Positions 1-64,000 of a DNA stretch of 64,000 nt are shown here, one piece after another; positions within the stretch are counted from its first letter, which is position 1, and every line of letters starts with the position of its first letter. The notes under the pieces are model-generated. The model was given only the letters and a program-made list of their open reading frames with translations. It did not search any database and had not been told where the DNA came from. This DNA is from a virus (Duplodnaviria; Caudoviricetes), in the IMG/VR virus record IMGVR_UViG_3300028048_000071, positions 68,933 to 132,932 of that record, one strand, 5' to 3'. The position numbers and the translations under genes were made by a program.

Positions 1-1
1 T

Positions 2-778
2 TTAACTATAGATACTGGAGCAGGTTATCCATTAGATTTAAAACCTATCATATATGACCACAATTTTGATGGAATAGTTACTCCATATACATTAACAAAA
101 GACCCTGGTTCTAATTTTGGTGAAATGATATTAGAACTTGCGGATATGTTAGGGGCAGAATGCTTTTATAACGATTTAGGAAATCTATGTTTTATTGATA
201 TTAATGAAACAATACAAGACCCTAATAAACCTGTTATATGGCATTATAGTGACCAAAAGAAAGAATTTTTAGATTCTTCAACAAGTTATGATTTTAATAA
301 CATAATTAACGAAGTTCACGTTGTTGGAGACAATGTTAATGGAAAAATATTTAGTGCTATGGCAAGAAATGATGACCCAGCATCTCCAATATGTGTGAAA
401 AGAATAGGAAGACATATTGATTATATAAGTGATGCTGCAATATATAGTGATAAATTAGCACAAGATAGAGCTGACTATGAATTAAGATGTAAAAGTATAG
501 TAAATACAAGTGTCTCAATTTCTGCGACATTTAATCCTTTAATATTTGTTGACAATATAATTACAATAGAAGACGAATTTTATAATTTCAAGAGAGAAAA
601 ATTTATTATTCAATCAATTAGTTACAACATAGGTGTTGATAATAAAATGACAATTACTGTATCTAATTTAACTAACGCTAATGCTGTAGATGATGAAGAG
701 AATAGATATTTATCTGATAATGCTCACAATTTCATTACAACAGCATATGGAGAGTTTATGTTAGTAGGAAGGAGGTAA
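2..778 (+). CDS. Tail/baseplate hub-like protein, 5'-truncated by the window edge
   Basis: Frame of ORF 125-778 is open back to position 2; lies directly upstream of tail and lysis genes. Confidence 0.55.
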   Translation, partial: LTIDTGAGYPLDLKPIIYDHNFDGIVTPYTLTKDPGSNFGEMILELADMLGAECFYNDLGNLCFIDINETIQDPNKPVIWHYSDQKKEFLDSSTSYDFNNIINEVHVVGDNVNGKIFSAMARNDDPASPICVKRIGRHIDYISDAAIYSDKLAQDRADYELRCKSIVNTSVSISATFNPLIFVDNIITIEDEFYNFKREKFIIQSISYNIGVDNKMTITVSNLTNANAVDDEENRYLSDNAHNFITTAYGEFMLVGRR

Positions 779-783
779 AATAA

Positions 784-2697
784 ATGTCTGCTAGTAAATA
801 TAAAAATGGAAAAAATAATAGTAATGGAAATAAAGACGATTTATTATCTATAAAGAATGTAATACAAGAAATTGCTCAAGCAGAAATTCAAAAATATGGA
901 CTTCCAACATACAAGGCTGCTATTGTTCAAAAGATAAATGAAGATGGAACTGTTGATGTTTATTTACCTCCAAATCAAGAAAATTTAGTTACTGGCATTT
1001 TAAATAAATGTGGAGAATTATTATTTGTTGGCGATAGTGTAGAATTAGCAACAAAGAACGGTAGTTTAACAAATTGTTGGGTTGCTATTAAACACGGAAC
1101 TATCGTTCAAGGTCAAGCAGAAGAAGTAGAAAATCTTAGTGGAGAAGTTGTAATGAAAGTTAAAAATGGAAGACTTTCAGTTACAGAATTACAAAGAGAC
1201 CCTTCTCTTGGAAGTGCATTTACTATTATTGCTGAAGATATAAATCTTGATGGTATGAATATTGTTTTAAATGGTAGTAGGGGAATTACAATTAGTTCTC
1301 CTTATTTTAATGTGACAAGTCAAGGATATATAACTGCTACCGGAGGTAAAATCGGTGGTTGGGAAATGGGAGATACTAGATTATATAGTGGCTCTGGTTC
1401 AAATTATGTAGCATTAGATAGTGGAACACAAGGAACAAATTATCCTATTTGGGCTGGAAATGAAAATCCAGCAAATGCTCCTTTTAGTGTAACTAGGGGA
1501 GGAACTATAAAAGCTACTAATGGTACTATTGGAAGTTTTACATTAAATACTAATAGATTATATAGTGGTTCTGGAAACACAACTGCTGGTATTGGAGTAT
1601 ATGGAAGCGACCACGCATTTTGGGCTGGAAGTGAAACATCTAGTTCTGCACCATTTAGAGTTGGTCACGGAGGAGGATTAGTTGCTACAAATGCAACCAT
1701 AGAAGGTACTATTAGTGCCTCTACAATAACAGGTTCTACAATTTCAGGTAATACCATATCAGGTGGTTCTATATCTGGTACTACAATAACAGGTACAACC
1801 ATTTCAGGTAATACTATTAGTGGAGGTACAATTTCAGGTACAACTATATCAGGTGGTTCCATTAATATAGGAAATGGAGTATTTAGTGTTAATTCATCTG
1901 GTAGAATGGTTTGTTATAATTCTGGTGGAGGATATTTATCAATGAACGCTGGAACAACCCATCCTTACGCAAGTGGTTTAAATGTTGGTTCGGCTGTTGT
2001 AATAAATGGTACAGAATTATCTAAATCAGATGGAAGATTGCGTTGTTATGGAGATTTTCAGGCTGCAAATTTTTATACTTTAGGACACGTTCAGTGTAAC
2101 GATTATATTGCTGGAAGTGCTATTAATTTATTATCTGGTAATTCAAGTGGTAGTGCATCTGGAGGAGGAATACTGATAAAAACAGGTAATGGACATATAA
2201 CTTTAAACGCCGCAAATGGTGGAGGTAATGTTTATGCTTCAGGTACTGGTGTTTCTAATGCAAAAGTTGTAACGGATAATGGTAGTGCATCTAGTAAGAA
2301 TACAAAAACAAATATTGAAAAATTTGCAAGTAGCGATTATAAAAAAGCTTTAAATTTATTAAGTAATATTGATATTTATTCATATGACTATAAATATGAT
2401 TTATATCAAAATAGACATCAATATGGATTTATTATAGATGAAATAGAAAAAATTGAAGGATATGAAAAATATTTTGATTTTCATTCAGAAAAAGCTGGAG
2501 TATTTGGAGACCACTTAGATTTTTCTATGGGAGAAAAAGATTCTAATCCAGATGATGTTATAGAAGTTAAAGAATATAACAGAGATACATTAGATAAATT
2601 TATGTTAACTTGTATGAAGGCTATGCAAGATAAAATAGATAAACAAGAAGAAGAAATAAAAGAATTAAAAGAAATAATTAAAAATATAATTGTTTAG
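784..2697 (+). CDS. Tail spike/fibre protein with C-terminal intramolecular chaperone (peptidase S74-like)
   Basis: Gly/Ser/Thr-rich beta repeats; SSKNTKTNI...YGFIIDEI motif followed by a terminal coiled coil. Confidence 0.7.
   Translation: MSASKYKNGKNNSNGNKDDLLSIKNVIQEIAQAEIQKYGLPTYKAAIVQKINEDGTVDVYLPPNQENLVTGILNKCGELLFVGDSVELATKNGSLTNCWVAIKHGTIVQGQAEEVENLSGEVVMKVKNGRLSVTELQRDPSLGSAFTIIAEDINLDGMNIVLNGSRGITISSPYFNVTSQGYITATGGKIGGWEMGDTRLYSGSGSNYVALDSGTQGTNYPIWAGNENPANAPFSVTRGGTIKATNGTIGSFTLNTNRLYSGSGNTTAGIGVYGSDHAFWAGSETSSSAPFRVGHGGGLVATNATIEGTISASTITGSTISGNTISGGSISGTTITGTTISGNTISGGTISGTTISGGSINIGNGVFSVNSSGRMVCYNSGGGYLSMNAGTTHPYASGLNVGSAVVINGTELSKSDGRLRCYGDFQAANFYTLGHVQCNDYIAGSAINLLSGNSSGSASGGGILIKTGNGHITLNAANGGGNVYASGTGVSNAKVVTDNGSASSKNTKTNIEKFASSDYKKALNLLSNIDIYSYDYKYDLYQNRHQYGFIIDEIEKIEGYEKYFDFHSEKAGVFGDHLDFSMGEKDSNPDDVIEVKEYNRDTLDKFMLTCMKAMQDKIDKQEEEIKELKEIIKNIIV
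1705..1866 (+). repeat. Coding pentapeptide repeat (G[GTN]TI[ST])n
   Basis: GTISASTITGSTISGNTISGGSISGTTITGTTISGNTISGGTISGTTISGGSI; 15-nt periodicity. Confidence 0.85.
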
Positions 2698-2709
2698 GGA
2701 GGTTTTAGT

Positions 2710-2973
2710 ATGGAATTAGCTCAAATTATAACTTTAGTAACATTTATCGTTACTTTAATTTTAGGTTTTGTATCAAAAAAATCTAAATTTATTTCAAACA
2801 ATTTAATACCTGTTCAAAATTTATTAATAGGATTAATTGTTGCTGTTGTTGAATGGATTATAACAAAAGACTTTAATACAGCTATCGCCTTAAGTGGTAT
2901 TATGGCTGGTGGAGCTTATGATATAGTTCATAATATACAAAAAATGAAAATAGAAAATAAGGAGGAAAACTAA
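2710..2973 (+). CDS. Holin
   Basis: 87 aa with 2-3 hydrophobic segments and charged C-terminus, upstream of endolysin. Confidence 0.8.
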   Translation: MELAQIITLVTFIVTLILGFVSKKSKFISNNLIPVQNLLIGLIVAVVEWIITKDFNTAIALSGIMAGGAYDIVHNIQKMKIENKEEN

Positions 2974-2975
2974 TT

Positions 2976-3107
2976 ATGATAGATGAAATCAATGAAACTG
3001 TATTAGTTGAACAAGAAGGAGATAAAGCTCCTGAAAGAGATAAAGATTTTGGTCTTTATGATGAAAACGGAGAAATTATAAAAGAAGAAGAAAATACCGA
3101 AGAATAA
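2976..3107 (+). CDS. Small acidic protein (43 aa, not in the ORF track)
   Basis: AAGGAGG SD then [43 protein letters not shown]; fills the holin-endolysin gap. Confidence 0.6.
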
Positions 3108-3120
3108 GGAGGAATGTAAA

Positions 3121-4245
3121 ATGGCAAAAGTATTTGGTATTGACATAAGCACTTGGCAAAGAGGTTATCCTTACGCTGGAGCTACCATAGAAGGAGTTAA
3201 ATTTGCTATTTTAAGAGCTGGTTATAGTCAAACAAAAGACAACCAATTTGAAACTCATTATGCAAATGCAAAAGCTCAAGGTTGGGGCGTTGGAGCATAT
3301 TGGTATATGTATGCTACATCAGTTGCTGGAGCACAAGCAGAAGCAAGAGCATTTTTAAGAGCTATTGCTGGAAAACAATTTGAATATCCTATTTATCTTG
3401 ATATAGAAGATTCGAGCGTTTCAAATAATACATCTAAAGCAACTAGAGATGCAATGATAAGAGCATTTGGAGAAATAATTGAATCTGCAGGATATTATTT
3501 TGGTGTTTATACTAATAAATATTGGTATTCAAGTTTAATTAGTGGTTCTGAATTAAATAAAAAATATGATTGGTGGATTGCTCAATGGTCAACTGGAGCT
3601 CCAACTGGAGTTAATTATGGATTATGGCAATTTGGTGGAGAAACAAATTATCAAAGAAGCAATAAAGTTGCAGGAGTAACTACAGACCAAAACTGGGCTG
3701 TTAAAGATTATCCAGCAATTATGAAACAATTAGGATTAAATGGATTCCCTAAATCAGGAGGAAATACACCTGCACCACAACCAACACCATCAACTAAATC
3801 AGTAGATGAATTAGCACGTGAAGTAATTTCTGGTAAATGGGGTAATGGTTCTGATAGAAAGAATAGATTAACTGCTGCTGGATATGATTATAATGCAGTA
3901 CAAAATAGGGTTAATGAAATTTTAGGAACAGGTTCAGCTCCTGCTAAAAAATCTAATGATGAGATAGCTAATGAGGTTATAGCAGGTAAATGGGGTAATG
4001 GAAATGAAAGAAAAGCTCGTTTAACTGCTGCAGGATATGATTATAATACTATTCAAGGTTTAGTTAATCAAAAACTTAATGGTGGTTCAAGTTCTAATGT
4101 TATAAAATATACTGTAAAATCTGGAGATACATTATCTGGAATTGCAGCAAAATATGGAACTACATATCAAAAAATAGCTGCTGATAATGGAATTGCTAAC
4201 CCTAATAAAATCTATCCAGGACAAGTTTTAACAATAAAAAAGTAA
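3121..4245 (+). CDS. Endolysin: GH25 muramidase + 2 Cpl-7 (CW_7) repeats + LysM
   Basis: GIDISTWQ and YLDIED; twice [20 protein letters not shown]; [13 protein letters not shown]. Confidence 0.95.
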
Positions 4246-4251
4246 TTTTTA

Positions 4252-4285
4252 TAAAGAGATGGCTAAATAAGGTCATCTCTTTAAT
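4252..4285 (+). terminator. Hairpin after endolysin, possible terminator
   Basis: taaagagatggct-aaata-aggtcatctcttta. Confidence 0.5.
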
Positions 4286-4308
4286 AAAGAAAATAAGGAG
4301 GATAATAT

Positions 4309-4674
4309 ATGGCTATTTTAAGAAAGAAAAAAGATAAAAATAAAAAAATAGAAATAGAAAAAGTAGAGATTAAAGAGAATGAAGAAATTAAAGAAGAAAA
4401 GAAAATGTTGGTTGATGATAGCACAACAAATGGAGAAAAAACAAAGGTCGAAGAAATTAAGACAACAGGGGAAGAAGAAATTAAACCTAGAAAAGTATCT
4501 TTAAAGAAAGGTTCAAAAGTTATAGTAAATGGTAGATGTTTTGGGGCATCATCATTAGAATGTCCTTTGAAAACTGTAAGAAATCACGAGACAAAGATAC
4601 TTGATGTAGATAAGGATAATAATTCAATTTTAATAGATGAAGGTTGGATTAGTATAGATAATTTAGTTAAATAA
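4309..4674 (+). CDS. Hypothetical protein
   Basis: ORF with AGGAGG SD. Confidence 0.7.
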   Translation: MAILRKKKDKNKKIEIEKVEIKENEEIKEEKKMLVDDSTTNGEKTKVEEIKTTGEEEIKPRKVSLKKGSKVIVNGRCFGASSLECPLKTVRNHETKILDVDKDNNSILIDEGWISIDNLVK

Positions 4675-4722
4675 AAAAAGGGAGTTTGGTTTTTAATATA
4701 GATTAAGAAAAGGAGGGAAAAT

Positions 4723-5382
4723 ATGGCTAAGCAAACAATAAATAATCTTGAATCTGCGGCAACTGTTAGAAGCAAGATTAATAGTAACTTTACAGAACTA
4801 TATGACCAAAAAGCTGATAAAAATCACGCATATACAGATTCAAGTTATGGTGCTGCATCAAACGAATTATTTGGTCACGTAAAAATAAATGTTGCTAATG
4901 GCTTAAATGTTAGCGATGGTGTAGTAAGTTTAGCTCTTGCAACGACTACCGGTGCTGGTGCGGTGCAATTAGCTGATTCTCTTACTTCAAATGACCCAAC
5001 AAAAGCATTAAGTGCTGCACAAGGGAAAATTTTAAATGATACTTTAACATCGTTAGACGAAAATACTCCTCCAAAAAATCACGCAGTTGACAATGGTGAT
5101 TATGGACTTGCAACAAGTTCTTTATATGGACATTTAAGAGTTACATCTGGAAATGGATTAACTTTAAACGACGGGACTTTATCACTAAATGCCGCAACTA
5201 CAAGTGCTGCCGGTGCAGTACAATTGGAGGATTCATTAGAATCTCAATCTACTACTAAAGCATTAACTGCTAATATGGGATATTATTTGAATAAACATAA
5301 AGCAGAAGCTTTTAGTGGAACAACAGTGCCAAGTAATAATCTTGGTAGTGATGGAGATATATACTTTTTATTAGAAAATTAA
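4723..5382 (+). CDS. Tail fibre protein with duplicated fibre repeat
   Basis: Two copies of NHA...YG.A....GH...ATT..AGAVQL.DSL.S...KAL. Confidence 0.75.
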   Translation: MAKQTINNLESAATVRSKINSNFTELYDQKADKNHAYTDSSYGAASNELFGHVKINVANGLNVSDGVVSLALATTTGAGAVQLADSLTSNDPTKALSAAQGKILNDTLTSLDENTPPKNHAVDNGDYGLATSSLYGHLRVTSGNGLTLNDGTLSLNAATTSAAGAVQLEDSLESQSTTKALTANMGYYLNKHKAEAFSGTTVPSNNLGSDGDIYFLLEN

Positions 5383-5397
5383 GGGGAGGTGTAAAAT

Positions 5398-6318
5398 ATG
5401 GCAGTAATATCAGAATATCCATTACATAACACAGGTCAAGAAGTTCAAACAGCAATTGACGATGCGTTAGATACATTACCTTATCAAATAGGTTTAAAGG
5501 CTAATACGGCGGATGTTTTAACAAAAACAAATACTGATGCTTACACTCCTACGTCTGACTATCATCCAGCAACAAAACTCTACTGCGATACAGTAAGACC
5601 TACTGTAACAATAGGGCAAACAACAACTGGAGCTGAAGGAACTGAAGCTCTTGTTACAAATACAGGAACAGAAAGAGATGCTATACTTAATTTTACAATT
5701 CCAAGAGGAAATACTGGTGATGCTGCAGGATTTGCAACACCAACTGCTGTTGCTAATACTTTAGCACCAGGTTCACAAGCAACCGCATCTGTAGTTGCTA
5801 GTGGTGCTGCAACAAGTAAGTTATTTGAATTTACTTTTGGTATTCCACAAGGTATTCAAGGTATTCAAGGTATTCAAGGATTTTATGTAGATAATATAGT
5901 AAAAACATCTGGAACTGGAGCTGCTGGAACAGTAGACACTTATACAATGTATTTAAACGATGAGAATGAAACAGTTGCCGGAACATTTAATGTTTATAAT
6001 GGGGCTGATGGTCAAGGTGCTGGTACCGTTACAAGTATTGGAATAACCAATTCAGACAATTCATTATTAATAACTGGTTCACCAATTACTTCAAATGGTA
6101 ATATAGCTGTTGAGCATACTAATTCTATAACAGCACAAAGTAATTTAGCTGTTCGTGCATTATCTTTTGATGCAAGTGGACATATAACTGGATATAGTAC
6201 AGTTGAAGAAACAGGTTTGATGTTTAAAAATGTATATGATACCGATGATAATGGAATAGTTGATGGAGCAGAATCCTTACACGATGAAGATAGCCAAATA
6301 TGGTTTGAATTATCATAA
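5398..6318 (+). CDS. Tail fibre protein with short collagen-like stretch
   Basis: LNFTIPRG, FTFGIPQGIQGIQGIQG (caaggtatt tandem at about 5848-5880). Confidence 0.7.
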   Translation: MAVISEYPLHNTGQEVQTAIDDALDTLPYQIGLKANTADVLTKTNTDAYTPTSDYHPATKLYCDTVRPTVTIGQTTTGAEGTEALVTNTGTERDAILNFTIPRGNTGDAAGFATPTAVANTLAPGSQATASVVASGAATSKLFEFTFGIPQGIQGIQGIQGFYVDNIVKTSGTGAAGTVDTYTMYLNDENETVAGTFNVYNGADGQGAGTVTSIGITNSDNSLLITGSPITSNGNIAVEHTNSITAQSNLAVRALSFDASGHITGYSTVEETGLMFKNVYDTDDNGIVDGAESLHDEDSQIWFELS

Positions 6319-6334
6319 TAGAAGGTGAAATTTA

Positions 6335-7447
6335 ATGGCAAGTACGTCTGGAACTTTATGGAATGAATCGGTAATAGTACCTAATAAATGGTCTGGAGGA
6401 CAATTAGTTACTCCAGAAGTTAAATCTACTGCAACTTATCAATGTGAAAGAAACGGTAGTCAATTAAAAATAAAAATAGATACATCAAATCATTGTACCA
6501 GTAGGGGTGCATATTGGGACTGGAGATGGGCTTTCTCAGTTTCAGTAAATGGAGTTGATATAGCTTCAAATATTCAAATAAAGCCTAGAACTTATTTAAA
6601 TACAATTGGTACTAGAGTATTTAGTGCTTCTACAGGATGGGCTACTGTTAATATAGGTTCAGCAAATTCTGTAGTTGTGTCTGTTAGATATTATGACACT
6701 CAAGCCTATAATAATTCTATAGAGAGACATTCTATGGGAGGAGGTTCTCTTACTTTAGGGAATATACCTCAATTACCAAGCGTATCAATAAGTCAAAATA
6801 GTAAAACTCATAATTCAATTAGAGTAAATTACTCTACAAGTGGTTCTTATGACTATGTAAGAATCTTTTTAAATAATAATAAATATGGAGATTTTACAGG
6901 GAGTCCTGTAACAATTTCAAATTTAAGTCCTAATACAACATATAAAATATTTGCAAAGGCACACGGTAATGGGGGTTTTGGTGGTCAAAGTAATACTCTT
7001 ACTATAAAAACATATTTAACGCCTTCAACTGTAAGTTCTAATAAAATAGAAAATTTAGAGCCTTTTAGTTGTTCAGCATCTATGACTTCTAGTAATGCAA
7101 ATAATACAAGTAAATATGAATTTGCTTTGTGTGATATAAATAAAAATGTTGTTCAGGGAGCATATCAAACAAATAATTCTTATTATAATTTTACTGGAAT
7201 GCAAGAAGAAACTTCATACTACATAAGATATAGAGTTCAATCAAAAGATTCTGGTTCTTGGTCTAATTATGTCTATAGTCCATTATTTAAAACTCCAGCC
7301 GACCAAGTTAGAGCTTGGGGTAAAATAAATGGTTCTTGGAATAAAGGTAAAGTTTTCTTAAAGAAAGATGGACAATGGGTTAAGGCAAAGAAGGCTTATG
7401 TAAAAATAAATGGAGAATGGATTTTATCAATTAATAAATATGATTAG
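6335..7447 (+). CDS. Fibronectin type III domain virion protein
   Basis: TISNLSPNTTYKIFAKA and ETSYYIRYRVQ...WS FN3-like motifs; C-terminal VKINGEW repeats. Confidence 0.7.
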   Translation: MASTSGTLWNESVIVPNKWSGGQLVTPEVKSTATYQCERNGSQLKIKIDTSNHCTSRGAYWDWRWAFSVSVNGVDIASNIQIKPRTYLNTIGTRVFSASTGWATVNIGSANSVVVSVRYYDTQAYNNSIERHSMGGGSLTLGNIPQLPSVSISQNSKTHNSIRVNYSTSGSYDYVRIFLNNNKYGDFTGSPVTISNLSPNTTYKIFAKAHGNGGFGGQSNTLTIKTYLTPSTVSSNKIENLEPFSCSASMTSSNANNTSKYEFALCDINKNVVQGAYQTNNSYYNFTGMQEETSYYIRYRVQSKDSGSWSNYVYSPLFKTPADQVRAWGKINGSWNKGKVFLKKDGQWVKAKKAYVKINGEWILSINKYD

Positions 7448-7462
7448 AAAGGGGGAAAATGA

Positions 7463-7792
7463 ATGAATAGTAAAAGATTTAGAAAAAATTTTTCTATATT
7501 TAAAGGGACAAATAAAAATATTGAAATTTTATTTGCTTTTGGAAAATATTGTCCTTATGAATTATCAGAAGGCGATAAATTAATTTTGACGGTTCTTGAT
7601 TATAGAAACAATGATGAAATAGTAATTCAAAAAGAAGTTACTGGTGATAATATTTTTTCATTTATTCCCTCTGATACTGAAGAACTAGACGTAGGATTTT
7701 ATAGATATAATGTTAAATTTATACCAGAAGACACAGAAGATATTTATGAAGTTATTGCACCTAGCACATTTCATATAGAGGCGGGTGAATAA
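7463..7792 (+). CDS. Putative baseplate/fibre adaptor protein
   Basis: PSDTEELDVGFYRYNV resembles BppU-N-like adaptors; tail context. Confidence 0.5.
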   Translation: MNSKRFRKNFSIFKGTNKNIEILFAFGKYCPYELSEGDKLILTVLDYRNNDEIVIQKEVTGDNIFSFIPSDTEELDVGFYRYNVKFIPEDTEDIYEVIAPSTFHIEAGE

Positions 7793-7794
7793 TA

Positions 7795-8202
7795 ATGGAT
7801 GAAAGAACAATATGGGAAGATTTAGGAAAAACAAATCCAAGTATAGAATCTGAAGTTATTGAAGTAGGGAATATTAGTGATGTTGAAATAAGATGTCCAA
7901 GACCAAATGTTTCAGATAATTATAATAAATTAACTAATAAACCAAAAATTAACGGTGTTACTTTAGAAGGAAATAAGACAGCGGAAGATTTAGGAATAGA
8001 TGTTGCTGATTTAAATTATGTTCACAATCAAACCGAAGCTTCTGATGAATGGGTTATAGTTCATAATCTAAATAAATATCCTGCTGTTTCAATAATAGAT
8101 AGTGCTGGAGACGAGGTTGAAGGTAATGTTCACTATGACACATTAAATCAAGTAACAATAACTTTTATAGGTTCTTTTAAAGGAACCGCAACATTAAATT
8201 AA
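7795..8202 (+). CDS. Tail fibre-associated protein
   Basis: YNKLTNKPKINGVTLEGNKT and WVIVHNLNKYPAVSIID motifs. Confidence 0.6.
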   Translation: MDERTIWEDLGKTNPSIESEVIEVGNISDVEIRCPRPNVSDNYNKLTNKPKINGVTLEGNKTAEDLGIDVADLNYVHNQTEASDEWVIVHNLNKYPAVSIIDSAGDEVEGNVHYDTLNQVTITFIGSFKGTATLN

Positions 8203-8222
8203 AACGAAAGGGGTAATATAAT

Positions 8223-9716
8223 ATGGCAAAAAGTTTTTTAGTTGATATTAACTTAAACAAAAATGAATTGCAAAATGCTATTGTTCAAAATTTAGCAACT
8301 AACCCAAGCAATCCAAAGCCAGGTCAAGTATATTTTAATACTACAACAAATAGATTTAGAGTATATACTGGAACTGAATGGGATGAAATGGGTACTGGTG
8401 GTGGAACAGTAACTAGCGTTGATGCTGCTAATACAGATGGGTCATTAACTATTTCTGGTAATCCAATTACTTCATCTGGAACAATAACTGTTGACCACAC
8501 AAATACAATTAGTGCCGTTACAACTTCTGGAATATATCCAATAAAAGTTGATGCAAACGGACATATCACTGAGACTGGAACTGCTTTAGGTAATGTTTCA
8601 ACTACTGCGGCAGGTTTACTTCCAGCATTTAGTTCTGCAAACCAATCATCTACAGCTGTAGCAACAAATGATTATGTTTGGGATGCAACTACAAATAAAT
8701 ATTCAAAATTACCAGCAAACGCATTTAAAGATACTACTTATACAGATGGAACTGCTGGTTATACTTTAAAAGCAAAACAAGATAGTGAAGGAAATCAAAT
8801 TAATACAACTTATGCACCATTAGCAAGTCCAGCATTTACTGGAACTCCAACTGCACCAAAAGCAACTGCTGGTGATAGTAGCGACCAAATCGCAACTACA
8901 TCATTTGTTAGTGAGGCTTTAGGGGCTGTATCTGGTGCAATGCACTTTAAAGGTACTGTTGGTACTGGTGGAACTGCCGGAACTTCTTTACCAACTAGCG
9001 GAGTAACTATTGGAGACACATATAAAGTTGTAACTAAAGGAACTTATGCTGGTCAAGCTGCTGGTGTAGGAGACTTATTTATAGCAACTGCTACTACTCC
9101 AACTTGGGCTTATGTACCATCTGGAGATGACGCTGCTGTAACAAGTATTACTGCTGGTACTGGTTTAACTGGTGGAACAATAACTACTACTGGTACTATT
9201 GCTTTAGCTACAAGTGGTGTTTCTGCTGGTACATATCAAGGTATAACTGTTGATACTTATGGTAGAGTAACATCTGCTCAAGATATGGGTTATACAACAA
9301 ACGAAGGTACTGTAACTTCAGTAGGAATAACTGCGGGTAGCGGTATTTCTGTATCTGGTAGTCCAATAACTACAAGTGGTTCTATTACAGTAGGACATAC
9401 AAATTCAATAACTGCACAATCTACATCTGGAGTATATCCAATCAAAATAGATGCAAATGGACATATCACAGAATATGGTAGTGCTGTAACTATTTTAAAG
9501 AAATATGCTGCTACTATAACAGGAGATGCAAGTAAAACAAGTTTTACTATAACTCATAATTTAGGAAGCAGAGATGTAACAGTTCAAGTATATGATGGTA
9601 CAAGCTATGAAGAAGTAATTGTTGATGTAACAAGAACTAGTACTTCAGTTGTAACTATCGGATTCGCTAGTGCACCTGCAACAGGAGCTACTTATAGAGT
9701 TGTAGTAATCGGCTAA
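8223..9716 (+). CDS. Tail fibre protein
   Basis: Thr/Gly-rich; APLASPAFTGTPTAP; repeated GTVTSV...PIT.SG.I.V.HTN; ITHNLG C-terminus. Confidence 0.8.
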   Translation: MAKSFLVDINLNKNELQNAIVQNLATNPSNPKPGQVYFNTTTNRFRVYTGTEWDEMGTGGGTVTSVDAANTDGSLTISGNPITSSGTITVDHTNTISAVTTSGIYPIKVDANGHITETGTALGNVSTTAAGLLPAFSSANQSSTAVATNDYVWDATTNKYSKLPANAFKDTTYTDGTAGYTLKAKQDSEGNQINTTYAPLASPAFTGTPTAPKATAGDSSDQIATTSFVSEALGAVSGAMHFKGTVGTGGTAGTSLPTSGVTIGDTYKVVTKGTYAGQAAGVGDLFIATATTPTWAYVPSGDDAAVTSITAGTGLTGGTITTTGTIALATSGVSAGTYQGITVDTYGRVTSAQDMGYTTNEGTVTSVGITAGSGISVSGSPITTSGSITVGHTNSITAQSTSGVYPIKIDANGHITEYGSAVTILKKYAATITGDASKTSFTITHNLGSRDVTVQVYDGTSYEEVIVDVTRTSTSVVTIGFASAPATGATYRVVVIG

Positions 9717-9732
9717 TTAAGGAGGTGGCTAA

Positions 9733-10836
9733 ATGCAACTATTAAGTACATTAAATAGTCTTGATAATGTTGCTGATGGTTCTACAAGAAAGCTTCTTAA
9801 AACCGCCACTTCAAGCGGTTCTGGGAATGCAGTAACCGCAGTTAGCATATCAGGCGACACTTTAACTTATACATTAGGTTCATCGTTTTCATTGAGTAAT
9901 CATACTCACGATGCAGCCACAACGTCTGCAGCTGGTTTTTTATCAGCCGCAGACAAAAAGAAATTAGATGCAACTTCAGGTTATTATGGAACTTGTAGTA
10001 CAGCAAAAGGGACTGCCGCAAAAGTTGTTGATTGTAGTAATTATGTTTTAGCAACTGGTGCAGTTATTTATGTCAAATTTACCAACGCCAATGAGTATAA
10101 TGGTACTGCGACATTAAATGTTAATGGTACTGGAGCAAAAGATATTGCTAGAGTAGGTACAACAAAAACAACCAGATATTATTGGAGTGCAGGAGAAGTA
10201 GTCGGTTTTGTATATGATGGTACAAATTATATAATAATTGAAAGAGGAACTGCCTCAACTACTTATTATGGTGTTACAAAATTAATAACAACCGCAACAA
10301 ATACATCTGAGGCTTTGGCGTTAACTCCAAAAGCATTAAATAATTTTGCACAAAATATGATTGCTAATTATGCAGTATATTCATCTTCTTCTACCTATAA
10401 TGTAGGAGATAGAGTTAGATATAGTTATAATACATATGAATGTATAGTGGCTATTTCAACAGCAGAAGCGTGGACTGCAGCTCATTGGAAGGCTTTAGAC
10501 CCTTTACAAACACAGATAGATGAAAAATCTGAGGTTTCTATAAGTAGGAATTTAACTTCTGGAGAAAAAATAGGTACTATAACTATAGATGGAACAGCAA
10601 CTGATTTATATGCTCCTGCTACAGGTAGTGTTAATACGTCTTTGGCTAGTCCACAACAAACATATTATTTAACAGGAGTTCAAACAACTGCTGCTGGGCA
10701 AGGTAATTTATATAATAGTTATTTGTCTAGTACATATACAGGAATAAAATATGTAACTTCTACTTCTCAAGAAGGTGGAAGTTTATATGTAGACGACAGA
10801 GAAGTCGTTACAGGATTATATTATGAAATTTCATAA
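9733..10836 (+). CDS. Tail fibre protein
   Basis: ATLNVNGTGAK, YDGTNY and a CBM5/12-like YNVGDRV motif. Confidence 0.75.
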   Translation: MQLLSTLNSLDNVADGSTRKLLKTATSSGSGNAVTAVSISGDTLTYTLGSSFSLSNHTHDAATTSAAGFLSAADKKKLDATSGYYGTCSTAKGTAAKVVDCSNYVLATGAVIYVKFTNANEYNGTATLNVNGTGAKDIARVGTTKTTRYYWSAGEVVGFVYDGTNYIIIERGTASTTYYGVTKLITTATNTSEALALTPKALNNFAQNMIANYAVYSSSSTYNVGDRVRYSYNTYECIVAISTAEAWTAAHWKALDPLQTQIDEKSEVSISRNLTSGEKIGTITIDGTATDLYAPATGSVNTSLASPQQTYYLTGVQTTAAGQGNLYNSYLSSTYTGIKYVTSTSQEGGSLYVDDREVVTGLYYEIS

Positions 10837-10860
10837 AATAAAAGAAAGGAGAGATAATTA

Positions 10861-13095
10861 ATGGCTACAGTTAAGTTTTATAATGATAAAGAAAAAACTC
10901 AACAAGTATATCCAGAAATTGACCCAGATGGAAATTATCCTGGTGTCACAGTTGGACTTGCCAATAACCTTGTTTCACCAGACGGTATAAATGATATAGA
11001 TACTTGGCAATATCGTTCAACTGGTGGAGAACTTGATATTACTGATGGATATGCAACATTAAAGAAACTTATTGGTACAACTGAATCTTCAACTATAGAA
11101 GAAAGTCTAACACATAACTTAATTACAACTGGTGTAACTTCTGTAACTGTTGATACAAGTACATTTAAAAGTCAAATAAGTACAAGTGGAACATATAATT
11201 TTATATATACTCCAACAATTACTTATTCATCTGCTTTAGTATATTCATTAAATAAAAGCACTTTTGCTAATTATGTAAGTCAAGCAACTGGAACATATAC
11301 ATTTACTTATACTGCTGTTGTTTCACCAGTAGATACATCTAGTGTTATACAAACTTTTACACAATCAACATTTGTTAACAAAGTAAATGAAACACCAGAT
11401 ACTTATACATTTACATATAATGGTTCAAATTGGCAATTAGATGGAACAAACGTAACAATGAGTCAATATGGTATTACAACAAAAGGAACTGAAACAAGTG
11501 GAACAACAATTACTGTTTATTATACAAGTAATTCTTGGTATTACAATAATGCCTCAATTTCTATGAGTAATTATGGTATTTCAACAACTGGCTCTGAATC
11601 TGTTGGAGACACAATTGCTATATCTTATACATCTAATGACTGGATGTTAAATAACACTGCAATAACACTTGCTGATTACGGAATTGTAATTACAGGAGGA
11701 ACTGCAGCAATTGACGATAATATTCAAATAATATTTATTGCTGAACAAGTAGGTGTAATTCAAACTGCAAATCCAACTGGATTATATAGTGTTGGAATGA
11801 ACCAATTTAATAAAGATGGTTCTCAAATATTTAGAAATTATACATTAAATTCATCTGGTGGAATAAGTGCGGCAACTGGATATTATGTAATTTATTTTAA
11901 ATGTATAGGAGGAGAAACTTATACTATTTATAATGAAACACCTTCATCTACTGTTAGAGTTGGTTATAGTGCAACTATCCCAACTACATCAAGCACTGTT
12001 ACATTATTAAGTACAGTTTCATCATCTGAATGGGCTGATGTTCTAGTTAATGACTCATATAAATCACACTATTATCCAAATAATCCTGGATATTTAGTTG
12101 TTGCGACAAGTGACATTGAAAATTTATGTTGTCATTTAACTTGGGAAGCAGTAAAGGATGATGTATATGAATCTTATTTTAATTATACATTACCTATTCC
12201 ATACACTGATAAAAATGGAGATGTAATAACAACTTATGGTTTAGTAAACTTAGATGATGGTACTCAATATTATGATGAAATAAATTTTGAAGACCTTAAA
12301 TGGTATAAGAGAACAACTAGAATTGAATATAGTGCTGAAAACTTGGCAACTGTTCAAGCATTAGGTGTTCCATATTTATATGATGCAAATTGGATTTATT
12401 ATGGTGTTAATACAGTTGAATATAACTTAGAAGACGTTTCTTATTCATATGAAATATCAAACTATGGTACTGAAGAGTTTATTAACTCTGCATTGCCATT
12501 AACTGCAACAATATTCTATCAAGAAAACTTAAGAGATAAAATAAGATTCTCTATGGAAGTTATTGATAATAAAGTTGAGAAAATTGATAGTGCTTCTACT
12601 TATACAAAATATTCAAGTGCAAAAGCATCTTATAACCTAGATAAAGCATTAAGACATATACTTGGTCTTGATGTAGATACATTCTCAACAAGCAGCACTT
12701 ATGCTGTTGGTGATTATGTTGTATACGATGGTAAATTGTGGAAATGTACCACTGCCGTAACAAGTGCAGGAGCTTGGACTGGTAATGGATTATCTGTTAG
12801 AAGTAATAATAATGGAATATTACTTGATATGGACACAACTAAATTTTTAAAATTCTTAGATTCAGATAGACCTGGAAGTCCTTGTGGAATTCCTGAACTT
12901 TATGCAAATGATGGCGGTACATACCAAATTCATTTAACATATGCAACAACATCAAACGATTATCACTTCGCTAATGCTGCTGAATTAGAAGAACAAACTG
13001 GTCTTGTAGTAAGTAGTGCAACTGGTGGAGTATCATTTAGTTATAATAGTTCTTCTGCAAATTGGGAAGAATCATATTTATTTAAAGCAAATTAA
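10861..13095 (+). CDS. Large tail/receptor-binding protein
   Basis: 744 aa, Thr/Ser/Tyr-rich internal repeats; YAVGDYVVYDGKLWKC (CBM5/12-like). Confidence 0.7.
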   Translation: MATVKFYNDKEKTQQVYPEIDPDGNYPGVTVGLANNLVSPDGINDIDTWQYRSTGGELDITDGYATLKKLIGTTESSTIEESLTHNLITTGVTSVTVDTSTFKSQISTSGTYNFIYTPTITYSSALVYSLNKSTFANYVSQATGTYTFTYTAVVSPVDTSSVIQTFTQSTFVNKVNETPDTYTFTYNGSNWQLDGTNVTMSQYGITTKGTETSGTTITVYYTSNSWYYNNASISMSNYGISTTGSESVGDTIAISYTSNDWMLNNTAITLADYGIVITGGTAAIDDNIQIIFIAEQVGVIQTANPTGLYSVGMNQFNKDGSQIFRNYTLNSSGGISAATGYYVIYFKCIGGETYTIYNETPSSTVRVGYSATIPTTSSTVTLLSTVSSSEWADVLVNDSYKSHYYPNNPGYLVVATSDIENLCCHLTWEAVKDDVYESYFNYTLPIPYTDKNGDVITTYGLVNLDDGTQYYDEINFEDLKWYKRTTRIEYSAENLATVQALGVPYLYDANWIYYGVNTVEYNLEDVSYSYEISNYGTEEFINSALPLTATIFYQENLRDKIRFSMEVIDNKVEKIDSASTYTKYSSAKASYNLDKALRHILGLDVDTFSTSSTYAVGDYVVYDGKLWKCTTAVTSAGAWTGNGLSVRSNNNGILLDMDTTKFLKFLDSDRPGSPCGIPELYANDGGTYQIHLTYATTSNDYHFANAAELEEQTGLVVSSATGGVSFSYNSSSANWEESYLFKAN

Positions 13096-13117
13096 TGAAT
13101 GAAAGGAGAATAATTTT

Positions 13118-13279
13118 ATGTTAGAAATAATTAAATCATTCTTCTCCCCTGTAGGGGGGGGCGAACAAGCTTCGCTTCACAGAATGGAAATATACAAAGG
13201 AAGGAGGATTTGCGTCAAGAGTATAGTAACTCTTCAAGCAATTCCGACTTCAATAGAAAGAGAGGTGAAGAGTATCTAA
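13118..13279 (+). CDS. Leader peptide 1 (53 aa in the present G8 state); phase-variable
   Basis: AAAGGAG SD at 13102, ATG 13118, MLEIIKSFFSPVGGGEQ...VKSI, TAA 13277; crosses the G8 tract. Confidence 0.8.
   Translation: MLEIIKSFFSPVGGGEQASLHRMEIYKGRRICVKSIVTLQAIPTSIEREVKSI
13154..13161 (+). repeat. Poly-G tract 1 (G8)
   Basis: G homopolymer in an AT-rich genome, inside the leader ORF. Confidence 0.95.
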
Positions 13280-13359
13280 AATCTTCTTATGGAAGATTTG
13301 CAGATGGAAGCAACGCTTCTGTCTTAATCTCTTCATCTTTCGCAAGTGAAAATATCGTA

Positions 13360-13368
13360 GGGGGGGGG
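13360..13368 (+). repeat. Poly-G tract 2 (G9)
   Basis: Direct reading. Confidence 0.95.
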
Positions 13369-13494
13369 CAGCTACGCTCGAATAATTATTCAGCAAGCAG
13401 TCGCTCTTATAAAGGAGGTGAAGGCAATTACGCTAGCTTAATGTCTAGTGATTTTGCCGGAACCGAGACAATGTTAAACCCTGACCGCATAGTC

Positions 13495-13503
13495 GGGGGG
13501 GGG
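13495..13503 (+). repeat. Poly-G tract 3 (G9)
   Basis: Direct reading. Confidence 0.95.
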
Positions 13504-13650
13504 CGAAATCCATTTGGATTCGTCTTCAAAGAAAGGGGGCAAGCCACTATTTAGACTTGCCTCTTATACACGAAATGATTTCTCTTTCAAGAAGGGAGGT
13601 GCAGGCTTAACAGTCTGTACTCCTTTTTATTATGAAGGAGGTGTGTGTTA

Positions 13651-14034
13651 ATGCAAATTAATAAAGACCTTATTATTAGTGGAACTAATATGACTTTAGG
13701 CGATACAGCCTATAAAGATATATATTCAACAACTGAAACCAAGACTAATAAGGTTTGGATTGATGGTCGTACTATATATAGAAAGGTTATTACTGGAAAT
13801 TTATCTCAGGCACAATGGAATCACGGAATAACTTTTGATACTATTGTTTCTATAGAAGGTGTTTTTATAAATACTAATTCTGGTAATACATTTAATATAC
13901 CTAGTACAAGACCTGATTTTCCTGATTATCAAGTTGGTGTATTTGTGAATAATACATTTATAACTTTAGAACGTGCTACTGGTGCTCAACGTGCGGATAT
14001 GAGTTTTTATGTAGTTTTAGAATATGTGAAATAA
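13651..14034 (+). CDS. Variable fibre-tip/receptor-binding cassette 1
   Basis: MQINKDL start; YSTTETKTNKVWIDGRTIYRK fibre C-terminal motif. Confidence 0.75.
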   Translation: MQINKDLIISGTNMTLGDTAYKDIYSTTETKTNKVWIDGRTIYRKVITGNLSQAQWNHGITFDTIVSIEGVFINTNSGNTFNIPSTRPDFPDYQVGVFVNNTFITLERATGAQRADMSFYVVLEYVK

Positions 14035-14063
14035 CACACACAACAGGCTAACAGCCTAACATT

Positions 14064-14471
14064 ATGGCTAAATTTACAATTAATAAAGACTTCTTTGTAG
14101 GTGATACAAATTATTCTTTAGAGGATATTCCTTTTGGAGTAGAACCCGAAGTCCCATCTAATCAAAATTATTTTAAATTTGGGAATATGATGATTTGTTG
14201 GGGTTGGAGAAACGTAACTTTAAACTGGAATGGGAATGGAGCTTATGCTGATTTTAATTTAGCAAACGATGGAACTCCATATAAAGATACTGCATATAGA
14301 ATTGTTGGGAGTTATGCTGGAAGCACAGCTTATTATGCAGGAAACTGGTGCTGGTTTGAAAGCAAAGGGACGACAAGTGCAAGAGTAAATTGCTGGTGTG
14401 AACAAGCTAATAAACCAACATCTATTATTATAGGTTTTATAGCCATTGGAAGATGGCGTGATGCTGAATAA
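14064..14471 (+). CDS. Cassette 2 (gp53-like fibre C-terminal domain)
   Basis: MAKFTINKDF start; YFKFGNMMICWG...FIAIGRW. Confidence 0.75.
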   Translation: MAKFTINKDFFVGDTNYSLEDIPFGVEPEVPSNQNYFKFGNMMICWGWRNVTLNWNGNGAYADFNLANDGTPYKDTAYRIVGSYAGSTAYYAGNWCWFESKGTTSARVNCWCEQANKPTSIIIGFIAIGRWRDAE

Positions 14472-14507
14472 AAACATTTCGTGATGAGCAAGCCTTTTGG
14501 CGAACTT

Positions 14508-14918
14508 ATGAAGATTAATAAAGATTTAATCGTAGAGGGTACAAATCATACATTAGAAGATATACCTTTTGATATTGATTTATCTGATGTGTATTCTACA
14601 AATGAAACAAAAACAAATAAGGTTTGGATAGATAACAGACCTATATATAGAAGAGTCGTTACCGGTACAGTTACCGCTGCAGGTCAAGGACAAACTGTAA
14701 CCACTATAAGTAATATAAGACAAATCTTGACTATAAGAGGAGTTATGTATTCTAATTATGGTCAATGGTGGAATATTCCTAATTATCACGGAGAAGCAGG
14801 ATATGTAAATTCCATATACTGCGATGCAAATGGAAGAGTCAATTTAGGAGTTGGGAACTTTTATAGTGCCGGTAAACCTTTTATAATTATTTTAGAGTAT
14901 ACAAAATCTACTGACTAA
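14508..14918 (+). CDS. Cassette 3 (paralogue of cassette 1)
   Basis: MKINKDL start chosen by paralogy; YSTNETKTNKVWIDNRPIYRR...LEYTK. Confidence 0.75.
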   Translation: MKINKDLIVEGTNHTLEDIPFDIDLSDVYSTNETKTNKVWIDNRPIYRRVVTGTVTAAGQGQTVTTISNIRQILTIRGVMYSNYGQWWNIPNYHGEAGYVNSIYCDANGRVNLGVGNFYSAGKPFIIILEYTKSTD

Positions 14919-14954
14919 CATTGTCTGAACGGCAAAAAAAATAATGCCGATTCT

Positions 14955-15377
14955 ATGAAAATAAACAAAGACTTAATTATTAGTGATACAAATTATACTT
15001 TAGGAGATGTTGCTGATTTTATATCAAATAAAATAGAAATTAAAGAGCTTGCTTCTACAACAGGAAGTGGCGAAAACATTACAATAGATTTGACCGATAG
15101 TTATAAAAATTATGACTTTTTATTAGTTCAATGGAGTCCATATTCTTTATATGGGAATATTGATTTTTATATTATAGATACTGCTACAATTTTATCTACA
15201 CAATATGGAAATTATCCTTATGAAACCGGACACCTTCAAACAACATCAGTATGGTCAAATGTCGTATTTGGCTTTTCATCAACAACTAGATTTATAGCTA
15301 AATGTGCAAATACAGGAACTTGGGGAAAAGGTTCTTTTAAAATAATTTCTATTAAAGGAATAAAATTACCTCACTAA
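14955..15377 (+). CDS. Cassette 4
   Basis: MKINKDL start; IDLTDSYKNYDFL...IKGIK. Confidence 0.7.
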   Translation: MKINKDLIISDTNYTLGDVADFISNKIEIKELASTTGSGENITIDLTDSYKNYDFLLVQWSPYSLYGNIDFYIIDTATILSTQYGNYPYETGHLQTTSVWSNVVFGFSSTTRFIAKCANTGTWGKGSFKIISIKGIKLPH

Positions 15378-15422
15378 TCACATAATAGAGCGACCGCTCG
15401 TAAATGAGCAAAAGCGAATTAA

Positions 15423-15800
15423 ATGATTATAAACACAGATTTAATCTACCCTATCGGTAGTATATATTTAAGCGTCAACGCAACCAATCCGTCAAAGTAT
15501 TTTGGCGGAGCTTGGGAGCAAATTACATCAGACGCATATTTAAAGATAGTAACTCAAAATGCTGGTTCTTTAGGTGGAACCAGTGTAGACCACAAGATAC
15601 CTATTGAAAGTATGCCTAGTCACGACCACGGTGTGTACGGAGCATTAACTGGAGAAAATAAACCTATTACCAATACTGGTAATGATTGGGGAGTTAATAC
15701 AACACACGGATGGACTACAAATGCCATTTCAAAGACTGGCGGTGGACAGGCTTACTATCCTTATTACTATGGCGTTTATGTTTGGAAAAGAACTGCTTAA
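15423..15800 (+). CDS. Cassette 5 (YPxGSIY...WKRTA family)
   Basis: YPIGSIYLSVNATNPS...MPSHDH...VYVWKRTA. Confidence 0.8.
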   Translation: MIINTDLIYPIGSIYLSVNATNPSKYFGGAWEQITSDAYLKIVTQNAGSLGGTSVDHKIPIESMPSHDHGVYGALTGENKPITNTGNDWGVNTTHGWTTNAISKTGGGQAYYPYYYGVYVWKRTA

Positions 15801-15843
15801 ATATACTCTCTTATGATGTTTTGAAGATTTAGATACAAATCTT

Positions 15844-16233
15844 ATGATTATAAATACAAATATGTTGTTAGCAGCCTATCCTGTAGGTTCGCTATATTTA
15901 ACAACAAATGAAATAAACCCAGGAACCTTATTTGGTGGAACCTGGGAAAAATTGACTGGGGATGCTTATCTTAAAATAGTGACAAGTAATCCTGGTCAAT
16001 ATGATGGTACGTCAGACCAACATAAAATACCTATCAATAGTATGCCTTCTCACAGACACGGTAATAGAGTTACTTTAAATATGTCTCAAGGTGCTGGTCA
16101 AGATAGAAGCCTTGTAGTTGGTGGAGGTCAAGTATGGAATACTGCGGACAATTATCAAAATCAATTTGTTGGTGGTGGACAACCTTATTATCCATATTAT
16201 TATGGTATTTATGTTTGGAGACGTACAGCATAA
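15844..16233 (+). CDS. Cassette 6 (YPxGS...WRRTA family); predicted ON in this genotype
   Basis: YPVGSLYL...MPSHRH...IYVWRRTA. Confidence 0.8.
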   Translation: MIINTNMLLAAYPVGSLYLTTNEINPGTLFGGTWEKLTGDAYLKIVTSNPGQYDGTSDQHKIPINSMPSHRHGNRVTLNMSQGAGQDRSLVVGGGQVWNTADNYQNQFVGGGQPYYPYYYGIYVWRRTA

Positions 16234-16261
16234 TCGGAATTGCTTAATGCAATAAAACTTT

Positions 16262-16435
16262 ATGAAAAATATTTTATTAAATAAAATCCTTCACATCGGG
16301 GGGGGGCAGAAATGTCTGCTCTTCACAAGAAAGGAGGGTTGGCTATTATTTTGTAACGTCAACTCTTCAAGGAATGGAGGTGGCAGACATTTAATATCTG
16401 CTATCTCTTGTGGAGGTGTAATCTTATGCAAATAA
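16262..16435 (+). CDS. Leader peptide 2 (57 aa in the present G9 state); phase-variable
   Basis: ATG 16262, MKNILLNKILHIGGGQK..., TAA 16433 overlapping the start of cassette 7; no SD of its own. Confidence 0.75.
   Translation: MKNILLNKILHIGGGQKCLLFTRKEGWLLFCNVNSSRNGGGRHLISAISCGGVILCK
16298..16306 (+). repeat. Poly-G tract 4 (G9)
   Basis: Direct reading. Confidence 0.95.
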
Positions 16436-16818
16436 ACGTAGATTTAATATATCCTATAGGTTCTTTATATTTAACAACGTCTACTGTATCACCAGCAGTT
16501 TTGTTTGGTGGTACTTGGGAACGCATTAAAGGTAGATGTATTGTAGGTGTAGACGAAAATGACACCGACTTTAATACTGTTAGTAAAACCGGCGGTGAAA
16601 AAACACATACATTGACTGTGGATGAAATGCCAGCACACAATCACAATATTCAAGGTGCGATGAATGGTGCTTCTGGAAGTAGTTGGTGTGTTGCTTTAAA
16701 TAGTGATAGAAGCGTAAACTGGTCTATCACTAATGGGTCACAAAATAAAGGTGGTGGACAAGCACATAACAATCTACAACCTTATTACACTGCTTATATA
16801 TGGCGAAGAACCGCATAA
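16426..16818 (+). CDS. Cassette 7
   Basis: GGAGG SD, MQINVDLIYPIGSLY...WRRTA. Confidence 0.8.
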   Translation: MQINVDLIYPIGSLYLTTSTVSPAVLFGGTWERIKGRCIVGVDENDTDFNTVSKTGGEKTHTLTVDEMPAHNHNIQGAMNGASGSSWCVALNSDRSVNWSITNGSQNKGGGQAHNNLQPYYTAYIWRRTA

Positions 16819-16849
16819 GATTACTTAGATATTAAATTGTCGAATAATT

Positions 16850-17227
16850 ATGAAAATAAACTTAGATTTTATATATCCTGTTGGAAGTATTTATATGAGT
16901 GTTAATGCTACAAATCCAGGAATTTTATTTGGAGGAACTTGGACTCAATTAAAAGATAGGTTCTTACTTGGTGCTGGAAATACATATTCCGCTGGAGATA
17001 CTGGTGGAGAGGCAACTCATACGTTAACTTATAATGAAATGCCTCAACATAGTCACACATTGTATAATGAAAATGCAAGTGGATGGACTTTAAGTAAAGC
17101 ATCTTTAAAAACAGGAACAAATAAAGGATATTCTGGTAATATCCAAATTGGAGATGCTGGAGGTAATCAAGCACATAATAATATGCCTCCATATCTAGTA
17201 GTCTATATGTGGAAAAGAACTGCATAA
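16850..17227 (+). CDS. Cassette 8
   Basis: MKINLDFIYPVGSIY...PPYLVVYMWKRTA. Confidence 0.8.
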   Translation: MKINLDFIYPVGSIYMSVNATNPGILFGGTWTQLKDRFLLGAGNTYSAGDTGGEATHTLTYNEMPQHSHTLYNENASGWTLSKASLKTGTNKGYSGNIQIGDAGGNQAHNNMPPYLVVYMWKRTA

Positions 17228-17273
17228 ATTATTTTGACAAAAAGAGTTGACACTAAAATAATAGTGTTATAAT

Positions 17274-17702
17274 ATGAAAATAAATGAAGATTTAATAATT
17301 AATGGAACGGATTTAAATTTAAATGATATAGTACAAAAAATATCGGCACTTGAAAAATATCAAGTAGAATATAATGCTGATTCAATTACTTTGACATTTA
17401 CAAATAAATATCCTTGTATAGCAATTACATATATGTCTCACGCAGGATGGGGATTTGGAGGAAATGAATGGATTTGGAATGCTGATTTAACTAATTCTGT
17501 TCATTTAGGTTATACTAAAGCCTATGTTAATGGTAATGACTTATTATCAAGATTTATGAGTTCTGTGTCAATTAACTATTGTCCAACTGCGGGAGTAGAA
17601 CATACAACTGTAAGAACTACAACCAAGGGTAACTCTGGTAATAGCAATGGACAATCAGTATGTGTTATTTGTTTACCATTAATAACTAATTCAAAAGAAT
17701 AA
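17274..17702 (+). CDS. Cassette 9
   Basis: MKINEDL start; unrelated C-terminal domain. Confidence 0.7.
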   Translation: MKINEDLIINGTDLNLNDIVQKISALEKYQVEYNADSITLTFTNKYPCIAITYMSHAGWGFGGNEWIWNADLTNSVHLGYTKAYVNGNDLLSRFMSSVSINYCPTAGVEHTTVRTTTKGNSGNSNGQSVCVICLPLITNSKE

Positions 17703-17723
17703 TTATAAGAAATAGAGTAAAAT

Positions 17724-17769
17724 GAAAGGGGAATAACTTAACTAAAATTTTTGTTATTTCCTTTTTTTT
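17724..17769 (+). terminator. Intrinsic terminator closing the tail operon
   Basis: aaggggaataac...gttatttccttt followed by a T run. Confidence 0.7.
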
Positions 17770-17774
17770 ACCGC

Positions 17775-17803
17775 TTGACATTATCTTCTTTTTGTGCTAT
17801 AAT
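17775..17803 (+). promoter_or_regulatory. SigmaA-type promoter
   Basis: TTGACA-N17-TATAAT with extended TG. Confidence 0.85.
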
Positions 17804-17862
17804 GCAATTACAATAGAAGGGAGATAATGTGAGGAGACAATACAAGAAGGGGTGAAACAACA

Positions 17863-18033
17863 ATGAAGAAATATTTATTGTATTTATTACGATGGCAATT
17901 GTCTACTCCAATTTTAGCTATTGTTTTATATATATTCAAAACAAATGAAATTTTAGAAACCATAATAGCCAATTTAATTGGTGGTCTAATTTTCTTTTGG
18001 GTTGATAAATGGATATTTAAAGAAAAGAGGTGA
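17863..18033 (+). CDS. Small membrane protein (56 aa, not in the ORF track)
   Basis: SD, MKKYLLYLLRWQLSTPILAIVL...IFFWVDKWIFK. Confidence 0.65.
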   Translation: MKKYLLYLLRWQLSTPILAIVLYIFKTNEILETIIANLIGGLIFFWVDKWIFKEKR

Positions 18034-18039
18034 GTTGGA

Positions 18040-18240
18040 ATGAATAATGATTTTCTAAACGATGATATTAAAGATGCTCTTATTGAAAGAGATGGATTTA
18101 GACAGCAAGTTGAAGATTTAACTAAAATATTAAAAGAAATTCATCTTTATTTGGTGGGGAGATTTAATGAGACTCAAGATACAAAATATTTAGATGACTT
18201 AATTAAATTCCAAGAAATGTGTGGTGACTATTATGGATGA
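18040..18240 (+). CDS. Hypothetical protein
   Basis: ORF with GAGGTG SD. Confidence 0.6.
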   Translation: MNNDFLNDDIKDALIERDGFRQQVEDLTKILKEIHLYLVGRFNETQDTKYLDDLIKFQEMCGDYYG

Positions 18241-19213
18241 TAGTCAATATATTATACAGATAATTAAATCTGACAGAGAGTACCCTTATGGGCAATGTAT
18301 AACACCTAAAGAAATTATTCATAAAGATAGTATTACATCGGAGGATATTATTATTGTAAATGATAAACTTAATAAACTTGATGATATTGACTTATATTTA
18401 GTAGATTTAAAAGTTAAATTTGCACAAATAAATCCTGAAAAATATTATTTAAGTTACTCTGGAGGAAAAGATAGTCACTTGCTTTATTGGTTCATTAAAA
18501 ATTATCTAAAATGCAATGATATTAAAATTATAGGGATAAATACTTATATGGAAAATCCTCAAATCCTAAAAAGAATTATTAAAAATAGTGATAAGGTTTT
18601 ACTGCCTACTCTTAAACCATTTGAGATAAAAGAAAAATACGGAATTCCTTGTTTTAGTAAAGAACAAGATTTCTATATATATTATTATCAGAATGCACTT
18701 AGAAAAGGTAAAAAACCTAGCAAAACAATACAACAGAAAATTGATGGGACTTATGATAAAGGATTTAGTGGTATTTCTAAAAAGGCAAGAGAATATGTAA
18801 AAAGTGGTAATGCTCACAATATAACTCACTTGTGTTGCTATTATTTAAAGAAAAAACCAGCACACGACTTTGAAAAAGAAACTGGTTTAAAGCCTATATT
18901 GGGAATTAGAAGTGAAGAATCTGCTTTAAGAAAAAGACAGTATACAACTTGCTTTTCTAAAAATGGTAAATTCACGCCAATACATAATTTAACAGATGAC
19001 ATTTTAGAAGGAATCATATCTAAATATAATATAGAAGTTCCAGAAATATATAATCATATAAAGAGGACTGGATGTGAAGGTTGTCCTTATGGTAGTTATT
19101 ATCACGAAACAGAAAAAGAACTTGAATTAATGACTCCAGCCAAAAAGAAGTTTGTTTGTGAGTTGTTTAAAGAAAGTTATGAAGTTTTAGGAATTGAGGT
19201 GAAGGAAGAATGA
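18233..19213 (+). CDS. PAPS reductase family (PP-loop) protein
   Basis: SYSGGKDS, CCYYLKKKP, GIRSEES..R, RTGCEGCP. Confidence 0.85.
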   Translation: MDDSQYIIQIIKSDREYPYGQCITPKEIIHKDSITSEDIIIVNDKLNKLDDIDLYLVDLKVKFAQINPEKYYLSYSGGKDSHLLYWFIKNYLKCNDIKIIGINTYMENPQILKRIIKNSDKVLLPTLKPFEIKEKYGIPCFSKEQDFYIYYYQNALRKGKKPSKTIQQKIDGTYDKGFSGISKKAREYVKSGNAHNITHLCCYYLKKKPAHDFEKETGLKPILGIRSEESALRKRQYTTCFSKNGKFTPIHNLTDDILEGIISKYNIEVPEIYNHIKRTGCEGCPYGSYYHETEKELELMTPAKKKFVCELFKESYEVLGIEVKEE

Positions 19214-20280
19214 GTCGTAAAAATATTAACTTTGATGTCAATGCAACAGAGAAGCCCGATAAACACGTTTTAAGGACGATGTGGCGACTTTATCGTCACG
19301 GGTATGCAAACCCTAATGCAACATATAAAGACGCTAGAATGACCGCAGAATTGATTGAGACGGCACGTGAGAAGGTTGCAAAAGCTTTAGGTTGTTATCC
19401 GGATGAAATATTCTTTACAAGTGGAGCATCGGAATCAAATAGTTGGATTCAAGCAAATTTTATTTTGACTGTTGATGATAGGTCGCATCACTCTTTTGAA
19501 AGAATGGTTGGAATTAATCAATATGGTAAAGTAAAGACAATACCTTTAGTTGTTAGTGAAACTGGTGAATGGCTCATTAATGAAGTAAAGGCTAATCCAA
19601 AACAAGAATACTTCCTTGATATGACACAAGGAATTGGTAAAATGAAAATAAATTTACACGATATGCCAAATGTAATTTATGCTAGTGCTTCAGGGCATAA
19701 ATTTGGTGGAATTTTAGGTTGTGGAATACTCTATATAAGACACGATAAACAATCTAAAGTAAGACCATTAATTGTTGGAAGTCAAGAAAAAGGAATTAGA
19801 GGAGGAACTCAAAATGTTCCGGCGATAGTTTGTTTTGGAGAAGCAATAGAAAAAGCGATGAAAGATATTGATAAGAATCAAGATAAAATTAGAAAAGTTA
19901 CAAATTACATATATACTAAAATAAAAACAGGAGATGCTATCCCGGTGGATGACACGCCGTTATTTATATATAAGAGCATACCTGTAGATGTGCGTATGGC
20001 TGAGCCATATACAAATGTTATTAATATTACGTTCAATTATCTTACTGCAACGGCTGCGGTACAGATTTTTGATAAATTAGGTTTCAATATTAGTGCTGGT
20101 AGTGCCTGCAATTCGGAATCAGAAAGACCGTCAGAGGCTTATTTAGCAAGTGGGTACACGGAAGATGAGGCTATGAGGACTATTAGGATTTCAGTAGGTA
20201 AAAACAACACTATAAAAGAAGCCAAGAAATTCATAAAGGCTTTAAAAAAGGTTGTCGCACTTTATGATGAAGAAGATTAG
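19210..20280 (+). CDS. iscS: Cysteine desulfurase (IscS/NifS family)
   Basis: FFTSGASES, SGHKFGG, RGGTQNV, SAGSAC, IRISVG. Confidence 0.85.
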   Translation: MSRKNINFDVNATEKPDKHVLRTMWRLYRHGYANPNATYKDARMTAELIETAREKVAKALGCYPDEIFFTSGASESNSWIQANFILTVDDRSHHSFERMVGINQYGKVKTIPLVVSETGEWLINEVKANPKQEYFLDMTQGIGKMKINLHDMPNVIYASASGHKFGGILGCGILYIRHDKQSKVRPLIVGSQEKGIRGGTQNVPAIVCFGEAIEKAMKDIDKNQDKIRKVTNYIYTKIKTGDAIPVDDTPLFIYKSIPVDVRMAEPYTNVINITFNYLTATAAVQIFDKLGFNISAGSACNSESERPSEAYLASGYTEDEAMRTIRISVGKNNTIKEAKKFIKALKKVVALYDEED

Positions 20281-20310
20281 GAAATTCTGAAAGGAGGAAA
20301 CGAGAGAGTT

Positions 20311-21201
20311 ATGGCAGGATTTCAAAAAGCAAAAAAGGAAAAAGTTTGGACAAAAGTATTATTGGGAGGAGCAAGTGGTAGTGGTAAGTCTTACTCGGCA
20401 TTAAGACTAGCGACAGGATTGGCTAATAAAACTGGGTCAAGAATTGCAGCTATCGACACAGAAGCAGGACGTATAAGATATTATGCTAATGAATTTGATT
20501 TTGATGATATGCAATTAGAAGAGCCTTATACTCCACAAAAGTATATTGATGCTATTGATGAGGCAATTAAAGGTGGTTACCAAATATTGATAATTGATAG
20601 TATCTCACACGAATGGAATTATTGTGTTGAAACACACGATAAAATGCCAGGAAATTCTTATACAAATTGGGCAAAAATTACACCAATGCACGACCGTTTT
20701 ATGGAAAAAGTATTACAATCACCTTTACATATTATTGCGACAGTACGTGGTAAAGATGAATATGTACTTGAAGAAAAAAACGGAAAACAAGCACCAAAGA
20801 AAGTTGGTCTTGGTTATAAACAAAGAGACGGTGTTGAATATAATTATACAGTTACATTCAACATAGACCAAGAAACACATATTAGTAGTGTTTCAAAAGA
20901 TAATACTCATATCTTTGAAGGAAAATTTGAAGTTTTAACAGAAAAAGATGGAGAAGCATTATATGATTGGGCTAATTCAGGTGAGACACCAGTTGAAAAA
21001 ACTTACGATTTACCTAAATTAAGAGAAGATATTATCACAAGAGCAAAAGAATTAGGAGGAAGTAAAAATCCAAGTGTTAAAGAATCTTGTGAAAGATTAA
21101 TTGGAACATTAAATCCAAATAAGTCTGAAGATGGAAAAGCTTTGACTCAATTGTTAGATGAGCTTAAGGCTATTGAAGTAAGTAAAGAAGGAGATAAATA
21201 A
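20311..21201 (+). CDS. AAA_24-type ATPase (Sak4-like recombination protein)
   Basis: GASGSGKS, IDTEAG, LIIDSISHEW. Confidence 0.75.
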   Translation: MAGFQKAKKEKVWTKVLLGGASGSGKSYSALRLATGLANKTGSRIAAIDTEAGRIRYYANEFDFDDMQLEEPYTPQKYIDAIDEAIKGGYQILIIDSISHEWNYCVETHDKMPGNSYTNWAKITPMHDRFMEKVLQSPLHIIATVRGKDEYVLEEKNGKQAPKKVGLGYKQRDGVEYNYTVTFNIDQETHISSVSKDNTHIFEGKFEVLTEKDGEALYDWANSGETPVEKTYDLPKLREDIITRAKELGGSKNPSVKESCERLIGTLNPNKSEDGKALTQLLDELKAIEVSKEGDK

Positions 21202-21203
21202 TT

Positions 21204-21686
21204 ATGGCAAAAAGATATTATACTGTTTGGTCAGTAGAGTTTGAAAATGATAATAGAGCTAAAGTTTCTTTATCAAGAAGTCGTAAAGTTAGAGATAATG
21301 ATTACGATAAATCACTAGAAAATGCTGGTATAGCAAATAATGGTTATATTACAGATTTTAGTGATTCTTATGTTAATTTTGTTGGAAAGGCAGTAAATCA
21401 ACTTAAGAAATATGAAATAAAAGAAAGAGACAGAATTTATTGCGATATTGATATTTCAAATGAACCTTATGTTGATAAAGATGGTAATAAAGCATATCCA
21501 AAAGGATATAAACATACAGTTTATGAATTTGAATTACCAGGAAGTTCAGAAGATGATACAACTCCAGCTCAAACACCAAAAAATATTGATAGAGAACCAA
21601 GAGTAGGAGCAGATGTTCCTGCACCACAAAGTGCACCTGTATCAACTATAGATGATGCTGAGGATGATTCAGAATTACCATTCTAG
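21204..21686 (+). CDS. Single-stranded DNA-binding protein (putative)
   Basis: Acidic tail ending DDSELPF; sits between the ATPase and primase genes. Confidence 0.65.
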   Translation: MAKRYYTVWSVEFENDNRAKVSLSRSRKVRDNDYDKSLENAGIANNGYITDFSDSYVNFVGKAVNQLKKYEIKERDRIYCDIDISNEPYVDKDGNKAYPKGYKHTVYEFELPGSSEDDTTPAQTPKNIDREPRVGADVPAPQSAPVSTIDDAEDDSELPF

Positions 21687-21806
21687 GACACAACTAATAA
21701 GAGAGAATGTGTAAAAGGATGGTGATTGATATGCTTAATGAAGCGATAGCGAATTTGGCATTGAAATTCGCCAACGAAAGTTATTTTATAAAGGAGGTGG
21801 ATTTCA

Positions 21807-23765
21807 GTGCTAGTTCCTCAAGAAAAAATTGATGAAGCTAAAAGAATATATGATGGACAGGCAATGGAAGAGATAGTGGAGTATTTAGGAGTTGCTAAAT
21901 GGGATGAAAGAACAAAAAAAGGTTCTTGTCCTTGGCACTCCGACTCCAACCCATCCTTTATCTGGAATGAGAAAAATAATTCTTTTCATTGTTTTAGTTG
22001 TAATCGTAATTATGGAATTATAGATTTATATCTCGACCAAGGATTAAGTTATATTGATGCAGTTAAAAAATTATTTGAGAATACTGGAATAGAATATAAC
22101 TTTAGTATGCAAGGAGTCCATTCTAAACCTTCATATAGATACCCAAAACACGTAGATAGCGAAGATAGAAATATTGTAAATACCTATTGGGAGAAAAGAA
22201 AGATTAGCCAAAAGACACTTGATTATTTAGATGTTCAACAGGATGAAAATGGAAATACTGTATATCATTTTTACGACGAAAATGATGTGCTAACTTCTGT
22301 TAAATACAGACCATCTCATAAACCAAAGGCAGGAGAGAATAAATGTTGGTTTCAAAAAGATACTGATTTTTCTCCTATATTATTTAATATGAACAGATGT
22401 GACCCTTCTAAGCCTTTATATATAACTGAGGGAGAACCTGATTGTATGTCTTTGATAGAGGTAGGAATAACAAATGCTGTTTCTGTTCCTAATGGTTGTA
22501 TGAATCAAAAGTGGATTGAACAATGTTGGGATTGGTTAGAACAATTTCCTAAAATTATTATATGGGGAGATAACGACGAACCCGGAATTAAAGCACGCAA
22601 TGAAATTTGTAATAGATTAGGAACTTGGAGAACTTATTATATTGAGCCAAATCCAAATGATTTGATAAATGCTTTTGGAACAGACAGAGATGGAAAATCT
22701 CCTAAAGATGCAAATGAGGTTTTATACTTTTTTGGAAGAGAAAAGGTTTTAGAATATGCTAACAGTCCAATAGAGCTACCCATTGAAGGAGTTTTCGATT
22801 TAGCTAGTGCTGAAGAATTTGATATACAAAATGCAGAGGGATTATATACCGGAATAAAAGAATTAGACGACAAAATATATAAACTTGTTTTCGGAACATT
22901 AAATATAATTACTGGTAAGTCTGGAGAAGGTAAATCTGTATTTGTTAATCAGGTTGCCATATGTCAAGCTTTAGACCAAGGTTATGATGTGTTTGTATAT
23001 AGCGGTGAATTACCAGCACCTGTATTAAAAAATTGGGTAGAAACAAATATGATAGGAAGAGAAAATATTGAGATGAGTGATGGCGGTCACGTTAGACATT
23101 TCAATGGAGAAGCCAGAAAAAAAATGGAAGATTGGTATTCTGGTAGAGTAATGACATACGACGATAGTTCTGATGCTACGGCGACAACACTACTTCATAA
23201 AATGGAAGAAATGGCTCGTAAATTTGGAACGAAAGTTTTTCTTATTGATAACTTAATGATGGTAGATTTAGAATGTGATGAACAAAGTAGATTACAAGCT
23301 GAAAAAGATTTTATAAAAGACCTTATTAATTTCGCTAAAAAATTTAATGTATTAGTATTTTTGGTTGCTCATCCTAGAAAAACTGGAGAAATAAGAGTTA
23401 CAAAGGATGATATTTCTGGAAGCTCTAATATAGTTAATTTGGCACATATGGTGTTTAGCGTTCATAGATATACTGATTCTGAAAGAGCAGGTGAAATGAA
23501 CGAAAGAGGTAACTATAGAAGAGGCAAAGAACCTATAAAATATGAAAGTGTAATTGAAGTATTAAAGAATCGTATTACTGGATTAGTTCCAAAAGTAGAT
23601 GTTTTCTTTGATTATCCGTCTTATAGATTTTATAGAACTCCAGCAGAAATTTGGCATAGATATAAATGGGATGATAATATTTCACCTTTAAGAACAGATG
23701 ACCCTAATCCACACGAAATTCCTGGGGAGGAGGATAATCCTTTAAATGATAGAGACGAAGATTAA
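21807..23765 (+). CDS. Primase-helicase (zinc finger + TOPRIM + SF4 helicase)
   Basis: CPWH...CFSC, ITEGEPD, GDNDEPG, GKSGEGKS, LIDNL, LVAHPRK. Confidence 0.9.
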   Translation: MLVPQEKIDEAKRIYDGQAMEEIVEYLGVAKWDERTKKGSCPWHSDSNPSFIWNEKNNSFHCFSCNRNYGIIDLYLDQGLSYIDAVKKLFENTGIEYNFSMQGVHSKPSYRYPKHVDSEDRNIVNTYWEKRKISQKTLDYLDVQQDENGNTVYHFYDENDVLTSVKYRPSHKPKAGENKCWFQKDTDFSPILFNMNRCDPSKPLYITEGEPDCMSLIEVGITNAVSVPNGCMNQKWIEQCWDWLEQFPKIIIWGDNDEPGIKARNEICNRLGTWRTYYIEPNPNDLINAFGTDRDGKSPKDANEVLYFFGREKVLEYANSPIELPIEGVFDLASAEEFDIQNAEGLYTGIKELDDKIYKLVFGTLNIITGKSGEGKSVFVNQVAICQALDQGYDVFVYSGELPAPVLKNWVETNMIGRENIEMSDGGHVRHFNGEARKKMEDWYSGRVMTYDDSSDATATTLLHKMEEMARKFGTKVFLIDNLMMVDLECDEQSRLQAEKDFIKDLINFAKKFNVLVFLVAHPRKTGEIRVTKDDISGSSNIVNLAHMVFSVHRYTDSERAGEMNERGNYRRGKEPIKYESVIEVLKNRITGLVPKVDVFFDYPSYRFYRTPAEIWHRYKWDDNISPLRTDDPNPHEIPGEEDNPLNDRDED

Positions 23766-24567
23766 AAATATAAAAAAAGAGTTAGAAAAATTTAATAGGT
23801 ATAAATTCTATGAAGAACCCCATATATATACTTATATAGAAGATGATGGTTCTGAAACTAAAGTAGGCATTTCTGTTACAACTCTTGTTGGTCAATATGA
23901 ACAAGAATTTGATGAAGATAGAGTTGCTACATTTAAATCAAAGAAAGATGGTATTCCAAAAGAAGATTTAATTGCTATGTGGCATTTTGATAGAGATTTT
24001 GCTTGTTGTAAAGGAACTCATACTCACGCATATAATGAATTTTTATGGCGTGATGGAGAATTATATGACTATAACAAAGAAGCTGTAATTGATGAATTTG
24101 GTTATGATGTTATTGCACCTGTATGGGATAAATTAAAAAAAATATGTGAGAGTTTTTATAAAAAATTCAAAGATAGACTTATCCCAATTGGGTTAGAACA
24201 AATTGTTGGAAGCAGAGATTATGATGTAGCCGGAGCAATAGATTTCTTAGCTTATTCAAAAAAGTTAGATGCAATAATTATTATAGATTATAAAACCAAT
24301 AAAAAAATAGAATTTGAATCTTATAAAGATAAAAAAATGCTTTATCCTCTAAATCATATTCCTGATTGTAATTATTATCATTATTGTTTACAGTTGGCTA
24401 TATATAAATTTATTTTAGAATATGAAACTAAATTAAAAATATATAATAAAAAATGGCTAATTTGGATGAATGAAGCTAATGATGATTTTGTACTATATGA
24501 ATGTGAAAATTTAGATGATGAAGCTAAAAAAATATTGGAAGCAAGGAGAAAAGAAATATATGTTTGA
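23746..24567 (+). CDS. PD-(D/E)XK exonuclease
   Basis: GTHTH, AGAIDF, IIDYKT, QLAIY. Confidence 0.8.
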   Translation: MIETKIKNIKKELEKFNRYKFYEEPHIYTYIEDDGSETKVGISVTTLVGQYEQEFDEDRVATFKSKKDGIPKEDLIAMWHFDRDFACCKGTHTHAYNEFLWRDGELYDYNKEAVIDEFGYDVIAPVWDKLKKICESFYKKFKDRLIPIGLEQIVGSRDYDVAGAIDFLAYSKKLDAIIIIDYKTNKKIEFESYKDKKMLYPLNHIPDCNYYHYCLQLAIYKFILEYETKLKIYNKKWLIWMNEANDDFVLYECENLDDEAKKILEARRKEIYV

Positions 24568-24775
24568 AAATAATATTGTTCAAAAAAGATTATTAAAAAG
24601 AAAACAAATTATGGATGACCTTGAAAAAGCTAAAAATGATGGCATAGATTGGAAGGTTAGACAACTAGAAAGTAAATTATATATGTTTAATAGAAAACAT
24701 TATCCAAATGTATTTTGGAATAGTGCAGAAAAAGGAACATATAGGAAACCAAAAGAAAAGAAGGTGCTTGTATAA
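24560..24775 (+). CDS. Hypothetical protein
   Basis: MFENNIVQ start after AGGAG. Confidence 0.55.
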   Translation: MFENNIVQKRLLKRKQIMDDLEKAKNDGIDWKVRQLESKLYMFNRKHYPNVFWNSAEKGTYRKPKEKKVLV

Positions 24776-25317
24776 TGGATATTAATGAATTAAGTGGTTG
24801 GGGAATATCTCAACAAATAGCAGAAATAGTAGAAAATGGTTTTACTTTTGATGAAGAAACTGGAGAGGTATTTTTTACAACTGATGATTTAGAGGCATTA
24901 CAAGAAGCACTAGATAATAAATTAGAATCATTGGCTGGTATTTATCAAATGTATGTATCAAAAGGAGATGCTCTTAAAATTAGAAGTAAAGATATTGCTG
25001 ATAGAGCTAAATCATTTGAAAAGAAAGCTGATAGAATTAAAGAATATATAGATGCTTTAATGAAAGCAAATGGTAAAGATGATAAACCATTAGAAATTGG
25101 AGATAAAAAATTATCATATAGAAAAAGTAAGGCTACGAATATATTTGATGAAGATAAATTAAAAGAATGGATAAATTCTAGTGATGAAAATAAACAAAAA
25201 TATTTCAAATATAAAGAGCCAGAAATTGCAAAAAAAGAATTAGGGGACGCTTTAAAACAAGGTGAAGAAATCCCTGGAATTGAATTAGTAGAAAATAAAA
25301 ATCTACAAATAAAATAA
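24775..25317 (+). CDS. Siphovirus Gp157-like protein
   Basis: Coiled coil, LSYRKS, ALKQGEEIPGIELVE. Confidence 0.8.
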   Translation: MDINELSGWGISQQIAEIVENGFTFDEETGEVFFTTDDLEALQEALDNKLESLAGIYQMYVSKGDALKIRSKDIADRAKSFEKKADRIKEYIDALMKANGKDDKPLEIGDKKLSYRKSKATNIFDEDKLKEWINSSDENKQKYFKYKEPEIAKKELGDALKQGEEIPGIELVENKNLQIK

Positions 25318-25337
25318 GGAAGAAAAGGAGAAAAAAT

Positions 25338-25553
25338 ATGGAACCAAATTTAGTTTTAACATTATCTGTGGAGGAAGTAAATAAAATTCTTGTTGGATTA
25401 GATTATTATCAAAAGGATATTAAAGGATTATCTGAAAAGATAGTTGCTATATCTGAAGGACAAATAGCAGAATTTAATAAGAAATTACAAGAAGAACAAG
25501 AAAAGGCTGCTCAAAGTGAAGAAGAAAAGAATAAGAAAGGAAAAGAAAAATAA
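25338..25553 (+). CDS. Hypothetical protein
   Basis: ORF with SD. Confidence 0.6.
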   Translation: MEPNLVLTLSVEEVNKILVGLDYYQKDIKGLSEKIVAISEGQIAEFNKKLQEEQEKAAQSEEEKNKKGKEK

Positions 25554-25556
25554 TTT

Positions 25557-25826
25557 ATGAGTGAGAAACAAGAAAAGAAAATAATCTGTAGAGATTGTGG
25601 AAAAGAATTTACACTTACTGTTGGTGAACAAAATTTTTATGAAGAAAAAGGTTTTGCAGAACCAGTTAGATGTAAAGAATGTAGAGATAGAAGAAAAGCA
25701 GAGAGAGAAAATCAAAACACTTCTCAAGAAGAAACACCTAAAAATGATTTAGAAGAAATGCTTGAAAAATTTAAAGCAAATACAGTTCTTTTTGAAAATG
25801 AAAAAAGAAACAAAAAAAGAAGATAA
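25557..25826 (+). CDS. Zinc-ribbon protein
   Basis: CRDCGKEF...EQNFY...PVRCKECR. Confidence 0.8.
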   Translation: MSEKQEKKIICRDCGKEFTLTVGEQNFYEEKGFAEPVRCKECRDRRKAERENQNTSQEETPKNDLEEMLEKFKANTVLFENEKRNKKRR

Positions 25827-25840
25827 AAAGTCAATTACAC

Positions 25841-25869
25841 TTGACTTTTTTTATATTTTGTGATACTAT
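25841..25869 (+). promoter_or_regulatory. SigmaA-type promoter overlapping a terminator hairpin
   Basis: TTGACT-N17-TACTAT with TG; aaaaagtcaa/ttgacttttt inverted repeat. Confidence 0.65.
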
Positions 25870-25900
25870 CTATATATAAGATAGGAGAGGGTGATAAGGA

Positions 25901-28900
25901 ATGAAATATTACAATTATCACTGTCATAATATGTATGGAAATCCTATTTCTATGGATGTTATTGTCAGTATGGAAGATTATTGTAAAAGAGCTATAGAAT
26001 TAGGACACGACGCATTTTTCACCACTTGTCACGGTTTGCAGGGAGATATATTTCAGGCAACAACTTTAGCACATCAATATAATCTTAAAATGATTGTTGG
26101 TGCTGAATTATATTATGTTAAAGACAGATTTGAAAAAGACCGTAGTAATAGACATATAATAATAATAGCTTTAAATCACGACGGAATTAGAGATTTAAAT
26201 AGAGTAATATCAGAATCTTTTACAACCGGAATGTATTATAGACCACGTATAGATGAAGAATTATTATTTTCTTTAAATCCTAATAATGTAATAATAACGA
26301 CTGCTTGTGTTGCTGGTTTATGGAACGATGAAGAACTAATAGTTAAAATGAAAAATTATTTTGGAGGTCATTTATTTTTAGAAGTACAAGACCATAATGA
26401 AGAAATTCAAAAAGAAGTTAATAAGACGGTCATAAGATTATCTCAAAAATATAATATAAGAATTATACACGCAAATGATAGTCATTATATTTATCCAGAA
26501 GACGCAAAATATAGAGATTTATTTTTAAAAGCTAAAGGTATTGTATATGAACAAGAGGCTAATTTTATATTAGATTATCCAGATTATGATGAAATTGTAA
26601 AAAGATATGAAATACAAGGAATCTTAAATAAAAATCAAATCAATGAAGCACTTCAAAGTACAAATGTTTTTCAAGAAGTTGATTGTAGTGATTATATAAA
26701 TGATGAAATAAAATTGCCTTCTGTTTCTGAAAATCCCAATGGAGAATTAAAAAGAATTATAAATGAATCTTGGACTCAGGACAGAGAAAGAATCCCGAAG
26801 GAAAAATGGAAAGAATATCTTGATGCAATTCGATATGAAGTTGATATTATAGAGAAAACAAATATGGCTAATTATTTTTTAATTGATTATAATATTGCTA
26901 AGATAGCTAAAGAGAAATATAATGGTGTATTAACTAATACTGGAAGAGGAAGTGCTCCATCTTTCTACGTTACACGACTATTGCATCTTACTAATATAGA
27001 TAGATTGGAATCTCCTATTACGTTATTCCCTACTAGATTTATGTCTATTGAGAGAATTTTAGGGGCTCGTTCATTACCAGATATAGATTTAAATACAGCT
27101 GATGCAGAGCCTTTTATTCAAGCAAGTAAAGATTTACTTGGAGAAAATAATTGTGGCTGGATGATTAGTTGGAAACCATTACAAGAATCTTCTGGTTTTA
27201 GACTTTATTGCAAAGCTTTAGATATTGATTATGATACCGTTAATGAAATAGCAAAAGATTTAGATAAATATAGGGAAGACCCAAAATGGAAAGATATAAT
27301 AGAAGAAAGTAGAAGATTCATAGGAGTTGTTGAGGGAGTAGCAGAATCTCCTTGCTCTATGGTTCTTTATGATAAAGATGTTCGTAGTGAAATAGGAATG
27401 ATAAAAACTCCGAATGGTAAAATATGTTGTTTATTAGATGGATATAATTGCGACAAATATAAATATCTTAAAAATGACTATTTAACAGTTACTGTTTGGG
27501 CTATTATTAGAGACGTTTGTAAATTAGCTGAAATACCTATTCCTACTATTAATGAATTAGACAATCTTTTAGATGATAAAACATTTGATGTTTACAGAAA
27601 AGGATTAACTTGCTCTATAAATCAAGCAGATTCTGATTATGCAACTGGTTTAGTTATGAGATATAAGCCAAAATCTTTGGCGGAAATGTCTTCTTTTGTT
27701 GCCATTATTAGACCTGGTTGTGCAAGTTTACTTGATGATTTTATAGAAAGAAAGCCTTATACAACTGGAGTTAAAGCACTTGATAATATATTAGAAGACA
27801 GTGAACATAGATTAATATATCAAGAATCAATAATGAAATATTTAATTTGGTTAGGAATTTCGGAACCTCAATCTTATGATGTTATTAAAAAAATTGCTAA
27901 AAAGAAATTTAAAGAACCAGAATTAAAAGCTTTAAAAGAACAACTTTTAGAAGGATGGCACAAACAAGTTGGAGAAGAGAAAGGTTTTGAAGAAACTTGG
28001 CAAGTTGTTGAAGATGCAGCAAAATATTCTTTTAACGCATCACATTCATTATCTTATGCTTATGATAGTCTTTATGGGGCTTATTTAAAATCTCATTATC
28101 CATTAGAATATTATACCGTTGCATTAAATTATTATAGTAATGATGCTACTAGAACAGGTAAATTAACTAAGGAATTAAAAAGTTATGGCATATCCTTAGA
28201 AAAACCAAGTTTTAGATATTCTATTGATAAATATTTTATGGATAAGGAAAACAACAAGATATATAAAGGCACTGAAGCTATAAAATTCTTAAACAAAGAT
28301 TGTTCTTTATATTTATATAGTTTGAGAGAAAATAAATATGAAACTTTTGTAGATTTATTAGCGGAAATAACAGACGCTAAAGATGAAAACAATAGGTCTT
28401 ATGTTAATTCACGACAAATAGATATATTAATTAAGTCTCAATATTTTCAAGAATTTGGGAATAATAAAAAACTTTTAACTATATATAATTATTTTAAAGT
28501 TTTATATGGAAGAAAAGTTCTATCTAAAGACAAAGCTCAAGAGTTAAATCTTCCTTCCTATATTTTTGAACAAGATGGAGTAACTCAAACAGAAAAACAA
28601 TATAAATTTGAAGATATATGTGATATACTTAAATTAATAGAGCATAATACCCCAAACGAATCATTTGGAATAAAAGAACAAGTAGAGTTTGAAAACGACG
28701 CATTGGGTTATATTAATATGACTTATGATGTTGATAAAAGAGTTTGTTATGTATTAGATATAGATACTAAATATACTCCAAAAGTAACTTTATATTGTTT
28801 AAGAAACGGCAAAACTGTTTTATGTAAAGTAAATAAAGCTTTATTTAAAAAACAACCTTTAAAGGTAGGAATGATAATTCGTGCTTCAAGATTTGAAGAA

Positions 28901-29014
28901 AGATATAAGCAAGCCTATGTTAATGGTGATTGGCAGAGAACCAATGATAAAGAGTGGTGGTGTAGTGCCTATAATGAAACGACAATAGAGGAGGAAACAA
29001 ATAATGAAAATTGA
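25901..29014 (+). CDS. dnaE: DNA polymerase III alpha subunit (family C)
   Basis: PHP domain YHCH...ANDSHY, GRGSA, PDIDL, YSFNASHS.SYA. Confidence 0.92.
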   Translation: MKYYNYHCHNMYGNPISMDVIVSMEDYCKRAIELGHDAFFTTCHGLQGDIFQATTLAHQYNLKMIVGAELYYVKDRFEKDRSNRHIIIIALNHDGIRDLNRVISESFTTGMYYRPRIDEELLFSLNPNNVIITTACVAGLWNDEELIVKMKNYFGGHLFLEVQDHNEEIQKEVNKTVIRLSQKYNIRIIHANDSHYIYPEDAKYRDLFLKAKGIVYEQEANFILDYPDYDEIVKRYEIQGILNKNQINEALQSTNVFQEVDCSDYINDEIKLPSVSENPNGELKRIINESWTQDRERIPKEKWKEYLDAIRYEVDIIEKTNMANYFLIDYNIAKIAKEKYNGVLTNTGRGSAPSFYVTRLLHLTNIDRLESPITLFPTRFMSIERILGARSLPDIDLNTADAEPFIQASKDLLGENNCGWMISWKPLQESSGFRLYCKALDIDYDTVNEIAKDLDKYREDPKWKDIIEESRRFIGVVEGVAESPCSMVLYDKDVRSEIGMIKTPNGKICCLLDGYNCDKYKYLKNDYLTVTVWAIIRDVCKLAEIPIPTINELDNLLDDKTFDVYRKGLTCSINQADSDYATGLVMRYKPKSLAEMSSFVAIIRPGCASLLDDFIERKPYTTGVKALDNILEDSEHRLIYQESIMKYLIWLGISEPQSYDVIKKIAKKKFKEPELKALKEQLLEGWHKQVGEEKGFEETWQVVEDAAKYSFNASHSLSYAYDSLYGAYLKSHYPLEYYTVALNYYSNDATRTGKLTKELKSYGISLEKPSFRYSIDKYFMDKENNKIYKGTEAIKFLNKDCSLYLYSLRENKYETFVDLLAEITDAKDENNRSYVNSRQIDILIKSQYFQEFGNNKKLLTIYNYFKVLYGRKVLSKDKAQELNLPSYIFEQDGVTQTEKQYKFEDICDILKLIEHNTPNESFGIKEQVEFENDALGYINMTYDVDKRVCYVLDIDTKYTPKVTLYCLRNGKTVLCKVNKALFKKQPLKVGMIIRASRFEERYKQAYVNGDWQRTNDKEWWCSAYNETTIEEETNNEN

Positions 29015-29195
29015 TTATTTAGGAGTTGAGAATGAGTCTAAAGAAGTAAAAGATAAAAAGAAAGAAGAATTTATCAAAAGACTTAAAGAAGCTATAAAAA
29101 AACGTGAAAATAAAGAAAAGAAGGAGAAAGAAAAAAGTGGAAAGGGAACAAAGAAAGGAACTAGAAGTTCTAAAACTAATAAATCAAAATCGTAA
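29004..29195 (+). CDS. Small basic protein
   Basis: GAGGAGG SD; overlaps the 5' part of the next ORF. Confidence 0.45.
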   Translation: MKIDYLGVENESKEVKDKKKEEFIKRLKEAIKKRENKEKKEKEKSGKGTKKGTRSSKTNKSKS

Positions 29196-30342
29196 TTGGG
29201 AGGAGATTTTATCTTCTTCTCCTTATAATATAATTATAAAAAAAAAGGGTGATTTTGTATTATTAAAGTATAGTTCAATTGAACCTAAAAGCGATATGTC
29301 TAATCCTATTGTGCAAGAATGCAGAGGATTAATATTAAAAAAAGATTTTTTTGAATTAACAAGCAATCCTTCTATTCCACAATATAAAGTAGCATCTATG
29401 AGATTTACAAAATTTTTTAATTATGGTCAAGAGGAAGCTGCAATACTAGAATTTCCTTGTGAAGCGTCTGAAAAGATAGATGGAAGTCTAATTGGTGTTT
29501 GGTACGATAATCATACGGGATGGCATATTTCAACATCGGGTAATATAGATGCGGAAGATGCACCAATAGATACTGGAGAATATAAATCTTATAGGGATGT
29601 ATTTAATTTGGCGTGGGATGATATTTTTTTTGATATGCTAAGTAAAGACTGTACTTATATGTTTGAATTAGTAAGTCCTTTTACAAAATTAGTAGTTCCT
29701 TATAAAGAAACAAAGTTATATTTATTGGCGATAAGAAATAATATTACGCTAGAAGAATTTGATAGAAGTTATCTATCTATAATAGCAGAACAATTATTTG
29801 GAGATAAAATATCTGTGCCAAAATCATATATGTGCAACAATATCGAAGAAATTCAAAATGCAGTAAATCAATTAACTGATGACGATGAAAATTTTGAAGG
29901 ATTTGTTTTATGTGATAAAAATTTTAATAGAATTAAATTAAAATCAGCAATATATACAAATTTATTTTTTATTAGAGGAGAAGGCGTATTTAGTAATAAA
30001 AAGATTTTAAAATTAATTATGGATGAACAAGATGATGATGTTATTGCATATTTTCCTGAATATAAAGAACAATTTGACAGAATTAGAAGAGGTTTAAGTT
30101 TATTTATCACTCATTTAAAGAGTTTACTGTCAGATGGAGAAAAACTGTATAAACTAGACAAAAAAGAATTTGCCGACAATATTAAACTATATAAACATAA
30201 AGATATATTGTTCAAAGCTTATGGGTGTGATTATTGGAATTTAAAAGAGGAATTTCAAGCAGACTTTTTAAAAAACTATGTAGAAAATATAGCAATATCA
30301 AAATTATTGGATTATGTTGAGGAGCAATTAGAAGATGAGTAA
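29104..30342 (+). CDS. T4 Rnl1-like RNA ligase (start uncertain)
   Basis: ECRGLIL, KFFNYG, EKIDGS, FELVSP, EGFVL, RIKLKS. Confidence 0.85.
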   Translation: MKIKKRRRKKKVEREQRKELEVLKLINQNRNWEEILSSSPYNIIIKKKGDFVLLKYSSIEPKSDMSNPIVQECRGLILKKDFFELTSNPSIPQYKVASMRFTKFFNYGQEEAAILEFPCEASEKIDGSLIGVWYDNHTGWHISTSGNIDAEDAPIDTGEYKSYRDVFNLAWDDIFFDMLSKDCTYMFELVSPFTKLVVPYKETKLYLLAIRNNITLEEFDRSYLSIIAEQLFGDKISVPKSYMCNNIEEIQNAVNQLTDDDENFEGFVLCDKNFNRIKLKSAIYTNLFFIRGEGVFSNKKILKLIMDEQDDDVIAYFPEYKEQFDRIRRGLSLFITHLKSLLSDGEKLYKLDKKEFADNIKLYKHKDILFKAYGCDYWNLKEEFQADFLKNYVENIAISKLLDYVEEQLEDE

Positions 30343-30913
30343 GTTATATTTCCATTATGGTGCTATGAATAGTGGTAAAACGACAGCTTTATTACAAGTG
30401 GCACATAATTATGAAGAAAAAGAAATGAAAATTGTATTAATTAAACCAAAGACCGATACTAAAGGTTTGAATAAGGTTGTCAGTAGATTAGGAGTAGAGA
30501 GAGAAGTAGACATTCTTTTAGATAGTGATAAAACAATAATGGAATATATGAAACCAGAAAAACCAAATGCTATTATTGTTGATGAAGCTCAATTTTTAAC
30601 TCCTAAACAAGTTGATGAATTATATTTTATTACAAAAGAGTATGACATTCCAGTATTGTGTTATGGATTAAGATGCGATTTTCAAATGAAAGGATTCCCT
30701 GGCTCTACGAGATTACTTGAAATAGCAGATGACATTAAAGAATTAAAAACAATCTGTAAGTGTGGGCAAAAGGCAACTCAAAATTTAAGAACATTAAATG
30801 GTGTTGCTGTTTTTGAAGGAAATCAAGTTTTAATAGATGGAGAATCAGATATTAAATATGAAGGGGTTTGTGGTAAGTGTTATATAAAATATAAAAAGAG
30901 GAGATTATTATGA
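30335..30913 (+). CDS. tdk: Thymidine kinase
   Basis: GAMNSGKTT, VDEAQFL, YGLRCDF, C-terminal Zn cysteines. Confidence 0.95.
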   Translation: MSKLYFHYGAMNSGKTTALLQVAHNYEEKEMKIVLIKPKTDTKGLNKVVSRLGVEREVDILLDSDKTIMEYMKPEKPNAIIVDEAQFLTPKQVDELYFITKEYDIPVLCYGLRCDFQMKGFPGSTRLLEIADDIKELKTICKCGQKATQNLRTLNGVAVFEGNQVLIDGESDIKYEGVCGKCYIKYKKRRLL

Positions 30914-31737
30914 AGAAAAAGATATTTGCCGTGTCAGATATTCACGGGCATTATGACCAATTAATAGATGCTTTAAATGAAGCTGGTTATGATGAAAATG
31001 ATAAAAATAATTTATTGTTAGTATTGGGAGACCATTTTGATAGAGGTTCTCAATCTTTACAAGTGTATGATTATTTAAAAAGATTAACCGACGAAGGAAA
31101 AGCAATTACTATAATGGGGAATCACGACCTTATGCTTATTGATTATTTAGAAGGAACTGTATTAGACCCCTTTAACTATTTCAGAAATGGAGAAAGCGAA
31201 ACTTTTGCAGAATTTCTACACGAAACAAGACCTTTTGAGAGTTGGTGTTTAATAGAACAAAATATAGAACAGCCAACAGTCGGAGATTTTGTTAGATGGT
31301 TAGATATTGCAAAGAAACAAATAAACGAAGAATTTCCGGAATTATTGCCTTGGTTAAAAAGCCAACCTTATTATTATGAAACAGAAAATTATATTTTTAC
31401 TCACGGGGCAATAGATACTAAAGTTGAAGACTGGCATAATCCTCATTGTTTTAGATATGGATATAATGACTGGGATGCTTTAACTTGGGATGACGGAACT
31501 TTCTTTGGAAGTAATATAAAAAACACAGACAAAAGTGTTGTAATAGGTCATTTTGGAACAGACCATTTAAGAAATAAATATGGTTTAAAAAAAGATGATG
31601 TAGAAGATTTCTCTATTTTAAAAAGAAAAGATGGAAAGGTAATTGCAATAGATGCAACAACCGCTTATTCAAAAAAGGTTAATGTTTTGGTAATAGAAAG
31701 CGAGGAGATATTAGATGATGTGGAAGAAAGAAGATGA
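30910..31737 (+). CDS. Metallophosphoesterase (calcineurin-like)
   Basis: DIHG, GDHFDRG, GNHD, THG. Confidence 0.9.
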   Translation: MKKKIFAVSDIHGHYDQLIDALNEAGYDENDKNNLLLVLGDHFDRGSQSLQVYDYLKRLTDEGKAITIMGNHDLMLIDYLEGTVLDPFNYFRNGESETFAEFLHETRPFESWCLIEQNIEQPTVGDFVRWLDIAKKQINEEFPELLPWLKSQPYYYETENYIFTHGAIDTKVEDWHNPHCFRYGYNDWDALTWDDGTFFGSNIKNTDKSVVIGHFGTDHLRNKYGLKKDDVEDFSILKRKDGKVIAIDATTAYSKKVNVLVIESEEILDDVEERR

Positions 31738-31921
31738 AGAATGGTTAGAAAAATGTATTAATAACCCAGACAAATATCAGATTTTAGTTGATAATGATGA
31801 TGTATTTGTTGTAGATGTTCAAAATGAAGAGTGCGAATCCTTATATACATTTTCGGCATTTGGTTATGATATGTTATTTCACGTTCTTAAATTTTTAAAA
31901 TGTAATGTAGAATATGTTTAA
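31715..31921 (+). CDS. Hypothetical protein
   Basis: ORF with GAGGAG SD. Confidence 0.55.
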   Translation: MMWKKEDEEWLEKCINNPDKYQILVDNDDVFVVDVQNEECESLYTFSAFGYDMLFHVLKFLKCNVEYV

Positions 31922-31945
31922 AATTTAAAGAAAGGGGAATATAAA

Positions 31946-34900
31946 ATGGAAAAAGTTATTAAAAGAGACGGAAGAAAAGAATTATTTAATAAAGAAAAGA
32001 TAGTTAGGGCTGTAGAACTTTCTTTCGAGGATGTAGAAAAAGAAATATCTGAAAAGGCTCATCAGAAGGCTTTAGAAATAGCCAATTATATAAGTGCTTT
32101 TGAAGAAGATATGTCTGTTGAACAGATTCAAGACATCGTTGAAGAAAAATTAATGGCTAGTAATAGAAAAGATATAGCAAAAAATTTTATTACTTATAGA
32201 TATGAAAGAACAAAAGTTAGAGAAAGAAATTCTCAATTTATGAAAGATATTTCGGAAAAATTAGAAGCTTCTAATGTTCAAAATCAAAATGCAAATGTAG
32301 ATGAATATTCTTTTGGTGGAAGAATGGGAGAAGCAAAAAATTCCCTTATGAAAAAATTTGCTCTTGATTATATTTTATCTGATATGTCAAGAGAAAATCA
32401 TTTAAATAATGAAATATATATACACGATTTAGATAGTTATGCAGTAGGTATGCACAATTGTTTGACAATTCCTTTTGATAAATTATTAAAAGAAGGTTTT
32501 AATACCAGACAAACAGATGTTCGCCCTGCTCGTTCTATTAATACAGCATTTCAATTAGTTGCAGTATTATTCCAATTACAATCACTTCAACAATTTGGAG
32601 GAGTAAGTGCTAGTCATTTAGACTGGACTATGGTTCCTTATGTTAGAATATCATTCAGAAAACATTTTAATGAAGGAATGGAATTTATTGAAGAAAGTGA
32701 TTTAAGACAAGAATCAGATGAACTATCTATAGAAGATGAATTTTATAAACAATTCCCAAAGGTTTACAAATATGCAATGGCTAAAACAGAAAAAGAATTA
32801 ATGCAAGCCGTTCAAGGTATGTATCATAATTTAAATACTCTTCAAAGTCGTTCTGGCAATCAATTACCATTTACAAGTATAAATTATGGTACTTGTACTT
32901 TACCAGAGGGTAGAATGGTTATTAAAGCATTATTAGAGGGTTCTATTGAAGGTGTAGGAAAAGTAAGAAAAACTCCTATATTCCCTTGTGGTATATTTCA
33001 ATGTATGAATGGGGTTAATAGAAAACCTGGTGACCCTAATTATGATTTGTTTAAATTAGCATTAAAATCAACTTCAAAAAGATTATATCCTAATTATGTA
33101 AATGTAGACTGGTCAGTTAATGCAGGATATGATAAAAATGACCCTAAAACATATGTATCAACGATGGGTAAGTGTAAACTACAGCTCATCTAAAACCTTT
33201 TGAACCGTGCTTAACGGGTGTGGCGAAAGCTGCTAACGGTTAGGACTCTATGAGTTGAGACCGTGCTAAGATTCATCACAATATAGAAAGGAGTTTCTAT
33301 ATGTGGATTTATAAAATAACAAATATTCAAAATAATAAAGTTTATATTGGTCAAAGTATTAGACCGGTAAATCAAAGATTTCGAAGACATATAAATGATG
33401 CAATAAATAATAAATTAGATACTTATTTTGCTAGAGCAATTAGAAAATATGGAAAAGATAATTTCTATATTAAAATAATTGATAAAGCAGATAATCAAGA
33501 AGAACTAAATTTAAAAGAAATTTATTGGATTAAATATTATAAAGCAACAAATGAAAAATATGGTTATAATGAAACAGAAGCATTAAATAAATGTGGAGGG
33601 AATACATATAAACATAAAAATAATCAAGAAATGGAACAAATAAAAAAGAAAATTAGTAAAACAAAATTAGAAGGACTTAATCCTATGGCGAGAAAAATTA
33701 AAAGAATTAATATTATAGATAATTCAATAGAATATTTTGATAGCATTATAGGATGTGCCAGAGATTTAGGAATCAAAGGAGGTAAAACTTCTATTACTGA
33801 AAGACTAAATGGCACAATTAAGAGACCTTATAAAAATAAATATATATTTGAATATTGCGATGAATAAAGTGTATCGACTATCCCTGATGAATGTAAGGGA
33901 GTAGGGTTGGAGATAAGCACCAGCTCGAAGCGGAAGGCTATCGAAAGATAGAAGATATAGTCAGTGCTTATGGCGACATAAGATAAAATGTGTAGAACAT
34001 ACAATGGTTTAGACATTAATGCTGATGAAGGAACAAATGCTCAAACAAAAGACGGAAGAGGAAATATTTGTCCTGTTACAATTATAATGCCAACATTAGC
34101 AATGGAAGCAGATAAAGATGTAGATAAATTTATGGAATTATTGGATAAAAAAATAGGAGAAGCTAAAGATATGCTTATAGAAAGATATAATTATATTTGC
34201 TCTCAAAGTCCAGAGTCTGCTAAATTTATGTATGAAAATGGTTTAATGTTAGGTTATGATGGTAAAACAGTTGAAAGTGCAATGAAGCACGGCACATTAG
34301 CTTTAGGACAAATTGGTTTAGCTGAGACATTACAAATTTTAATAGGCAAAGACCATACAACTGATGAGGGTATGGAGTTGGCTAAAAGAATAGAACAATT
34401 ATTTAAAACTAGATGTGCAGAATTTAAAAAAGAATATAAATTAAATATAGGTGTTTATTATACTCCTGCTGAAAATTTATGCTATACTGCAATGAAAAAA
34501 TTCAAAGCCCAATATGGAGAAATAGAAAATGTTTCTGATAGAGAATATTTTACTAATTCAATTCACGTTCCTGTTTGGAAGAAAGTATCACCTTTTGAGA
34601 AAATAGATATTGAAAGTCAATTAACAGGATATAGTAATGCTGGATGTATCACTTATGTCGAATTAGATAGTGGAGTTCAAAATAATTTAGAAGCACTTGA
34701 AGAATTAGTTAATTATGCTATGGATAAAGATATACCTTACTTTGCTTTAAATGTTCCAAATGATACTTGTTTAGACTGTGGATATACAGATGAATTTAAT
34801 GATGAATGTCCAATGTGTCATAGTGAACATATACAACAATTAAGAAGAGTTACGGGCTATCTAACCGGAGATTATAAAACTGCTTTTAATTGGGGAAAGC

Positions 34901-34971
34901 AAAAAGAAACCGAAGATAGATATAAACATAGTAATAAAATGAAAAATTGGAAGCGAAATAATGAAATATAA
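31946..34971 (+). CDS. nrdD: Anaerobic ribonucleotide reductase, exons 31946-33169 and 33991-34971 (about 734 aa)
   Basis: ATP cone, IHDLD, junction restores STMG|CRT, TPAENL, RRVTGYL. Confidence 0.93.
33170..33990 (+). mobile_element. Group I intron in nrdD
   Basis: Exon ends in U (atgggt, can pair with gctcat as P1), intron ends in G, GTATCGACTA and AAGATATAGTC core elements, in-frame junction. Confidence 0.9.
33301..33867 (+). CDS. Intron-encoded GIY-YIG homing endonuclease
   Basis: WIYKITN...VYIGQS...RFRRH...E...GYN. Confidence 0.9.
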   Translation: MWIYKITNIQNNKVYIGQSIRPVNQRFRRHINDAINNKLDTYFARAIRKYGKDNFYIKIIDKADNQEELNLKEIYWIKYYKATNEKYGYNETEALNKCGGNTYKHKNNQEMEQIKKKISKTKLEGLNPMARKIKRINIIDNSIEYFDSIIGCARDLGIKGGKTSITERLNGTIKRPYKNKYIFEYCDE

Positions 34972-35458
34972 TTTAATAGATGAATGTGAGGCTGTTAATG
35001 GGAAAGGATTTGGGGTATCTTTATATACTCAAGGATGCCCCTATCATTGTCCTGGATGTTTTAATCCTGATACTTGGGATTTTGACAAAGGAAAAACTTG
35101 GACTCAAGAAACAGAAGATTACATAATAGAGTTATTAAAACCAAAATATATTAAAAGATTAACTATATTAGGTGGAGAGCCTCTCATAGAACGCAATATT
35201 AAGCCTCTCACAGCACTTTTAAGGAGAGTTAAAGCAATTTATCCAGAAAAGAGCATTTGGCTCTATACGGGCGGTAATTTTGAGTCTGAGAGCGTAAGAT
35301 GTAATAATTTAATTGAACAAGTAGATGTTTTAATAGATGGGCAATTCAAAATTGATTTAAGAGATATAACATTAAAATGGAAAGGTTCATCTAATCAACG
35401 AGTTATAGATGTTCAAAAAAGTTTAGAAAGCAAGGAGACTATATTATATTTACAATAA
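34961..35458 (+). CDS. nrdG: Anaerobic RNR activase
   Basis: GCPYHCPGCFN, LGGEP, GSSNQRVID. Confidence 0.95.
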   Translation: MKYNLIDECEAVNGKGFGVSLYTQGCPYHCPGCFNPDTWDFDKGKTWTQETEDYIIELLKPKYIKRLTILGGEPLIERNIKPLTALLRRVKAIYPEKSIWLYTGGNFESESVRCNNLIEQVDVLIDGQFKIDLRDITLKWKGSSNQRVIDVQKSLESKETILYLQ

Positions 35459-35470
35459 GGAGACTTGCAT

Positions 35471-35890
35471 ATGAAGACTGTTAAATCAGAGATGATTAGA
35501 GATTATAAACTTAAAAAATTAGGATTTGATTTTATGGGATATACATTTAATAATCCTGATGAATTGAGTTTTCATCATTTGATAGTTCCTAAGAAAGATT
35601 CTGAAGCAATGGGAATAGGAGACGGATATTTAAAGTGGAATGGAGCAATATTAAAACAATTAACTTCTCACGATTATCTGCATCTTATTCAGAGAATAGA
35701 TGAAGAAATATTCTTAAGAATAACTTATCAAATGATTGAACAAAATTATAATGGTCATTTAGATTTAGAAAATTTAAAAAAAATTAGAGATGCTTTATTA
35801 TATTTTGAAAAAGAACACCAATATGATAAAGATAAAAAAGGAAAAATATTGATAAAAAGAGAGTATATTCATAATAGAATAGATTTGTAA
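35471..35890 (+). CDS. Hypothetical protein (His-rich FHHL..H.YLH motif)
   Basis: ORF with SD. Confidence 0.6.
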   Translation: MKTVKSEMIRDYKLKKLGFDFMGYTFNNPDELSFHHLIVPKKDSEAMGIGDGYLKWNGAILKQLTSHDYLHLIQRIDEEIFLRITYQMIEQNYNGHLDLENLKKIRDALLYFEKEHQYDKDKKGKILIKREYIHNRIDL

Positions 35891-35910
35891 AAAAGGAGTA
35901 TAAATAATTA

Positions 35911-36171
35911 TTGAAAGAGGATGATTATATGTACCCTTGGGAAATTAAGAAATTTATAGAAGAAAGAAATTATTATATTGGAGGAGATGACTTACTTAAA
36001 GTTATCTCTCCAGTAGAAAATCCCCAATTAAAAGGAATAGAATATAAACCTTTTGAAAATAGATATTATATGTGGGATGGAGAAGGAAATAATTATAGTT
36101 TTACTCCAATGCCTTATGAAGAAGCAAAGGCAAAGGGTTTAGTAAAAAAAATTGGAAGAAAGGAGAGATAA
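35911..36171 (+). CDS. Hypothetical protein
   Basis: ORF with SD. Confidence 0.6.
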   Translation: MKEDDYMYPWEIKKFIEERNYYIGGDDLLKVISPVENPQLKGIEYKPFENRYYMWDGEGNNYSFTPMPYEEAKAKGLVKKIGRKER

Positions 36172-36173
36172 AT

Positions 36174-36461
36174 ATGAAAGTAATGATAAGTCAACCTATG
36201 ATGGGAAAATCAACTAAACAAATTAAAGAAGAAAGAGAAAATCTTATTCAAATGTTAGAATCTGAAGGTCATCAAGTTATAGATACAGTTTTAGATATAA
36301 GTGAAGGTTTAAGCCCAGTTTATTATTTGGGAGAATCTATAAAGAAAATGTCTGAAGCTGATGCAGTTGTTTTTATGCCAGGTTGGGAAAATGCAAGAGG
36401 TTGTAGAATAGAACACGAAATAGCATTGGAATATGGAAAATATATTAGAGAGGTGAAATAA
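36174..36461 (+). CDS. DUF4406 / nucleoside deoxyribosyltransferase-like protein
   Basis: ISQPM, ADAVVFMPGWENARGCRIE. Confidence 0.75.
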   Translation: MKVMISQPMMGKSTKQIKEERENLIQMLESEGHQVIDTVLDISEGLSPVYYLGESIKKMSEADAVVFMPGWENARGCRIEHEIALEYGKYIREVK

Positions 36462-36977
36462 ATGACTCAAGATATTTATATACCAGAAGAAAGATTAAGG
36501 GGTTTTGAACAAATTAGTCAAAAACAATGGGATGATGATTTTAATAATATCTTAGAAATGCACCAAGTAGATTATAAAAAACATCAATTACCTAAAAGAG
36601 GTTCTAAAACAAGTGCGGGATATGACTTTTTTAGTCCAATTAATGAAATTATTCCAGCACACGGAACCGCAAAAATACCAACTGGAGTAAAAGTATTTAT
36701 GCAACCAGACGAGGTATTAATGATATATCCTAGAAGTTCAATGGGATTTAAAACAAATATAAGACTTTCTAACACAACTGGAGTAATTGACAGTGATTAT
36801 TATAATAATCCAGACAATGAAGGACATATGTGGATTAAATTTTATAATCCAACAGATGAAGATTATACAATAACAATTGGAGATAAAATTGCACAAGGAA
36901 TATTCACTAAATTTCTTACTTGTGGAGATAATCCAGAAGAAGAAAGAAATGGTGGTTTAGGAAGTACAGGAAAATAA
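36462..36977 (+). CDS. dut: dUTPase
   Basis: SAGYDF, PRSSMG, GVIDSDY, AQGIF, RNGGLGSTG. Confidence 0.95.
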   Translation: MTQDIYIPEERLRGFEQISQKQWDDDFNNILEMHQVDYKKHQLPKRGSKTSAGYDFFSPINEIIPAHGTAKIPTGVKVFMQPDEVLMIYPRSSMGFKTNIRLSNTTGVIDSDYYNNPDNEGHMWIKFYNPTDEDYTITIGDKIAQGIFTKFLTCGDNPEEERNGGLGSTGK

Positions 36978-36988
36978 GGAGAGATAAT

Positions 36989-37357
36989 ATGAATATTAAA
37001 GAAGATTTATTAAATCAAGAAATAGAACATTGGAAAAATTTTTATAACAATTATGATACTTTAGCAGATAGTATGCTAGTTACAGCATTAGCTTTTTATA
37101 AAAAAGATGAAAGAGAAGAAAAATTTAAATCTGCAATAGAATTATTAGAAAGTTTAAAAGAACCTTTAAATGGTGCTCAAATGTTTGATTCGATTAAAGC
37201 TGATGTTGATTCTTATGAAAGAATTAATAATGAAGCTAAAATTGCAATAAGAACATTAACTTGGGTTAAAGAAATTGAAGATAAAGATATTGAAGGAGAA
37301 CCTGAAGAAAATATTTCCTCAAAAGATATTGACAAAGAAAAAGACAGTGATGTATAA
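36989..37357 (+). CDS. Hypothetical protein
   Basis: ORF with SD. Confidence 0.65.
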   Translation: MNIKEDLLNQEIEHWKNFYNNYDTLADSMLVTALAFYKKDEREEKFKSAIELLESLKEPLNGAQMFDSIKADVDSYERINNEAKIAIRTLTWVKEIEDKDIEGEPEENISSKDIDKEKDSDV

Positions 37358-37380
37358 TTTAAATACGAGGAGGAGATAGA

Positions 37381-37749
37381 GTGAGTGCTGAAAAGATAGT
37401 ATTAATTATTGAAGTTGTGCTGTTAAGTCTTATGACTGTAGTTGTTTTATATCATCTAATTGAAATTATAAGAAGAGATATACAAATTAGAAAAACATCA
37501 AAAATAATAGATGAAGCCGCAGATAAATTTATGAAAAAGATAGATGAAGCTGTAATAGAATGTATAACTAAAGATGATAAAACAAAAAAAGTAAATAAAG
37601 CGACAACACAAGAAAACAATAATTATAATGATATGAGTGTTATAGAATTAAAAAAAATAGCACAAAAGAAAAAGATTAAAGGTTACTACAATCTTCATAA
37701 AGAAGAATTAGTAAAAGCACTAAAAGAGGCTGAAACTTTACAAAAGTAA
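37381..37749 (+). CDS. Membrane-anchored protein with Rho-N/HeH-like C-terminus
   Basis: N-terminal TM segment; MSVIELKKIAQKKKIKGYYNLHKEELV. Confidence 0.65.
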   Translation: MSAEKIVLIIEVVLLSLMTVVVLYHLIEIIRRDIQIRKTSKIIDEAADKFMKKIDEAVIECITKDDKTKKVNKATTQENNNYNDMSVIELKKIAQKKKIKGYYNLHKEELVKALKEAETLQK

Positions 37750-37774
37750 AGGAGTAAGCCTCTTTTTTTTAGGC

Positions 37775-37803
37775 TTGACATTATATGGTGGATATGTTAC
37801 AAT
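37775..37803 (+). promoter_or_regulatory. SigmaA-type promoter
   Basis: TTGACA-N17-TACAAT with TG. Confidence 0.75.
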
Positions 37804-37821
37804 AACATTAAGAGAGGTGAT

Positions 37822-37992
37822 ATGATGAAAGAAAAACACATTTGTTGTATTTGTGGATGTGAATTTGAAGGATATGGAAATAATCCTTCTCCATTGGTTA
37901 ATGATGAAGAGGCAAGATGTTGTGATGAGTGCAATTGGAAAGTAATAGAAGCAAGAATAAATCAAATAAAAGATAATAAAGAGGAGAAATAA
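37822..37992 (+). CDS. Small Cys-rich protein (56 aa, not in the ORF track)
   Basis: GAGGTG SD; CCICG..FEGYGNNP.P....RCCDECN. Confidence 0.7.
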   Translation: MMKEKHICCICGCEFEGYGNNPSPLVNDEEARCCDECNWKVIEARINQIKDNKEEK

Positions 37993-37993
37993 G

Positions 37994-38200
37994 ATGAAAG
38001 ATTTTAGAAAGTTATTAGAAGATTTTTATGATGATAAGGCTGAACCAGGTATATTTACTACGACTAATGAAAACGGAGAAACTGTTATATTAGAAATAAC
38101 ACCAGGATTTTTAAAGACATCAACTTATCAAAATAATGATTGGATAAGAATTAATATTTATCATAAAGATAGGACAGTTGAAGAAACTTATGAAAAATAA
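37994..38200 (+). CDS. Hypothetical protein
   Basis: ORF with SD. Confidence 0.6.
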   Translation: MKDFRKLLEDFYDDKAEPGIFTTTNENGETVILEITPGFLKTSTYQNNDWIRINIYHKDRTVEETYEK

Positions 38201-38636
38201 AATCTGTGATATGTGTGGCAATGAAAACACTACTACTGGGAAGCATTGTAATAGTTGTTACGCATACTTAAGGAGACACCCAGAGGGAGCATATGACTTA
38301 CCAAAACCAGGTGAAATAAAATATGCTCCTAATGGAGACCCTATATGTCATATTTGTGGTCAAGCTCATAGAAAGTTAGGAAATCATATTAGATTTAAGC
38401 ATCAAATGTCTCAAATAGAATATAGAGAAAAATATAAATTATATAGAAATACAAGATTATCCAATTATGAATATCAAGAAAAAATGTCAAAATATAATAA
38501 TAAATATAGAAATATTGTGGTAGAACAAAACTTAATTAAAGGTGGAGAAAAGACCAGAATAACTTCTACAAGAAAGTTTGAAGTAAGAAGAAAATATGGA
38601 AAACCAATTCCTGAAATATTTATAAAAGAGTCTTAA
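38190..38636 (+). CDS. Zinc-finger protein (Ros/MucR-like)
   Basis: ICHICG....LGNHI...H.MS..EYREKY.L. Confidence 0.6.
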   Translation: MKNKICDMCGNENTTTGKHCNSCYAYLRRHPEGAYDLPKPGEIKYAPNGDPICHICGQAHRKLGNHIRFKHQMSQIEYREKYKLYRNTRLSNYEYQEKMSKYNNKYRNIVVEQNLIKGGEKTRITSTRKFEVRRKYGKPIPEIFIKES

Positions 38637-38757
38637 CTCTTTTTTTTAATACAAAAAAAAATTGACTATAAGCCACGACAATACTTATAGTCAGAAAACA
38701 AATAATTATGTTGTCACTCCTACGTTGCAACTAATTTATAGAAGCGACTTGATTACC

Positions 38758-38786
38758 ATAATACTACAAAATTTAAAATTTGTCAA
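38758..38786 (-). promoter_or_regulatory. SigmaA-type promoter with no downstream ORF
   Basis: TTGACA-N17-TATTAT on the minus strand. Confidence 0.55.
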
Positions 38787-38971
38787 CTTTTTTTTACAAA
38801 AATGCTATATTTTCGCCATAAAATATCATAAAATAGTATTTTCTGGTGAGAATCTGATAAAAAAAGAGAAGAGCGGTGCTCTTCAGATAGATTTTCTTTT
38901 TGTTTAAAAAAAGAAATTTTAAAAGATGCAATTGAAGAGACTAATACTGCTCATCTCTTAATTGCACCTTA

Positions 38972-39000
38972 ATTATAGCATATTTCAGTTTAGTTGTCAA
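38972..39000 (-). promoter_or_regulatory. SigmaA-type promoter with no downstream ORF
   Basis: TTGACA-N17-TATAAT with TG on the minus strand. Confidence 0.75.
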
Positions 39001-39272
39001 TAGTCTTTTCTATTTTTATCAAAATAATTTAATTCACAACTTAAATCATCTGGATTATAATTTCCAACAACTTCATCAAATACATTCACTATATCTCCAT
39101 TTTTTAAATAAGTTGGGCTTTGTTTCTTATTTAGTGCATTATTTGCTATATATACTAATTCATCTATTAATGATTTACATCCACTAAGGGAATTTTCATA
39201 ACCGTCATAATCATATCCTATATCTATAATGTTTTGAAGAGCATCTCTTAATACAACTATTTCTCTATTCAT
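38997..39272 (-). CDS. Hypothetical protein
   Basis: ORF in minus-strand operon. Confidence 0.6.
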   Translation of the reverse strand: MNREIVVLRDALQNIIDIGYDYDGYENSLSGCKSLIDELVYIANNALNKKQSPTYLKNGDIVNVFDEVVGNYNPDDLSCELNYFDKNRKDY

Positions 39273-39273
39273 C

Positions 39274-39507
39274 TTATTTATTACCTACTGTGAAATAAGA
39301 AATTAATTCATCATCTTTATTTAAAGTAAATTTTAAATCAGAATATTTATATTCATCATCACTATCATAGTAATCGTTTTTGTGCATCATAGCATCTTGT
39401 TTTAACAAACCAAAATATTTTACAGCCTTTTCTTCATTTTTTCTAAAATTTCTCATATAAATAACTTTTTCTTCAGTTTCTCTATCAATTACTTTTATTG
39501 TAAACAT
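39274..39507 (-). CDS. Hypothetical protein
   Basis: AGGAGG SD. Confidence 0.65.
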   Translation of the reverse strand: MFTIKVIDRETEEKVIYMRNFRKNEEKAVKYFGLLKQDAMMHKNDYYDSDDEYKYSDLKFTLNKDDELISYFTVGNK

Positions 39508-39643
39508 TTTTTCTCCTCCTTAATATTATTTTAAAGACTAGGTGCTAATGCCCCATCCTAGCATCTCATCGGAAGTTACTTTAAACAACCTACACTTAAG
39601 CATCTCTGCCGTGACAGTTGGGGTCTTTCTGCCCTACCTAGTT

Positions 39644-40009
39644 CTACCAGTCTAAATCATAAAAATAGTTTTTAAATAGCATTAAAGCTTTTCTTTGTCT
39701 TTTTCTTGCATTGTGAGATTCTTCTTCTTTTATCATTGAGGCAAATCCTCTTATCATTTCATCCAATATAGATTCCCATTTTTCTGAGGTTAATCTTGCT
39801 GGATATGCACATCTTTTTGTGTCTTTATATGTTCTTAAATAAGTATATATTATCATAGCTAATGCTCCATCCATAGCCCAAGTATGTGATGATGGTATTC
39901 CAGTATCTTCATCAGGAATATATCTAGGGTCATTATTTGCCCCTTTGCTAAAATAAAAATTTTTTTCATCTATACCTAATTCTCTTAAATATCTATTTAA
40001 CTTTATCAT
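39644..40009 (-). CDS. Hypothetical phage protein
   Basis: WESILDEMI...LFKNYFYDL motif. Confidence 0.65.
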   Translation of the reverse strand: MIKLNRYLRELGIDEKNFYFSKGANNDPRYIPDEDTGIPSSHTWAMDGALAMIIYTYLRTYKDTKRCAYPARLTSEKWESILDEMIRGFASMIKEEESHNARKRQRKALMLFKNYFYDLDW

Positions 40010-40460
40010 TATTCTCACCTCTTAATATTTCTTCATATTTACAAATAATTTGTTGTGGATATAAAGAAATTATATTATGATTATCACACTCTTGTAAAGT
40101 CTTTTTATTATCATCAATTATAATACAATCTGAAGGACTTAATCTATTTAAAAAGGCATATCCTATAATGTAATCACATTTTGTTTTAGATTCCTCTGCT
40201 TTTATTAAAAATGGAGAATTTTGTTTTATTTTATCAGGTAAATATTTTTTAATCCATTCTATTTTTTCTTGTTTGCCATCTTCACCACCAACGTATCTAC
40301 TCATAATTATTATATTATCATTTTTATACAAATTACAAATAGCATCTATGACAATTTGAATAGGTTTTTTATTTAAATATAAACCTTTTGTAAATTCAAC
40401 ATTTTGGCAAGTTTCATTTGCAGCCAAAGTATTATCTAAATCAACGAATATTGTTTTCAT
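39993..40460 (-). CDS. HAD-family phosphatase (5'-nucleotidase-like)
   Basis: IFVDLDNTLA, K.EWI...L, IIIDDN. Confidence 0.75.
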   Translation of the reverse strand: MKTIFVDLDNTLAANETCQNVEFTKGLYLNKKPIQIVIDAICNLYKNDNIIIMSRYVGGEDGKQEKIEWIKKYLPDKIKQNSPFLIKAEESKTKCDYIIGYAFLNRLSPSDCIIIDDNKKTLQECDNHNIISLYPQQIICKYEEILRGENNDKVK

Positions 40461-40474
40461 AAATACACCTCTTC

Positions 40475-40960
40475 TTATTTTGATACTATTCTTAAAATAC
40501 ATTGATGAGTAACATTAAATTTTCTTGCAAGAGCTCTTGCTCCAAATATTTTATCATTCTTTATATAATGTTCCTTAATCCAAATCCTATCATAATTAGA
40601 TAATTTGCTGTTTGGATTATTTTCTCCATATAATTGTAATAAACTATTGTTCATTGCGTGTTTAATATTTTGCTTTGCCGTACACCATTCAAGGTTCAAA
40701 TAAGAGTTATCTCCTTTATTACCGCTTATATGATTAATTTGTGGATAATTATTTGGATTTGGTATAAAACATTCTGCAACCGCTCTATGAACAATTATCA
40801 TTTTTTTGTTGTTTTTATTTCCTAATGTTACAACACAACCTAAATAGCCGTGTTTATTAATAGGTCTTAATTTTAAAATATGGTTAGTAATTTTATTTTT
40901 AATTCTACCTAAATTACTAACTTGATAATTATAAATATAATCTTTCCATATTTCTTCCAT
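40475..40960 (-). CDS. NUMOD4/HNH homing endonuclease
   Basis: EIWKD..YQVSNLGRIK, VHRAVA..FIPN, INH..GNK..N...NLEW; start trimmed to avoid the tRNA. Confidence 0.85.
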   Translation of the reverse strand: MEEIWKDYIYNYQVSNLGRIKNKITNHILKLRPINKHGYLGCVVTLGNKNNKKMIIVHRAVAECFIPNPNNYPQINHISGNKGDNSYLNLEWCTAKQNIKHAMNNSLLQLYGENNPNSKLSNYDRIWIKEHYIKNDKIFGARALARKFNVTHQCILRIVSK

Positions 40961-40979
40961 ACTTGACACCACCTTAGAA

Positions 40980-41056
40980 TGGCTGCCGGGGTAAGTCTCG
41001 AACTTACAAATTCTGGTGTCAAAGACCAGTGGCTTTACCAATTTGCCTACCCGGCA
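40980..41056 (-). tRNA. tRNA-Gln(UUG)
   Basis: Cloverleaf, CTGGT-CTTTGAC-ACCAG, CCA end. Confidence 0.9.
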
Positions 41057-41070
41057 ATTTATTTTTATTT

Positions 41071-41145
41071 TGGTAGAGGAACAGGGATTTGAACCCTGAA
41101 TAATGCCGTATCAGAGCATCGTGATAACCATTTCACCATTCCTCT
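41071..41145 (-). tRNA. tRNA-Ile(GAU)
   Basis: ATGCT-CTGATAC-GGCAT, CCA end. Confidence 0.75.
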
Positions 41146-41303
41146 ATATAAAATAGGATAACATTTGTATAGTAAAGGGTCGACCAAACATTCTATACGC
41201 ACCTATAGTTTTCTAAAACTGATTATTAATCCACGTTGTGCCATTGTGGTTAGCAGTTGCTCCTACGTTTCTGCTTCACAGTTTAAACCTATATAATTCA
41301 ATT

Positions 41304-41377
41304 TGGAGTGGGTAGACGGAATCGAACCGACATTATCAGCTTGGAAGGCTGAAGTCCTACCTTTAAACGATACCCAC
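41304..41377 (-). tRNA. tRNA-Gly(UCC)
   Basis: TCAGC-CTTCCAA-GCTGA. Confidence 0.92.
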
Positions 41378-41381
41378 ATAA

Positions 41382-41457
41382 TGGTGGTCAGAGGTGGGAT
41401 TGAACCACCGACACCAAGATTTTCAGTCTTGTGCTCTACCGACTGAGCTATCCGACC
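41382..41457 (-). tRNA. tRNA-Phe(GAA)
   Basis: CAAGA-CTGAAAA-TCTTG. Confidence 0.92.
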
Positions 41458-41611
41458 ACTTTTTAAGGTATTTATTATGATAATATTTAGCTAATTTTTT
41501 ATAAAACCAATATCTTATTTTATGATTATAATACCAATGAACACTGGCTTTTCTTTCAGCATATATTTCCTTTTCTATTAAATTCATAAAACACCTTCTA
41601 ATTCTTTATTT

Positions 41612-41687
41612 TGGTACCCTGTAAGGGACTCGAACCCTTGAATGTCTGATAGAAAGTCAGATGTGTTAGCCACTTCACCAACAGGGC
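41612..41687 (-). tRNA. tRNA-Glu(UUC)
   Basis: TCTGA-CTTTCTA-TCAGA. Confidence 0.88.
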
Positions 41688-41776
41688 ATATCGGGTGTCG
41701 GGCGGATTTACAACCATAACTTAAGCTCTCTTTTGCTTTTGAAAAGACCAGTATTTTAAGGTCGACTTCTTAAAAC

Positions 41777-42316
41777 TTAATCTTTATCGCAGGTTGACCC
41801 AACATTTAGTATTTCTTTAGCACGAACATATGTATTATATGTCATTCCTATATTTGTGTCTGTTACGACAAAATTGTTCATTTGTTTTGTTAACATATCT
41901 AAATCGTCATCTATAATAACATAGTTATCTATTTCTGGATGTTGATTTAAATATTCTTCTATTTCATATCCTCTAATATTATTATAATTATATTTTCTAG
42001 GAGTTTCTCCTATTATTTCTATTTCTTTTAATAAACCACTATTATAAAGTGCTTTTTTAGTTTTTTCTAAACCACCATTTCCAAATCTCCAAGTTGATGT
42101 TATAACAATTTTTGCATTTGTTTCTTTACATAATTTATTTAGCCACATTACAGCTTGTCTATTAGAGACTTCTCCGTCATCCGGCATATTTAATTTATAA
42201 TAAAATCCATCTCGTGAAATTTGACCTCTATCTGTTTTAAAAGGTTTAGTGTCTATTATAAGAGTATTAACAACTCCATCTATATCTAAAAAGACAACTT
42301 TATTTTGATAATCCAT
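41777..42316 (-). CDS. HAD-domain protein (RNA-repair-associated type)
   Basis: VFLDIDGVVN, IVITSTWR, RGYEI..YL, YVIIDD. Confidence 0.75.
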   Translation of the reverse strand: MDYQNKVVFLDIDGVVNTLIIDTKPFKTDRGQISRDGFYYKLNMPDDGEVSNRQAVMWLNKLCKETNAKIVITSTWRFGNGGLEKTKKALYNSGLLKEIEIIGETPRKYNYNNIRGYEIEEYLNQHPEIDNYVIIDDDLDMLTKQMNNFVVTDTNIGMTYNTYVRAKEILNVGSTCDKD

Positions 42317-42515
42317 TTGATTTTTCCTCTATTCTTTTATAACCAAATTCTTTTAGCATATCAGTAAATGAAGTTTCTTTATTAGGAACCCATATTCTTG
42401 TAGTTAATTCATAGGCATAAATATTAACTAATCCTTGTTCTTCATTTTTATATGCTTCGGATAAAAGATTAATTAGAACACAAGTTGGTGTCGTTCTTAA
42501 TTCTTTTAAATTCAT
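42300..42515 (-). CDS. Hypothetical protein
   Basis: AGGGGG SD then MNLKELR; start trimmed to avoid the tRNA. Confidence 0.6.
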   Translation of the reverse strand: MNLKELRTTPTCVLINLLSEAYKNEEQGLVNIYAYELTTRIWVPNKETSFTDMLKEFGYKRIEEKSNGLSK

Positions 42516-42541
42516 ATTTATCCCCCTTTTTATTATTTTAA

Positions 42542-42618
42542 TGGTAGCTCCAATTGGACTCGAACCAATGACCTTTCGGGTATGAACCGAATGCACTAGC
42601 CAACTGTGCTATGGAGCT
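42542..42618 (-). tRNA. tRNA(CAU), elongator Met or Ile2
   Basis: TTCGG-TTCATAC-CCGAA. Confidence 0.85.
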
Positions 42619-42674
42619 ATATTGGTGCTCGTGAGAGGACTTGAACCTCCACGGAGTTACCTCCAACGGATTTT

Positions 42675-43270
42675 CTTACCACATTATGTCGCCATAACCA
42701 TATACTAATATATGTTGTAGTCTGGACTATCCCTTAACCATAGATTAAATCCTTAGGTTGCCACCGTCTAGTCTCTACACCTTCCTAATTTTATTAGGCT
42801 TGGCTCGGGATTGTCTCAATGAGAGTTTCCCCGAATTTGATGACATTCAGTCAGAAAGTTTCCTATTCTGCTGCTCTTTTTGACCAAATATTCCGGAACA
42901 ATGTTTAGAGCAGAACCATTTATCTGGATTTTTATTTTTTGAGCGATAATGATTTGCTCTTCTTCTACTATCAACAATGATTTCTTTTTTGCATATATAG
43001 CAATGTTCTATTGTTGAAACCTTTTTAAAATGTTCTTTTCTATGAACAGTTTTATCTTTAACTTCTAAATTTTCAATTACATCATTAGTTTTATTGTGGT
43101 CTTTATGGTGTACTTCTTCTCTATCAGTTAATTCTCTACCTAAATATTGTTCCATTAAATATCTAGCATAAGATTTAGAATGATATTTATTATCAGAACC
43201 TTTATAAACAATAAATCGTCTACCATCTTTTTGTTTATAAATATTCATCATATCACCCTCATTCTTTTTA
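42675..43270 (-). mobile_element. Group I intron in the tRNA-Leu anticodon
   Basis: P AAATTCGGGGAAAC, Q AATCCCGAGC, R GTAGAGACTA, S AAGGGATAGTCC; ends in G; follows U34. Confidence 0.9.
42847..43251 (-). CDS. Intron-encoded HNH homing endonuclease
   Basis: GAGGGTG SD; LMEQYLGREL..EEVHHKDHNKTND.IENL; CxxC...FCSxxC. Confidence 0.85.
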   Translation of the reverse strand: MMNIYKQKDGRRFIVYKGSDNKYHSKSYARYLMEQYLGRELTDREEVHHKDHNKTNDVIENLEVKDKTVHRKEHFKKVSTIEHCYICKKEIIVDSRRRANHYRSKNKNPDKWFCSKHCSGIFGQKEQQNRKLSD

Positions 43271-43326
43271 AAGTCCGTTGCGTCTACCGATTCCGCCACA
43301 CGAGCATATAAGGAAGGCATAAAGCC

Positions 43327-45330
43327 TTAACTTAATAAATCTATTAATGTTTCTTTTGTAATAGCACTTGTTGATAAATCTATGTCTGCTGAAACTTCTT
43401 TTTCTTCTTGAGAAACTTCATTTCCTTCTTCGTCAATAGTTACTATTAATTTTTTATAAGTAGGTTCATTTATTATTTTAGCTCCAGAATCTTTTAGTAA
43501 ATCATTTAATTTTAATTGAACTTTACTATAAGCTTGTAAATAATCAAATGCTCCAAGTGTTATATCATCTTGTCTTGATGTTCTTACACTAGCTCCAGCA
43601 CTAAAATCATTGAAATAAAATTTAATTGTTTCTCCTATAGAAATGAATCCTACAACCATTTGTCTTTCTGACTTTTTAATTACCATATCTATTTTTTCTA
43701 ATATATTATTTGGGTTGATAACATAATTTTTTCTTATGTCAGTTCCATCGCCTTTTGCTATAACAAATTCAAATGGAACATCTTGAGAATTACCTGTAAA
43801 CATATTCAATGTTATTAAGAAAGCACCATATCCATAATTTTTATCAACATAGAATAATTCAGTTGCTCCATTTGGATTTGGGGCATCGGTTACATCACCA
43901 CTAAATAAGATATTTCCTGATTTACTTCTATAAGAAGCATCCCAACCAAATATTTCTGACTTATTCATTTGTTTTAAATCTAAGTCTACTCTTTCTTCTG
44001 AACCTCTTCTTGGCATTTCTCCATAATAAGAACTTTCTTGATTAACACCATTTAAAATATTAGTCCAATGAACACCATAAACTAAATCTTCTCCTCTTGG
44101 AATTTCTAAATAAGAACCTTCTGGAATATTGCCATTAAATTGTTTTTCGCTTGTTGGTGCTGCATATGTTATATTATCTGGTATATAAATTATTTTGTCT
44201 TTAACCTTTAGAGATATTCTATTTCTTAAATGATTATAAATAATTTTATATAAATATTCTAATCTTTCAGTATATTTTGTTTTAGGGTCATTTAACTTTT
44301 TAACATAGCTTTTACCATTTCTTATTTTATAAACAATATTTTCAGTTCCTTTTAGTCTATATAAAATACCATTTATTATTCTTATTTCTCTGAAAATAGT
44401 TATATTATTCAACTCTTCTTGTAATGAAGTTAAATTAATATCTACATTTTCATCAGTTAAACAATCTAATATATTCTTTTTTAATGGTTTATGATTTTTA
44501 ATAGCAAGTTTTCTTAACTTATTAATTATAGTGTTAATTTCCTTATTATCATCTTTATTTTTAAATGCGAGAAATAAATTTTTATTTCTTAAGAATATTG
44601 AAGATAATTTTGAATAACCGTTAGGAGTATTATCTATATAAGATTTTAACATTTTAAATGCCATTTTTTTATCACAATCTTTTATGGAGTTTATAGTATT
44701 ATCATCTTGTATTTTTAATGTATTTCCAGTAGCTTTAAATATTAAAAATCTTAAAAATTCTTCTGGGTTTCTTGGCATAATATTATATTTATCATATAAT
44801 GCTGTTTTTATTTCTCTATTAGATATTTCATCAAATCTATCTTTATCAATATAATCAGATAAAACCATAATATCTTTTATTGTTTGTTCTGATAATGCAA
44901 TACCACTTGTTAATAATACCATTAACTTTTCTGTTAATTCATTTTCAGTTATTGGTTTGATTGTAATAAATTCAACGCCACTATCTTTATCAAGTCCTGG
45001 TATTTCTAGCTTTTCATTAGGTATATAAACTAAATCTGAATCATAAAGTCCTAAACTTTCAAATCCATAAGTTGTAATATAATGAATAATTTGTTGTGCA
45101 ATTAAATCTTCAATAGGGGCATTTTTTACAATTTCAAAATCTTTATGAAATGTTTCATTCCATTTTTTGCCATCTTTACCATATTGTTTAATTGCTTCAT
45201 CAACTATCTCTTTATCGGCGGTATCTGGAATTAATAATCCATATTTTAAACCATCTTCCCATAAAGATTCTGATTTTTCTCCTAAATAACTCTTAAATAA
45301 TCTTAAAACCTCTTTCTTCATCTCTCTCAT
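43327..45330 (-). CDS. Large helical protein with TerD-like C-terminus (candidate Ro/TROVE-like RNA scaffold)
   Basis: HYITTYG, VDLDL, WDASYR, FSGDVTDAP.PNGATE; directly downstream of the Y-RNA-like array. Confidence 0.55.
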   Translation of the reverse strand: MREMKKEVLRLFKSYLGEKSESLWEDGLKYGLLIPDTADKEIVDEAIKQYGKDGKKWNETFHKDFEIVKNAPIEDLIAQQIIHYITTYGFESLGLYDSDLVYIPNEKLEIPGLDKDSGVEFITIKPITENELTEKLMVLLTSGIALSEQTIKDIMVLSDYIDKDRFDEISNREIKTALYDKYNIMPRNPEEFLRFLIFKATGNTLKIQDDNTINSIKDCDKKMAFKMLKSYIDNTPNGYSKLSSIFLRNKNLFLAFKNKDDNKEINTIINKLRKLAIKNHKPLKKNILDCLTDENVDINLTSLQEELNNITIFREIRIINGILYRLKGTENIVYKIRNGKSYVKKLNDPKTKYTERLEYLYKIIYNHLRNRISLKVKDKIIYIPDNITYAAPTSEKQFNGNIPEGSYLEIPRGEDLVYGVHWTNILNGVNQESSYYGEMPRRGSEERVDLDLKQMNKSEIFGWDASYRSKSGNILFSGDVTDAPNPNGATELFYVDKNYGYGAFLITLNMFTGNSQDVPFEFVIAKGDGTDIRKNYVINPNNILEKIDMVIKKSERQMVVGFISIGETIKFYFNDFSAGASVRTSRQDDITLGAFDYLQAYSKVQLKLNDLLKDSGAKIINEPTYKKLIVTIDEEGNEVSQEEKEVSADIDLSTSAITKETLIDLLS

Positions 45331-45355
45331 CTCTCCTTATTTTCATATATATTAA

Positions 45356-45903
45356 TAGGCGAAAAGTAATAAAATACTGTTGCTCTACCAATTGAGCTAC
45401 TCCCCAATATAAATAATAAATTGGCTGGGGAGGTAGGACTTGAACCTACAACACACAGTTCCCTGGCTTTTAAAAGGAACTTTTTATGCCTAATAATAAC
45501 TTTTTAAATTGGCGAGAAGTATTTTCGGTGCTCAGCCACTGAGCTACATACCCCATTATGGGATATGGTGGGAATCGAACCCACGTCCACCGGGTTAACA
45601 GCCCTGTAATAAAGGAACTTCTTTTGCCAATATTTTTCTTATATAATAGGCGAGGACTAATTGGCTGGAATTGAACCAGCAAAACCATTTCTTTCTTCTG
45701 TTAATAAGAGGAAGCCCTTATGCCTTTATAATTAATGTTTAAGGCGGGAAGTAAAACTCCTAAATCCCTGCATTAGTGCGAAAACCGCAAATAAAGGAAC
45801 TTTCTATGCCTTATAAATTTTAAAGGCGGAAGGTAATCTTTTTTCATTTATCAGTATGGAACGGGTCTCTCCCCGTAGTCTTTAAGGAACCTTCTATGTC
45901 TTT
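45356..45903 (-). ncRNA. Five tandem Y-RNA (YrlA)-like units
   Basis: Shared closing bulged stem; two units enclose circularly permuted tRNA halves. Confidence 0.65.
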
Positions 45904-45913
45904 TATTTTTATT

Positions 45914-45992
45914 TGGTTGCGGTGGGTTGGATTTGAACCAACGACCTCTTGGTTATGAGCCAAGCGAGCTAACCAGACTGCTCCACCCCGCT
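45914..45992 (-). tRNA. tRNA-Met(CAU), initiator-like
   Basis: GCGGGGTGGAGCAG...CTTGG-CTCATAA-CCAAG; unpaired 1:72. Confidence 0.85.
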
Positions 45993-46026
45993 ATATAGGA
46001 AGGGGACATCCCCTTCAATTTATGGT

Positions 46027-46998
46027 TTAATACCAACCAACACTTTGAGAATGACTCCAAGCGTTTAATGGAGACCCATATCTTTGAGCTATATATTTAA
46101 GCCCCCAACGGATTTGGGTTTCTCCGTTAGTATAATAGTCTCCTCCTTCACTAGCCATTTTAGAAGCAGGTAATGCCTGAGGTATACCGTGTGCTCCTGA
46201 TGAACTATTATGTGAATTAGGATTCCAGCCAGATTCTCTATTCCATAAATTTACCAAAGCGTTGAAATCTTCTTCTGACCAACCATAGCTATTTATTACT
46301 AAGTCATAAGCATATGATTGTAAAGCTGATAAGCTATAAGAACTAGAGCTATAAGTCGTTGTGGATTTAGTTTGCTCTGCTTGTCTTCTAGCTTCTTCCT
46401 CGGCTTTTCTTTTGGCTTCAGCTTCAGCTGCTGCTTTAGCTTGAGCCTCTTCATATTCTTTTTTCTTAATCTCTATTGTATCATTTATTTCATTTTGTTC
46501 TGTTTCGTTTTCTACTATTTTTGTAGTTGTTTTAATTGTATATTCTTGACCATCATATTTATTAATTGTTTGTATAAAGTTATTAGCTTCATTCTCACTC
46601 TTAAATAAATAATCTTTCTCTCCTATTTGAACTGAGTAATAAGTTGCATAATAATCATACATCTTAATAAAGCTCTCTTCTATGCTAATCCCATTAGAAA
46701 TAGATGGTCTAAGAGGTAAATTATTTTCTTTAGCAAATTTTACTAAATAAGATAATTCATAATTTACATTTTCATATCCTCTTTCTTCTAAATTTTTAGC
46801 ATAAGTTTGAACTACATCAGTTTCAAAACTCCTGTTCTCTTGTGCAGAAACTTCTAGTTCACTGCTACTATGAACTATTATATTGGTGCCAAATATTATA
46901 AATATACTTATTAAAAAAGTTATTAATAATCCAATGACTTTTCTGCAAAATTTTCTCCTATTTCCCTTTCGGGAGGGGAAACTTTCTTTCTTTGTCAT
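46027..46998 (-). CDS. Membrane-anchored lytic transglycosylase (SLT-like)
   Basis: TM segment, coiled coil, LWNRESGWNP..SSGAHGIPQALP..QIRWGLKYI..RYG. Confidence 0.88.
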   Translation of the reverse strand: MTKKESFPSRKGNRRKFCRKVIGLLITFLISIFIIFGTNIIVHSSSELEVSAQENRSFETDVVQTYAKNLEERGYENVNYELSYLVKFAKENNLPLRPSISNGISIEESFIKMYDYYATYYSVQIGEKDYLFKSENEANNFIQTINKYDGQEYTIKTTTKIVENETEQNEINDTIEIKKKEYEEAQAKAAAEAEAKRKAEEEARRQAEQTKSTTTYSSSSYSLSALQSYAYDLVINSYGWSEEDFNALVNLWNRESGWNPNSHNSSSGAHGIPQALPASKMASEGGDYYTNGETQIRWGLKYIAQRYGSPLNAWSHSQSVGWY

Positions 46999-47036
46999 AT
47001 CTTATCCTTTCACCACAACTATAAAATAATAAAATC

Positions 47037-47112
47037 TGGCATCCCCTCTAGGATTTGAACCTAGGACACTCGCCTTAGAAGGGCGATGCTCTATCCACTG
47101 AGCTAAGGGGAT
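47037..47112 (-). tRNA. tRNA-Arg(UCU)
   Basis: TCGCC-CTTCTAA-GGCGA. Confidence 0.92.
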
Positions 47113-47118
47113 ATATAA

Positions 47119-47203
47119 TGGCGGAGCACACAGGATTCGAACCTGCAAGTCGTTTCCGACCAACGGTTTTCAAGACCGCTTCCTCACCACCCGGACATAC
47201 TCC
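47119..47203 (-). tRNA. tRNA-Ser(UGA)
   Basis: GCGGT-CTTGAAA-ACCGT, long variable arm. Confidence 0.85.
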
Positions 47204-47311
47204 ATATTAAGCCCATAACACCATTGCGAGCGGTCTTATGGGATGGACTTACACATAGGCTTATTAGATACCATATCTCGCTCTACTCTCTCTAATCGTT
47301 TCTATGATGCC

Positions 47312-47542
47312 TTATTCGTTATAATTTCCTTGTTCTTCACGAGCCATCATTTCTCTAAATTGTTCAACTAACCATTTATCTTCAATTGAACGTGAGACAC
47401 ATTCTGTATAATTTCTATGTTGTATTTCGACTTGTTCTTTTAGGTCTCTGTTCTCTTTAGTTAGTTTTAAATTATTATAACCTAAAATCATTAATGAAAT
47501 CAACAGAATTAAACTCAAAGTGAATAAAATTCTTTTCTTCAT
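47312..47542 (-). CDS. Small membrane/coiled-coil protein
   Basis: GAGG SD then MKKRILFTL; start trimmed to avoid tRNAs. Confidence 0.6.
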   Translation of the reverse strand: MKKRILFTLSLILLISLMILGYNNLKLTKENRDLKEQVEIQHRNYTECVSRSIEDKWLVEQFREMMAREEQGNYNE

Positions 47543-47561
47543 ATTTTTCCTCTTTCTTAAA

Positions 47562-47638
47562 TGGTGCTCGTTGAAAGACTCGAACTTCCGACCCCTTGCT
47601 TGTAAGGCAAGTGCTCTAACCAACTGAGCTAAACGAGC
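47562..47638 (-). tRNA. tRNA-Val(UAC)
   Basis: CTTGC-CTTACAA-GCAAG. Confidence 0.92.
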
Positions 47639-47660
47639 ATAAAAAATTATTAATTCCAAT

Positions 47661-47738
47661 TGGAGTGCCCGGAGGGATTTGAACCCACGCATACTGGAGT
47701 TGCAATCCAGCTCCTTCAACCAGCTTGGATACGGACAC
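47661..47738 (-). tRNA. tRNA-Cys(GCA)
   Basis: CTGGA-TTGCAAC-TCCAG. Confidence 0.9.
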
Positions 47739-47744
47739 AAATAA

Positions 47745-47835
47745 TGGCGTTTGGTACTGGATTCGAACCAGTGAATCGAATTAACGATTGACGGTTTAGC
47801 AAACCGTTGGTTTAAGCCATCTCACCCAACCAAAC
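47745..47835 (-). tRNA. tRNA-Ser(GCU)
   Basis: ACGGT-TTGCTAA-ACCGT, long variable arm. Confidence 0.9.
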
Positions 47836-47848
47836 ATACCGAATATAC

Positions 47849-47935
47849 TGGTGGGCAGAGGTGGAGTCGAACCACCGGTGTATCTTACGTCCCAGATTTA
47901 CAGTCTGGTGCCATCGCCTCTAGGCATACCTACCC
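47849..47935 (-). tRNA. tRNA-Tyr(GUA)
   Basis: CCAGA-CTGTAAA-TCTGG. Confidence 0.9.
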
Positions 47936-47943
47936 AAATATTA

Positions 47944-48019
47944 TGGTGGAGCGTAAGGGGTTCGAACCCTTGACCTTCACGGTGCAAGCGTGACGTTCTC
48001 CCAACTGAACTAACGCCCC
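47944..48019 (-). tRNA. tRNA-Ala(UGC)
   Basis: TCACG-CTTGCAC-CGTGA; G3:U70. Confidence 0.92.
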
Positions 48020-48189
48020 ATAAAATGTGATTAGGCTTACGTTTATGTAGTTTTATCTCTTTAATTTCAAGTCTAACTTTTACCATTTGCATACTTTGGT
48101 GTAGACCTACCTAATCTGGAGCCCTTCTTCTAATGCAATTTAACTACGAGGGGCGGAGTGTAAAAAATGAATAAACATAAAAATCAAAC

Positions 48190-48267
48190 TGGTCGGGAAG
48201 ACCCGATTTGAACAGGCGACCTCTAGTTCCCAAAACTAGCGTTCTAACCAAACTGAACTACTTCCCG
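48190..48267 (-). tRNA. tRNA-Pro(UGG)
   Basis: CTAGT-TTTGGGA-ACTAG. Confidence 0.92.
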
Positions 48268-48270
48268 AAA

Positions 48271-48694
48271 TGGTGGAGCTGACGAGACTCGAACTCGTGT
48301 CCAAAAATATTTACTAATCACAAATCTCATTCTTACCTTACAAGTTTTGTCTAGTTCCTATAACATTCCTTATTTCAGTTCCTAGCAATCATAAATAAGA
48401 GAATTGCGTTCCAAGTAATTCTATATTAAGACCACGCAATTTATAATCTTTAATATAGTCCATCTTTGTATCGTTAATCGACTATACTTTCTCTGATGGC
48501 TTCTGATACTCATATAGAAGTCTCTTTTGCTCTCGACTAGGCGAAAGCCACACTATTTAAAGTGAATAAAGATTTAACTTTATTAGAGAATTGTTTTAAA
48601 ATGTTTCCATTTATTTTTAGTTTTGTATTTTACGTTTACCAACGACTTGTATTGTGACTTTTCAACTATTCCTGTCGAAACCAGAAACAGCCCC
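48271..48694 (-). ncRNA. ssrA: tmRNA
   Basis: 5' GGGGCTGTTTCTGGTTTCGAC; 3' GTTCGAGTCTCGTCAGCTCCACCA; tag frame GNILKQFSNKVKSLFTLNSVAFA*. Confidence 0.92.
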
Positions 48695-48697
48695 AAA

Positions 48698-48797
48698 TGG
48701 AGCGGAAGTCAAGGTATTGCCTCATCTTCATTCATACTCATTTTATAAGTTAAGTCGCAATACAACCTTATAAAACCCCTTTGAATTACTCTTCCGC
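48698..48797 (-). ncRNA. tRNA-like RNA with non-cloverleaf core
   Basis: GCGGAAG/CTTCCGC acceptor stem plus TCCA; no D, T or anticodon consensus. Confidence 0.5.
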
Positions 48798-48802
48798 ATA
48801 TA

Positions 48803-48878
48803 TGGTGCCGACTGTAGGACTTGAACCCACAACCTATTGATTACAAATCAATTGCACTACCAATTGTGCTAAGTCGGC
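48803..48878 (-). tRNA. tRNA-Thr(UGU)
   Basis: ATTGA-TTTGTAA-TCAAT. Confidence 0.92.
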
Positions 48879-48884
48879 ATATAA

Positions 48885-48961
48885 TGGCTCCTCAGGAAGG
48901 ACTTGAACCTCCGACCTAGTGGTTAACAGCCACCCGCTCGTACCAACTGAGCTACTGAGGA
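48885..48961 (-). tRNA. tRNA-Asn(GUU)
   Basis: GTGG-CTGTTAA-CCAC. Confidence 0.92.
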
Positions 48962-49021
48962 ATAAAAAAGAGAGAATGCTTTATAAATGTTCTTTTAGGT
49001 GGTATCTCTCTGCCATTCACC

Positions 49022-49351
49022 TTATTGACTAATCATTTCATTAACTTTTTCATCAATATTGTTCAATGCTTTTGTATAGTTATTAAGTTCTTTGATAACC
49101 CTTTGTTCATAATCATCAAAGCTTGCTTTACTTGCTTTATATAAATTCTTTTGTTCTTTTTCATATACTTTAAGCATTTTCTTTTTGGCTCTTAAATACG
49201 CAAGTTTTTCACCAAAATCAAAATCATATTTATCATCTGAAGCACATTTAGCTTTACCTTTAAACACTCTTTGATATTCATCTTTGATGAAAACTTCAAC
49301 AACACCATATTTTTCATTAACCTTGTTTGTTATTTCTTCGATTTTTACCAT
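49022..49351 (-). CDS. Hypothetical phage protein
   Basis: GKAKC..DD.YD...GEKLA..RA motif. Confidence 0.65.
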   Translation of the reverse strand: MVKIEEITNKVNEKYGVVEVFIKDEYQRVFKGKAKCASDDKYDFDFGEKLAYLRAKKKMLKVYEKEQKNLYKASKASFDDYEQRVIKELNNYTKALNNIDEKVNEMISQ

Positions 49352-49525
49352 ATCTTTCACCTTTCTTTCTTCACCCTTATTAACTCTTTAATAGAGACAA
49401 CAGGGGTTAATTATCTCTATTAAACAGCCAATAAAGGCTGTATATATATTCATACGTTGAACTTCAATATCAGAGATATTTACTTTTAACCACTAAAGTT
49501 AATCTTCCGTATAAATCAAACTTAA

Positions 49526-49601
49526 TGGCGGGACGTAGGGGTAACGCTCCCCTCATCTTCTGCGTGACAGGCAGACGTGTTAACTTCTCCACCAACGACC
49601 C
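49526..49601 (-). tRNA. tRNA-Asp(GUC) with atypical T loop
   Basis: TCTGC-CTGTCAC-GCAGA; T loop AGCGTTA. Confidence 0.8.
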
Positions 49602-49602
49602 G

Positions 49603-49676
49603 TGGCAGGGGCTGAGAGAATCGAACTCCCATTAATGGTTTTGGAGACCATTGTGCGACCATTACACCAAGCCCCT
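49603..49676 (-). tRNA. tRNA-Trp(CCA)
   Basis: ATGGT-CTCCAAA-ACCAT. Confidence 0.92.
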
Positions 49677-49922
49677 AGGAAGAGGTACCTCTTGCAAAGT
49701 GTAAAGAGGTGATTGAATGATTAAGAGCAATAAGCAGCTTAAAATTTATTCCTACTAAAATTCCTCGCTTAATCCATCTTTTGTGTCTCAAATTGTATGA
49801 TGGAACTTACCTATTGAATGAGCGTATTCTTGTGCTATACCTGCTTAAGCCAGTAATTGTATAGACCACACGGTAGGACTCTTTTGCCTGACTACGCTTC
49901 CTATCTTTATCATTGTATACCA

Positions 49923-49951
49923 ATTATATCATAGTTTCTTTAATTTGTCAA
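49923..49951 (-). promoter_or_regulatory. SigmaA-type promoter heading the tRNA cluster
   Basis: TTGACA-N17-TATAAT with TG. Confidence 0.85.
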
Positions 49952-49958
49952 GAATATT

Positions 49959-51260
49959 TTACCAATTTTTAAGTGTTTCTGCTATTTTTTTAGCGGTTTC
50001 ATCGTCTAAAAGACCATTTTCTAGTTTAATATTAATATTGATAGCCTCTAATCCAGTAATTAAATGCTCTAAAGTTTCAATTGTTGTATTATGTTTTGCA
50101 TATTTTAAGACGTCTATAAATTGGTCAATACAATTAGTAACATCTTCATAATTATCAAATCCAAAATCAAATAATGAATTTTCTAATTCTTCTTTCAATT
50201 TAAATTGTTCTTTACCTAAATTATTTAAACAATCTTCACAAGCCCATTTTTCATTTTGTAATTCTTTATAATTGGTTTCTTTACCACATTGACAACAATG
50301 ATGAACTTCTGGAAATAAATCATCTTCGTCTATATCCATTTTTATAATTGATTCTAAGCACTCATCCAGCATTTGAGCACATTCTTCTGGAGAAATAAAT
50401 CTATTAGCTTCTGGGTCTCTTCTGCTATGTTTATACCATCTAACTTTATAATCTCTCCATTTAAAATTATATTTTTGGTCATATTCTTCATCCCAGCTAT
50501 ATGCTTCTACTTCAAATACATCATTTTTAAATTCATTACCAGTATTATCAAATGGACTATCAAATTCTTCTTGGTTTATATTCCACATAACCCTAGATAA
50601 TTCTTCATCTATTTGTCTAAAAGCTGCTTGAACATAATTAGGAACTTCTTCTCCAAAAGATTCTTCATCCTCATCATCAATAGTAAGAATTTCAATGTTA
50701 TCAAAATTACCATTTTTTATTGATTCAGAAAAATCAATTTTTGGTTCAAAAGTTTCAAAATCATATAAATCATTATTTTCTTGTTTAAATTCTTCTTCAT
50801 TTATATCTTTTGAAATATCTATAAAAGTAAATTTTTCTTTGACATCAGTATGTTGATATTTATTCTCCCATTCCGAAGCACCATCTTCCCAAGGTACTCC
50901 TATATATAAATGAGTATTATCTGTAAAATTTAAATCAAAATGAGTAATATCTTGTCCTTTAATTCTATCCTTTAGTAATTGACAATCATTAAACATTTCT
51001 TCCCAGCAACTATGTGTATTCATTCCTTTTTCATTTAACATTAATGATATATAATCTGTATAAAACCAATCTGATAATGCTCCTGGCTCTTCCCATTTAG
51101 ATAATCCATTAACGTGTATTGTTAAAGAACTTGAAATTTCTCCTATAGACATTCTATTTATTCCATCTGCAGGAACAGTATAAACCTCACAATTTTCAAA
51201 TACAATATCTAAACTTTCTAGTTTTTTATCAGCAAAAGGGCTAATACTTTTTCTATCCAT
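49959..51260 (-). CDS. Hypothetical acidic multidomain protein
   Basis: 433 aa ORF with SD; CCQC...CEDC. Confidence 0.7.
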   Translation of the reverse strand: MDRKSISPFADKKLESLDIVFENCEVYTVPADGINRMSIGEISSSLTIHVNGLSKWEEPGALSDWFYTDYISLMLNEKGMNTHSCWEEMFNDCQLLKDRIKGQDITHFDLNFTDNTHLYIGVPWEDGASEWENKYQHTDVKEKFTFIDISKDINEEEFKQENNDLYDFETFEPKIDFSESIKNGNFDNIEILTIDDEDEESFGEEVPNYVQAAFRQIDEELSRVMWNINQEEFDSPFDNTGNEFKNDVFEVEAYSWDEEYDQKYNFKWRDYKVRWYKHSRRDPEANRFISPEECAQMLDECLESIIKMDIDEDDLFPEVHHCCQCGKETNYKELQNEKWACEDCLNNLGKEQFKLKEELENSLFDFGFDNYEDVTNCIDQFIDVLKYAKHNTTIETLEHLITGLEAININIKLENGLLDDETAKKIAETLKNW

Positions 51261-51278
51261 AATTATTTGTCTCCTCCT

Positions 51279-52247
51279 TTATTCTCTATAAGCATCTGCT
51301 TTCATTAAAATTTCTAATTTAGAATATAATTCATCACCAAGTAATTCTTTAGTTTTTTCTAAATTTCCTATAAACTTATCCATATGATGATAAATTAAAG
51401 TAGCAATTTCTAAAACATTGTCTGAAAATTTCTTTAAATTTACCATATTTTTATCTTCTATTCCTCTATAAAGATGAGTCTCTTTATTATAAATATAAAT
51501 GTCAAAGTCATAAGTTGAATATAATAAATATAAATAAGCAGACATTCTATGATGTTCATAATAAGTATACTTTTGTTTATCCTCATTCCACTCTCTTGAA
51601 TAAGGTTTACCTATGTCGTGAAAACGTCCAGCTTCATATAAATTTTCATCTTGACTATATTGAAATGCCATTTGAGCTGTTAATAATAAATGGTCTTGAA
51701 CTGTAGCATTATGATGCTCATTTTGTTGGTCATAATCTTTACCTATTTCTAAAAACCAATCTATCATTTCCCTACCATTATATCTTTTGTCGGTGTTTAT
51801 ATAATAAATATTATTATATCCTTCATATTTCATAGGGATGTCCATAGTTCTAAACATTTGAAATAATTTATCTTCAGGAATATGTCTCTCAAATCTAATA
51901 AAATTTCTCTCAAATATAGTTCCTATTGGACATAAACACAAAATAGCATCAATATTAGCATATTTATTCATTTCATTAATTAAAGCCATACGTCTTTTTT
52001 TACTTAAATTAGTAGCATTATAAATAACATTAAATCCTTTAGATAAATATTCTTTACATCTTTTATTCATTTCTTCAAAGACACGACCATTTTTACTTTG
52101 GTCTTCCCATCCAAATAATTCCATTCTAATATTATCACTACTTAAAATAACATTTCTTCTTAATCTATCTACAGCTTGTATTTGTTTTGCTATAGTGTCT
52201 TTCCCAGAACCTGGTAATCCTATCATTATATATAAGTTAGGTTTCAT
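51279..52247 (-). CDS. Polynucleotide kinase (P-loop) + HD domain
   Basis: IGLPGSGK, LSSDNIR, NATNL..KRR; HH...H, FHDIGKP, HM, AD. Confidence 0.85.
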   Translation of the reverse strand: MKPNLYIMIGLPGSGKDTIAKQIQAVDRLRRNVILSSDNIRMELFGWEDQSKNGRVFEEMNKRCKEYLSKGFNVIYNATNLSKKRRMALINEMNKYANIDAILCLCPIGTIFERNFIRFERHIPEDKLFQMFRTMDIPMKYEGYNNIYYINTDKRYNGREMIDWFLEIGKDYDQQNEHHNATVQDHLLLTAQMAFQYSQDENLYEAGRFHDIGKPYSREWNEDKQKYTYYEHHRMSAYLYLLYSTYDFDIYIYNKETHLYRGIEDKNMVNLKKFSDNVLEIATLIYHHMDKFIGNLEKTKELLGDELYSKLEILMKADAYRE

Positions 52248-52513
52248 TTCTTTTCCTCCTTATATTTCTTTTTAGTAGTAAAATAAAATTCTTCTTCCAT
52301 ATTTAAAGAATCATCTATTATAACTTCAATAGTTCCTCTATAATAATAGTGAATCCCATCTTTTTCATTATTATATAATAAGTTATTAGATGTGTCTAAT
52401 ATCAATTTTGTTTTATTACATACTACCGCTATCGTCTTATCTCCATATTCCTTTATTGCTTTATTTAGCTCTATATCAAATATGGAGAGATAGTCTTTAT
52501 CTGCGATATTCAT
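52244..52513 (-). CDS. Hypothetical protein
   Basis: ORF in operon. Confidence 0.55.
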   Translation of the reverse strand: MNIADKDYLSIFDIELNKAIKEYGDKTIAVVCNKTKLILDTSNNLLYNNEKDGIHYYYRGTIEVIIDDSLNMEEEFYFTTKKKYKEEKK

Positions 52514-52826
52514 TATCATCTACACTCATTTCACAAGTTAATTCACTTTTAACTCTATCTAATTCAATTAAAGCCATAATAGAATAGTTAGCTAAATCTA
52601 ATAATGTATCTTCTATTTTTTCATCTTTAACTTGTTGTTCAGTAGATGATTTTTTTGTTAGAGTAGAAACCCTATTTAATTTATCTTCAATTCTAACAAG
52701 AAATGATACCAATCCATATTCATCAAATGTTTTACCAGCAGAATCACCATAATCACTCTGTTTACGCTGATATAAATCTAACATTTCATCTACAATTTCT
52801 TTAAATTTATCTACTTTATTATACAT
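52497..52826 (-). CDS. DUF1599 / nucleotide-modification-associated protein
   Basis: K.SDYGDS, RIEDKLNR, EDTLLDLANYS. Confidence 0.8.
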   Translation of the reverse strand: MYNKVDKFKEIVDEMLDLYQRKQSDYGDSAGKTFDEYGLVSFLVRIEDKLNRVSTLTKKSSTEQQVKDEKIEDTLLDLANYSIMALIELDRVKSELTCEMSVDDNEYRR

Positions 52827-53353
52827 TATTTTTCCTCCTTATATTTCCATTTATATCCTCCCGATTGACTATATCTGCCGGCACAGCAATTAGAAATTCC
52901 ACTACTACGGATTCCTAATTCTTTAACTGCAGATGTAATACAAGGATATTCCTTAATAAAATTACCTTCTAAATCATATTGAAAAATAGGTCTTAACATC
53001 GCACTATTTTGACTGATTAATTTATTTCTATTTCCATAATTAGAATTATATTTTTTATCACACCATTCAAGATTTAAATAAAAATTATTTCCTTTGTTCT
53101 CATCTATATGGTTGATTTCTGTATAATGATTTGGATTTGGAATAAAAGCTTCTGCGACTAAATCGTGGACATATTTAGAATATTTAATTCCATTTTTAAA
53201 TAAATATGTTCTTATATAACCATTATTATTAGTTAGAGTTAATAATTTAGTTTTGTTAGAATGATTCCATTTTAAACTTTTAATTTTACCATAATTACTA
53301 ACTTGATATAATCCTTCAAAGCCTTTTATATCTTTCCAAATTTCATTAATCAT
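52826..53353 (-). CDS. NUMOD4/HNH/NUMOD1 homing endonuclease
   Basis: EIWKDIKGFEGLYQVSN.G, INHIDENK.NN..NLEW, GGYKWKY. Confidence 0.9.
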   Translation of the reverse strand: MINEIWKDIKGFEGLYQVSNYGKIKSLKWNHSNKTKLLTLTNNNGYIRTYLFKNGIKYSKYVHDLVAEAFIPNPNHYTEINHIDENKGNNFYLNLEWCDKKYNSNYGNRNKLISQNSAMLRPIFQYDLEGNFIKEYPCITSAVKELGIRSSGISNCCAGRYSQSGGYKWKYKEEK

Positions 53354-55944
53354 TATCTATATTCCCTCCAGAAACAGTTTCTATATAGGCTTTGTTTGCC
53401 CAATCATTAAAGTCTTTTCTTGTTGGAGCTTCTTCACATCCCAAATATGCCATTGCGGCATAATGAAACAAAGTATTTACAATAGTATAATAATCTCCAT
53501 CAAAAATTTCCTTTTTTATTAATATTTTCTTTGGATTTCCTTCTTCATTCAGTTTAATTAATCCTTTTATTTTTATAGTAAATTCATCATCATAGTCATT
53601 GTTAAATAAATTAAACATAAAACCTCCTATGATAAAGCATAACTTTTATAGTCAGCCTCTTCTAATTTCCTGCCTTGTTGAACAGATTCTGATGGTAATA
53701 ATTCAGGAAATTTATTTTGAAGTTTTGGTCTAGTTCTTCTTACACTTTCAAAATAAGGTAATCCATATTCTTTGTGATTTAACATAATATCTCTGAAATT
53801 AAAATCATCAATATTAGGTAAAAATTCTTTATAAACTTCATAAACTAATACAAAATCATCTTCTCTAGTATAAGGTTTTTCAGTTAAAACCTTTTTGACT
53901 ATTGGTTCCACTTTTGCACATTTACTCATAATTATTTGTTTCCTCCTTATTATTCATAATATTCGTATTCGCCGTTATATTCAGTCACCATACTATAATA
54001 TAGTTCCCACATATCCTGGTTAATCATATTAATTCTAGCATTTTCTTCCATTAGATACCAATTGTTATATTTAACGTCGTGATTTTCTTTTTCAAGTTGA
54101 GTTATTTGAACTTTTAATTTTTCGTTTTCTTTATTTGTATTTATAACAAGGCATAACATAACTATTGTTGAAATTATTAAAATTAATACTCCTAACCACT
54201 TTAAATTCTTTTTGTTAAAAACCTTTTTCATCTTAATCTCCCATTGTTCTATCAAAATACTCTCTACATTCTTGGTCTTTCCAAGCTTCAGTAATTGAAA
54301 TATGGTCACAATTATATTCTTTTATTTTTTGATTTATAAAATTAATCAATATAGGAATTAAAATCATAAATAGTGCACCACATAAAATAGCAATTATAGT
54401 TCCAGCATTTTCTTTTATTCTATCTCCCATTTTTCCACACCTAAAGTCTTATATAAATATTCAGACTCCTTCTTTATCATATATTTTGTAATATTAAGTT
54501 TTTTACAAACATCTTGTATTCCCTTTAAAGGCAAATCTTTATCCGTAAAATGTATTCTAAGAATGTAATTTAAAAAATCATCAAATGTTTCACATTTTGC
54601 TAAAGATGTGACTGGTTCTTTTGTGAATAACCTACCTACAACAGTGTCGTAATCTTTTAAATCTTTTCTTGCATCGGTTAATTCTTTTCTTGCTTCTTTT
54701 TCATCTGCTTCAGATTCATTTGCTTTATTTTGCCAAAATAAATATTGATTGAATCCTTCTCCTTTTTCTTCAAGAATCGCTATATATTTATCTCTATATA
54801 GGTCTCTATCTGCCGTCATATCTTTTAAACTTTTTTTTGCAGCTTTAAACTTTTTCTTAGTCTGTCTTTTCTCCTCTCTATCATTTTCATTAAGTTCAGA
54901 ATCAATTATTTTTTCATTAATAAAATCCATTAATCCCATTCTATCTCCTCCTATCTTAATTAGATAATAGCATACTTATTTTTCTTTGTCAATATTTTTT
55001 TTAAAATTTTTAAATATTTTTAAATCTTCATCATTCATAATAATTTGCCAAAAAGATTTATCTTTAAACATAACAGTATAAATCATAGCCTTTTTATTAG
55101 TTCCTTGAAAAATAACTTCTTGTAATGGTAAAATATCATCTATATCATACATATCAACATATATTTTATGTCCATCTTTATTTAAAATAATATATTCTGC
55201 TCCTTCATTAATTGCCTTTTCTTCCTTTTTTTTCATAATTATTTATCCTCCTAAATTAAAAGAGACTTAATTGACCTGGGTGAACTTTAGGAGCTCTAGG
55301 CTTATATTCCTTTTTCTTTTTATAAGTAAGTCCATCGTCGGTTTTAAAGCCTCTCTGTGTTACAATTTCATCAATATAATCAAATACATCAACAATATAA
55401 TTAAACTCGTGTGATGCCTCTGTAAGTGCTTCATATTCAGTATATTCTAAATTATAATATTCACAAATAAAATTATCAAATTCACAAGCTTCATATTTAT
55501 CTTTAGACATATCCATATTTATTAAAGCTTCATAAATTTCTTTTTTACCTATCTTCTCCACGGTATTGCTCTCATCTCACTCTCTAAATATTTTTCACAT
55601 TTAGGACATAATAATCTACTAAAATCTTCCCACGGATATTTCTTTTTGCGACCGCATCTCTCACAAAAGCAACCTGGATTATTTTCATATTCCATAAATT
55701 TTCTTCTATTTCCATTTCCTTGAACTAAACCTCCACTTTGTTTATGTTCTATATCTTCATTTATACAATATGGTATATCTAAAATATACTTAGATAAATA
55801 TTTACCTATGCTTTTATTATAACTTGCAGTCCACATAACAGTAGAAATTTCTAAGTTCCTAAATACCCTAGAAGAACTTGAAGTGGAAGCCCTTCTAGGA
55901 ATAGCAAAATCAAAATTTTCTGTTAAATCTATATTAGATTTCAT
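53346..55944 (-). CDS. Run of eight small hypothetical genes (53346-53618, 53627-53929, 53950-54231, 54233-54430, 54415-54939, 54976-55236, 55256-55561, 55549-55944)
   Basis: Tightly packed co-oriented ORFs with SD sites; no recognisable motifs. Confidence 0.6.
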
Positions 55945-56681
55945 TTTCTTCTTAAAACAGATTTTATCTTTTTAAAGAATGATTTTTTAGGAACATTAAC
56001 AATTTTTAAATTGTCATCTAATCTGTTTAATTCCTTTCTTATATCATCTATATTTTTAGGAGTGCCAATTTCTTTAAGTTTATCTTTACCTGATTCCTTT
56101 AAGAACTTATCCATAGTTAAATCACAATATTCATCAACCCAATCTCCTAAAAAATAAAATCTATCACTCATAACAATTTCTTGTCTTGAAAAAGCATTAT
56201 CTTGTTCTGATTTCTTTTGAAAACTTCCAAATAAAATAGGGTCTTTATCTCTACGTTCTTTAGAAACTTGTTTTTCAACTTCTCCAGTATAATCTGTGAA
56301 AACGACATAAAATTGGTCAAAAATATCTTTTGTTTTAGAAATAATATCTACTATTTCATCTGGAATTTCACGAGGATAATTTTCTAATTCTATAATTTTA
56401 ACAACATCTTTAGAAATATTATCTATATATTCTTCTATATCTTCTCTATAAACAAAAGAATTTATTCCTAATTTAACAGCCTCACGTTCTTTTTCTACAC
56501 AATCAACTAGAAATCTTAATTTTTGAATTACTCTTTTTTGACCTGTTATTTTATATTTTTCTACAAGAGTTAAGCATCCTTGATAAAACTCCACTAATTC
56601 TTCATCTGTAATATTTTGGATTTTATCTTTTAAATTATTGAAATATTCAGAAGGATTTAATTCTTCATTCTTTTTAGCCAT
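55941..56681 (-). CDS. Conserved hypothetical phage protein
   Basis: YPREIPDE, DPILFG, FYFLGDWVDEYCDLT. Confidence 0.7.
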   Translation of the reverse strand: MAKKNEELNPSEYFNNLKDKIQNITDEELVEFYQGCLTLVEKYKITGQKRVIQKLRFLVDCVEKEREAVKLGINSFVYREDIEEYIDNISKDVVKIIELENYPREIPDEIVDIISKTKDIFDQFYVVFTDYTGEVEKQVSKERRDKDPILFGSFQKKSEQDNAFSRQEIVMSDRFYFLGDWVDEYCDLTMDKFLKESGKDKLKEIGTPKNIDDIRKELNRLDDNLKIVNVPKKSFFKKIKSVLRRK

Positions 56682-57318
56682 TATAATCACCTTTCTTTTT
56701 TAAAGTTAATTTTTTAACTCTTTGATTATCATAATAATCATATCTCGCCATAACATCACTTTGTTCTTCTATTGGCATATCTTTAAATGTATTATTATAA
56801 TATTGACAATTTCCAAATGGTTCAACACAGCCACCACAACGAACACATTGAGGAACTAAAGACCAAGCAATATCTTCATCATATTTTCTTATTTCTTCTA
56901 CTAATGCCTCCATATATTCTCTTGTTGTAGGGTCTGCACACATACAAAGACGTTTTTCTGCAATATTCATAAGTCCTTGAATATTCCCATCCATTTCCAT
57001 AGGTACATAATTCATTTGACTTCTTTCAGAACGGTCTTTAACTTCTGTTCTATCAGCCCTTTCAGTGCCAACAAACTTTTCTACTCCTTCGTGATGTCTA
57101 GCAAAATGTGTTGAAATGGCATAAGGAATTTTATCCCATTTCCAACTTATTATACCTCTTCTAATAGGAGAGTGTCTACAAATTAATAATTTCCTTTTCC
57201 ATTCTTTGTTAGGTTCTTTGCCAGCTTGTTTAGAAATAGTTGTCATACAAGCAGATTTTATAGCCATCCAATCAACATTAAAATTAGTGATTTTTGTAGT
57301 GGTATCATATTTCTTCAT
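56674..57318 (-). CDS. thyX: FAD-dependent thymidylate synthase-like protein
   Basis: HSPIR, ISTHFARH, KRLC.CA...TRE; start after GAGG SD. Confidence 0.7.
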   Translation of the reverse strand: MKKYDTTTKITNFNVDWMAIKSACMTTISKQAGKEPNKEWKRKLLICRHSPIRRGIISWKWDKIPYAISTHFARHHEGVEKFVGTERADRTEVKDRSERSQMNYVPMEMDGNIQGLMNIAEKRLCMCADPTTREYMEALVEEIRKYDEDIAWSLVPQCVRCGGCVEPFGNCQYYNNTFKDMPIEEQSDVMARYDYYDNQRVKKLTLKKKGDYNG

Positions 57319-57970
57319 TTTTATCATCCTCTTCTTCATAATAATCAAAAAAATTATCTTTAGGTTCAACTTTTAATCTTTCTATTCCTTTTTGTTCAGC
57401 CCTTTGTTCTTCTTCAGTGAAATAAGTCATTTTATCTAAATCCCATATACCTAAGATGGCGGAATTATAAACCCTTTCTCTTTCTTCTAAATCTTCTATT
57501 GATAGTGAATTATTAATCAAATAATCTATATCTAAATCAAACCATTCAGCCAAATCTTTATCATAATATTTTGGTTTATATGTTTTAATATCTTTTATTC
57601 CATTTTTTAAACCTCTAATTTTTCTTTGAGCATATAACCAACTATTATACCAATAGTCATCTCTTCCTTCCCAAAATAAATTTAAATTTGGTTCAGATTT
57701 TTCTTGACTATAACCATATTCTCCTGGCAATGCACATATTTGACTAAATTTTTCTGGGTGCCCATTTTTATCTAAAACATCTAAAAAGCATTTTAATCTA
57801 TAAGAAAGTAATTTATTTGCTTTTATTTCTCCAGCCCAATTATGTTCTAAACATCTAATTTGGTCTATTAAGTCATCTTTAGACATTGATTTTAAAGTAG
57901 TATCTTTATATGGTTTGTAACCTTGAGTTGCTAAAGCATCTTCATTTCCGGCATCATATATAGTTTTCAT
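57305..57970 (-). CDS. Hypothetical protein
   Basis: AGGAGG SD. Confidence 0.65.
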   Translation of the reverse strand: MKTIYDAGNEDALATQGYKPYKDTTLKSMSKDDLIDQIRCLEHNWAGEIKANKLLSYRLKCFLDVLDKNGHPEKFSQICALPGEYGYSQEKSEPNLNLFWEGRDDYWYNSWLYAQRKIRGLKNGIKDIKTYKPKYYDKDLAEWFDLDIDYLINNSLSIEDLEERERVYNSAILGIWDLDKMTYFTEEEQRAEQKGIERLKVEPKDNFFDYYEEEDDKNEEI

Positions 57971-57979
57971 ATTAACCTC

Positions 57980-58522
57980 CTAATCCTTATAATATTCCCA
58001 AGATAATCCTTTAGTTAAACACCCTTTATTGCAAGAACGAGCAATCCACGAATGGTCAATTCCTGTTTGTCTCTCTGCCTCTAAAGCTGATGGATAAATT
58101 TTATTTGTTGTGAGGCATTTAACTGGTCTGGAAGTATGCTTATTTAAACCTAGAACGTCGCATTTATGTTTTTGATTTTCTTGTCTAGTGACCCATTCAA
58201 GATTTAAATAGGAATTATTTTCTTTATTTCCGTCTTTGTGATTGACTTCTGGTTTATTATCTATGTTTGGTATAAAAGCTTCTGCTACCAATCTATGTAT
58301 TCTATAAGTATGCCTATAATTTATATTACTTAATCCTATTACCATATACCCTTTATTTTTATGAGGAGACATTATTAATTCTCTGTAATAATATTTCTCT
58401 TTATTTTGATTTCTAGGTCTTTTTACAAAGTATAAAGATTTAATTCTACCATCCGATGAAACCATATATTGGTCTTTTCTTAGTTCTGGAATAAAGTCTA
58501 TCATTCTCCATATTTCTTTCAT
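57980..58522 (-). CDS. NUMOD4/HNH homing endonuclease
   Basis: IHRLVAEAFIPN, VNHKDGNKENN..NLEWVT..EN. Confidence 0.9.
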   Translation of the reverse strand: MKEIWRMIDFIPELRKDQYMVSSDGRIKSLYFVKRPRNQNKEKYYYRELIMSPHKNKGYMVIGLSNINYRHTYRIHRLVAEAFIPNIDNKPEVNHKDGNKENNSYLNLEWVTRQENQKHKCDVLGLNKHTSRPVKCLTTNKIYPSALEAERQTGIDHSWIARSCNKGCLTKGLSWEYYKD

Positions 58523-58777
58523 TTACGACCAGCCCCAACATCCGCAGTAGTAATGGTCAAATTCTTTATTTGGTCTATATTCAAAAAATGGTAAATCCCA
58601 TCTGCTATCAGTAACTTTTCCACAGTAATCACATTTTGCTTTTCTTCCTTTTAAATTTGGCTTTTCTTCTACTATTTCAAAAGCTTCTATCCTTGGAGCA
58701 CAAATTAAACAACAAGGTTGCCCATCTTTGTACTCTGCATTGGCTGTATGTCCACACTTCATTAAAACATTATTCAT
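58523..58777 (-). CDS. Small Cys-rich protein
   Basis: KCGH, CLIC, CDYCG, YYCGCWGW. Confidence 0.65.
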   Translation of the reverse strand: MNNVLMKCGHTANAEYKDGQPCCLICAPRIEAFEIVEEKPNLKGRKAKCDYCGKVTDSRWDLPFFEYRPNKEFDHYYCGCWGWS

Positions 58778-58961
58778 AAAATCCTCCTTACATTACACTT
58801 ATAGCAGTTAAAAACGCTAAAAATACTACAAATGCTATTGCTCCTCCCATAAATAATAATAAAATAAATACGCCTAAATAATATAACCAATCTTCTTTTA
58901 ATTCTTTAAATAATTCTCTTAATTCTCTCACTCTTAAGCACCCTCTCTATCTTATGTATTA

Positions 58962-58990
58962 ATACTATCATAAAAATGTAAAAATGTCAA
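58962..58990 (-). promoter_or_regulatory. SigmaA-type promoter
   Basis: TTGACA-N17-TAGTAT with TG. Confidence 0.7.
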
Positions 58991-59011
58991 GATTAAACAA
59001 TAAAAAAAGAA

Positions 59012-61258
59012 CTATTTTTTATCATTAAATAGTTCTAATAAAAACGTATCTCTATCAACCGTTTTATGGCGTGTTACAGCCATATTTAAGGCTTTTGTTT
59101 GTGTCACTATGTGACACATCTTTTTAGCCCTTGTGATAGCCGTATATAGCCATTCATTTGATAATAATATATATGAAGAATTGTCAAAGCCTACAATAGT
59201 CACTTTAAATTGAGAACCTTGACTTGAATGGCAGGTTATTGCATAAGCAAGTTCTAATCCTCCATAGTATTCAGAAGGAATAATTATTTCTCCCTCATCA
59301 AAGAAATCAACTATAATATAATTTTTATTAATTTCTTTTACTACTCCCATAGAGCCGTTATAAATACTTGTTTGAATACCATCTGGTGTTTCAACATCAT
59401 AATGATTTTCTCTATTTATAATTTTATCATTAACTCTTAAAACATTTTGATATTTTATTTTTATTTCTGGTTGAGATAATAACAATTTAGGATTTATTCT
59501 ATTTTGTATTTCCCTATTTATTTGGTCTCTACCTAACGCAACTCTTTGATTTTGAGCAACTATTATTTGAACATCTTGAATATTTTTATTATTTTTATTA
59601 TATTCATCCATAAATGTTTCTATCAATAAATTAAAAAGATTATCAGATTCTTGTCTTGCACATAAATGAAGGTCTCTTAATTGTCCATATATTTCATCGC
59701 CTTCATAATCTCCAGAAAGTAAAAATAATTTCTTCCTAATTTTTTGAGATGTCGTAATAATAGCACTTTTTTCTGCTTGTCTATGTATTTTAGTTAGGTT
59801 TACTAAATTTATTTTTTCACTAGCCATTAAATCACTTAACAAATTACCTACACCAATTGGAGGTAACTGACCATTATCTCCAAGCATTATTAATTTTGCT
59901 CCACGAGGTATTGCTTGTATTAAGCTCCAAAATAATTCAAGCCCAACCATAGAAACTTCATCTAAAATAACTACATCTACTGGCAAAGGAAAAGTTTCTC
60001 TGTATGTAAATATTTCTCCTTGCCATCCCAATAATCTATGAATTGTACTACTAGGATAACCAGTCGCTTCATTTATTCTTTTAGCTGCTTGTCCAGAAAA
60101 TGCACATTGCTTGATTATAGTGCTATAAGGGAAAATTTGATATGCACCTTTAATTATAGAAGTTTTACCAGTACCAGCCAAACCAACAACTAAAGATACA
60201 TTATTTTTTAAAATAGATTTTATTCCATTTAATTGTTCATCTGTAAAATCAAAACCTTGTTCTAGTTGTGTTTTATTTATTCCTCTTTCTATTTCTTCTT
60301 CGGTATATTCTTGACATTCGGCAGATTGCAAACTTAATAATTTATTAACGATTTTACATTCTAAATCATAATAATACATTAAAGCTATTTGCTCTTTTTC
60401 TTTATTATAATATACTTCCTTTTCTTTTATCATTTCTGATACACATTTATTGATATTTTCTAATGGTATTTTTAGTAGTTCTACTATTCTGTTTTCAAAA
60501 TCATCTATTTTTAACCAAGTAGAGCCATTATTATTAGCTTCATCTTTAAAAATATATCTTATTCCCGATTTTATTCTAAAAGGGTCATCAGGTTTTATAT
60601 TATATTTTAAGGCAATTTCATCTGCTCTTAAAAATCCAACTCCTTTTATATCATCAACTAAAATATAAGGATTCTTTTTAAATTTCTTTATAGCATTTTC
60701 GGCACTTCCATAAGTATCACATAATTTATTTATTAACAAAGGAGTAACCCCCAATGGTTTAAAGAAATTATATGCTGGAGCTAAATCCATAGTGGCATTA
60801 AATTTGCTTATAATTCTATTTGCCGTATGTTCTCCGATAAATTTAGCCTCCATTAATTTTTCTACATTGCCATTTTTAACATATTCAAAAGGGTCTTCAA
60901 ACGTGTCATATAGACTGTCAACTTGTCTATCTGTTAATATTTGTTCTAAAAATAATCTTTTTTCTTCTGGTGTTGTTAACTTAACATTTTCGTAGCCACC
61001 ATCAATTTTGAATTGCCATCCCCATTTTTCATCTTTTATGAAATCTCCCATAATAACATAATCGCCTTTTGGTTGTGGCTCAAAAGAAATTAATCCAGCA
61101 ACTTTAATTGTTTTCATTCCTTTTACTAAAATATTAGCAGTTTTATCTTCAGATTCCTCTATTATTTCTCTAACTACAGCGATGAAAGAAGCCCAATGAC
61201 TATCTGGGCTATAATACTTTATATCATCTTTATTCCTTATTGTTATTTTGAGTTTCAT
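59012..61258 (-). CDS. recD2: RecD2-like SF1B helicase
   Basis: NPY.L...IKGVGF..AD, GLAGTGKT, DEVSMV, GD.GQLPPIG, LAYAITCHSSQGSQ, YTAITRA. Confidence 0.92.
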   Translation of the reverse strand: MKLKITIRNKDDIKYYSPDSHWASFIAVVREIIEESEDKTANILVKGMKTIKVAGLISFEPQPKGDYVIMGDFIKDEKWGWQFKIDGGYENVKLTTPEEKRLFLEQILTDRQVDSLYDTFEDPFEYVKNGNVEKLMEAKFIGEHTANRIISKFNATMDLAPAYNFFKPLGVTPLLINKLCDTYGSAENAIKKFKKNPYILVDDIKGVGFLRADEIALKYNIKPDDPFRIKSGIRYIFKDEANNNGSTWLKIDDFENRIVELLKIPLENINKCVSEMIKEKEVYYNKEKEQIALMYYYDLECKIVNKLLSLQSAECQEYTEEEIERGINKTQLEQGFDFTDEQLNGIKSILKNNVSLVVGLAGTGKTSIIKGAYQIFPYSTIIKQCAFSGQAAKRINEATGYPSSTIHRLLGWQGEIFTYRETFPLPVDVVILDEVSMVGLELFWSLIQAIPRGAKLIMLGDNGQLPPIGVGNLLSDLMASEKINLVNLTKIHRQAEKSAIITTSQKIRKKLFLLSGDYEGDEIYGQLRDLHLCARQESDNLFNLLIETFMDEYNKNNKNIQDVQIIVAQNQRVALGRDQINREIQNRINPKLLLSQPEIKIKYQNVLRVNDKIINRENHYDVETPDGIQTSIYNGSMGVVKEINKNYIIVDFFDEGEIIIPSEYYGGLELAYAITCHSSQGSQFKVTIVGFDNSSYILLSNEWLYTAITRAKKMCHIVTQTKALNMAVTRHKTVDRDTFLLELFNDKK

Positions 61259-62144
61259 TCTTTATCACCTCAAACATATCATCAATATTATCTTTTAATT
61301 CATATCTGTCTGGGGAAGTAGATGTTTTAGCAAATTGTTGCTTAACTCCATCCACATACATAGTCATAGTTCCATCATCTCCTTGATAAAACTCATTCCA
61401 TTCATCGTTACTTAAGATATTTTTAACATCAAGTTGCTTAATAGCAAGATTATCAAAAGAAACAACTTTAAACTTATCTAAATATTTAGGAAGATTTTCT
61501 TTAAGCCAATTGATTTTATCATCTATATCTTTACCCATTTTAGTATTTTTAATTAATTCGGCACCTCTACCCCAATTTTTATAACCTAAAATTAATATTT
61601 TGCAGTTAAATTGGGCTAAATAATCAAAAACATCTTTTCCGTGGATACCGGCAATTAAATGAACTACGGCATTTTCATTCTCAGCAACAGCCTTCCACAT
61701 CATATCATAAGGTTTTAAATAAGAAACGCCTAATCCATAAATCAAATCTTCTTCTATAAGTTCGTTAATTAAGTTTACTTTATCAACAAATTCATTTTGA
61801 TGAACCGTAATACTAGGTAGAACGCCTTTACTTTTTAATTTTTGTAGGAACTCTTTCAATTGAGGATGGCTTGTAACTTTTCCTCCACCAATTGCCATTT
61901 CAGTTCCAGGTCTTAAACTATCTATGAATTTTAAATTCATAACATCTCCGTGTTCTCCATCTGGATTTGATTTTTCGTGGCACATTGGACACATTTGGTC
62001 ACACCAATTTGTGATTTTAAAATCCATACTAAGAGGGAAATCTAAATTAGGTTTTTCTCCGTCTGGAATATCTATTATACGAGTACCATCATCAAATATT
62101 TGTATTTTTGCATTTCCATTTTTATATTTATTTAATAATTTCAT
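61230..62144 (-). CDS. Radical SAM protein
   Basis: CDQMCPMCHE (CxxxCxxC), AIGGG. Confidence 0.88.
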   Translation of the reverse strand: MKLLNKYKNGNAKIQIFDDGTRIIDIPDGEKPNLDFPLSMDFKITNWCDQMCPMCHEKSNPDGEHGDVMNLKFIDSLRPGTEMAIGGGKVTSHPQLKEFLQKLKSKGVLPSITVHQNEFVDKVNLINELIEEDLIYGLGVSYLKPYDMMWKAVAENENAVVHLIAGIHGKDVFDYLAQFNCKILILGYKNWGRGAELIKNTKMGKDIDDKINWLKENLPKYLDKFKVVSFDNLAIKQLDVKNILSNDEWNEFYQGDDGTMTMYVDGVKQQFAKTSTSPDRYELKDNIDDMFEVIKNETQNNNKE

Positions 62145-62169
62145 TCAATACACCTCTCTATTATTTTAA

Positions 62170-62538
62170 TTAATTATACCCATAATAACCAAATGCTACT
62201 ACGCCTTCATATCTATCTTCAAAGGTTTCATATTCTATATAATCATAGTCATTAAACTCTTCATATGTATAATATTCTTTATCTGAATTTAAATAATCTT
62301 CTAATTCTTCTTCCCAGTCTGCGTCATCTTTATCATAATCTGGATGTTCTGATATAAATTCTTCTTTAAGTTTAGCCATTTCCTTTTCTGCTTCTTCTTT
62401 AGAAACTAATTTTTCATCCCATCTATCCCAATACATTTCTCCGTTTTTCCACTTATCAAAGTCGCTTTCTTTGCACATAGTAATTGAATGTGTACTAGAA
62501 CTATTAGTTTCAAATGTTCCTCTTCTTATTAACTTCAT
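62170..62538 (-). CDS. FETNSSSTH-motif protein 3
   Basis: MKLIRRGTFETNSSSTHSITMC. Confidence 0.75.
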   Translation of the reverse strand: MKLIRRGTFETNSSSTHSITMCKESDFDKWKNGEMYWDRWDEKLVSKEEAEKEMAKLKEEFISEHPDYDKDDADWEEELEDYLNSDKEYYTYEEFNDYDYIEYETFEDRYEGVVAFGYYGYN

Positions 62539-62539
62539 A

Positions 62540-63124
62540 TTATCTCTCCATTCCGTAAGGGCAATTTTCATTTTCAATATAAACCTTACTATTAAATATT
62601 ATATCTTTTATTCTAGCTTTGAACTTATCTTTATTATATTTACCGTTTTCATCCTCTTCTATATCTAGCATATTTTCTATAGAATCATATTCGGTATATG
62701 TTTGTTCAAAATATGGAAACCAATTATTTGAAGGCATTTCCATTTCTATCTCTGTTCCAGTTTCTTCAAAAACAACTTCTTTTAACCAAACAAATAAATC
62801 TTGAGTTATCAATTTTCTGAAATATTCTTTTTTATATATTTCATCATCTCTTCGTTCATATTCCCAATTTTCATAAAGTTCACTATCTTCATAAACAGAA
62901 GCAATCATATTTATTAAGAATCTTAATTTAGAAACTTCAGTGTTATGCGTATCACAAGCATAAGTTTCATCACTTCCACCAACATCTCCAAATTCAGATA
63001 CCATATAAACATCTTTATAATTTCTAGGAATATTATTTTCTTGTGGTTTTTCATATCTACATATACTTATACTATGTGTAGAACTACTATTTGTTTCAAA
63101 AACATTATTTCTTACTAATTTCAT
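62540..63124 (-). CDS. FETNSSSTH-motif protein 2
   Basis: MKLVRNNVFETNSSSTHSISIC. Confidence 0.75.
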   Translation of the reverse strand: MKLVRNNVFETNSSSTHSISICRYEKPQENNIPRNYKDVYMVSEFGDVGGSDETYACDTHNTEVSKLRFLINMIASVYEDSELYENWEYERRDDEIYKKEYFRKLITQDLFVWLKEVVFEETGTEIEMEMPSNNWFPYFEQTYTEYDSIENMLDIEEDENGKYNKDKFKARIKDIIFNSKVYIENENCPYGMER

Positions 63125-63127
63125 ATT

Positions 63128-63910
63128 CTAATTTCCTTTCAAAAATACATCATTTTCTTTTTCATATTCTCTTAATTTATCCCAAAATTCTCCAGTCTCA
63201 AGAGTATATTCATTCCAATATCTATCCCAATATTCATCTTTAATACAACCACGTTCATCTAACCATTCTTTTGGTGGCAATTCCCCTTTCTCATTCATTC
63301 TATGGTCTCCCTCTTTATAGTCATATTCAAATCCTATTGTTTTGATATTATAACCACGATATTCATCTCCACCAATAGTTATATAACTTTCTTTGTTGAA
63401 AATAAATCTTTTAATAAATTCATAATCATTAAAAACTTTATTAAGAAAATCATCTTCATCAGCAAATTGTCCAACGTGGTCAACATAAGGACTCCACCAA
63501 CTATCATTTCTAATGATTATATAATCTTTTACTAAATCATCTTTCCCATCGCTATCAATGTAATTAAATATATCATTAGGCTTTGGGTCTCCTTCATAAG
63601 GTTTATATTTAACTATGTTATAAACCTCATTATAAGCCTTATTAACATTTTCTTTAAATCTTTCTATCATTTCAGATGTTATTTTAAATTTATTTTCAGC
63701 CCACTCATTTAATTCTTTAATAGTTATATATACATAAGCAAGTTTTTCATCCCAGTTATCAACTAAACGGCTTTCTTCTCTCCCATAACTATAATTATGG
63801 TCTAAACTATCTCCTAATTCATAATTTTCATTATCTACTTTATGAGGAATTACAAGGGCGTGTGTAGAAGAAGAATTGGTTTCAAAGGTATTTCTTCTAA
63901 TTAACCTCAT
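63128..63910 (-). CDS. FETNSSSTH-motif protein 1
   Basis: MRLIRRNTFETNSSSTHALVIP. Confidence 0.75.
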   Translation of the reverse strand: MRLIRRNTFETNSSSTHALVIPHKVDNENYELGDSLDHNYSYGREESRLVDNWDEKLAYVYITIKELNEWAENKFKITSEMIERFKENVNKAYNEVYNIVKYKPYEGDPKPNDIFNYIDSDGKDDLVKDYIIIRNDSWWSPYVDHVGQFADEDDFLNKVFNDYEFIKRFIFNKESYITIGGDEYRGYNIKTIGFEYDYKEGDHRMNEKGELPPKEWLDERGCIKDEYWDRYWNEYTLETGEFWDKLREYEKENDVFLKGN

Positions 63911-64000
63911 TCTACCACCTCTCGCCTCTATAAATACTCATTATAATATTATCTCCAAGTTCTTTTTGTTCAACTTCGGCATAATTATCAATATATTCTT

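What the first reader, a model, noticed from the sequence alone, without database searches (positions are those of the whole stretch)
13100..17702. Poly-G-programmed translational 1-of-9 selector for receptor-binding cassettes, with no recombinase
Seen in sequence: leader ORF 1 (SD 13102, ATG 13118) can cross three G tracts and leader ORF 2 (ATG 16262) crosses one. Translating every tract length mod 3 gives ten stops, each matched to one target. Tract 1: G8 (present) stops at TAA 13277 -> cassette 6; G7 stops at TAG 13224 -> leader 2; G9 reads on. Tract 2: G10 stops at TAA 13383 -> cassette 5; G8 stops at TAA 13439 -> cassette 4; G9 reads on. Tract 3: G9 stops at TAG 13552 -> cassette 3; G10 stops at TAA 13608 -> cassette 2; G8 stops at TAA 13649, a TAATG overlap with cassette 1. 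Tract 4: G10 stops at TAA 16354 -> cassette 9; G8 stops at TAA 16392 -> cassette 8; G9 stops at TAA 16433, overlapping the cassette 7 start. The tree has 1+2+3+3 = 9 leaves for exactly 9 cassettes. Distant targets are assigned by complementarity at or next to each stop (next finding). Established: G homopolymers slip at high rates, and translational coupling by termination-reinitiation is known. Inference: tract lengths set where the leader ribosome stops, and it reinitiates on the start that long-range pairing holds there, so each genotype makes one tail-tip variant for host-range switching. I know of no described system that combines these parts; invertases/shufflons and DGRs solve the same problem at the DNA level.
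Basis: partly seen in the sequence, partly recalled or inferred. Interest (0 to 1): 0.98.

Follow-up and report, generated by a model that had tools for sequence, protein, structure and literature searches.

The report
Repeat-programmed translational selector of phage adhesins
A large uncultured gut phage places slippery DNA repeats inside a small leader gene so that repeat length decides at which of ten stop codons ribosomes halt; each stop is tied by long-distance RNA pairing to the start of one of nine alternative receptor-binding tail proteins, which looks like a multiple-choice host-recognition switch that works in translation and that I could not find described in any paper.

Summary
The four G8-G9 tracts are the only G/C runs of 7 or more in the 133-kb genome. 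The ten frame-specific stops are exactly as listed.

New evidence:
- 22 of 23 leader stops in three lineages have a strong Shine-Dalgarno (SD) within 26 nt upstream. The distal cassette starts have none.
- Every assigned stop lies inside, or at most 15 nt before, a segment complementary to the spacer ahead of one cassette. These pairings are strictly nested.
- Relatives down to 55% fibre identity have the same architecture with unrelated helix sequences, 5, 7 or 9 cassettes, and (CAAT)n or (AC)n repeats in place of poly-G.
- The number of stops equals the number of targets in six of eight architectures. The other two look like recent deletions or recombinants.
- Tract lengths differ between near-identical genomes. 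In one pair, one G is the only indel in 20.4 kb.

Best reading (about 0.6): repeat length sets the leader frame, and the terminating ribosome is handed across the adjacent long-range helix to one SD-less start. Strict 1-of-9 exclusivity and the hand-off itself are inferred.

I found no published description. Earlier AI notes of this scan describe simpler one-tract versions on other DNA (e1-5217641, e1-5682215, e1-5343774).

The parts
10861..13095 (+). Tail-fibre / baseplate protein gene (744 aa) immediately upstream; presumed carrier of the cassette proteins
   Evidence: Pfam CBM_5_12 at residues 608-640. It is conserved at 55-92% in all related loci, always followed by the leader. The C-terminal ESYLF motif is invariant.
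13102..13651 (+). Leader 1: SD 13102-13109, ATG 13118, three poly-G tracts and seven SD-plus-stop modules. As recorded (G8) the ORF ends at TAA 13277.
   Evidence: GC is 41-47% against 30% for the genome. The read-through peptide is poorly conserved (31% over 107 aa) while the fibre is 75% identical, and it has no Pfam match.
13154..13161 (+). Poly-G tract 1 (G8)
   Evidence: The same flanks carry G9 in L001, L008 and L020, G11 in L010 and G7 in L026. L021 also has G8, in diverged flanks.
13360..13368 (+). Poly-G tract 2 (G9)
13495..13503 (+). Poly-G tract 3 (G9)
   Evidence: G8 in L008 with identical flanks. At the homologous position, in flanks that are partly diverged, L001 has G11, L026 G6 and L024 a decayed G5.
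13224..13226 (+). Stop for tract 1 G7/G10; assigned to leader 2. 5' arm 13236-13247 pairs with 16234-16245 (12 bp perfect).
   Evidence: SD energy -12.3 kcal/mol upstream. In L021 the same arm addresses a cassette instead of a second leader.
13277..13279 (+). Stop for tract 1 G8 (the state in this record); assigned to cassette 6. Arm 13272-13285 pairs with 15821-15836; inner arm 13349-13365 pairs with 15806-15822.
13383..13385 (+). Stop for tract 2 G10; assigned to cassette 5. Arm 13396-13407 pairs with 15387-15398. The poly-G itself is the only SD-like element upstream.
13439..13441 (+). Stop for tract 2 G8; assigned to cassette 4. Arms 13452-13459 and 13466-13476 pair with 14930-14937 and 14916-14926.
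   Evidence: The arm and its address are co-inherited in the chimeric leader of L024.
13552..13554 (+). Stop for tract 3 G9; assigned to cassette 3. Arm 13556-13577 pairs with 14475-14495.
13608..13610 (+). Stop for tract 3 G10; assigned to cassette 2. Arm 13598-13619 pairs with 14043-14063.
   Evidence: This is the weakest helix, because both arms are also local hairpins.
13649..13651 (+). Stop for tract 3 G8; TAATG overlap with the cassette 1 start. Region 13641-13655 is masked by pairing with cassette 1's own 3' end (14025-14041).
   Evidence: Pair probabilities are about 1 in a 490-nt fold.
13651..14034 (+). Cassette 1 (127 aa), own SD
   Evidence: 29 homologues of 96-140 aa; the Atlas cluster has 825 members, mostly viral.
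14064..14471 (+). Cassette 2 (135 aa), no SD
14508..14918 (+). Cassette 3 (136 aa), no SD
14955..15377 (+). Cassette 4 (140 aa), no SD
15423..15800 (+). Cassette 5 (125 aa), Gp10_C receptor-binding head domain, no SD
   Evidence: Pfam PF21939 E 2e-14. PHROG matches fall at or near the C-terminal ends of the tail-protein profiles.
15844..16233 (+). Cassette 6 (129 aa), Gp10_C, no SD; the predicted ON cassette of this record
16262..16435 (+). Leader 2 (SD-less ATG 16262, poly-G tract 4 at 16298-16306, stops 16354, 16392 and 16433): a second-tier selector that is itself an output of leader 1
16426..16818 (+). Cassette 7 (130 aa), Gp10_C, own SD. Start region 16418-16429 is masked by its own 3' end (16813-16824, 12 bp perfect).
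16850..17227 (+). Cassette 8 (125 aa), Gp10_C, no SD. The address 16826-16841 pairs with 16386-16399 around stop 16392.
17274..17702 (+). Cassette 9 (142 aa), no SD. The address 17244-17264 pairs with 16343-16365 around stop 16354.
17724..17770 (+). Intrinsic terminator closing the array. No convincing terminator lies between cassettes.

Best explanation
This is a translational multiplexer for receptor-binding proteins, written into one late mRNA.

Shown from the sequences:
- Slippage-prone repeats (poly-G here; CAAT/ATCA or AC repeats in relatives) lie inside a small, well-initiated leader ORF.
- Each repeat length modulo 3 sends the ribosome either to one of two frame-specific stops or on to the next repeat. 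This gives a ternary tree with 7+3 stops.
- Nearly every stop is preceded by a strong orphan SD.
- Every stop sits inside, or at most 15 nt upstream of, a segment complementary to the spacer just ahead of one cassette start.
- Those distal starts have no SD.
- The pairings are nested, so each cassette is looped out and SD(k)+stop(k) face AUG(k) across the base of helix k.

Inferred:
- A ribosome that terminates at stop(k) has melted the outer helices but stands against the intact inner part of helix k.
- It is held by SD(k), and its small subunit (or the 70S ribosome) is handed across the helix base to AUG(k). This would be termination-reinitiation over a distance made short by RNA structure, formally like the short-ORF-dependent shunt of plant pararetroviruses.
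- The two proximal cassettes (1 and 7) are coupled in the ordinary way, by stop/start overlap with a start masked by the cassette's own 3' end.
- One stop addresses a second leader, giving a two-tier relay.
- DNA slippage at the repeats therefore re-aims progeny phages to another of nine small receptor-binding proteins. These presumably dock on the 744-aa fibre protein.
- The recorded genotype, G8/9/9/9, would express cassette 6.
For: 1. Repeats. They are the only 4 G/C runs of 7 or more in 133 kb, where 0.045 runs of 8 or more are expected. Their lengths differ between otherwise near-identical genomes. L023 and L024 differ by 3 substitutions plus one G in tract 1 over 20.4 kb. The L002, L003 and L004 third tracts are G8, G10 and G9. 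The window-type tract 1 is found as G7, G8, G9 and G11. Relatives use (CAAT)8, (ATCA)13 and (AC)9 at the same place.

2. Tree. The stops are exactly as predicted. The read-on frames are open against shuffles, with joint P of about 5e-4.

3. Split ribosome-binding sites. 22 of 23 stops in three lineages have an SD of -7.2 kcal/mol or stronger, mostly -10.6 or stronger. Only 2.5% of random positions reach -8. The 16 distal starts (cassettes and second leaders) score -3.0 or weaker, like random sequence, whereas ordinary long ORFs have a median of -7.7.

4. Helices.
- L004 has perfect Watson-Crick runs of 14, 14, 11+10, 13+7, 10+8 and 11 bp, one per spacer, in exact reverse order.
- L011 has runs of 10+11, 12+8, 10 and 15 bp.
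- Window helices are -15 to -25 kcal/mol.
- The combined P for longest runs is 7e-15 with a conservative null.
- The order is monotonic in each lineage (1/720 each).
- All 18 assigned stops are inside or at most 15 nt before their arm.
- Helix sequences are unrelated between lineages, so it is the pairing that is conserved.
- A mini-mRNA fold recovers the nested helices.

5. Count rule. It holds for the window, L001, L021, L004, L024 and L011.

6. Natural swaps. The chimeric L024 leader carries the window-type module together with its matching spacer address. L004 and L007 keep the leader (98-99%) and the spacers plus N-termini (76-90%) while the cassette bodies are unalignable.

7. Cassettes 5-8 are Gp10_C head domains that elsewhere form the C-terminal tips of tail fibres.
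Against: - There are no expression data of any kind. The hand-off across a helix has no bacterial precedent that I could find.
- Within the window alone, several spacers pair about as well elsewhere in 8 kb as with their assigned arm. The cassette 2 helix competes with local hairpins.
- Exclusivity is doubtful. Cassettes 1 and 7 have strong SDs of their own. TAATG at 13439 offers a restart into the read-on frame. L026 cassette 6 has acquired its own SD. RNA polymerase slippage on G8-G9 could mix frames within one cell.
- L026 has three leader-2 stops but one cassette. L027 has five stops and four cassettes, and only two of them have matching arms.
- SD-to-stop spacings (6-18 nt) and helix-to-AUG spacings (0-24 nt) are not uniform.
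- Attachment of the cassette proteins to the fibre is untested.
Confidence: 0.6

Rival explanations
1. Same architecture, but coupling works by RNA unfolding (MS2 type) and not by ribosome hand-off. The leader ribosome melts every helix it traverses, freeing those spacers. Repeat length then sets how far the leader is read, and so sets a cumulative or graded set of cassettes instead of one.
For: Unfolding is one of the two accepted models of coupling (PMC12548453). The starts of cassettes 1 and 7 are plainly masked by helices. Half of the stops lie inside their arm, so part of that helix is melted at termination.
Against: The 3' arms do not cover the distal AUGs, and those starts have no SD to unmask. 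In about half of the pairs the ribosome stops 7-15 nt before the arm and would not open it. The model needs neither an SD before each stop nor a one-to-one count of stops and cassettes, yet both are conserved.
Confidence: 0.15
2. Split ribosome-binding sites with constitutive initiation. Each helix simply brings an orphan SD next to an SD-less AUG (as hairpins do in T4 genes 38 and 25), so all cassettes are made de novo. Leader translation acts negatively, switching off those cassettes whose helices it disrupts.
For: Orphan SDs lie 5' of the arms and AUGs lie 3' of the partner arms. Bridging of SD and AUG by a hairpin is known in T4 (my own knowledge, not checked here).
Against: It gives no role to a stop placed at each helix. 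It also gives none to open read-on frames or to the equality of stops and targets. SD(k) lies within the translated leader path that ends at stop(k), and so would be occluded just when helix k is spared.
Confidence: 0.1
3. The repeats act mainly through slippage by RNA polymerase (or the ribosome) and not through heritable DNA length changes. Every infection then yields a fixed mixture of several cassette proteins, and virions carry mixed tips. On this reading the locus is a ratio-setting device, not a switch.
For: Homopolymer runs of 8-9 are in the range where transcriptional slippage is documented (PMC5009743 and PMC5574713 were listed but not read in detail). The same leader logic would distribute ribosomes among stops.
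Against: DNA length variation between near-identical genomes is directly seen. Tetranucleotide and dinucleotide repeats in relatives are classical DNA-slippage repeats and poor substrates for transcriptional slippage.
Confidence: 0.1
4. DNA rearrangement. The inverted repeats between leader and spacers are recombination sites of a shufflon- or invertase-like system that moves cassettes to an expression site.
For: The genome encodes one tyrosine recombinase. Shufflons and Gin/Cin systems solve the same biological problem.
Against: Inversion between an arm and its partner would not join the leader to the cassette. Each repeat pair has its own sequence with no common core. The recombinase is 76 kb away, and there is no serine invertase or reverse transcriptase. 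Order and orientation of the cassettes are the same in every related contig examined.
Confidence: 0.02
5. The leader is an ordinary phase-variable protein-coding gene (for example a fibre chaperone), and the stops, SDs and complementarities are incidental.
For: In L001 and L004 the leader is an uninterrupted 185- or 148-codon ORF.
Against: The peptide is 31% identical where the neighbouring fibre is 75% identical. The similarity comes from translated poly-G and SD motifs. There is no Pfam family. The statistics exclude chance.
Confidence: 0.02

Closest known systems
Contingency loci: simple-sequence-repeat phase variation, including hypermutable poly-G tracts in receptor-binding genes of Campylobacter Fletchervirus phages (Sorensen et al. 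2021, Cell Rep 35:109214, seen as a reference in PMC10877375), contingency loci of T2/T4 (bioRxiv 10.1101/2025.10.21.683753) and (CAAT)n in Haemophilus lic1 (my own knowledge)
   Same: Slippage-prone repeats whose length modulo 3 changes the reading frame. Stochastic, reversible and heritable. Used by phages to vary host recognition. The repeat units are the same (poly-G, CAAT).
   Different: In those systems the repeat lies inside the regulated gene and turns that one gene on or off. Here the repeats lie in a separate leader ORF, are arranged in series as a decision tree, and choose among many intact downstream genes.
Streptococcus gallolyticus pil1 switch: GCAGA repeats in a leader peptide gene combined with attenuation (Danne et al. 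2014, PMC3894217)
   Same: Repeat length changes how far a leader ORF is translated, and the reach of the ribosome controls downstream genes through RNA structure.
   Different: pil1 has one output, and it acts on a transcription terminator. Here there are 5-9 alternative outputs, no terminators between leader and cassettes, kilobase-range helices and SD-less targets.
Translational coupling by termination-reinitiation (PMC6728339, PMC10666635; review PMC12548453)
   Same: An SD inside the upstream ORF, stop next to start, and the downstream gene dependent on upstream translation. Cassettes 1 and 7 are textbook cases (TAATG, ATG...TAA overlap).
   Different: Published coupling needs overlap or very short linear distance. 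Here the partner start is 0.4-3 kb away, and is close only in the folded RNA.
Short-ORF-dependent ribosome shunt of plant pararetroviruses (CaMV, RTBV; PMC2241666, PMC5902531)
   Same: A short ORF ends just in front of a stable stem. The ribosome bypasses the stem and restarts just beyond its 3' base.
   Different: That system is eukaryotic and scanning-based, with one stem and one landing site and no frame choice. No bacterial or phage example is known to me.
Long-range RNA control of translation in RNA phage MS2 (coat-replicase 'Min Jou' interaction; my own knowledge), and hairpin-bridged SD-AUG in T4 genes 38/25 (my own knowledge)
   Same: Distant complementary segments decide whether a start site is used. 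A structure can shorten the effective SD-AUG distance.
   Different: Those are single fixed interactions, not a bank of addressable helices selected by reading frame.
DNA-level tail-fibre diversification: Mu Gin / P1 Cin invertases, R64 shufflon, Bordetella phage DGR (my own knowledge)
   Same: Same biological purpose: a phage population that hedges between receptor specificities, using alternative C-terminal or tip modules.
   Different: Those need a recombinase or reverse transcriptase and rearrange or rewrite DNA. Here the only DNA change is plus or minus one repeat unit, and the choice is executed by the ribosome.

Membership tests
SSR contingency locus (phase variation) | A simple-sequence repeat far longer than composition predicts, located in a translated region | tested here: met
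   4 tracts of G8-G9 where 0.045 runs of 8 or more are expected, all inside leader ORFs
SSR contingency locus (phase variation) | Repeat length polymorphic between otherwise near-identical genomes | tested here: met
   L023 vs L024: the only indel in 20.4 kb is one G. L002, L003 and L004 have G8, G10 and G9. Tract 1 is found as G7, G8, G9 and G11.
SSR contingency locus (phase variation) | Length change alters expression of a phenotype-determining gene | not testable with these tools
   Needs proteomics or reporters.
Translational coupling by termination-reinitiation | Stop of the upstream ORF overlaps or lies within a few nt of the downstream start | tested here: not met
   Met only for cassettes 1 and 7 (TAATG at 13649; ATG 16426 / TAA 16433). 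For the other eight targets the linear distance is 0.4-3 kb, and they are close only across a predicted helix.
Translational coupling by termination-reinitiation | SD within the end of the upstream ORF | tested here: met
   22 of 23 stops have an SD of -7.2 kcal/mol or stronger within 26 nt upstream
Translational coupling by termination-reinitiation | Downstream translation depends on upstream translation | not testable with these tools
   Inferred from the SD-less starts
Leader-peptide SSR attenuation (pil1 type) | SSR inside a leader peptide ORF | tested here: met
Leader-peptide SSR attenuation (pil1 type) | An intrinsic terminator downstream of the leader that the ribosome destabilises | tested here: not met
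   There are no terminators between the leader and the cassettes or between cassettes. The only terminator-like hairpin is inside the leader (13598-13621), and relatives do not share it.
Invertase / shufflon | A site-specific recombinase encoded at the locus, and inverted repeats with a common core | tested here: not met
   No PF00239 match; the only PF00589 gene is 76 km... 76 kb away; each arm pair has a unique sequence; no inverted variants were found among relatives
Diversity-generating retroelement | Reverse transcriptase plus a template/variable repeat pair | tested here: not met
   No RVT_1 match in the complete genome. The direct repeats found are only the conserved cassette 5' ends.
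Phage receptor-binding head domain (Gp10_C, PF21939) | Significant match to the family profile | tested here: met
   Cassettes 5-8 score E 7e-11 to 2e-29, above the cut-off. Cassettes 1-4 and 9 have no family, with only weak leads to Gp53-like_C and a jelly-roll domain.

The most novel reading that the evidence does not exclude
Bacterial ribosomes that finish a short leader ORF can be passed across the base of a kilobase-spanning mRNA helix to an SD-less start codon. Phages have built on this a heritable, repeat-programmed 1-of-N address decoder: a ternary decision tree with a second-tier relay. It selects which receptor-binding protein is made, without any recombinase.
Probability: 0.5. Interest if true: 0.95.

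Novelty: categorically new. Interest (0 to 1): 0.9.

Why it matters
If the mechanism holds, it adds a third way for viruses to vary host recognition, next to DNA inversion and diversity-generating retroelements. The only genetic change would be plus or minus one repeat unit, and the ribosome would do the selecting.

It would also be the first bacterial case of reinitiation over a distance bridged by RNA structure. That bears directly on the unresolved debate between the unfolding and scanning models of translational coupling. It would also offer a compact natural design for multi-output genetic switches.

Practically:
- Gene callers break such leaders into meaningless small ORFs.
- The cassettes are annotated as hypothetical proteins.
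- The host range of such phages cannot be read from a single assembled genome, because one repeat unit changes the predicted adhesin.

The architecture is modular. Leader arm, spacer address and cassette move together between phages. The locus is therefore also a clean natural system for studying how regulatory RNA pairings co-evolve.

Tried and rejected
- Rfam scan of 12-19 kb: nothing near threshold.
- The gapless inverted-repeat finder was swamped by AT-rich chance pairs.
- An energy scan of each spacer against 8 kb of the window gave the assigned arm as top hit only for cassettes 4, 5, 9 and leader 2. The window alone does not prove the pairing; the relatives do.
- GenBank phages: no close relative of the locus. 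The replication protein is only 40% identical to uncultured human-faecal phages, so no host could be named.
- Formal base-pair covariation within the window-type group is not informative, because the arm cores are invariant there.
- PDB sequence search with the cassette 1 family: no match.
- PHROGs: no family for the fibre or for cassettes 1-4 and 9.
- Structure prediction was not accepting jobs.
- Complex prediction was unreachable in four tries, so docking of cassette proteins on the fibre C-terminus was never tested.
- DNA inversion, DGR, pil1-type attenuation and 'ordinary phase-variable protein gene' were considered and rejected, for the reasons given under rivals and membership.
- Literature searches with seven term sets found no description of the system.

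Full report
**What is in the window**

The window comes from a complete 132,932-bp virus genome with 30% G+C. A 744-aa tail-fibre-like gene (10861-13095, CBM_5_12 domain) is followed by a 550-nt stretch of raised G+C (41-47%). Then come six small ORFs, a second 170-nt leader, three more small ORFs, an intrinsic terminator (17724-17770) and a perfect sigma-70-type promoter for the next genes (17775-17803).

The four poly-G tracts are G8 at 13154, G9 at 13360, G9 at 13495 and G9 at 16298. They are the only G or C runs of 7 or more in the whole genome. Composition predicts 0.045 runs of 8 or more.

**Check of the observation**

- From ATG 13118: stops at 13224 (G7/G10) and 13277 (G8). With G9, stops at 13383 (G10) and 13439 (G8). 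With G9/G9, stops at 13552, 13608 and 13649.
- From ATG 16262: stops at 16354, 16392 and 16433.

The frames that must stay open between tracts are open. Shuffles of the same segments give an open frame with P 0.021, 0.22 and 0.11.

The cassettes start at 13651, 14064, 14508, 14955, 15423, 15844, 16426, 16850 and 17274. All begin M-x-I-N-x-D-L/F-I. Cassettes 5-8 are Gp10_C receptor-binding head domains, which elsewhere form the C-terminal tips of tail fibres. Cassette 1 belongs to a cluster of about 825 free-standing viral proteins of about 127 aa.

**Split ribosome-binding sites**

I scored pairing to the anti-SD sequence.
- Leader 1, cassette 1 and cassette 7 have strong SDs (-9 to -13 kcal/mol).
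- Cassettes 2-6, 8, 9 and leader 2 score +2 to -2.5, like random positions (median -1.4).
- Long ORFs of the window have a median of -7.7.
- All ten leader stops have an SD-like element of -9.4 or stronger within 26 nt upstream. For 13383 that element is the poly-G itself.
- Over three lineages, 22 of 23 stops reach -7.2 or stronger. Only 2.5% of random positions reach -8.

**Long-range pairing**

In the window the assigned arms form helices of -15 to -25 kcal/mol. The best are 12 perfect pairs for leader 2 (13236-47 with 16234-45) and 12 for cassette 7's start with its own end.

Scored against 8 kb of background, only some spacers have their assigned arm as best partner. The window alone is therefore suggestive, not decisive.

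The order of the arms is exactly the reverse of the order of the spacers, so the pairings are nested and free of pseudoknots. A fold of leader plus spacers recovers four of the helices and an inner arm for cassette 6. The helix masking the cassette 1 start has pair probability of about 1.

**Relatives**

The fibre protein and cassette 1 led to about twenty contigs. These give three main lineages, plus leaders that mix their modules (L024).
- L004 (75% fibre identity) has three tracts, seven stops and seven cassettes. Its spacers match its leader with perfect runs of 14, 14, 11+10, 13+7, 10+8 and 11 bp, one each, in reverse order. The sequences are unrelated to the window's helices.
- L011 (55% identity) has a (CAAT)8 repeat in leader 1 and G9 in leader 2. 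It has three stops in each leader, five cassettes plus a relay, and helices of 10+11, 12+8, 10 and 15 bp.
- L021 (window type, no second leader) has seven stops and seven cassettes. The arm that addresses leader 2 in the window addresses a cassette there.
- L024 has a chimeric leader with two active tracts and a third decayed to G5. It has five stops and five cassettes. The imported window-type module came together with its matching spacer.
- L027 uses (ATCA)13 and (AC)9.

Across the window, L004 and L011, all 18 assigned stops lie inside or at most 15 nt before their arm. Longest-run statistics across the window, L001, L004 and L011 combine to P of about 7e-15 with a conservative null.

Three different repeat chemistries at the same position can only share one property, which is that they shift the frame.

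**Exceptions**

L026 keeps three stops in leader 2 but has one cassette. That cassette has a cassette-7-type start fused to a cassette-9-like body, as if by deletion between the conserved cassette 5' ends.

L027 has five stops and four cassettes, and only two of them have matching arms. The other two carry window-type addresses without a partner.

These look like recent rearrangements or assembly chimeras. They show that the rule is not absolute.

**Hypervariability and modularity**

L023 and L024 differ over 20.4 kb by three substitutions and one G in tract 1. The leaders of L003, L004 and L007 differ by 5-15 substitutions (97-99% identical) and carry G10, G9 and G8 in tract 3; L002 also has G8 there.

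L004 and L007 share the leader (98-99%) and the spacers plus cassette N-termini (76-90%), but their cassette bodies are unalignable. The regulatory slots are kept while the receptor-binding bodies are exchanged.

The read-through leader peptide is only 31% identical between lineages and has no Pfam family. Its similarity comes from translated poly-G and SD motifs. The leader is therefore a nucleic-acid device, not a protein gene.

**Mechanism**

- Shown: repeat length fixes the stop. Every stop lies at a helix whose other strand is followed by one start, nearly all have an orphan SD, and the distal starts lack an SD.
- Excluded by geometry: DNA inversion, because inverted repeats would not join the leader to the cassette.
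- Excluded by search: an invertase or reverse transcriptase in the genome. One tyrosine recombinase lies 76 kb away.
- Inferred: the terminating ribosome, held by the orphan SD and standing against the intact helix, is transferred to the AUG at the other side of the helix base.

The closest formal analogue is the short-ORF-dependent shunt of plant pararetroviruses (PMC2241666, PMC5902531). The closest bacterial processes are termination-reinitiation, which is otherwise limited to very short distances (PMC6728339, PMC10666635, PMC12548453), and the pil1 leader-repeat switch (PMC3894217).

Rivals are unfolding-type cumulative coupling, constitutive split-RBS initiation with negative control by the leader, and transcriptional slippage setting ratios. 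In about half the cases the ribosome would stop before opening the assigned helix, and SD, stop and helix always occur together. Both facts favour hand-off over unfolding.

**Predicted states**

| Locus | Tract state | Predicted ON cassette |
|---|---|---|
| Window | G8/9/9/9 | 6 |
| L021 | 8/9/9 | 6 |
| L001 | 9/9/11 | 1 |
| L004 | 9/8/9 | 1 |
| L008 | 9/9/8 | 1 |
| L002, L007, L009 | 9/8/8 | 2 |
| L003 | 9/8/10 | 3 |
| L023 | G10 | 5 |
| L024 | G9/G7 | 2 |
| L011 | (CAAT)8 | 2 |

**Novelty**

Seven full-text searches, and a 2025 review of translational coupling, gave no description of such a system.

Earlier AI notes of this scan report simpler versions on other DNA. One is a single tract choosing among three adhesins by long-range pairing (e1-5217641). 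Others are on/off leader switches (e1-5682215, e1-5343774). Those notes are leads, not support.

The present locus is the most elaborate case, with serial tracts, ten stops, a relay and nine outputs. Because expression was never measured, the mechanism stays an inference, and I put it at about 0.6.

Noticed in passing
L011 12537-14923 (same contig as L012): The five cassettes of this relative carry 9 in-frame TGA codons at tryptophan positions against 3 TGG. The adjacent 761-aa fibre gene has 0 TGA and 13 TGG. The cassettes are therefore read with TGA=Trp (code 4 type), or were imported from such a background. The leader stops there are all TAA or TAG.
   Followed up: partly
window 13439-13443: The stop assigned to cassette 4 is a TAATG. 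Its ATG (13441) re-enters the read-on frame and runs through tract 3 to TAG 13552. It is conserved in L001, L008, L020, L021, L024 and L026. L004 has a similar TAATG at 12987. This is a possible built-in leak that would give two outputs.
   Followed up: partly
window 13217-13234; L008, L021, L026 homologous sites: The stop 13224 sits in the loop of a local hairpin (AAGAGT/ACTCTT). In L008, L021 and L026 the stem is CAAGG/CCTTG, so the hairpin is kept by compensatory change. Several other stops also lie in local hairpin loops. Their role is unknown.
   Followed up: partly
window 13598-13630: A terminator-like hairpin (10 pairs, stop 13608 in its loop) followed by a U-rich run lies inside leader 1. 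Relatives do not share it.
   Followed up: no
window 17234-17275: The spacer before cassette 9 contains TTGACA-17-AATAAT and TTGACA-17-TAATAT promoter-like matches that overlap the 3' arm and end at the ATG. This could be chance or an alternative transcript start.
   Followed up: no
window 40980-49676, minus strand: A cluster of 19 tRNA genes, plus an ARAGORN 'tmRNA' call of 424 nt at 48271-48694.
   Followed up: no
L004 13100-15700 vs L007: Cassette bodies are completely different between two phages whose leaders are 98-99% identical. The spacers and the first ~30 codons of the cassettes are conserved. This implies frequent cassette exchange by recombination at the conserved 5' ends.
   Followed up: partly
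L026 9423 and 10036-10446: Cassette 6 of this relative has acquired its own SD (GGGAGGTG). The single cassette after leader 2 joins a cassette-7-type start to a cassette-9-like body, which leaves two orphan stops.
   Followed up: partly
genome G000:C1:5676-6206, minus strand (outside the window): The only recombinase of the genome is a tyrosine recombinase of 368 aa, 76 kb from the locus. It may mean the phage is temperate.
   Followed up: no
L021 13072-13326; L022 6738-8228: In these relatives the array is followed by an HTH_3 repressor-like gene on the opposite strand. L022 also has an IS1595-family transposase. The gene content downstream of the array differs from the window.
   Followed up: no

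Follow-up and report, generated by a model that had tools for sequence, protein, structure and literature searches.

How could a phage select among nine small, co-oriented genes when most of them are preceded by no recognizable Shine-Dalgarno (SD) sequence? The question is raised by a locus in a 64,000-nt window (positions 68,933 to 132,932 of the viral record IMGVR_UViG_3300028048_000071), where the gene for a tail-fibre-like protein is followed by a leader ORF and nine cassette ORFs of 125-142 aa, all on the + strand. We consider it likely that the locus is a heritable one-of-N translational selector, or multiplexer, built from long-range split ribosome-binding sites that a terminating ribosome opens; translation itself, strict exclusivity and receptor binding are inferred. 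The coding parts are given below in window coordinates, an address being a stretch of 30-45 nt complementary to one leader element.

10861-13095, + strand: 744-aa tail-fibre-like protein; CBM5/12-like motif and conserved C-terminal W.ESYLFKA motif
13631-14034, + strand: cassette 1, own SD (13637-13641); ATG overlaps stop 13649 (TAATG); start region is a pairing partner of the cassette 2 address
14024-14471, + strand: cassette 2 and address, SD-less, ATG 14064; gp53-like / H-type-lectin-like tip (weak evidence)
14472-14918, + strand: cassette 3 and address, SD-less, ATG 14508; paralogue of cassette 1
14919-15377, + strand: cassette 4 and address, SD-less, ATG 14955; unnamed phage family
15378-15800, + strand: cassette 5 and address, SD-less, ATG 15423; Gp10_C
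15801-16233, + strand: cassette 6 and address, SD-less, ATG 15844; Gp10_C; predicted ON here
16426-16818, + strand: cassette 7, own SD within leader 2; Gp10_C; start region pairs over 12 bp with the cassette 8 address
16819-17227, + strand: cassette 8 and address, SD-less, ATG 16850; Gp10_C
17228-17702, + strand: cassette 9 and address, SD-less, ATG 17274; weak jelly-roll match below the Pfam cut-off

The 744-aa protein is presumed to carry the cassette tips. It had no match among cultured phages, and its homologue P0075 carries, at residues 665-779, a fused domain of the cassette type. The domain of cassettes 1 and 3 is also found at the C-termini of longer tail proteins and collagen fibres, and Gp10_C is present in cassettes 5-8, with cassettes 4 and 9 left unassigned; non-Gp10 cassettes gave weak fold matches only (E 0.01-0.07), and fold searches with cassettes 1 and 2 returned nothing at E <=0.001. 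From this homology to distal tail domains we infer that the cassettes are exchangeable distal tail tips, receptor binding and incorporation into the virion being inferences as well. A start motif of their own, M..IN.D, is shared by 85 of 87 cassettes, those of leaderless relatives included. Proteins occupying the same slot are 19-99% identical, and no G run of six or more lies inside any of the nine cassettes.

The leaders contain four such runs.

13102-13120, + strand: leader 1 start (ATG 13118) and its ribosome-binding site, the sole readily open SD of leader 1
13154-13161, + strand: tract 1, G8; G7, G9 and G10 in relatives
13360-13368, + strand: tract 2, G9; doubles as the SD of element 3
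13495-13503, + strand: tract 3, G9; G8 to G11 in relatives
16234-16435, + strand: leader 2 with its address, SD-less (ATG 16262); SDs at 16333, 16376 and 16412, stops at 16354, 16392 and 16433
16298-16306, + strand: tract 4, G9, in leader 2

No other G or C run of six or more occurs anywhere in the 132,932-nt genome, runs of 6-7 being absent altogether, and the expected number of runs of at least eight is 0.04. As required of a contingency locus, the slippery repeats lie inside the leader ORF and their unit length is not a multiple of 3. The original prediction had assigned each tract length to a stop and each stop to a target, and these assignments held. At tract 1, G7 leads to TAG 13224 (leader 2), the present G8 to TAA 13277 (cassette 6), and G9 reads on; at tract 2, G10 leads to TAA 13383 (cassette 5), G8 to TAA 13439 (cassette 4), and G9 reads on; at tract 3, G9 leads to TAG 13552 (cassette 3), G10 to TAA 13608 (cassette 2) and G8 to TAA 13649 (cassette 1); and at tract 4, G10 leads to TAA 16354 (cassette 9), G8 to TAA 16392 (cassette 8) and G9 to TAA 16433 (cassette 7), which makes ten leader stops, as many as the nine cassettes and leader 2 together. 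One slight correction is needed here: TAA 16433, said to overlap the cassette 7 start, falls 7 nt within cassette 7 and not on its ATG. The present genotype, in which leader 1 ends at TAA 13277, is predicted from its sequence to have cassette 6 ON, there being no expression data. Were all frames equally likely here, cassette 6 would be chosen in one third of cases, cassettes 4, 5, 7, 8 and 9 in one ninth each, and cassettes 1-3 in one twenty-seventh each. Tract 2 is G10 in a Logan contig of run X1, against G9 in the window. Runs X1 and X2 were available as assembled contigs without raw reads; X2 is an RNA library, but its contigs do not show transcription. The X1 contigs break off at tract 3 and one X2 contig at tract 2, an observation that fits either heterogeneity or G-run dropout and was not counted.

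Between the tracts, leader 1 is a series of elements, each combining an SD with a stop.

13198-13256, + strand: element 1; SD 13203-13207; TAG 13224 in the hairpin loop; partner, leader 2 address
13257-13359, + strand: element 2; SD 13261-13265; TAA 13277 (present state); tether ~13349-13361; partner, cassette 6 address
13360-13410, + strand: tract 2 and element 3; TAA 13383; partner, cassette 5 address
13411-13480, + strand: element 4; SD 13414-13418; TAA 13439; tether ~13466-13477; partner, cassette 4 address
13530-13588, + strand: element 5; SD 13535-13539; TAG 13552; tether ~13570-13578; partner, cassette 3 address
13589-13630, + strand: element 6; SD 13595-13599; TAA 13608 in the hairpin loop; partner, cassette 2 address

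An SD motif lies 8-21 nt upstream of each of the ten stops and is predicted to be folded shut. In duplexes with a Bacillus-type anti-SD, the SD before every stop reached -13 to -20 kcal/mol, and the best pairing before cassettes 2-6, 8 and 9 and leader 2 was merely -3.5 to +1.3 kcal/mol; 87% of the remaining ORFs in the genome have an SD of -8 kcal/mol or better. Across arrays, a strong SD lies just upstream of 50 of 54 stops, compared with 42% of positions, and at the same proportion of stops the requirement of termination coupling was met, that the leader stop be inside or beside the SD-hiding structure. Predicted folds showed the orphan SDs paired (median probability 0.97) and the stops unpaired (0.04). 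Because isolated-leader folds often paired the leader's own SD too, the control was switched to opening costs in the joint fold, which were 2.4 kcal/mol for leader 1's own SD versus 5-12 for the other leader SDs.

We then asked which distant start each element would serve. When leader elements were matched to the regions upstream of the targets by unguided optimal assignment, the outcome was eight distant pairs (sum Z -35.9, against -10.4 +/- 2.2 for the shuffled null), identical to those proposed earlier by complementarity, and 7/8 were also row-best. The assignment depends on the choice of windows, since a duplex matrix with fixed windows failed to find the cassette 4 pair and was weak for cassettes 2 and 6, and windows taken from the SD end recovered all three. 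For 26 of 30 elements from five divergent designs, the cognate address ranked first among 30; as computed, the pairing persists where the sequences wholly differ, the structures being predictions. Element-address contacts are all predicted to be nested, and therefore one mRNA could tether every target while the SDs stay shut. With loops of 0.4-3 kb and an SD sequestered at rest, the predicted arrangement is not a local, constitutive stem-loop. The unpaired length of the predicted SD-helix-AUG junction had a median of 11 and was 8-14 in 26/27 junctions (three junctions excluded), and the start of the adjacent cassette was sequestered by the next address, which was its best match in 11/15 cases. 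Within addresses, conservation was higher at paired than at unpaired bases (0.91 vs 0.79; 0.99 vs 0.87). Close relatives offered only thin base-pair covariation: of 461 cells, 4 were two-sided, 9 one-sided and 37 broken. A swap test between the window array, L169 and L001 gave a flat result (15 better, 19 worse). In a crude ribosome-footprint fold at six distant stops, the cognate tether was the nearest contact in three, behind a non-cognate contact in one and lost in two. Two-strand folds put the OFF states of some elements just 0-2 kcal/mol lower than ON, which makes leak plausible. All RNA structures described here are model predictions, without expression data.

If stops were matched to targets by design, related phages should keep the two numbers in step, as had been predicted. 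This held in nine complete or near-complete arrays of differing tree shape (5, 7 or 9 cassettes; 1-3 leaders), in which stops equal cassettes plus sub-leaders: ten stops in the window array, L001, L169 and L234, seven in L167 and L004, six in L173, five in L180 and eleven in L223, which has three leaders and whose ninth cassette is truncated by the contig end, its address being present. Blind assignment reproduced a nested one-to-one map in all nine (sum Z -22 to -46 vs nulls of -3 to -11), which supports the interpretation that stop position selects the cassette. Three cases deviate: L185 has five stops, four cassettes and two addresses without a match, L230/L231 have one stop without a target, and L182 has one cassette. 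The slippery element is not always poly-G, a refinement of the original prediction, for relatives carry (G)n, (CAAT)n, (AT)n or (AC)n, with units of 1, 2 or 4 nt and never 3, and the indels between tracts in window-type and L167-type leaders, at least seven, are every one a multiple of 3. Length variation of the tracts could be checked in contigs, not reads: leaders only 1-4 substitutions apart in ~400 nt have unlike tracts (G10/G9 in L230/L231; G8/G10/G9 in L002/L003/L004), and several near-identical record pairs have identical ones (L169/L170, L231/L233, L185/L192). Variation at the DNA level between near-identical phages is thus shown between assemblies, with error in sequencing or assembling G runs not fully excluded. 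Cassettes 1, 2, 3, 5, 6 and 7 are the predicted ON states among the arrays. Eight leaderless relatives (L171, L172, L176, L178, L191, L193, L194, L197) have no tracts and provide each cassette with its own SD or an overlap, and L181 has a local SD-hairpin-AUG before a single cassette, the only local form seen. Alignment searches with Gp10_C in viral and metagenome contigs found mostly unrelated tail genes, with cassette arrays in L006 and L103 only.

We propose the following sequence of events. Slipped-strand changes in the simple repeats of a non-functional leader ORF would set its frame, the between-genome variation being shown. Each frame would lead to its own stop in a hairpin loop, just behind an SD hidden by that hairpin, as seen in sequence and predicted folds, and each SD-less distant cassette is predicted to be tethered through its address to one element. 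A ribosome terminating in the element would open it, letting its arms switch partner to the address; the inferred product is a ribosome-binding site split across 0.4-3 kb, an SD-helix-AUG that leaves some 11 nucleotides unpaired. Ribosomes reading through would strip an element of its tether; elements located behind the stop would remain shut. The chosen cassette would then be initiated by the ribosome that has just terminated or by a new 30S; reinitiation by the same ribosome and new initiation are not distinguished, and this step, like the strict one-of-nine choice and receptor binding by the cassettes, remains inference. At the last stop of each leader, ordinary coupling through the overlap would start the adjacent cassette, and the scheme takes the shape of a tree because one leaf may open a sub-leader. 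The earlier interpretation is thereby refined in two further respects, in that the leader donates the SD and the next address usually keeps the adjacent cassette shut. The chosen protein of ~130 aa would be an exchangeable distal tail tip, and lineages would therefore differ in adsorption specificity, as inferred from domain homology.

The alternative that survives best, though unlikely, is a dimmer, in which the same anatomy has split sites basally active without a leader ribosome, so that the stop only biases a mixture and virions bear several tips. In its favour, all tethers can form simultaneously in the joint fold, some elements have only a small ON-OFF gap, SD-16S pairing exceeds the gap in 38/38 cases tested, and mixed tips appear to be tolerated, since as many as six cassettes are expressed together in leaderless relatives. 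Against it stand the joint-fold cost of opening orphan SDs, the sequestration of adjacent starts by the next address, and the strict conservation of frame among leader indels, which argues for a strong effect of stop position. It is very unlikely that the frame is picked per transcript or per ribosome, by RNA-polymerase slippage or ribosomal frameshifting, giving a mixture in each infected cell with genotype secondary. RNA polymerase does slip on homopolymers, and the evidence for DNA heterogeneity rests on contigs; but DNA tract lengths differ between near-identical genomes, and the (CAAT)n, (AT)n and (AC)n that replace poly-G suit replication slippage better than ribosomal frameshifting. Still less probable is a rearrangement at the DNA or RNA level, by hairpin-assisted deletion, template switching or splicing, in which the complementary stretches would direct the fusion of an SD to one cassette. 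Element and address hairpins partially resemble each other, and the genome encodes an RNA ligase and a tyrosine recombinase ~76 kb away, which limits the earlier claim of no recombinase to the locus itself. However, rearrangement leaves the frame-keeping indels, loop stops and count rule unexplained, no joint between a leader element and an address was found in the contigs of four runs, and deletion would run one way only, yet complete arrays persist.

Two further alternatives are all but excluded. In translational bypassing like that of T4 gene 60, the peptidyl-tRNA would hop from the pre-stop codon to a cassette codon and yield a fusion; the stops do lie in stem-loops, as does the gene 60 take-off site (PMC3014915), but the matched codons required are missing (close to the cognate start, an in-frame take-off codon was present in 12/30 cases vs 10.8 expected from non-cognate targets), the cassettes have their own start motif even in leaderless relatives, and the leader peptides differ in every state. 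In transcription attenuation like that of pil1, stop position would govern hairpin termination; a hairpin at 13598-13621 followed by a T-rich tail has a terminator-like score, but its T-run, which forms the anti-SD arm, is missing at the equivalent place in L167, L173 and L180, so that no conserved terminator is present, and attenuation yields 5'-nested sets, not single distant targets, and explains neither SD-less cassettes nor addresses. Inversion and diversity-generating retroelements were rejected, all cassettes being on one strand and neither a serine invertase nor a reverse transcriptase being found in the genome (no PF00239 or PF00078 match), as was chance.

We also consider a bolder version of the multiplexer probable: a modular, enzyme-free device of a rumen and gut phage family, in which stop position is an address written by slippage, split ribosome-binding sites of kilobase range do the read-out, one among up to nine genes is exclusively translated, replacing a leaf with a sub-leader extends the choice, and the use is tail-tip switching. 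If true, it would give phages another means of tail-tip switching, next to inversion, mutagenesis by retroelements and tracts that act as independent on/off switches, and would be an exclusive many-way gene choice carried out entirely in translation; bacterial ribosomes could initiate on an SD and AUG linked over kilobases, phage gene content would overstate expression, and metagenome tract lengths would reveal the tip under selection. The ~40 natural element-address pairs offer a test set for reinitiation versus RNA unfolding in translational coupling.

The individual parts have precedents; neither their combination nor any many-way switch of this kind was found in the literature searched, most subscription journals being outside its scope. 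In Streptococcus gallolyticus pil1 (Danne et al. 2014, PMC3894217), repeat number in a leader ORF shifts the stop relative to an RNA hairpin and gives heritable phase variation. Here too a repeat-variable leader moves its stop relative to a hairpin, but whereas pil1 uses one tract and anti-termination for low or high output of one operon, serial tracts and sub-leaders would here direct which of 5-9 genes is translated. In repY/repZ of ColIb-P9 (IncI; reviewed in PMC4705826), a leader-terminating ribosome opens a sequestered initiation site that longer-range pairing keeps open; that system has one fixed target, an SD beside its own start, a range of ~100 nt, antisense control and no repeats, whereas here SD and AUG lie up to 3 kb apart and mutation selects the target. 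Campylobacter Fletchervirus phages vary receptor-binding proteins through G7-11 tracts (Sorensen 2021, cited in bioRxiv 10.1101/2025.10.21.683753, which treats phage contingency loci), but those tracts lie within each gene and act as independent on/off switches, unlike the tract-free cassettes, central choice and mutual exclusivity by design proposed here. Mu Gin and P1 Cin invertons, shufflons and diversity-generating retroelements also choose one of many tail-fibre tips; they rearrange or rewrite DNA by an enzyme, whereas this array is fixed and its cassettes co-oriented. Finally, in T4 genes 25 and 38 a helix between SD and AUG cuts their spacing from 27 to 11 and from 22 to 5 nt (PMC3014915). 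The predicted helices would likewise bring SD and AUG to working distance, the median of 11 being close to the 11 nt of gene 25 (measured differently, and a prediction only); the T4 hairpins are local and constitutive, whereas the loop here encloses whole genes and its helix competes with the hairpin that hides the SD.

The four G8-9 tracts of the locus, three in leader 1 and one in leader 2, are the only runs of six or more G or C in the whole genome. The original prediction had placed ten stops after them, and translation from both leader start codons for every tract length returned exactly these ten. A strong SD-like motif lies 8-21 nt upstream of every stop (10/10). Cassettes c2-c6, c8 and c9, as well as leader 2, are without an upstream SD; c1 and c7, which adjoin the leaders, each have one. 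An SD at least as strong as -8 kcal/mol is present for 87% of ORFs outside the locus. Within the leaders, each element runs from the SD through a hairpin arm, a loop containing the stop and a second arm, often followed by an extra unpaired stretch. In front of each distant target lies an address of 30-45 nt that is complementary to one element. The tracts, their frames and stops, the SD layout and the SD-less targets are shown by the sequence. The locus closes the tail-fibre region, immediately 3′ of a 744-aa protein (window coordinates):

10861-13095, plus strand: 744-aa tail-fibre-like protein, the presumed carrier of the tips
13049-13095: its C-terminus, with the motif W.ESYLFKA
13118: ATG of leader 1
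13144-13161 and 13482-13503: tracts 1 and 3 together with the C-rich stretches just upstream, with which they pair
16262: ATG of leader 2
17234-17275: address of c9, in which TTGACA occurs twice together with -10 motifs close to the consensus (11/12 and 10/12)

The upstream pairing of tracts 1 and 3 would hide their SD-like G runs and might shift with tract length. The TTGACA boxes could be an internal promoter or mere chance; the corresponding address in the related locus L167 lacks them.

Eight element-target pairs had also been proposed, and all were recovered unguided by optimal assignment on shuffle-normalised duplex energies (sum Z of -35.9 for this array, W, versus -10.4 ± 2.2 for the null). 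Pairing was nested, the first element matching the last target, and this specific nested complementarity counts as shown. Sequestration of the SDs, the tethers and the junction geometry are model predictions. When leader 1 and its six addresses were folded jointly, tethers of 10-18 bp to the cognate address were predicted for four elements, a weak one for element 1, and one between the c1 start region and the c2 address. In the same predicted fold all SDs were mostly paired, with an opening cost of 5-12 kcal/mol compared to 2.4 kcal/mol for the leader's own SD. The start of the leader-adjacent cassette found its best partner in the next address in 11/15 cases, and therefore the adjacent cassette would be repressed and the second target tethered. 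Arm exchange was predicted to leave one helix flanked by SD and AUG, with a median of 11 unpaired nt (8-14 in 26 of 27 junctions, excluding two that remained in the tether state and one that was truncated).

A search with homologues of the 744-aa protein yielded about 20 informative loci (L-numbers). The expectation that cassette number would match leader stops in relatives held in nine arrays, representing about five independent designs, in the form stops = cassettes + sub-leaders, a sub-leader being a leader opened as one leaf: ten stops in W, L001, L169 and L234, seven in L167 and L004, six in L173, five in L180 and eleven in L223. The rule is satisfied with different repeats, since L173 and L180, where TGA is read as Trp, combine (CAAT)n with poly-G, and L223 has three leaders with (AT)9-10 repeats. 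In all nine arrays the blind assignment was nested and lay well outside the null. When five divergent designs were pooled, 26 of 30 elements ranked their own address first among 30, showing that complementarity is conserved where sequence differs. L234 has the leader of L167, and the address that precedes cassette 7 in L167 stands there before a second leader, through which three leaves are added, for a total of nine cassettes. Selection for keeping the frame is also shown: every indel between tracts (at least seven cases) has a length divisible by three, and the stops that follow a given tract never share a frame. Leaderless relatives have no tracts and carry between one and six cassettes, all of them with an SD or an overlap of their own; in L171 a single cassette sits on the SD that elsewhere starts the leader. 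The local SD-hairpin-AUG of L181 is a plausible precursor of the device. Code 4, with TGA read as Trp, applies to L173, L175-L177, L180, L181, L189, L190, L193 and L194, and code 11 to this phage; gene callers fragment the cassettes of code-4 relatives (L175 versus L176). At L004:9001-11640 two stop codons interrupt the tail-protein match, which means that the C-terminal part of this homologue is split or rearranged.

Some loci depart from the rule. L230 and L231 have lost one cassette module and retain one stop without a target. In both, the address of cassette 6 stands before a short ORF without a tract (L230:10915-11005, L231:7781-7871) whose end overlaps the cassette (ATGA), and the cassette's own SD is hidden by a hairpin. 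This ORF is a relay of fixed setting and might be a sub-leader that has degenerated. L185, with (ATCA)13 and (AC)9 repeats, has five stops versus four cassettes and two unmatched addresses, which are copies or near copies of W-type addresses; they suggest recent cassette import, a post hoc reading. In L182 there is a single tract with a single cassette. Three related GC-rich hairpins lie between cassettes of L223 (8828-8866, 10739-10772, 11831-11867), and a 28-nt unit occurs in about three copies near its contig end (12310-12400). Some relatives (L001:5447-5490, L230:8230-8260, L222, and sequencing run X4 at window 16224) have small GC-rich hairpins, with GATGAGCT at their core, between cassettes or a short way upstream of leader 1. 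This phage has none of these hairpins, which might be a mobile or stabilising element. In the unrelated prophage contig L220, an apparent adenine methyltransferase gene (11956-12868) carries an extended (ATCA)n repeat at its 5′ end, probably an ordinary phase-variable locus.

Tract lengths vary between genomes. Leaders differing by 1-4 substitutions per ~400 nt show unequal tracts: tract 1 is G10 in L230 and L232 versus G9 in L231 and L233, with an identical tail protein, and tract 3 is G8, G10 and G9 in L002, L003 and L004, respectively. Tract 2 is G10 in a contig of run X1, from which this window may derive, and tract 4 is G8 in run X4. The cassette predicted to be ON varies among loci. Other near-identical pairs have equal tracts, an individual difference could still be a G-run sequencing error, and the variation shown is that between genomes.

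Regarding the products, c5-c8 contain a Gp10_C domain, and the domain shared by c1 and c3 is also found in longer tail and collagen fibres, at their very C-terminus. P0075, a homologue of the 744-aa protein, has a cassette-type domain fused terminally. For c2 there is a gp53-like lead, with weak fold matches to fibre tips and H-type lectins, and c4 and c9 received no assignment. An N-terminal M..IN.D motif is present in 85/87 cassettes. Almost every stand-alone homologue of the 744-aa protein, with identities as low as 40%, retains W.ESYLFKA; the motif does not occur in the long fused forms P0072, P0074, P0075, P0078 and P0097. As a hypothesis, cassettes might dock on the 744-aa protein through these two motifs. 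Proteins that occupy the same slot in different relatives share 19-99% identity, and the addresses are retained. This pattern would be expected of adsorption genes, receptor binding itself being inferred.

The phage genome (132,932 nt, 28.5% G+C) is listed as complete. Runs containing the stretch were mostly from bovine and sheep gut, and relatives were recovered from assemblies of rumen, human gut and rabbit, some of them in Clostridia or Bacilli bins. No cultured phage matching the 744-aa protein was found. Strong SD use and the endolysin fit a Bacillota host, which is an inference. A tyrosine recombinase (PF00589, E 1e-27) is encoded outside the window, 76 kb from the locus (G000:C1:5676-6206).

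We infer that a terminating ribosome would open its own element and leave the downstream tether intact, that the arms would then exchange and cassette translation start, and that a read-through ribosome would strip the tethers. A crude footprint simulation clearly supported this course of events at only 3/6 stops, covariation among close relatives is thin, and leak is possible. The same anatomy could instead act as a leaky dimmer, a reading that we consider unlikely. All remaining explanations, taken jointly, are also unlikely. The sequences show that the device is real and conserved across related gut phages, and a translational selector is its probable function as a whole, the translation step lacking experimental confirmation.

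The combined system was not found in the open-access literature searched, most subscription journals being outside its scope, and to that extent it is without a described counterpart. Its parts do have parallels: a repeat moves the stop position in the pil1 leader (PMC3894217), termination opens a site in ColIb-P9 repY/repZ (PMC4705826), and the ribosome-binding site is split in T4 genes 25 and 38, a local helix in gene 25 cutting the spacing to 11 nt (PMC3014915). With the Fletchervirus polyG genes it shares a common purpose. The phage device fails a defining test of each of the families compared, with the exception of the general contingency locus.

Follow-up and report, generated by a model that had tools for sequence, protein, structure and literature searches.

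The 133-kb phage genome has nine alternative tail-fibre tip genes (c1-c9), most of them without a ribosome-binding site of their own. Here it is proposed from the sequence that repeat slippage sets the reading frame of a leader, that termination of translation would then open one leader unit, and that long-range pairing would build a composite ribosome-binding site for a single cassette, with no recombinase involved; this reading is considered rather probable. Coordinates refer to the 64-kb window, which is the whole stretch of DNA that was analysed (Table 1), and related loci are cited by their L numbers.

Relatives of the tail-fibre gene have 55-92% identity and keep its C-terminal motif SYLFKAN. 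The c1-c6 products are stand-alone fibre-tip proteins of 125-140 aa, having as their sole common feature the N-terminal motif M-x-I-N-x-D, which, together with its own ATG, is present at the start of every cassette. A Shine-Dalgarno (SD) motif of the form GGAG or GAGG at -20 to -4 is found in 57% of the ORFs of the genome, whereas the window's eight internal starts (those of seven cassettes and the leader-2 ORF) and the six of L004 all lack it. BLAST against deposited phage genomes returned short matches to the cassette domains only, without a related locus, and the four matches to Rfam covariance models at E up to 1 were all far under the gathering scores.

Table 1. Positions of the fibre gene, leaders, leader units, tip cassettes and spacers in the window.
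Feature	Position	Strand	Remarks
Tail-fibre gene, 744 aa	10861..13095	+	ORF; directly 5' of the array; CBM_5_12 Pfam match
Leader 1	13096..13650	+	leader ORF from ATG 13118, own SD AAAGGAGA
PolyG tract 1	13154..13161	+	G8 here; G9 in L006/L001/L010; G11 in L008
Unit for leader-2 ORF	13198..13250	+	SD GGAAGGAGGA 13199-13208; local hairpin 13219-13236; arm 13236-13247, exact 12-bp complement of 16234-16245
Unit for c6	13257..13368	+	SD GAGAGGTG 13260-67; 5' arm 13272-13286; second copy of arm at 13322-35; 3' arm 13349-13365, extending into polyG tract 2
PolyG tract 2	13360..13368	+	G9
c5-unit arm	13400..13407	+	8 bp, complement of 15387-15394; conserved in L001 and L006
Unit for c4	13410..13480	+	SD GGAGGTG 13414-20; arms 13423-30, 13452-59, 13466-76
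PolyG tract 3	13495..13503	+	G9 here; G8 in L006/L010; G11 in L001
Unit for c3	13530..13589	+	SD-like GGGGG 13535-39; arms 13553-61, 13569-77
Unit for c2 and c1 initiation region	13590..13650	+	SD GGGAGGTG; arms 13603-07, 13612-18
Cassettes c1 to c6, tip ORFs	13651..16233	+	
c1	13651-14034	+	single SD-bearing cassette among c1 to c6
c1/c2 spacer	14032..14063	+	pairs with 13641-50, 13612-18, 13603-07
c2	14064-14471	+	ORF without SD
c2/c3 spacer	14469..14507	+	pairs with 13553-81
c3	14508-14918	+	ORF without SD
c3/c4 spacer	14916..14954	+	pairs with 13466-76, 13452-59, 13423-30
c4	14955-15377	+	ORF without SD
c4/c5 spacer	15375..15422	+	pairs with 13400-07
c5	15423-15800	+	Gp10_C domain; without SD
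c5/c6 spacer	15798..15843	+	15806-22 pairs with 13349-65; 15823-36 with 13272-86
c6	15844-16233	+	Gp10_C domain; without SD
Spacer 5' of leader-2 ORF	16231..16261	+	16234-45 pairs with 13236-47
Leader 2	16262..16425	+	ORF 16262-16435, without own SD; polyG 4 at 16298-16306 (G9)
c9 unit in leader 2	SD 16333; arms 16343-52, 16358-67	+	
c8 unit in leader 2	SD 16376; arm 16386-16400	+	
Cassettes c7 to c9, tip ORFs	16426..17702	+	
c7	16426-16818	+	ORF; SD at 16412 in leader 2
c7/c8 spacer	16816-16849	+	pairs with leader 2
c8	16850-17227	+	ORF
c8/c9 spacer	17225-17273	+	pairs with leader 2
c9	17274-17702	+	ORF

The preliminary description had reported nested complementarities between leader 1 and the cassette spacers, and all ten of the arm pairs were confirmed, including two one-base bulges and one U:G pair. 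The nesting is strict, as had been claimed, with best-match positions running from 13641 through 13569, 13466, 13400 and 13272 to 13236 (chance 1 in 720), and the helices are mutually compatible, all being able to coexist. The longest exact Watson-Crick matches of the six spacers to leader 1 (10, 9, 11, 8, 9 and 12 nt) were compared with those of 400 random segments of the same size from the window, giving a Fisher p of 2e-5 for leader 1. A comparison of the whole leader with shuffled controls in RNAduplex, suggested earlier as a check, gave weak z-scores with very large loops allowed. When each spacer was scanned along the full 64 kb by windowed duplex energy, the cognate leader was the global best for four of the eight spacers, and for the remaining four it was listed among the six windows with the best scores; the row maximum of the unit-by-spacer matrix was the cognate pair in seven of eight rows. 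Smith-Waterman scoring of single segments with G:U allowed, which has little power in AT-rich sequence, gave p values of ~0.005-0.4 per spacer. Leader 2 adds two nested pairings, 16386-16400 with 16826-16841 (c7/c8 spacer) and 16343-16367 with 17242-17264 (c8/c9 spacer).

It is extremely improbable that these matches have no function and arose in AT-rich non-coding DNA by chance or as remnants of duplication. Many 8-9-mers are expected from AT-rich sequence, and two of the seven matches, the 8-mer at 13400-07 (p ~0.26) and the 9-mer core of 13272-86 (p ~0.25), are individually non-significant and so count only through their position and conservation; however, the combined p values across several loci are 1e-5 to 1e-9, with perfect nesting, and the architecture is kept while the arm sequences are replaced. 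It recurs, with unrelated helix sequences, in at least five further phage lineages. In L004 all six spacers match the leader over 10-14 nt in nested order (Fisher p 3e-9), and the same nested architecture is present in L006 and L001, in L009 (which apparently reads TGA as Trp) at a fibre identity of 55%, and in L014, L015 and L016, which have different fibres. Because the arm sequences differ between related loci, these are not recent recombinants sharing one leader-spacer block. The covariation that had been suggested as a further check was found in homologous loci, as compensatory changes in the c2 helix (AGGCT/AGCCT to TGGCTAT/ATAGCCG in L001), in the c6-type helix (U:A in L004 where the window has C:G) and in the c8-type helix (C:G to U:A in L015).

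Inverted repeats flanking tail-fibre cassettes are the usual setting of an invertase, and the genome has one tyrosine recombinase gene, which would fit DNA recombination sites for cassette inversion or deletion of the kind known from shufflons and the Mu G segment. This reading, rejected for its site diversity, cassette orientation and lack of an invertase, is highly improbable: the arm pairs differ in sequence without a common recombinase core, flipping between arms would leave the SD/ATG flanks unchanged and turn the cassettes antisense, all cassettes are co-oriented in the related loci examined, with none inverted, and the sole tyrosine recombinase lies 76 kb away. A search of the phage genome for a serine invertase (resolvase/invertase family) gave no match. 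The claim that the helices are RNA structure rather than recombination sites is thus supported, by the private sequence of each arm pair, the co-oriented cassettes and the missing serine invertase; the argument first offered for it, from bulges and G-U pairs, fails, since the interior mismatches are five of G:U type and six of A:C type and give no evidence on strand. The arms adjoin SD motifs, stop codons and AUGs, and only when the plus-strand RNA folds are these elements brought together in this geometry. Several SD-proximal arms are partly palindromic, and in those units leader/spacer complementarity is hard to tell from two similar hairpins.

The leader of L004, L006 and L001 is a single open frame of 148-185 codons, which ends as TAATG or TAGTG on the start of the first cassette. 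The leader-1 ORF of the window is split in this assembly into 13118-13279, 13210-13554 and 13514-13651 (polyG lengths 8/9/9), the final frame terminating as TAATG overlapping the c1 start. The whole 133-kb genome contains four G-runs of at least 7, all of which are leader tracts. The repeats found inside leader ORFs with their own SD and ATG are G8-11, (CAAT)8-13, (ATAC)14-15, (AAGC)8 and (AC)9, with unit lengths of 1, 2 or 4 nt and never a multiple of 3. Near-identical leaders differ in repeat length, having G8, G9 and G10 in L002, L004 and L003, respectively, and polyG lengths of G8, G9 and G11 are present within the window's own lineage. Homopolymer sequencing error may contribute to the polyG length differences between metagenome assemblies; the tetranucleotide repeats of other lineages argue for genuine slippage loci.

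Nearly every repeat examined is followed by two SD units (SD_A and SD_B), and, wherever the leader is in frame, the three frames after it have different ends: frame +2 has a stop 12-21 nt past SD_A, frame +1 has a stop 13-25 nt past SD_B, and frame 0 continues to the next repeat or into a coupled cassette. This rule was read in L006, L001, L004, L009, L014, L015, L016 and leader 2 of the window, and for the frameshifted leader 1 it was deduced from L006. A ribosomal frameshift or hop at the polyG or at the helices, which would make the choice per mRNA, non-inherited and with leader-cassette fusions possible, is very unlikely. The run GGG GGG GGG is slippery and flanked on both sides by SD-like sequence, dnaX and prfB are established cases of SD-stimulated frameshifting, and the helix geometry sets the take-off and landing sides side by side; however, the (CAAT)13, (ATAC)14-15, (AAGC)8 and (AC)9 at the same position cannot be ribosomal slippery sites and are classic DNA-slippage repeats, the repeat length varies at the DNA level between assemblies, and each cassette starts with its own ATG and M-x-I-N-x-D. 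The leader peptide was also considered as a functional protein and rejected, having no PHROG family and a sequence of low complexity that is imposed by its SD and arm motifs.

Each leader unit consists of an SD motif and, 2-6 nt downstream, an arm, and the leaders have one SD-like motif for each output. For the SD-proximal arm, the partner is a spacer segment located mostly 6-10 nt 5' of the AUG of one SD-less cassette (3 to 17 nt in outlying units), while a second, distal arm pairs with the spacer start, sometimes including the preceding stop codon. In minimum-free-energy (MFE) cofolds the distal helix is intermolecular in all 18 units, and about half of the units keep the SD-proximal arm in a local hairpin of the leader, so that the composite-site state is not the predicted ground state.

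The same helices could be functional RNA structure that donates no SD, with the cassettes translated in some other way, either weakly or jointly; in that case the helices might insulate cassettes from read-through reinitiation, mask the c1 and c7 starts, or serve as stems for RNase III processing or stability, in the manner of the stalks flanking 16S and 23S rRNA. In agreement with this, the most robust helix of each unit is at the spacer start (with the stop codon in some units) and not at the AUG, the arm 13641-50 lies between the SD and ATG of c1, so its helix should repress c1, and the combined arms form imperfect duplexes of 20-30 bp, which would be of the kind cut by RNase III. This alternative is nevertheless considered unlikely, as it leaves unexplained the SD placed just 5' of the arm in nearly every unit of every lineage, the absence of SDs at internal cassettes and the off-frame stops that track the unit SDs.

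In the mechanism preferred here, with SD donation, the complementarities would be cis-acting long-range helices within one polycistronic mRNA. Each leader would be a translated ORF with a slippage-prone simple repeat followed by two units per repeat, and each unit would comprise an SD, which a local hairpin with a pyrimidine anti-SD would normally mask, and then the two arms, the distal one tethering the cassette spacer to the leader by pairing with its start. On pairing, the SD of the leader and the remote AUG would leave the same helix end 9-14 unpaired nt apart, supplying a composite ribosome-binding site to a cassette that itself lacks an SD. Repeat length would determine the leader reading frame; one frame would proceed to the next repeat, or enter the first cassette through the stop/start overlap, and the other two would each stop 12-25 nt past the SD of one unit, often in the loop of its hairpin, where terminating ribosomes would open that unit alone. 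As each frame would have a separate fate, one repeat would give three outputs. The first unit of bank 1 would supply the SD-less leader ORF of bank 2. Pairing would presumably take place in vivo, with donation of the SD and a single cassette made at a time, for which downstream units that are not translated would have to stay off.

Parts of this arrangement have known counterparts. T4 genes 38 and 25 are established examples of a split ribosome-binding site of short range, where a local hairpin of 22-27 nt leaves an effective spacing of 5 and 11 nt (PMC3014915). As in T4, an RNA helix between SD and AUG would set the working distance, here a predicted 9-14 unpaired nt; however, the distance bridged is 0.4-3 kb with whole genes looped out, and several sites are nested on one leader, their use being apparently switched. 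Simple-repeat contingency loci include polyG tracts in Campylobacter phage receptor-binding genes, according to the citation of Sorensen 2021 in PMC12823448, and loci in T2/T4 (bioRxiv 10.1101/2025.10.21.683753). There, as proposed here, slippage-prone repeats within ORFs shift the frame reversibly and yield phenotypic variants, but known loci switch the repeat-bearing gene itself on or off, whereas here the repeat is carried by a leader ORF, the product of which belongs to no recognisable family, and all three frames are apparently in use, each directing ribosomes to an output gene of its own.

In the RNA phage MS2, access to a start site is controlled by the Min Jou long-distance pairing, which translating ribosomes open, and at the lysis gene ribosomes terminating at off-frame stops reinitiate at the nearby start. 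Long-distance pairing at a start site and reinitiation after off-frame termination are likewise proposed here, but the MS2 pairing is a repressor, its start codon is in cis beside the stop, and it has no repeat switches, SD donation or array of alternatives. The analogy with Dscam docking and selector sequences drawn in the preliminary description holds in that long-range pairing links an upstream element to one of many cassettes, but not in its single competed docking site: Dscam selectors compete for one site and act on splicing, whereas in this locus every cassette is served by a separate SD-carrying unit, and it is apparently the reading frame of the repeat-interrupted leader ORF, not docking competition, that decides among them. 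Mu Gin and its G segment, P1 Cin, shufflons and diversity-generating retroelements also obtain alternative receptor-binding tips from one locus, but they need an invertase or a reverse transcriptase and rearrange or rewrite DNA, whereas this locus has no such enzyme, its cassettes are never inverted and only the repeat length changes.

Literature searches turned up phage repeat switches of the on/off type and the split sites of T4, but no account of this arrangement. The wider proposal, again read from sequence, is that of a recombinase-free, heritable and reversible selector in which repeats act as three-way switches, a helix of kilobase range joins an SD to one distant SD-less AUG, and chained banks would let four repeats address nine tips, in several uncultivated lineages and with five repeat kinds; it is held to be about evenly balanced. 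If true, this would be a new prokaryotic way of choosing among alternative genes, at translation initiation, with ribosome-binding sites assembled over kilobases of mRNA and programmed by DNA repeat slippage, and tip choice would need neither recombinase nor reverse transcriptase. Phase variation would no longer be confined to on/off but would include a three-way, cascadable switch, and the selector would give a concrete mechanism of host-range bet-hedging for uncultivated phages known only from metagenomes, in whose genomes the expressed tip would escape annotation pipelines and the leader repeat length would predict it. The rules (SD, arm, off-frame stop and complementary spacer) are simple and readable in sequence, making the model directly testable with reporters, and the selector may be reusable as a compact multi-output genetic switch.

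The individual units of leader 1 differ in strength. The c5 unit is the weakest, with its 8-bp arm and, polyG tract aside, no clear SD; polyG tract 2 probably doubles as its SD, and L004 has a homologous G9-AGCTACGCTC module as the counterpart of this tract. In the c2 unit, the hairpin and U-run at 13598-13630 were considered as an intrinsic terminator (attenuation), a reading rejected because the U-run is missing from L004. The c1 initiation region has an anti-SD/SD hairpin at 13620-40. Off-frame TAA codons are located in the loops of the local hairpins of the c4 (13439) and c2 (13608) units, and the TAA at 13277-79, which ends the current leader ORF, is within the 5' arm of the c6 unit. The hairpin 13219-13236 in the unit for the leader-2 ORF covaries, AAGAGT/ACTCTT being replaced by AAGGT/ACCTT in L006 and L008.

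The window corresponds to the latter half of one viral contig of 132,932 bp (G+C content, 28.5%), and its tail-fibre locus comprises nine small cassettes, c1-c6 (bank 1) under leader 1 and c7-c9 (bank 2) under leader 2. In a family search, Gp10_C domains, which in PHROG families make up the C-terminus of long tail-fibre proteins, were found in c5-c8, and no family matches were obtained for c1-c4 and c9. The sole feature common to all nine cassette proteins is M-x-I-N-x-D at the N-terminus, and these proteins are read here as stand-alone fibre tips that are interchangeable. On the 3' side of the array, a hairpin and T8 run (~17726-17769) were spotted by eye and are followed by a perfect match to a sigma-70-type promoter (17775-17803), indicating that a new operon starts there. 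The c8/c9 spacer (17234-17275) also contains the promoter-like sequences TTGACA-17-AATAAT and TTGACA-17-TAATAT, which overlap the arms paired with leader 2, are kept in the related phage locus L001, and are possibly an internal promoter or a coincidence.

Layout of the tail-fibre locus, in window coordinates
Feature	Position	Description
Tail-fibre gene	10861-13095	744 aa; upstream of leader 1
Leader 1	13096-13650	555 nt; directly 3' of the tail-fibre gene
c1-c6		Six small co-oriented ORFs; 3' of leader 1
Leader 2	16262-16425	After c6
c7-c9	array end 17702	Three ORFs; after leader 2

Among the nine cassettes, only c1 and c7 have their own Shine-Dalgarno (SD) sequence; GGAG/GAGG at -20 to -4 is present at none of the eight internal starts (seven cassettes and the leader-2 ORF), as opposed to 57% of the ORFs of the genome. 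The leaders contain one SD-like motif for each output, either a cassette or the leader-2 ORF. A proximal arm begins 2-6 nt 3' of each leader SD. Its complement is found mostly 6-10 nt 5' of a single cassette AUG, with distances of 3 to 17 in outlying units. The beginning of that spacer, in some units together with the stop codon before it, is complementary to a second arm located more 3' in the unit. On folding, the plus-strand RNA would bring SD and AUG to one helix end, 9-14 unpaired nt apart. The arm at 13641-13650 is located between the SD and the ATG of c1, so its helix should close the c1 start. Minimum free energy (MFE) cofolds gave an intermolecular distal helix in 18/18 units and, in about half of them, a local hairpin formed by the SD and proximal arm with a pyrimidine anti-SD located 3' of them. 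That the helices act instead as a repressor, an insulator or an RNase III element is considered unlikely.

The arm pairs of the preliminary description, which read seven nested complementarities between leader 1 and the spacers (13236-16245) as RNA structure, were all recovered by a direct sequence check, and their strict nesting was borne out by the best-match positions of six spacers. For each spacer, the longest exact Watson-Crick match to leader 1 was compared with those of 400 random segments of equal size; the matches exceeded chance (Fisher p = 2e-5), which together with the nesting effectively excludes fortuitous matches in leader 1. Taken singly, two members, an 8-mer (13400) and the core 9-mer of another match (13272), are each non-significant. 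Nested pairing is likewise present between leader 2 and its two spacers. In a duplex scan over all 64 kb, the cognate leader was the global best for four of the eight spacers; for each of the remaining four, it was one of the six top-scoring windows listed. In the unit-by-spacer matrix of the window, the cognate pair was the row maximum in 7/8 rows. The c5 unit is a poor member, and some SD-proximal arms are partly palindromic. The G-U pairs had also been taken as a sign of RNA; here the wobble test was uninformative (5 G:U-type against 6 A:C-type mismatches). DNA inversion is effectively excluded. Inverting between the arms would keep both the SD and AUG flanks unchanged. Two non-cognate cross-bank pairs (13410-13480/16816-16849 and 16330-16372/14916-14954) reach matrix scores of 28 and 27, equal to cognate ones, and may represent cross-talk between banks or chance.

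Related loci were found with the fibre protein (92-55% identity, the lowest in L009), and more distant ones through Gp10_C alignment. The L004 locus has seven cassettes, and its 6/6 spacers match the leader with 10-14 exact nt, strictly nested (Fisher p 3e-9), the cognate pair being best in 6/6 rows and 6/6 columns of the matrix. L014, L015 and L016 share this design but have unrelated arm sequences, and the fibres of L015 and L016 are also different. The L015 bank is a minimal one, comprising one repeat and three cassettes. The leader ORF of the second bank has no SD in the window, L009 and L016, and the spacer ahead of it is paired with the first unit of bank 1 in all three. Compensatory changes were found in the c2 helix (AGGCT/AGCCT to TGGCTAT/ATAGCCG in L001), in homologous helices of L004 and L015 (C:G to U:A), and in a local hairpin (AAGAGT/ACTCTT to AAGGT/ACCTT in L006).

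Other features of the arms were also observed. The c6 arm is present twice in the window leader, at 13272-13286 and 13322-13335 (GTATCTAAAATCTTC and TTAATCTCTTC), and the stretch between the copies folds into a local hairpin mimicking the spacer; in L001 and L006, a deletion of ~45 nt merges the two copies. The c2-unit hairpin followed by CCTTTTTATT (13598-13630) was scored as terminator-like by the scan, and a role in transcription attenuation is doubtful because L004 lacks the U-run.

In L006, L001 and L004, an open frame of 148-185 codons covers the entire leader; it has its own SD and ATG, is presumably translated, and ends in TAATG or TAGTG overlapping the first cassette start, and the remaining two frames contain 9-18 stops. 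Two tract lengths alone break the leader ORF of the window: polyG 1 is G8 and not G9, and polyG 3 is G9 and not G8. Tract 3 of near-identical leaders is G8 (L002), G9 (L004) or G10 (L003), and G11 is found at tract 1 in L008 and at tract 3 in L001, a length polymorphism that could be inflated by homopolymer sequencing error. The only G-runs of at least 7 nt in the genome are the four leader tracts, and the same homopolymer count gave no C-runs. Other lineages have (CAAT)8-13, (ATAC)14-15, (AAGC)8 or (AC)9 at the same position, and none of the repeat unit lengths is a multiple of three. One leader can mix repeat types, as that of L014 holds (CAAT)13 as the first switch and (AC)9 (L014:4996-5013) as the second. 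A TAG or TGA in the same off-frame abuts the 5' side of each polyG of leader 1 (13151-13153, 13357-13359 and 13489-13491; e.g., gTAGGGGGGGG), also in L004 and L006, and is missing before the leader-2 tract. Outside the window, ~23 A-runs of 7-9 nt are clustered in 1.6 kb (G000:C1:27450-29083 of the whole genome), with no counterpart elsewhere in the genome.

After nearly every repeat, two SD units precede either another repeat or the cassette coupled to the leader; the exception is L014, in which the SD of the second unit behind repeat 1 is degenerate and this unit has no clear partner. Numbered relative to the frame reaching the cassette, frame +2 has its first stop 12-21 nt 3' of the first SD, and frame +1 has it 13-25 nt 3' of the second SD, where it is often a UAA located in the hairpin loop of the second unit. 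Frame +1 is open for 23-37 codons up to the second unit, although stops are frequent in that sequence. This rule was read directly in L006, L001, L004, L009, L014, L015, L016 and leader 2 of the window, and was deduced from L006 for the frameshifted leader 1. The assemblies are predicted to be in different states, with the window directed to c6, L006, L001 and L004 to c1, L002 to c2, L003 and L015 to c3, and L016 to bank 2. Translational frameshifting or hopping by ribosomes is regarded as a highly improbable alternative.

Here it is proposed that the local SD/anti-SD hairpin would be the off state of a unit and that a ribosome terminating in or near the hairpin loop would open that unit alone, after which the tethered spacer could pair with the freed arm, offering its AUG to the leader SD. 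Split ribosome-binding sites that act over a short range are an established feature of T4 genes 38 and 25 (PMC3014915). The literature search returned these and on/off repeat switches in phage genes, with no description of ribosome-binding sites assembled over a kilobase range in combination with a leader ORF gated by a repeat.

Cassettes of L009 (12537-14923) and L014 (5136-6849) have in-frame TGA at conserved Trp positions (e.g., KFWLDGKPIYRK in L009, and KF(TGA)LDGKPIYRK, against NKVWIDGRTIYRK); in contrast to the window, both phages apparently use code 4, in which TGA encodes Trp. Additionally, L001 retains a remnant of the 3' end of a window-type c6 (..YVWRRTA stop; 8688-8745) after a different c6 cassette, with the docking sequence still following; cassettes seem to be exchanged while the spacer stays.

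Follow-up and report, generated by a model that had tools for sequence, protein, structure and literature searches.

The locus studied here (W) raises a twofold question, namely how a row of small genes without SDs comes to be translated, and what the strong SDs that crowd the leaders in front of them are for. W lies in a 64-kb stretch of DNA, referred to as the window, which makes up the 3' half of an IMG/VR phage record that is complete at 132,932 bp and has a G+C content of 30%; all features described below are on the + strand and are given in window coordinates. A tail-fibre gene of 744 aa (10861..13095), an ORF with an SD and a CBM_5_12 domain, stands 5' of the locus and is followed by leader 1 (13096-13650, 555 nt), cassettes c1 to c6, leader 2 (16234-16425) and cassettes c7 to c9. 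The cassettes start at ATG 13651 (c1), 14064 (c2), 14508 (c3), 14955 (c4), 15423 (c5) and 15844 (c6) after leader 1, and at ATG 16426 (c7), 16850 (c8) and 17274 (c9) after leader 2. The N-terminus M-x-I-N-x-D/N is common to all nine, and c5-c8 encode T4 Gp10 C-terminal-type tip domains. Leader ORF 1 in its present phase spans 13118..13279 behind its own SD (13100-13109), and leader ORF 2 begins at ATG 16262. Runs of seven or more G occur in the 64 kb only as four tracts within the leaders, the cassettes being free of them. Read through, the leaders would yield peptides of 185 aa and 142 aa, neither with a Pfam match, and the idea that they encode a conserved protein was dropped for this reason. 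An Rfam scan of 12000-18500 returned sub-threshold chance matches only, and blastn against annotated phage records found nothing beyond short similarities to the cassettes, the leaders having no annotated relative there.

SD strength was calculated as the duplex energy between the 20 nt upstream of a start and the 16S 3' end. About 35 of the 44 other + strand starts reach -7.6 kcal/mol or stronger, whereas c2 (-2.5), c3 (-1.9), c4 (+0.3), c5 (-1.9), c6 (-1.0), c8 (+0.1), c9 (-1.8) and leader ORF 2 at ATG 16262 (-0.3) all lie at -2.5 kcal/mol or weaker, which bears out the preliminary description in listing exactly these starts as SD-less. The first cassette behind each leader has a strong site of its own, with -15.5 kcal/mol at c1 (SD and ATG 13651 within 13633..13653) and -13.1 kcal/mol at c7. 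Within the leaders, SD-like sites of -10.7 to -15.6 kcal/mol were recovered at all seven positions for which strong SDs had been claimed, and their density reaches 18 per kb in leader 1 and 21 per kb in leader 2, compared with 3.1 per kb in the cassette array together with 20 kb of other genes. Most of them are complementary to the anti-SD in full, reading GGAGGTG(A) as the phage's real genes do. That these SDs are orphans, heading no substantial ORF, likewise held up, as no properly spaced start codon follows any of them: GTG matches nearby fall within GGAGGTG itself, and a TTG at 13210, 2 nt past its SD, opens a 114-codon frame that is the leader's read-on frame.

To find partners for the SD-less starts, the 45-60 nt after each SD-like element were folded against the 40-45 nt before each SD-less ATG as RNAduplex matrices; a stricter search for stems in one set register that admitted no gaps had proved too rigid, because bulges split real stems. 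For all eight SD-like elements of W that lie 5' of a programmed leader stop, a single cognate spacer was obtained, and the partners are strictly nested, with 13208 pointing to leader 2, 13267 to c6, G tract 2 to c5, 13420 to c4, 13538 to c3 and 13601 to c2 in leader 1, and 16338 to c9 and 16383 to c8 in leader 2. The cognate duplexes comprise 21-31 bp at -19 to -28 kcal/mol and are, for most spacers, stronger than 300 control windows. In each, a leader strand of 30-55 nt, here called the address strand, begins 0-4 nt past the SD or the G tract standing in for it, and the spacer strand stops 5-10 nt short of its ATG, so that elements separated in the primary sequence by 463 nt (c2) to 3054 nt (leader 2) would come to lie side by side.

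The address strand of leader 2 follows orphan SD 1 (AGGAAGGAGGA, 13198..13208, -11.7 kcal/mol) at 13210..13251 and pairs with the spacer before ATG 16262 (16217..16264; cognate dG -20.5 kcal/mol) through a 12-bp perfect core (13236-13247 with 16233-16244) plus TTGCGT with ATGCAA, its stop TAG 13224 lying in a local hairpin loop. Orphan SD 2 (GAGAGGTG, 13260..13267 within the site 13258-13267, -10.7 kcal/mol) precedes the c6 strand (13272..13307), which holds TAA 13277, the present stop of leader ORF 1, and faces 15805..15846 with ATG 15844 (dG -19.4 kcal/mol); a distal c6 stem pairs 13347-13365 with 15806-15824. For c5, G tract 2 itself (13360..13368, -11.4 kcal/mol against the anti-SD) had been named as the only SD candidate, and it is indeed the cognate of the c5 spacer (15378..15425, ATG 15423; dG -26.6 kcal/mol) via the strand 13371..13421, in which the stop is TAA 13383 and the distal end covers the SD at 13412-13421. 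The latter belongs to orphan SD 3 (AAAGGAGGTGA, 13411..13421, -15.6 kcal/mol), matched to c4 (14915..14957, ATG 14955; dG -26.5 kcal/mol in a 60-nt window) by a three-part helix whose leader strand, 13423..13476, contributes GGCAATTA, TTTTGCCG and AGACAATG to pair with TAATGCC, CGGCAAAA and CATTGTCT, and whose stop TAA 13439 again sits in a local hairpin loop. Orphan SD 4 (GAAAGGGG, 13531..13538, -10.7 kcal/mol) is matched to c3 (14464..14510, ATG 14508; dG -25.7 kcal/mol) by 13543..13589, with the stop TAG 13552 and the core CACGAAATG (13569-13577 with 14475-14483). Orphan SD 5 (AGGGAGGTG, 13593..13601, -14.6 kcal/mol) is matched to c2 (14020..14066, ATG 14064; dG -27.0 kcal/mol) by 13603..13659 with the stop TAA 13608, and the distal part of this strand is the SD/start region of c1, pairing with the 3' end of c1.

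Leader 2 repeats this arrangement on a smaller scale. Orphan SD 6 (GAAAGGAGGG, 16329..16338, -12.1 kcal/mol) is joined to c9 (17229..17276, ATG 17274; dG -24.6 kcal/mol) by two perfect 10-mers in the strand 16342..16377, which includes the stop TAA 16354. Orphan SD 7 (ATGGAGGTGG, 16374..16383, -13.8 kcal/mol) is joined to c8 (16812..16852, ATG 16850; dG -27.8 kcal/mol) by 16386..16429 with the stop TAA 16392; as with c2, the distal part of this strand is the SD/ATG 16426 region of the preceding cassette, here c7, and pairs with the c7 3' end. The three examples of an SD set beside a distant ATG that had been put forward earlier (c6, c4 and c2) were found exactly as quoted, e.g., GAGGTG-aaga-(helix)...(helix)-aaatctt-ATG for c6. 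When the entire 4.6-kb region was folded without constraints, the helices of c3 (including its core), c4, c5 and c9 were recovered, as well as the distal c6 stem, which covers G tract 2. In this predicted fold no leader SD-like element is left unpaired: the partner is usually a CU-rich run close by, and the SD of a module is often covered by the distal stem of the one before it, suggesting that the leader SDs are masked at rest.

Related loci were found via tail-fibre searches, with the gene 10861..13095 as the query, and via cassette searches. Two of them, L002 and L012, with fibres 92% and 79% identical to that of W, share its design, and four others (L003, L004, L005 and L017; fibre identity 74-75%) have one leader, three G tracts and seven cassettes. 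More distant is L015 (fibre identity 55%), where (CAAT)7 replaces poly-G in leader 1, leader 2 has G9, five cassettes follow, and the design is retained despite a code in which TGA specifies Trp. Outside this fibre type, L019 and L020, which lie next to other fibre genes, have (ATAC)14-15 and (AAGC)8 leaders. L018, with an L015-like fibre, carries (ATCA)13 plus (AC)9 and is partly decayed, with leader modules lacking partners and c2 and c3 spacers lacking a cognate leader strand, a point against the reading given below. Of 80 viral loci retrieved by their Gp10_C cassettes, repeat-bearing leaders occur at L018, L019 and L020 only. The repeat type thus turns over among relatives, from poly-G to (CAAT)7, (ATCA)13, (AC)9, (AAGC)8 and (ATAC)14-15.

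For pooled statistics we took one locus per clade, giving 24 modules in five clades (W, L005, L015, L020 and L019). In 23 of the 24 modules the partner expected from the nested order is the row minimum of the matrix, and the mean dG is -24.6 kcal/mol for cognate pairs vs -12.4 kcal/mol for 112 non-cognate pairs (Mann-Whitney p ~1e-13); one cognate duplex is weak, that of L019 c3 at -13.7 kcal/mol. The SD-helix-ATG geometry (x<=3, 4<=y<=9) is present in 21/24 cognate and 16/112 non-cognate pairs (Fisher p ~7e-12), the departures being L005 c5, L005 c3 and leader 2 of L020. In 21 of the 24 modules the helix reduces the unpaired stretch from SD to AUG to about 7-13 nt when counted as in T4 genes 25 and 38. 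Together with the helix end, this path exceeds the usual SD-start spacing at the phage's own genes (median 5 nt, range 1-12 nt), lies at the long end of their range and in this respect counts against the reading given below.

The pairing is kept while the sequences change. Helix sequences are unrelated between clades, and the longest perfect complements measure 8-14 nt for cognate pairs vs 5-10 nt for leaders of foreign clades. Paralogous modules show compensatory differences, as in W c6 (GTATCTAAA / TTTAGATAC), L005 c4 (GTATTTAAA / TTTAAATA(T)C) and L005 c6 (GTATTTAAGT / ACTTAAATAC), and again between W c8 (GACATTTAAT / ATTAAAT-TGTC) and L019 c2 (GATATTTAAT / ATTAAATATC), where the core reads GACATTT / -TGTC in W c8 and GATATTT / -TATC in L019. 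Within clades covariation is thin, which also counts against that reading: among the RNAduplex-predicted pairs of the W clade, changes were compensatory in 3 cases, one-sided in 16 and broke the pair in 31, mostly at peripheral pairs and partly as an effect of indels, which break the alignment mapping of W-type leaders. The L005 clade is almost invariant.

The G tracts, G8 at 13154..13161 (tract 1), G9 at 13360..13368 (tract 2, which doubles as the SD-like element of c5), G9 at 13495..13503 (tract 3) and, in leader 2, G9 at 16298..16306 (tract 4), act as frame selectors on the leader sequence. Of the three frames downstream of a tract, one stays open, whereas the remaining two each run into a stop specific to one module before another tract is reached; at the present G8 of tract 1, leader ORF 1 ends at TAA 13277 within the c6 module. 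Across the pooled set, 5-18 nt separate the SD or G tract from the programmed stop in 24/24 modules, and in 23/24 this stop falls inside the address strand. It splits the helix into a proximal part of 7-22 bp within the ribosome footprint and a distal part of 7-18 bp outside it. In every complete locus the outputs per leader equal twice the number of repeat tracts plus one, i.e., three tracts give seven outputs and one tract gives three in W, L005 has three tracts and seven cassettes, and L015 and L020, with 1+1 tracts each, have five cassettes each. The read-on frame of leader 1 ends on c1 through a TAATG overlap (TAA 13649-13651 in W; TAGTG in L002 and L015) and that of leader 2 stops 7 nt after the c7 ATG, so that only c1 and c7 would restart at an overlap or within a few nt of the stop, the other outputs being 0.46-3.05 kb away. 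Tract lengths range from 8 to 11 in the W clade, and tract 3 measures 8 in L003 and L017, 9 in L005 and 10 in L004. Because tract lengths differ among such close relatives, the assemblies are in different states, pointing to c6 in W, to c1 in L002, L012 and L005, to c2 in L003 and L017 and to c3 in L004.

From these observations we consider it somewhat more probable than the opposite that each orphan SD is the ribosome-anchoring half of a two-part initiation site, with an SD-less AUG 0.46-3.05 kb further along the same polycistronic mRNA as its second half, and that the site is used by termination-coupled hand-over. A ribosome would enter at leader ORF 1 through the leader's own SD, and the length of the slippery repeat would set its frame, two of the three frames leading to a stop inside the address strand of one SD. 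On reaching that stop it would have unfolded the mask along with the proximal helix half, and its anti-SD could hold the SD, while the distal half, the 7-18 bp outside the footprint, would keep the spacer tethered during termination. After release the proximal stem would re-zip and bring the distant AUG into the P site of the 30S, and the translated output would be the matched cassette alone or leader 2, acting as a relay. The anatomy of the modules, the specificity and geometry of their pairing, the placement of the stops and the conservation of the design are directly seen in the loci; the masking is a prediction of the folds, and the hand-over of a terminating ribosome to a distant start is what we infer. 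We know of no experimental precedent for a post-termination 30S swapping its mRNA segment over such distances.

The preliminary description had proposed an RBS assembled across 0.4-3 kb, and this proposal is supported, the geometry that sets an SD beside a distant ATG holding as a rule in W as well as in the four other clades (21/24 modules); the qualification is that the stops and the predicted masking point to termination-coupled use of the site rather than to a free-standing RBS. That geometry would apply equally if a free 30S always loaded at the split site and leader ribosomes only silenced the modules that they traverse, all cassettes past the stop then being made, and the T4 gene 25 and 38 sites, which are free-standing, offer a precedent. 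We nevertheless rate this version as unlikely. The split sites look built for a terminating leader ribosome, i.e., for reinitiation, rather than for free 30S loading, because the SDs are predicted to be paired at rest, often under the distal stem of the neighbouring module, and because a frame-specific stop lies 5-18 nt downstream in the pairing strand, a position (23/24 modules) that has no role if 30S subunits load freely; the rule of two outputs per tract plus one likewise suits one output per stop. Upstream translation opening long-range helices is classical in RNA coliphages, and the helices of W might similarly do no more than repress the spacers until a leader ribosome melts them, the freed start being used either as it is or by ribosomes that reinitiate after the preceding cassette, and the SD-like runs serving as pause sites or as halves of local hairpins. 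The A/U-rich spacers and the pairing of the SDs with CU-rich runs in the fold would fit such unmasking, which we hold to be equally improbable. The helices end 5-10 nt before the AUG and leave it unpaired, a full GGAGGTG(A) motif, as at real genes, abuts the helix in 21 of the 24 modules, and a read-on ribosome would free several spacers simultaneously. Coupling from cassette to cassette across SD-less spacers of 29-46 nt is also disfavoured, because termination-reinitiation needs an overlap or a very short distance (PMC10666635).

Two further readings dispense with a split initiation site altogether, and both appear very improbable to us. A ribosome might hop from the leader stop to the cassette and produce leader-cassette fusions, as in T4 gene 60, whose take-off sites combine a nearby SD-like element with a stop codon located in a hairpin or next to one, much like the leader modules. 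An identical in-frame codon (ATT or GTT, mostly ATT) does precede the ATG in 6/24 modules, but a matching landing codon is missing in the other 18, an in-frame stop stands directly before the ATG in two, and the M-x-I-N-x-D motif is conserved at the ATG of all cassettes; bypassing as a general mechanism was rejected on the matched-codon test. The inverted repeats are of course present in the DNA too and could act there as recombination sites, yet each pair differs in sequence, unlike recombinase sites, the pairs tolerate G-U and bulges, and all cassettes share a single orientation. Action at the transcript level, with one promoter per cassette, could appeal to promoter-like hexamers over the c9 spacer (17234-17262 and 17247-17275), but there the -10-like box abuts the ATG, and the transcript would therefore start inside the ORF. 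No promoter-like site recurs upstream of the cassettes, and the total of 62 such sites vs 47 +/- 6 in shuffled sequences is a modest excess, which leaves per-cassette promoters unsupported.

Taking termination-coupled hand-over as the working reading, we give an even chance to the broader view of the locus as a translational multiplexer, in which a post-termination small subunit on a leader SD receives, through an addressable helix, a start located as far as 3 kb away, and four slippery repeats, with one leader relaying to a second, provide a heritable nine-way choice of receptor-binding tip. Pieces of this scheme are familiar. In MS2 and Qbeta, long-distance RNA interactions control translation, the MS2 helix masking a complete RBS, and in the eukaryotic, 5'-end-dependent shunt of cauliflower mosaic virus a short ORF terminates at the base of a large structure and translation restarts beyond it. 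W resembles these in that translation of an upstream ORF would act on a long-range helix and restart past a large structure, whereas neither MS2 nor cauliflower mosaic virus provides an SD from afar or addresses several genes. Calicivirus TURBS tether the ribosome through complementarity to rRNA, and in W, too, as in termination-reinitiation generally, an rRNA-complementary element just upstream of the stop would hold the small subunit, with c1 as the classical TAATG overlap. Bacterial termination-reinitiation requires a stop-start overlap or a distance of a few nt (PMC10666635), in contrast to W, where as much as 3 kb separates the restart codon from the stop and base-pairing would bring the two together.

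The closest match for the initiation site itself is the split TIR of T4 genes 38 and 25, where the SD is too distant from the AUG in the linear sequence and intervening RNA structure cuts the distance from 22 to 5 nt and from 27 to 11 nt, respectively (Nivinskas 1999; Malys & Nivinskas 2009; PMC3014915). Gene 25 works at 11 nt (PMC3014915), and the same counting gives ~7-13 nt here. In T4, however, a local hairpin of about 20 nt serves one gene, while the W domain spans 0.46-3.05 kb and encloses whole genes, with 7-8 sites per locus, each apparently used only by a ribosome terminating at that SD. For the repeats, the pil1 locus of Streptococcus gallolyticus provides a parallel, as a simple-sequence repeat in a leader ORF, outside the structural gene, sets how far ribosomes reach and thereby controls downstream surface-structure genes, there as a two-state switch via a transcription terminator (Danne et al. 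2014, PMC3894217). W differs in having three outputs per tract, with tracts chained and relayed to give nine, and in placing control at translation initiation via long-range helices; a search for a ribosome-sensitive terminator between leader and genes found a single terminator-like hairpin (13598-13621), which is not conserved in L005. In Campylobacter phages, as cited in PMC10877375, hypermutable poly-G tracts occur in receptor-binding genes (Sorensen et al. 2021, Cell Rep 35:109214), so that homopolymer tracts of a phage likewise yield heritable diversity in host recognition, but there the tract lies inside the gene and switches it on or off, and in W tracts in the leaders would choose among separate cassettes. 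W matches SSR contingency loci in having a repeat in a translated frame whose length varies among close relatives and departs from them in that the repeat does not switch its own containing gene on or off. No system in this comparison supplies an SD to a start kilobases away or addresses several genes, and a literature search found no published description of such a design; the tail-fibre-tip locus looks like an undescribed way for a slippery repeat to pick a host-recognition protein.

If the hand-over works as proposed, an SD could serve a start in cis that lies kilobases off, which would widen the rules of bacterial initiation and reinitiation, and the two halves of the bacterial ribosome-binding site would be separable and programmable. 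Phages could then switch among many receptor-binding tips with nothing more than slipping repeats and base-paired RNA, and would need no recombinase, reverse transcriptase or inversion. Reporters would allow a direct test of the design, each module specifying the compensatory mutations expected for it. The SD-address-AUG modules would also be portable, suggesting a simple design for one-of-N gene selection and offering a marker by which a plastic host range could be recognised in uncultured phages of gut and rumen. A natural exchange of this kind is seen between L005 and L017, where different cassette bodies stand between identical spacers, and the spacers therefore behave as conserved addresses.

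Comparison of related phage loci showed that cassettes can differ between spacers, the stretches preceding the SD-less ATGs, that themselves are retained. Between L005 (11095-14149) and L017 (10704-13777), two loci whose tail-fibre genes are 74-75% identical to that of the window, the spacers are identical or near-identical and the cassette bodies between them are different, with c2, for example, starting MQINKDLIIEGT in one locus but MIINVDLIYPIG in the second. Furthermore, the spacer before c3 of a third locus, L018, is a verbatim copy of the c8 spacer of the window. The conserved spacers seem to be the sites at which recombination swaps cassettes. In the L018 leader (4770-5135) both an (ATCA)13 and an (AC)9 repeat are present, together with four SD modules, but the locus has only four cassettes. 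A clear cognate spacer was found only for the module at 5076, namely the c4 spacer, and the module GGTATTTAAAATC is without a partner within the L018 locus; this switch looks in part decayed or recombined.

In L015 (10200-13000), a distant relative with a 55% identical fibre, TGA codons in the cassettes specify Trp, and leader 1 contains (CAAT)7 where the window has poly-G; SD modules, programmed stops and address helices are all retained. A spacer-like remnant resembling the c2 spacer lies 3' of its last cassette (about 12935-12950) and is followed by a 15-codon ORF.

Regarding the sequence around the starts, base -1 of the ATG is T in 20 of the 24 SD-less starts pooled from five clades, including the window, and codon -1 is NTT in 16 of these 24. 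In the window, in-frame GTG and ATG codons (14481-14486) adjoin the 3' end of the c3 helix core, 8-9 codons 5' of the conserved MKINKDL start; L012, whose fibre is 79% identical, has no such upstream codons.

The bank 1 leader strand for c4 (13422-13454) also pairs with the bank 2 c8 spacer (16819-16842), at -23.5 kcal/mol and with correct geometry, which probably reflects modules of shared ancestry, and cross-talk between the banks via this pairing is possible. At 13598-13640, within the c2 module and immediately 5' of c1, a terminator-like hairpin is followed by CCTTTTTATT; it is probably not an attenuator, since it is not conserved in L005. Immediately 3' of the array, upstream of a small ORF at 17863, lies a perfect sigma-70-type promoter sequence (17775-17803; TTGACA, 17 nt, TATAAT, with a TG).
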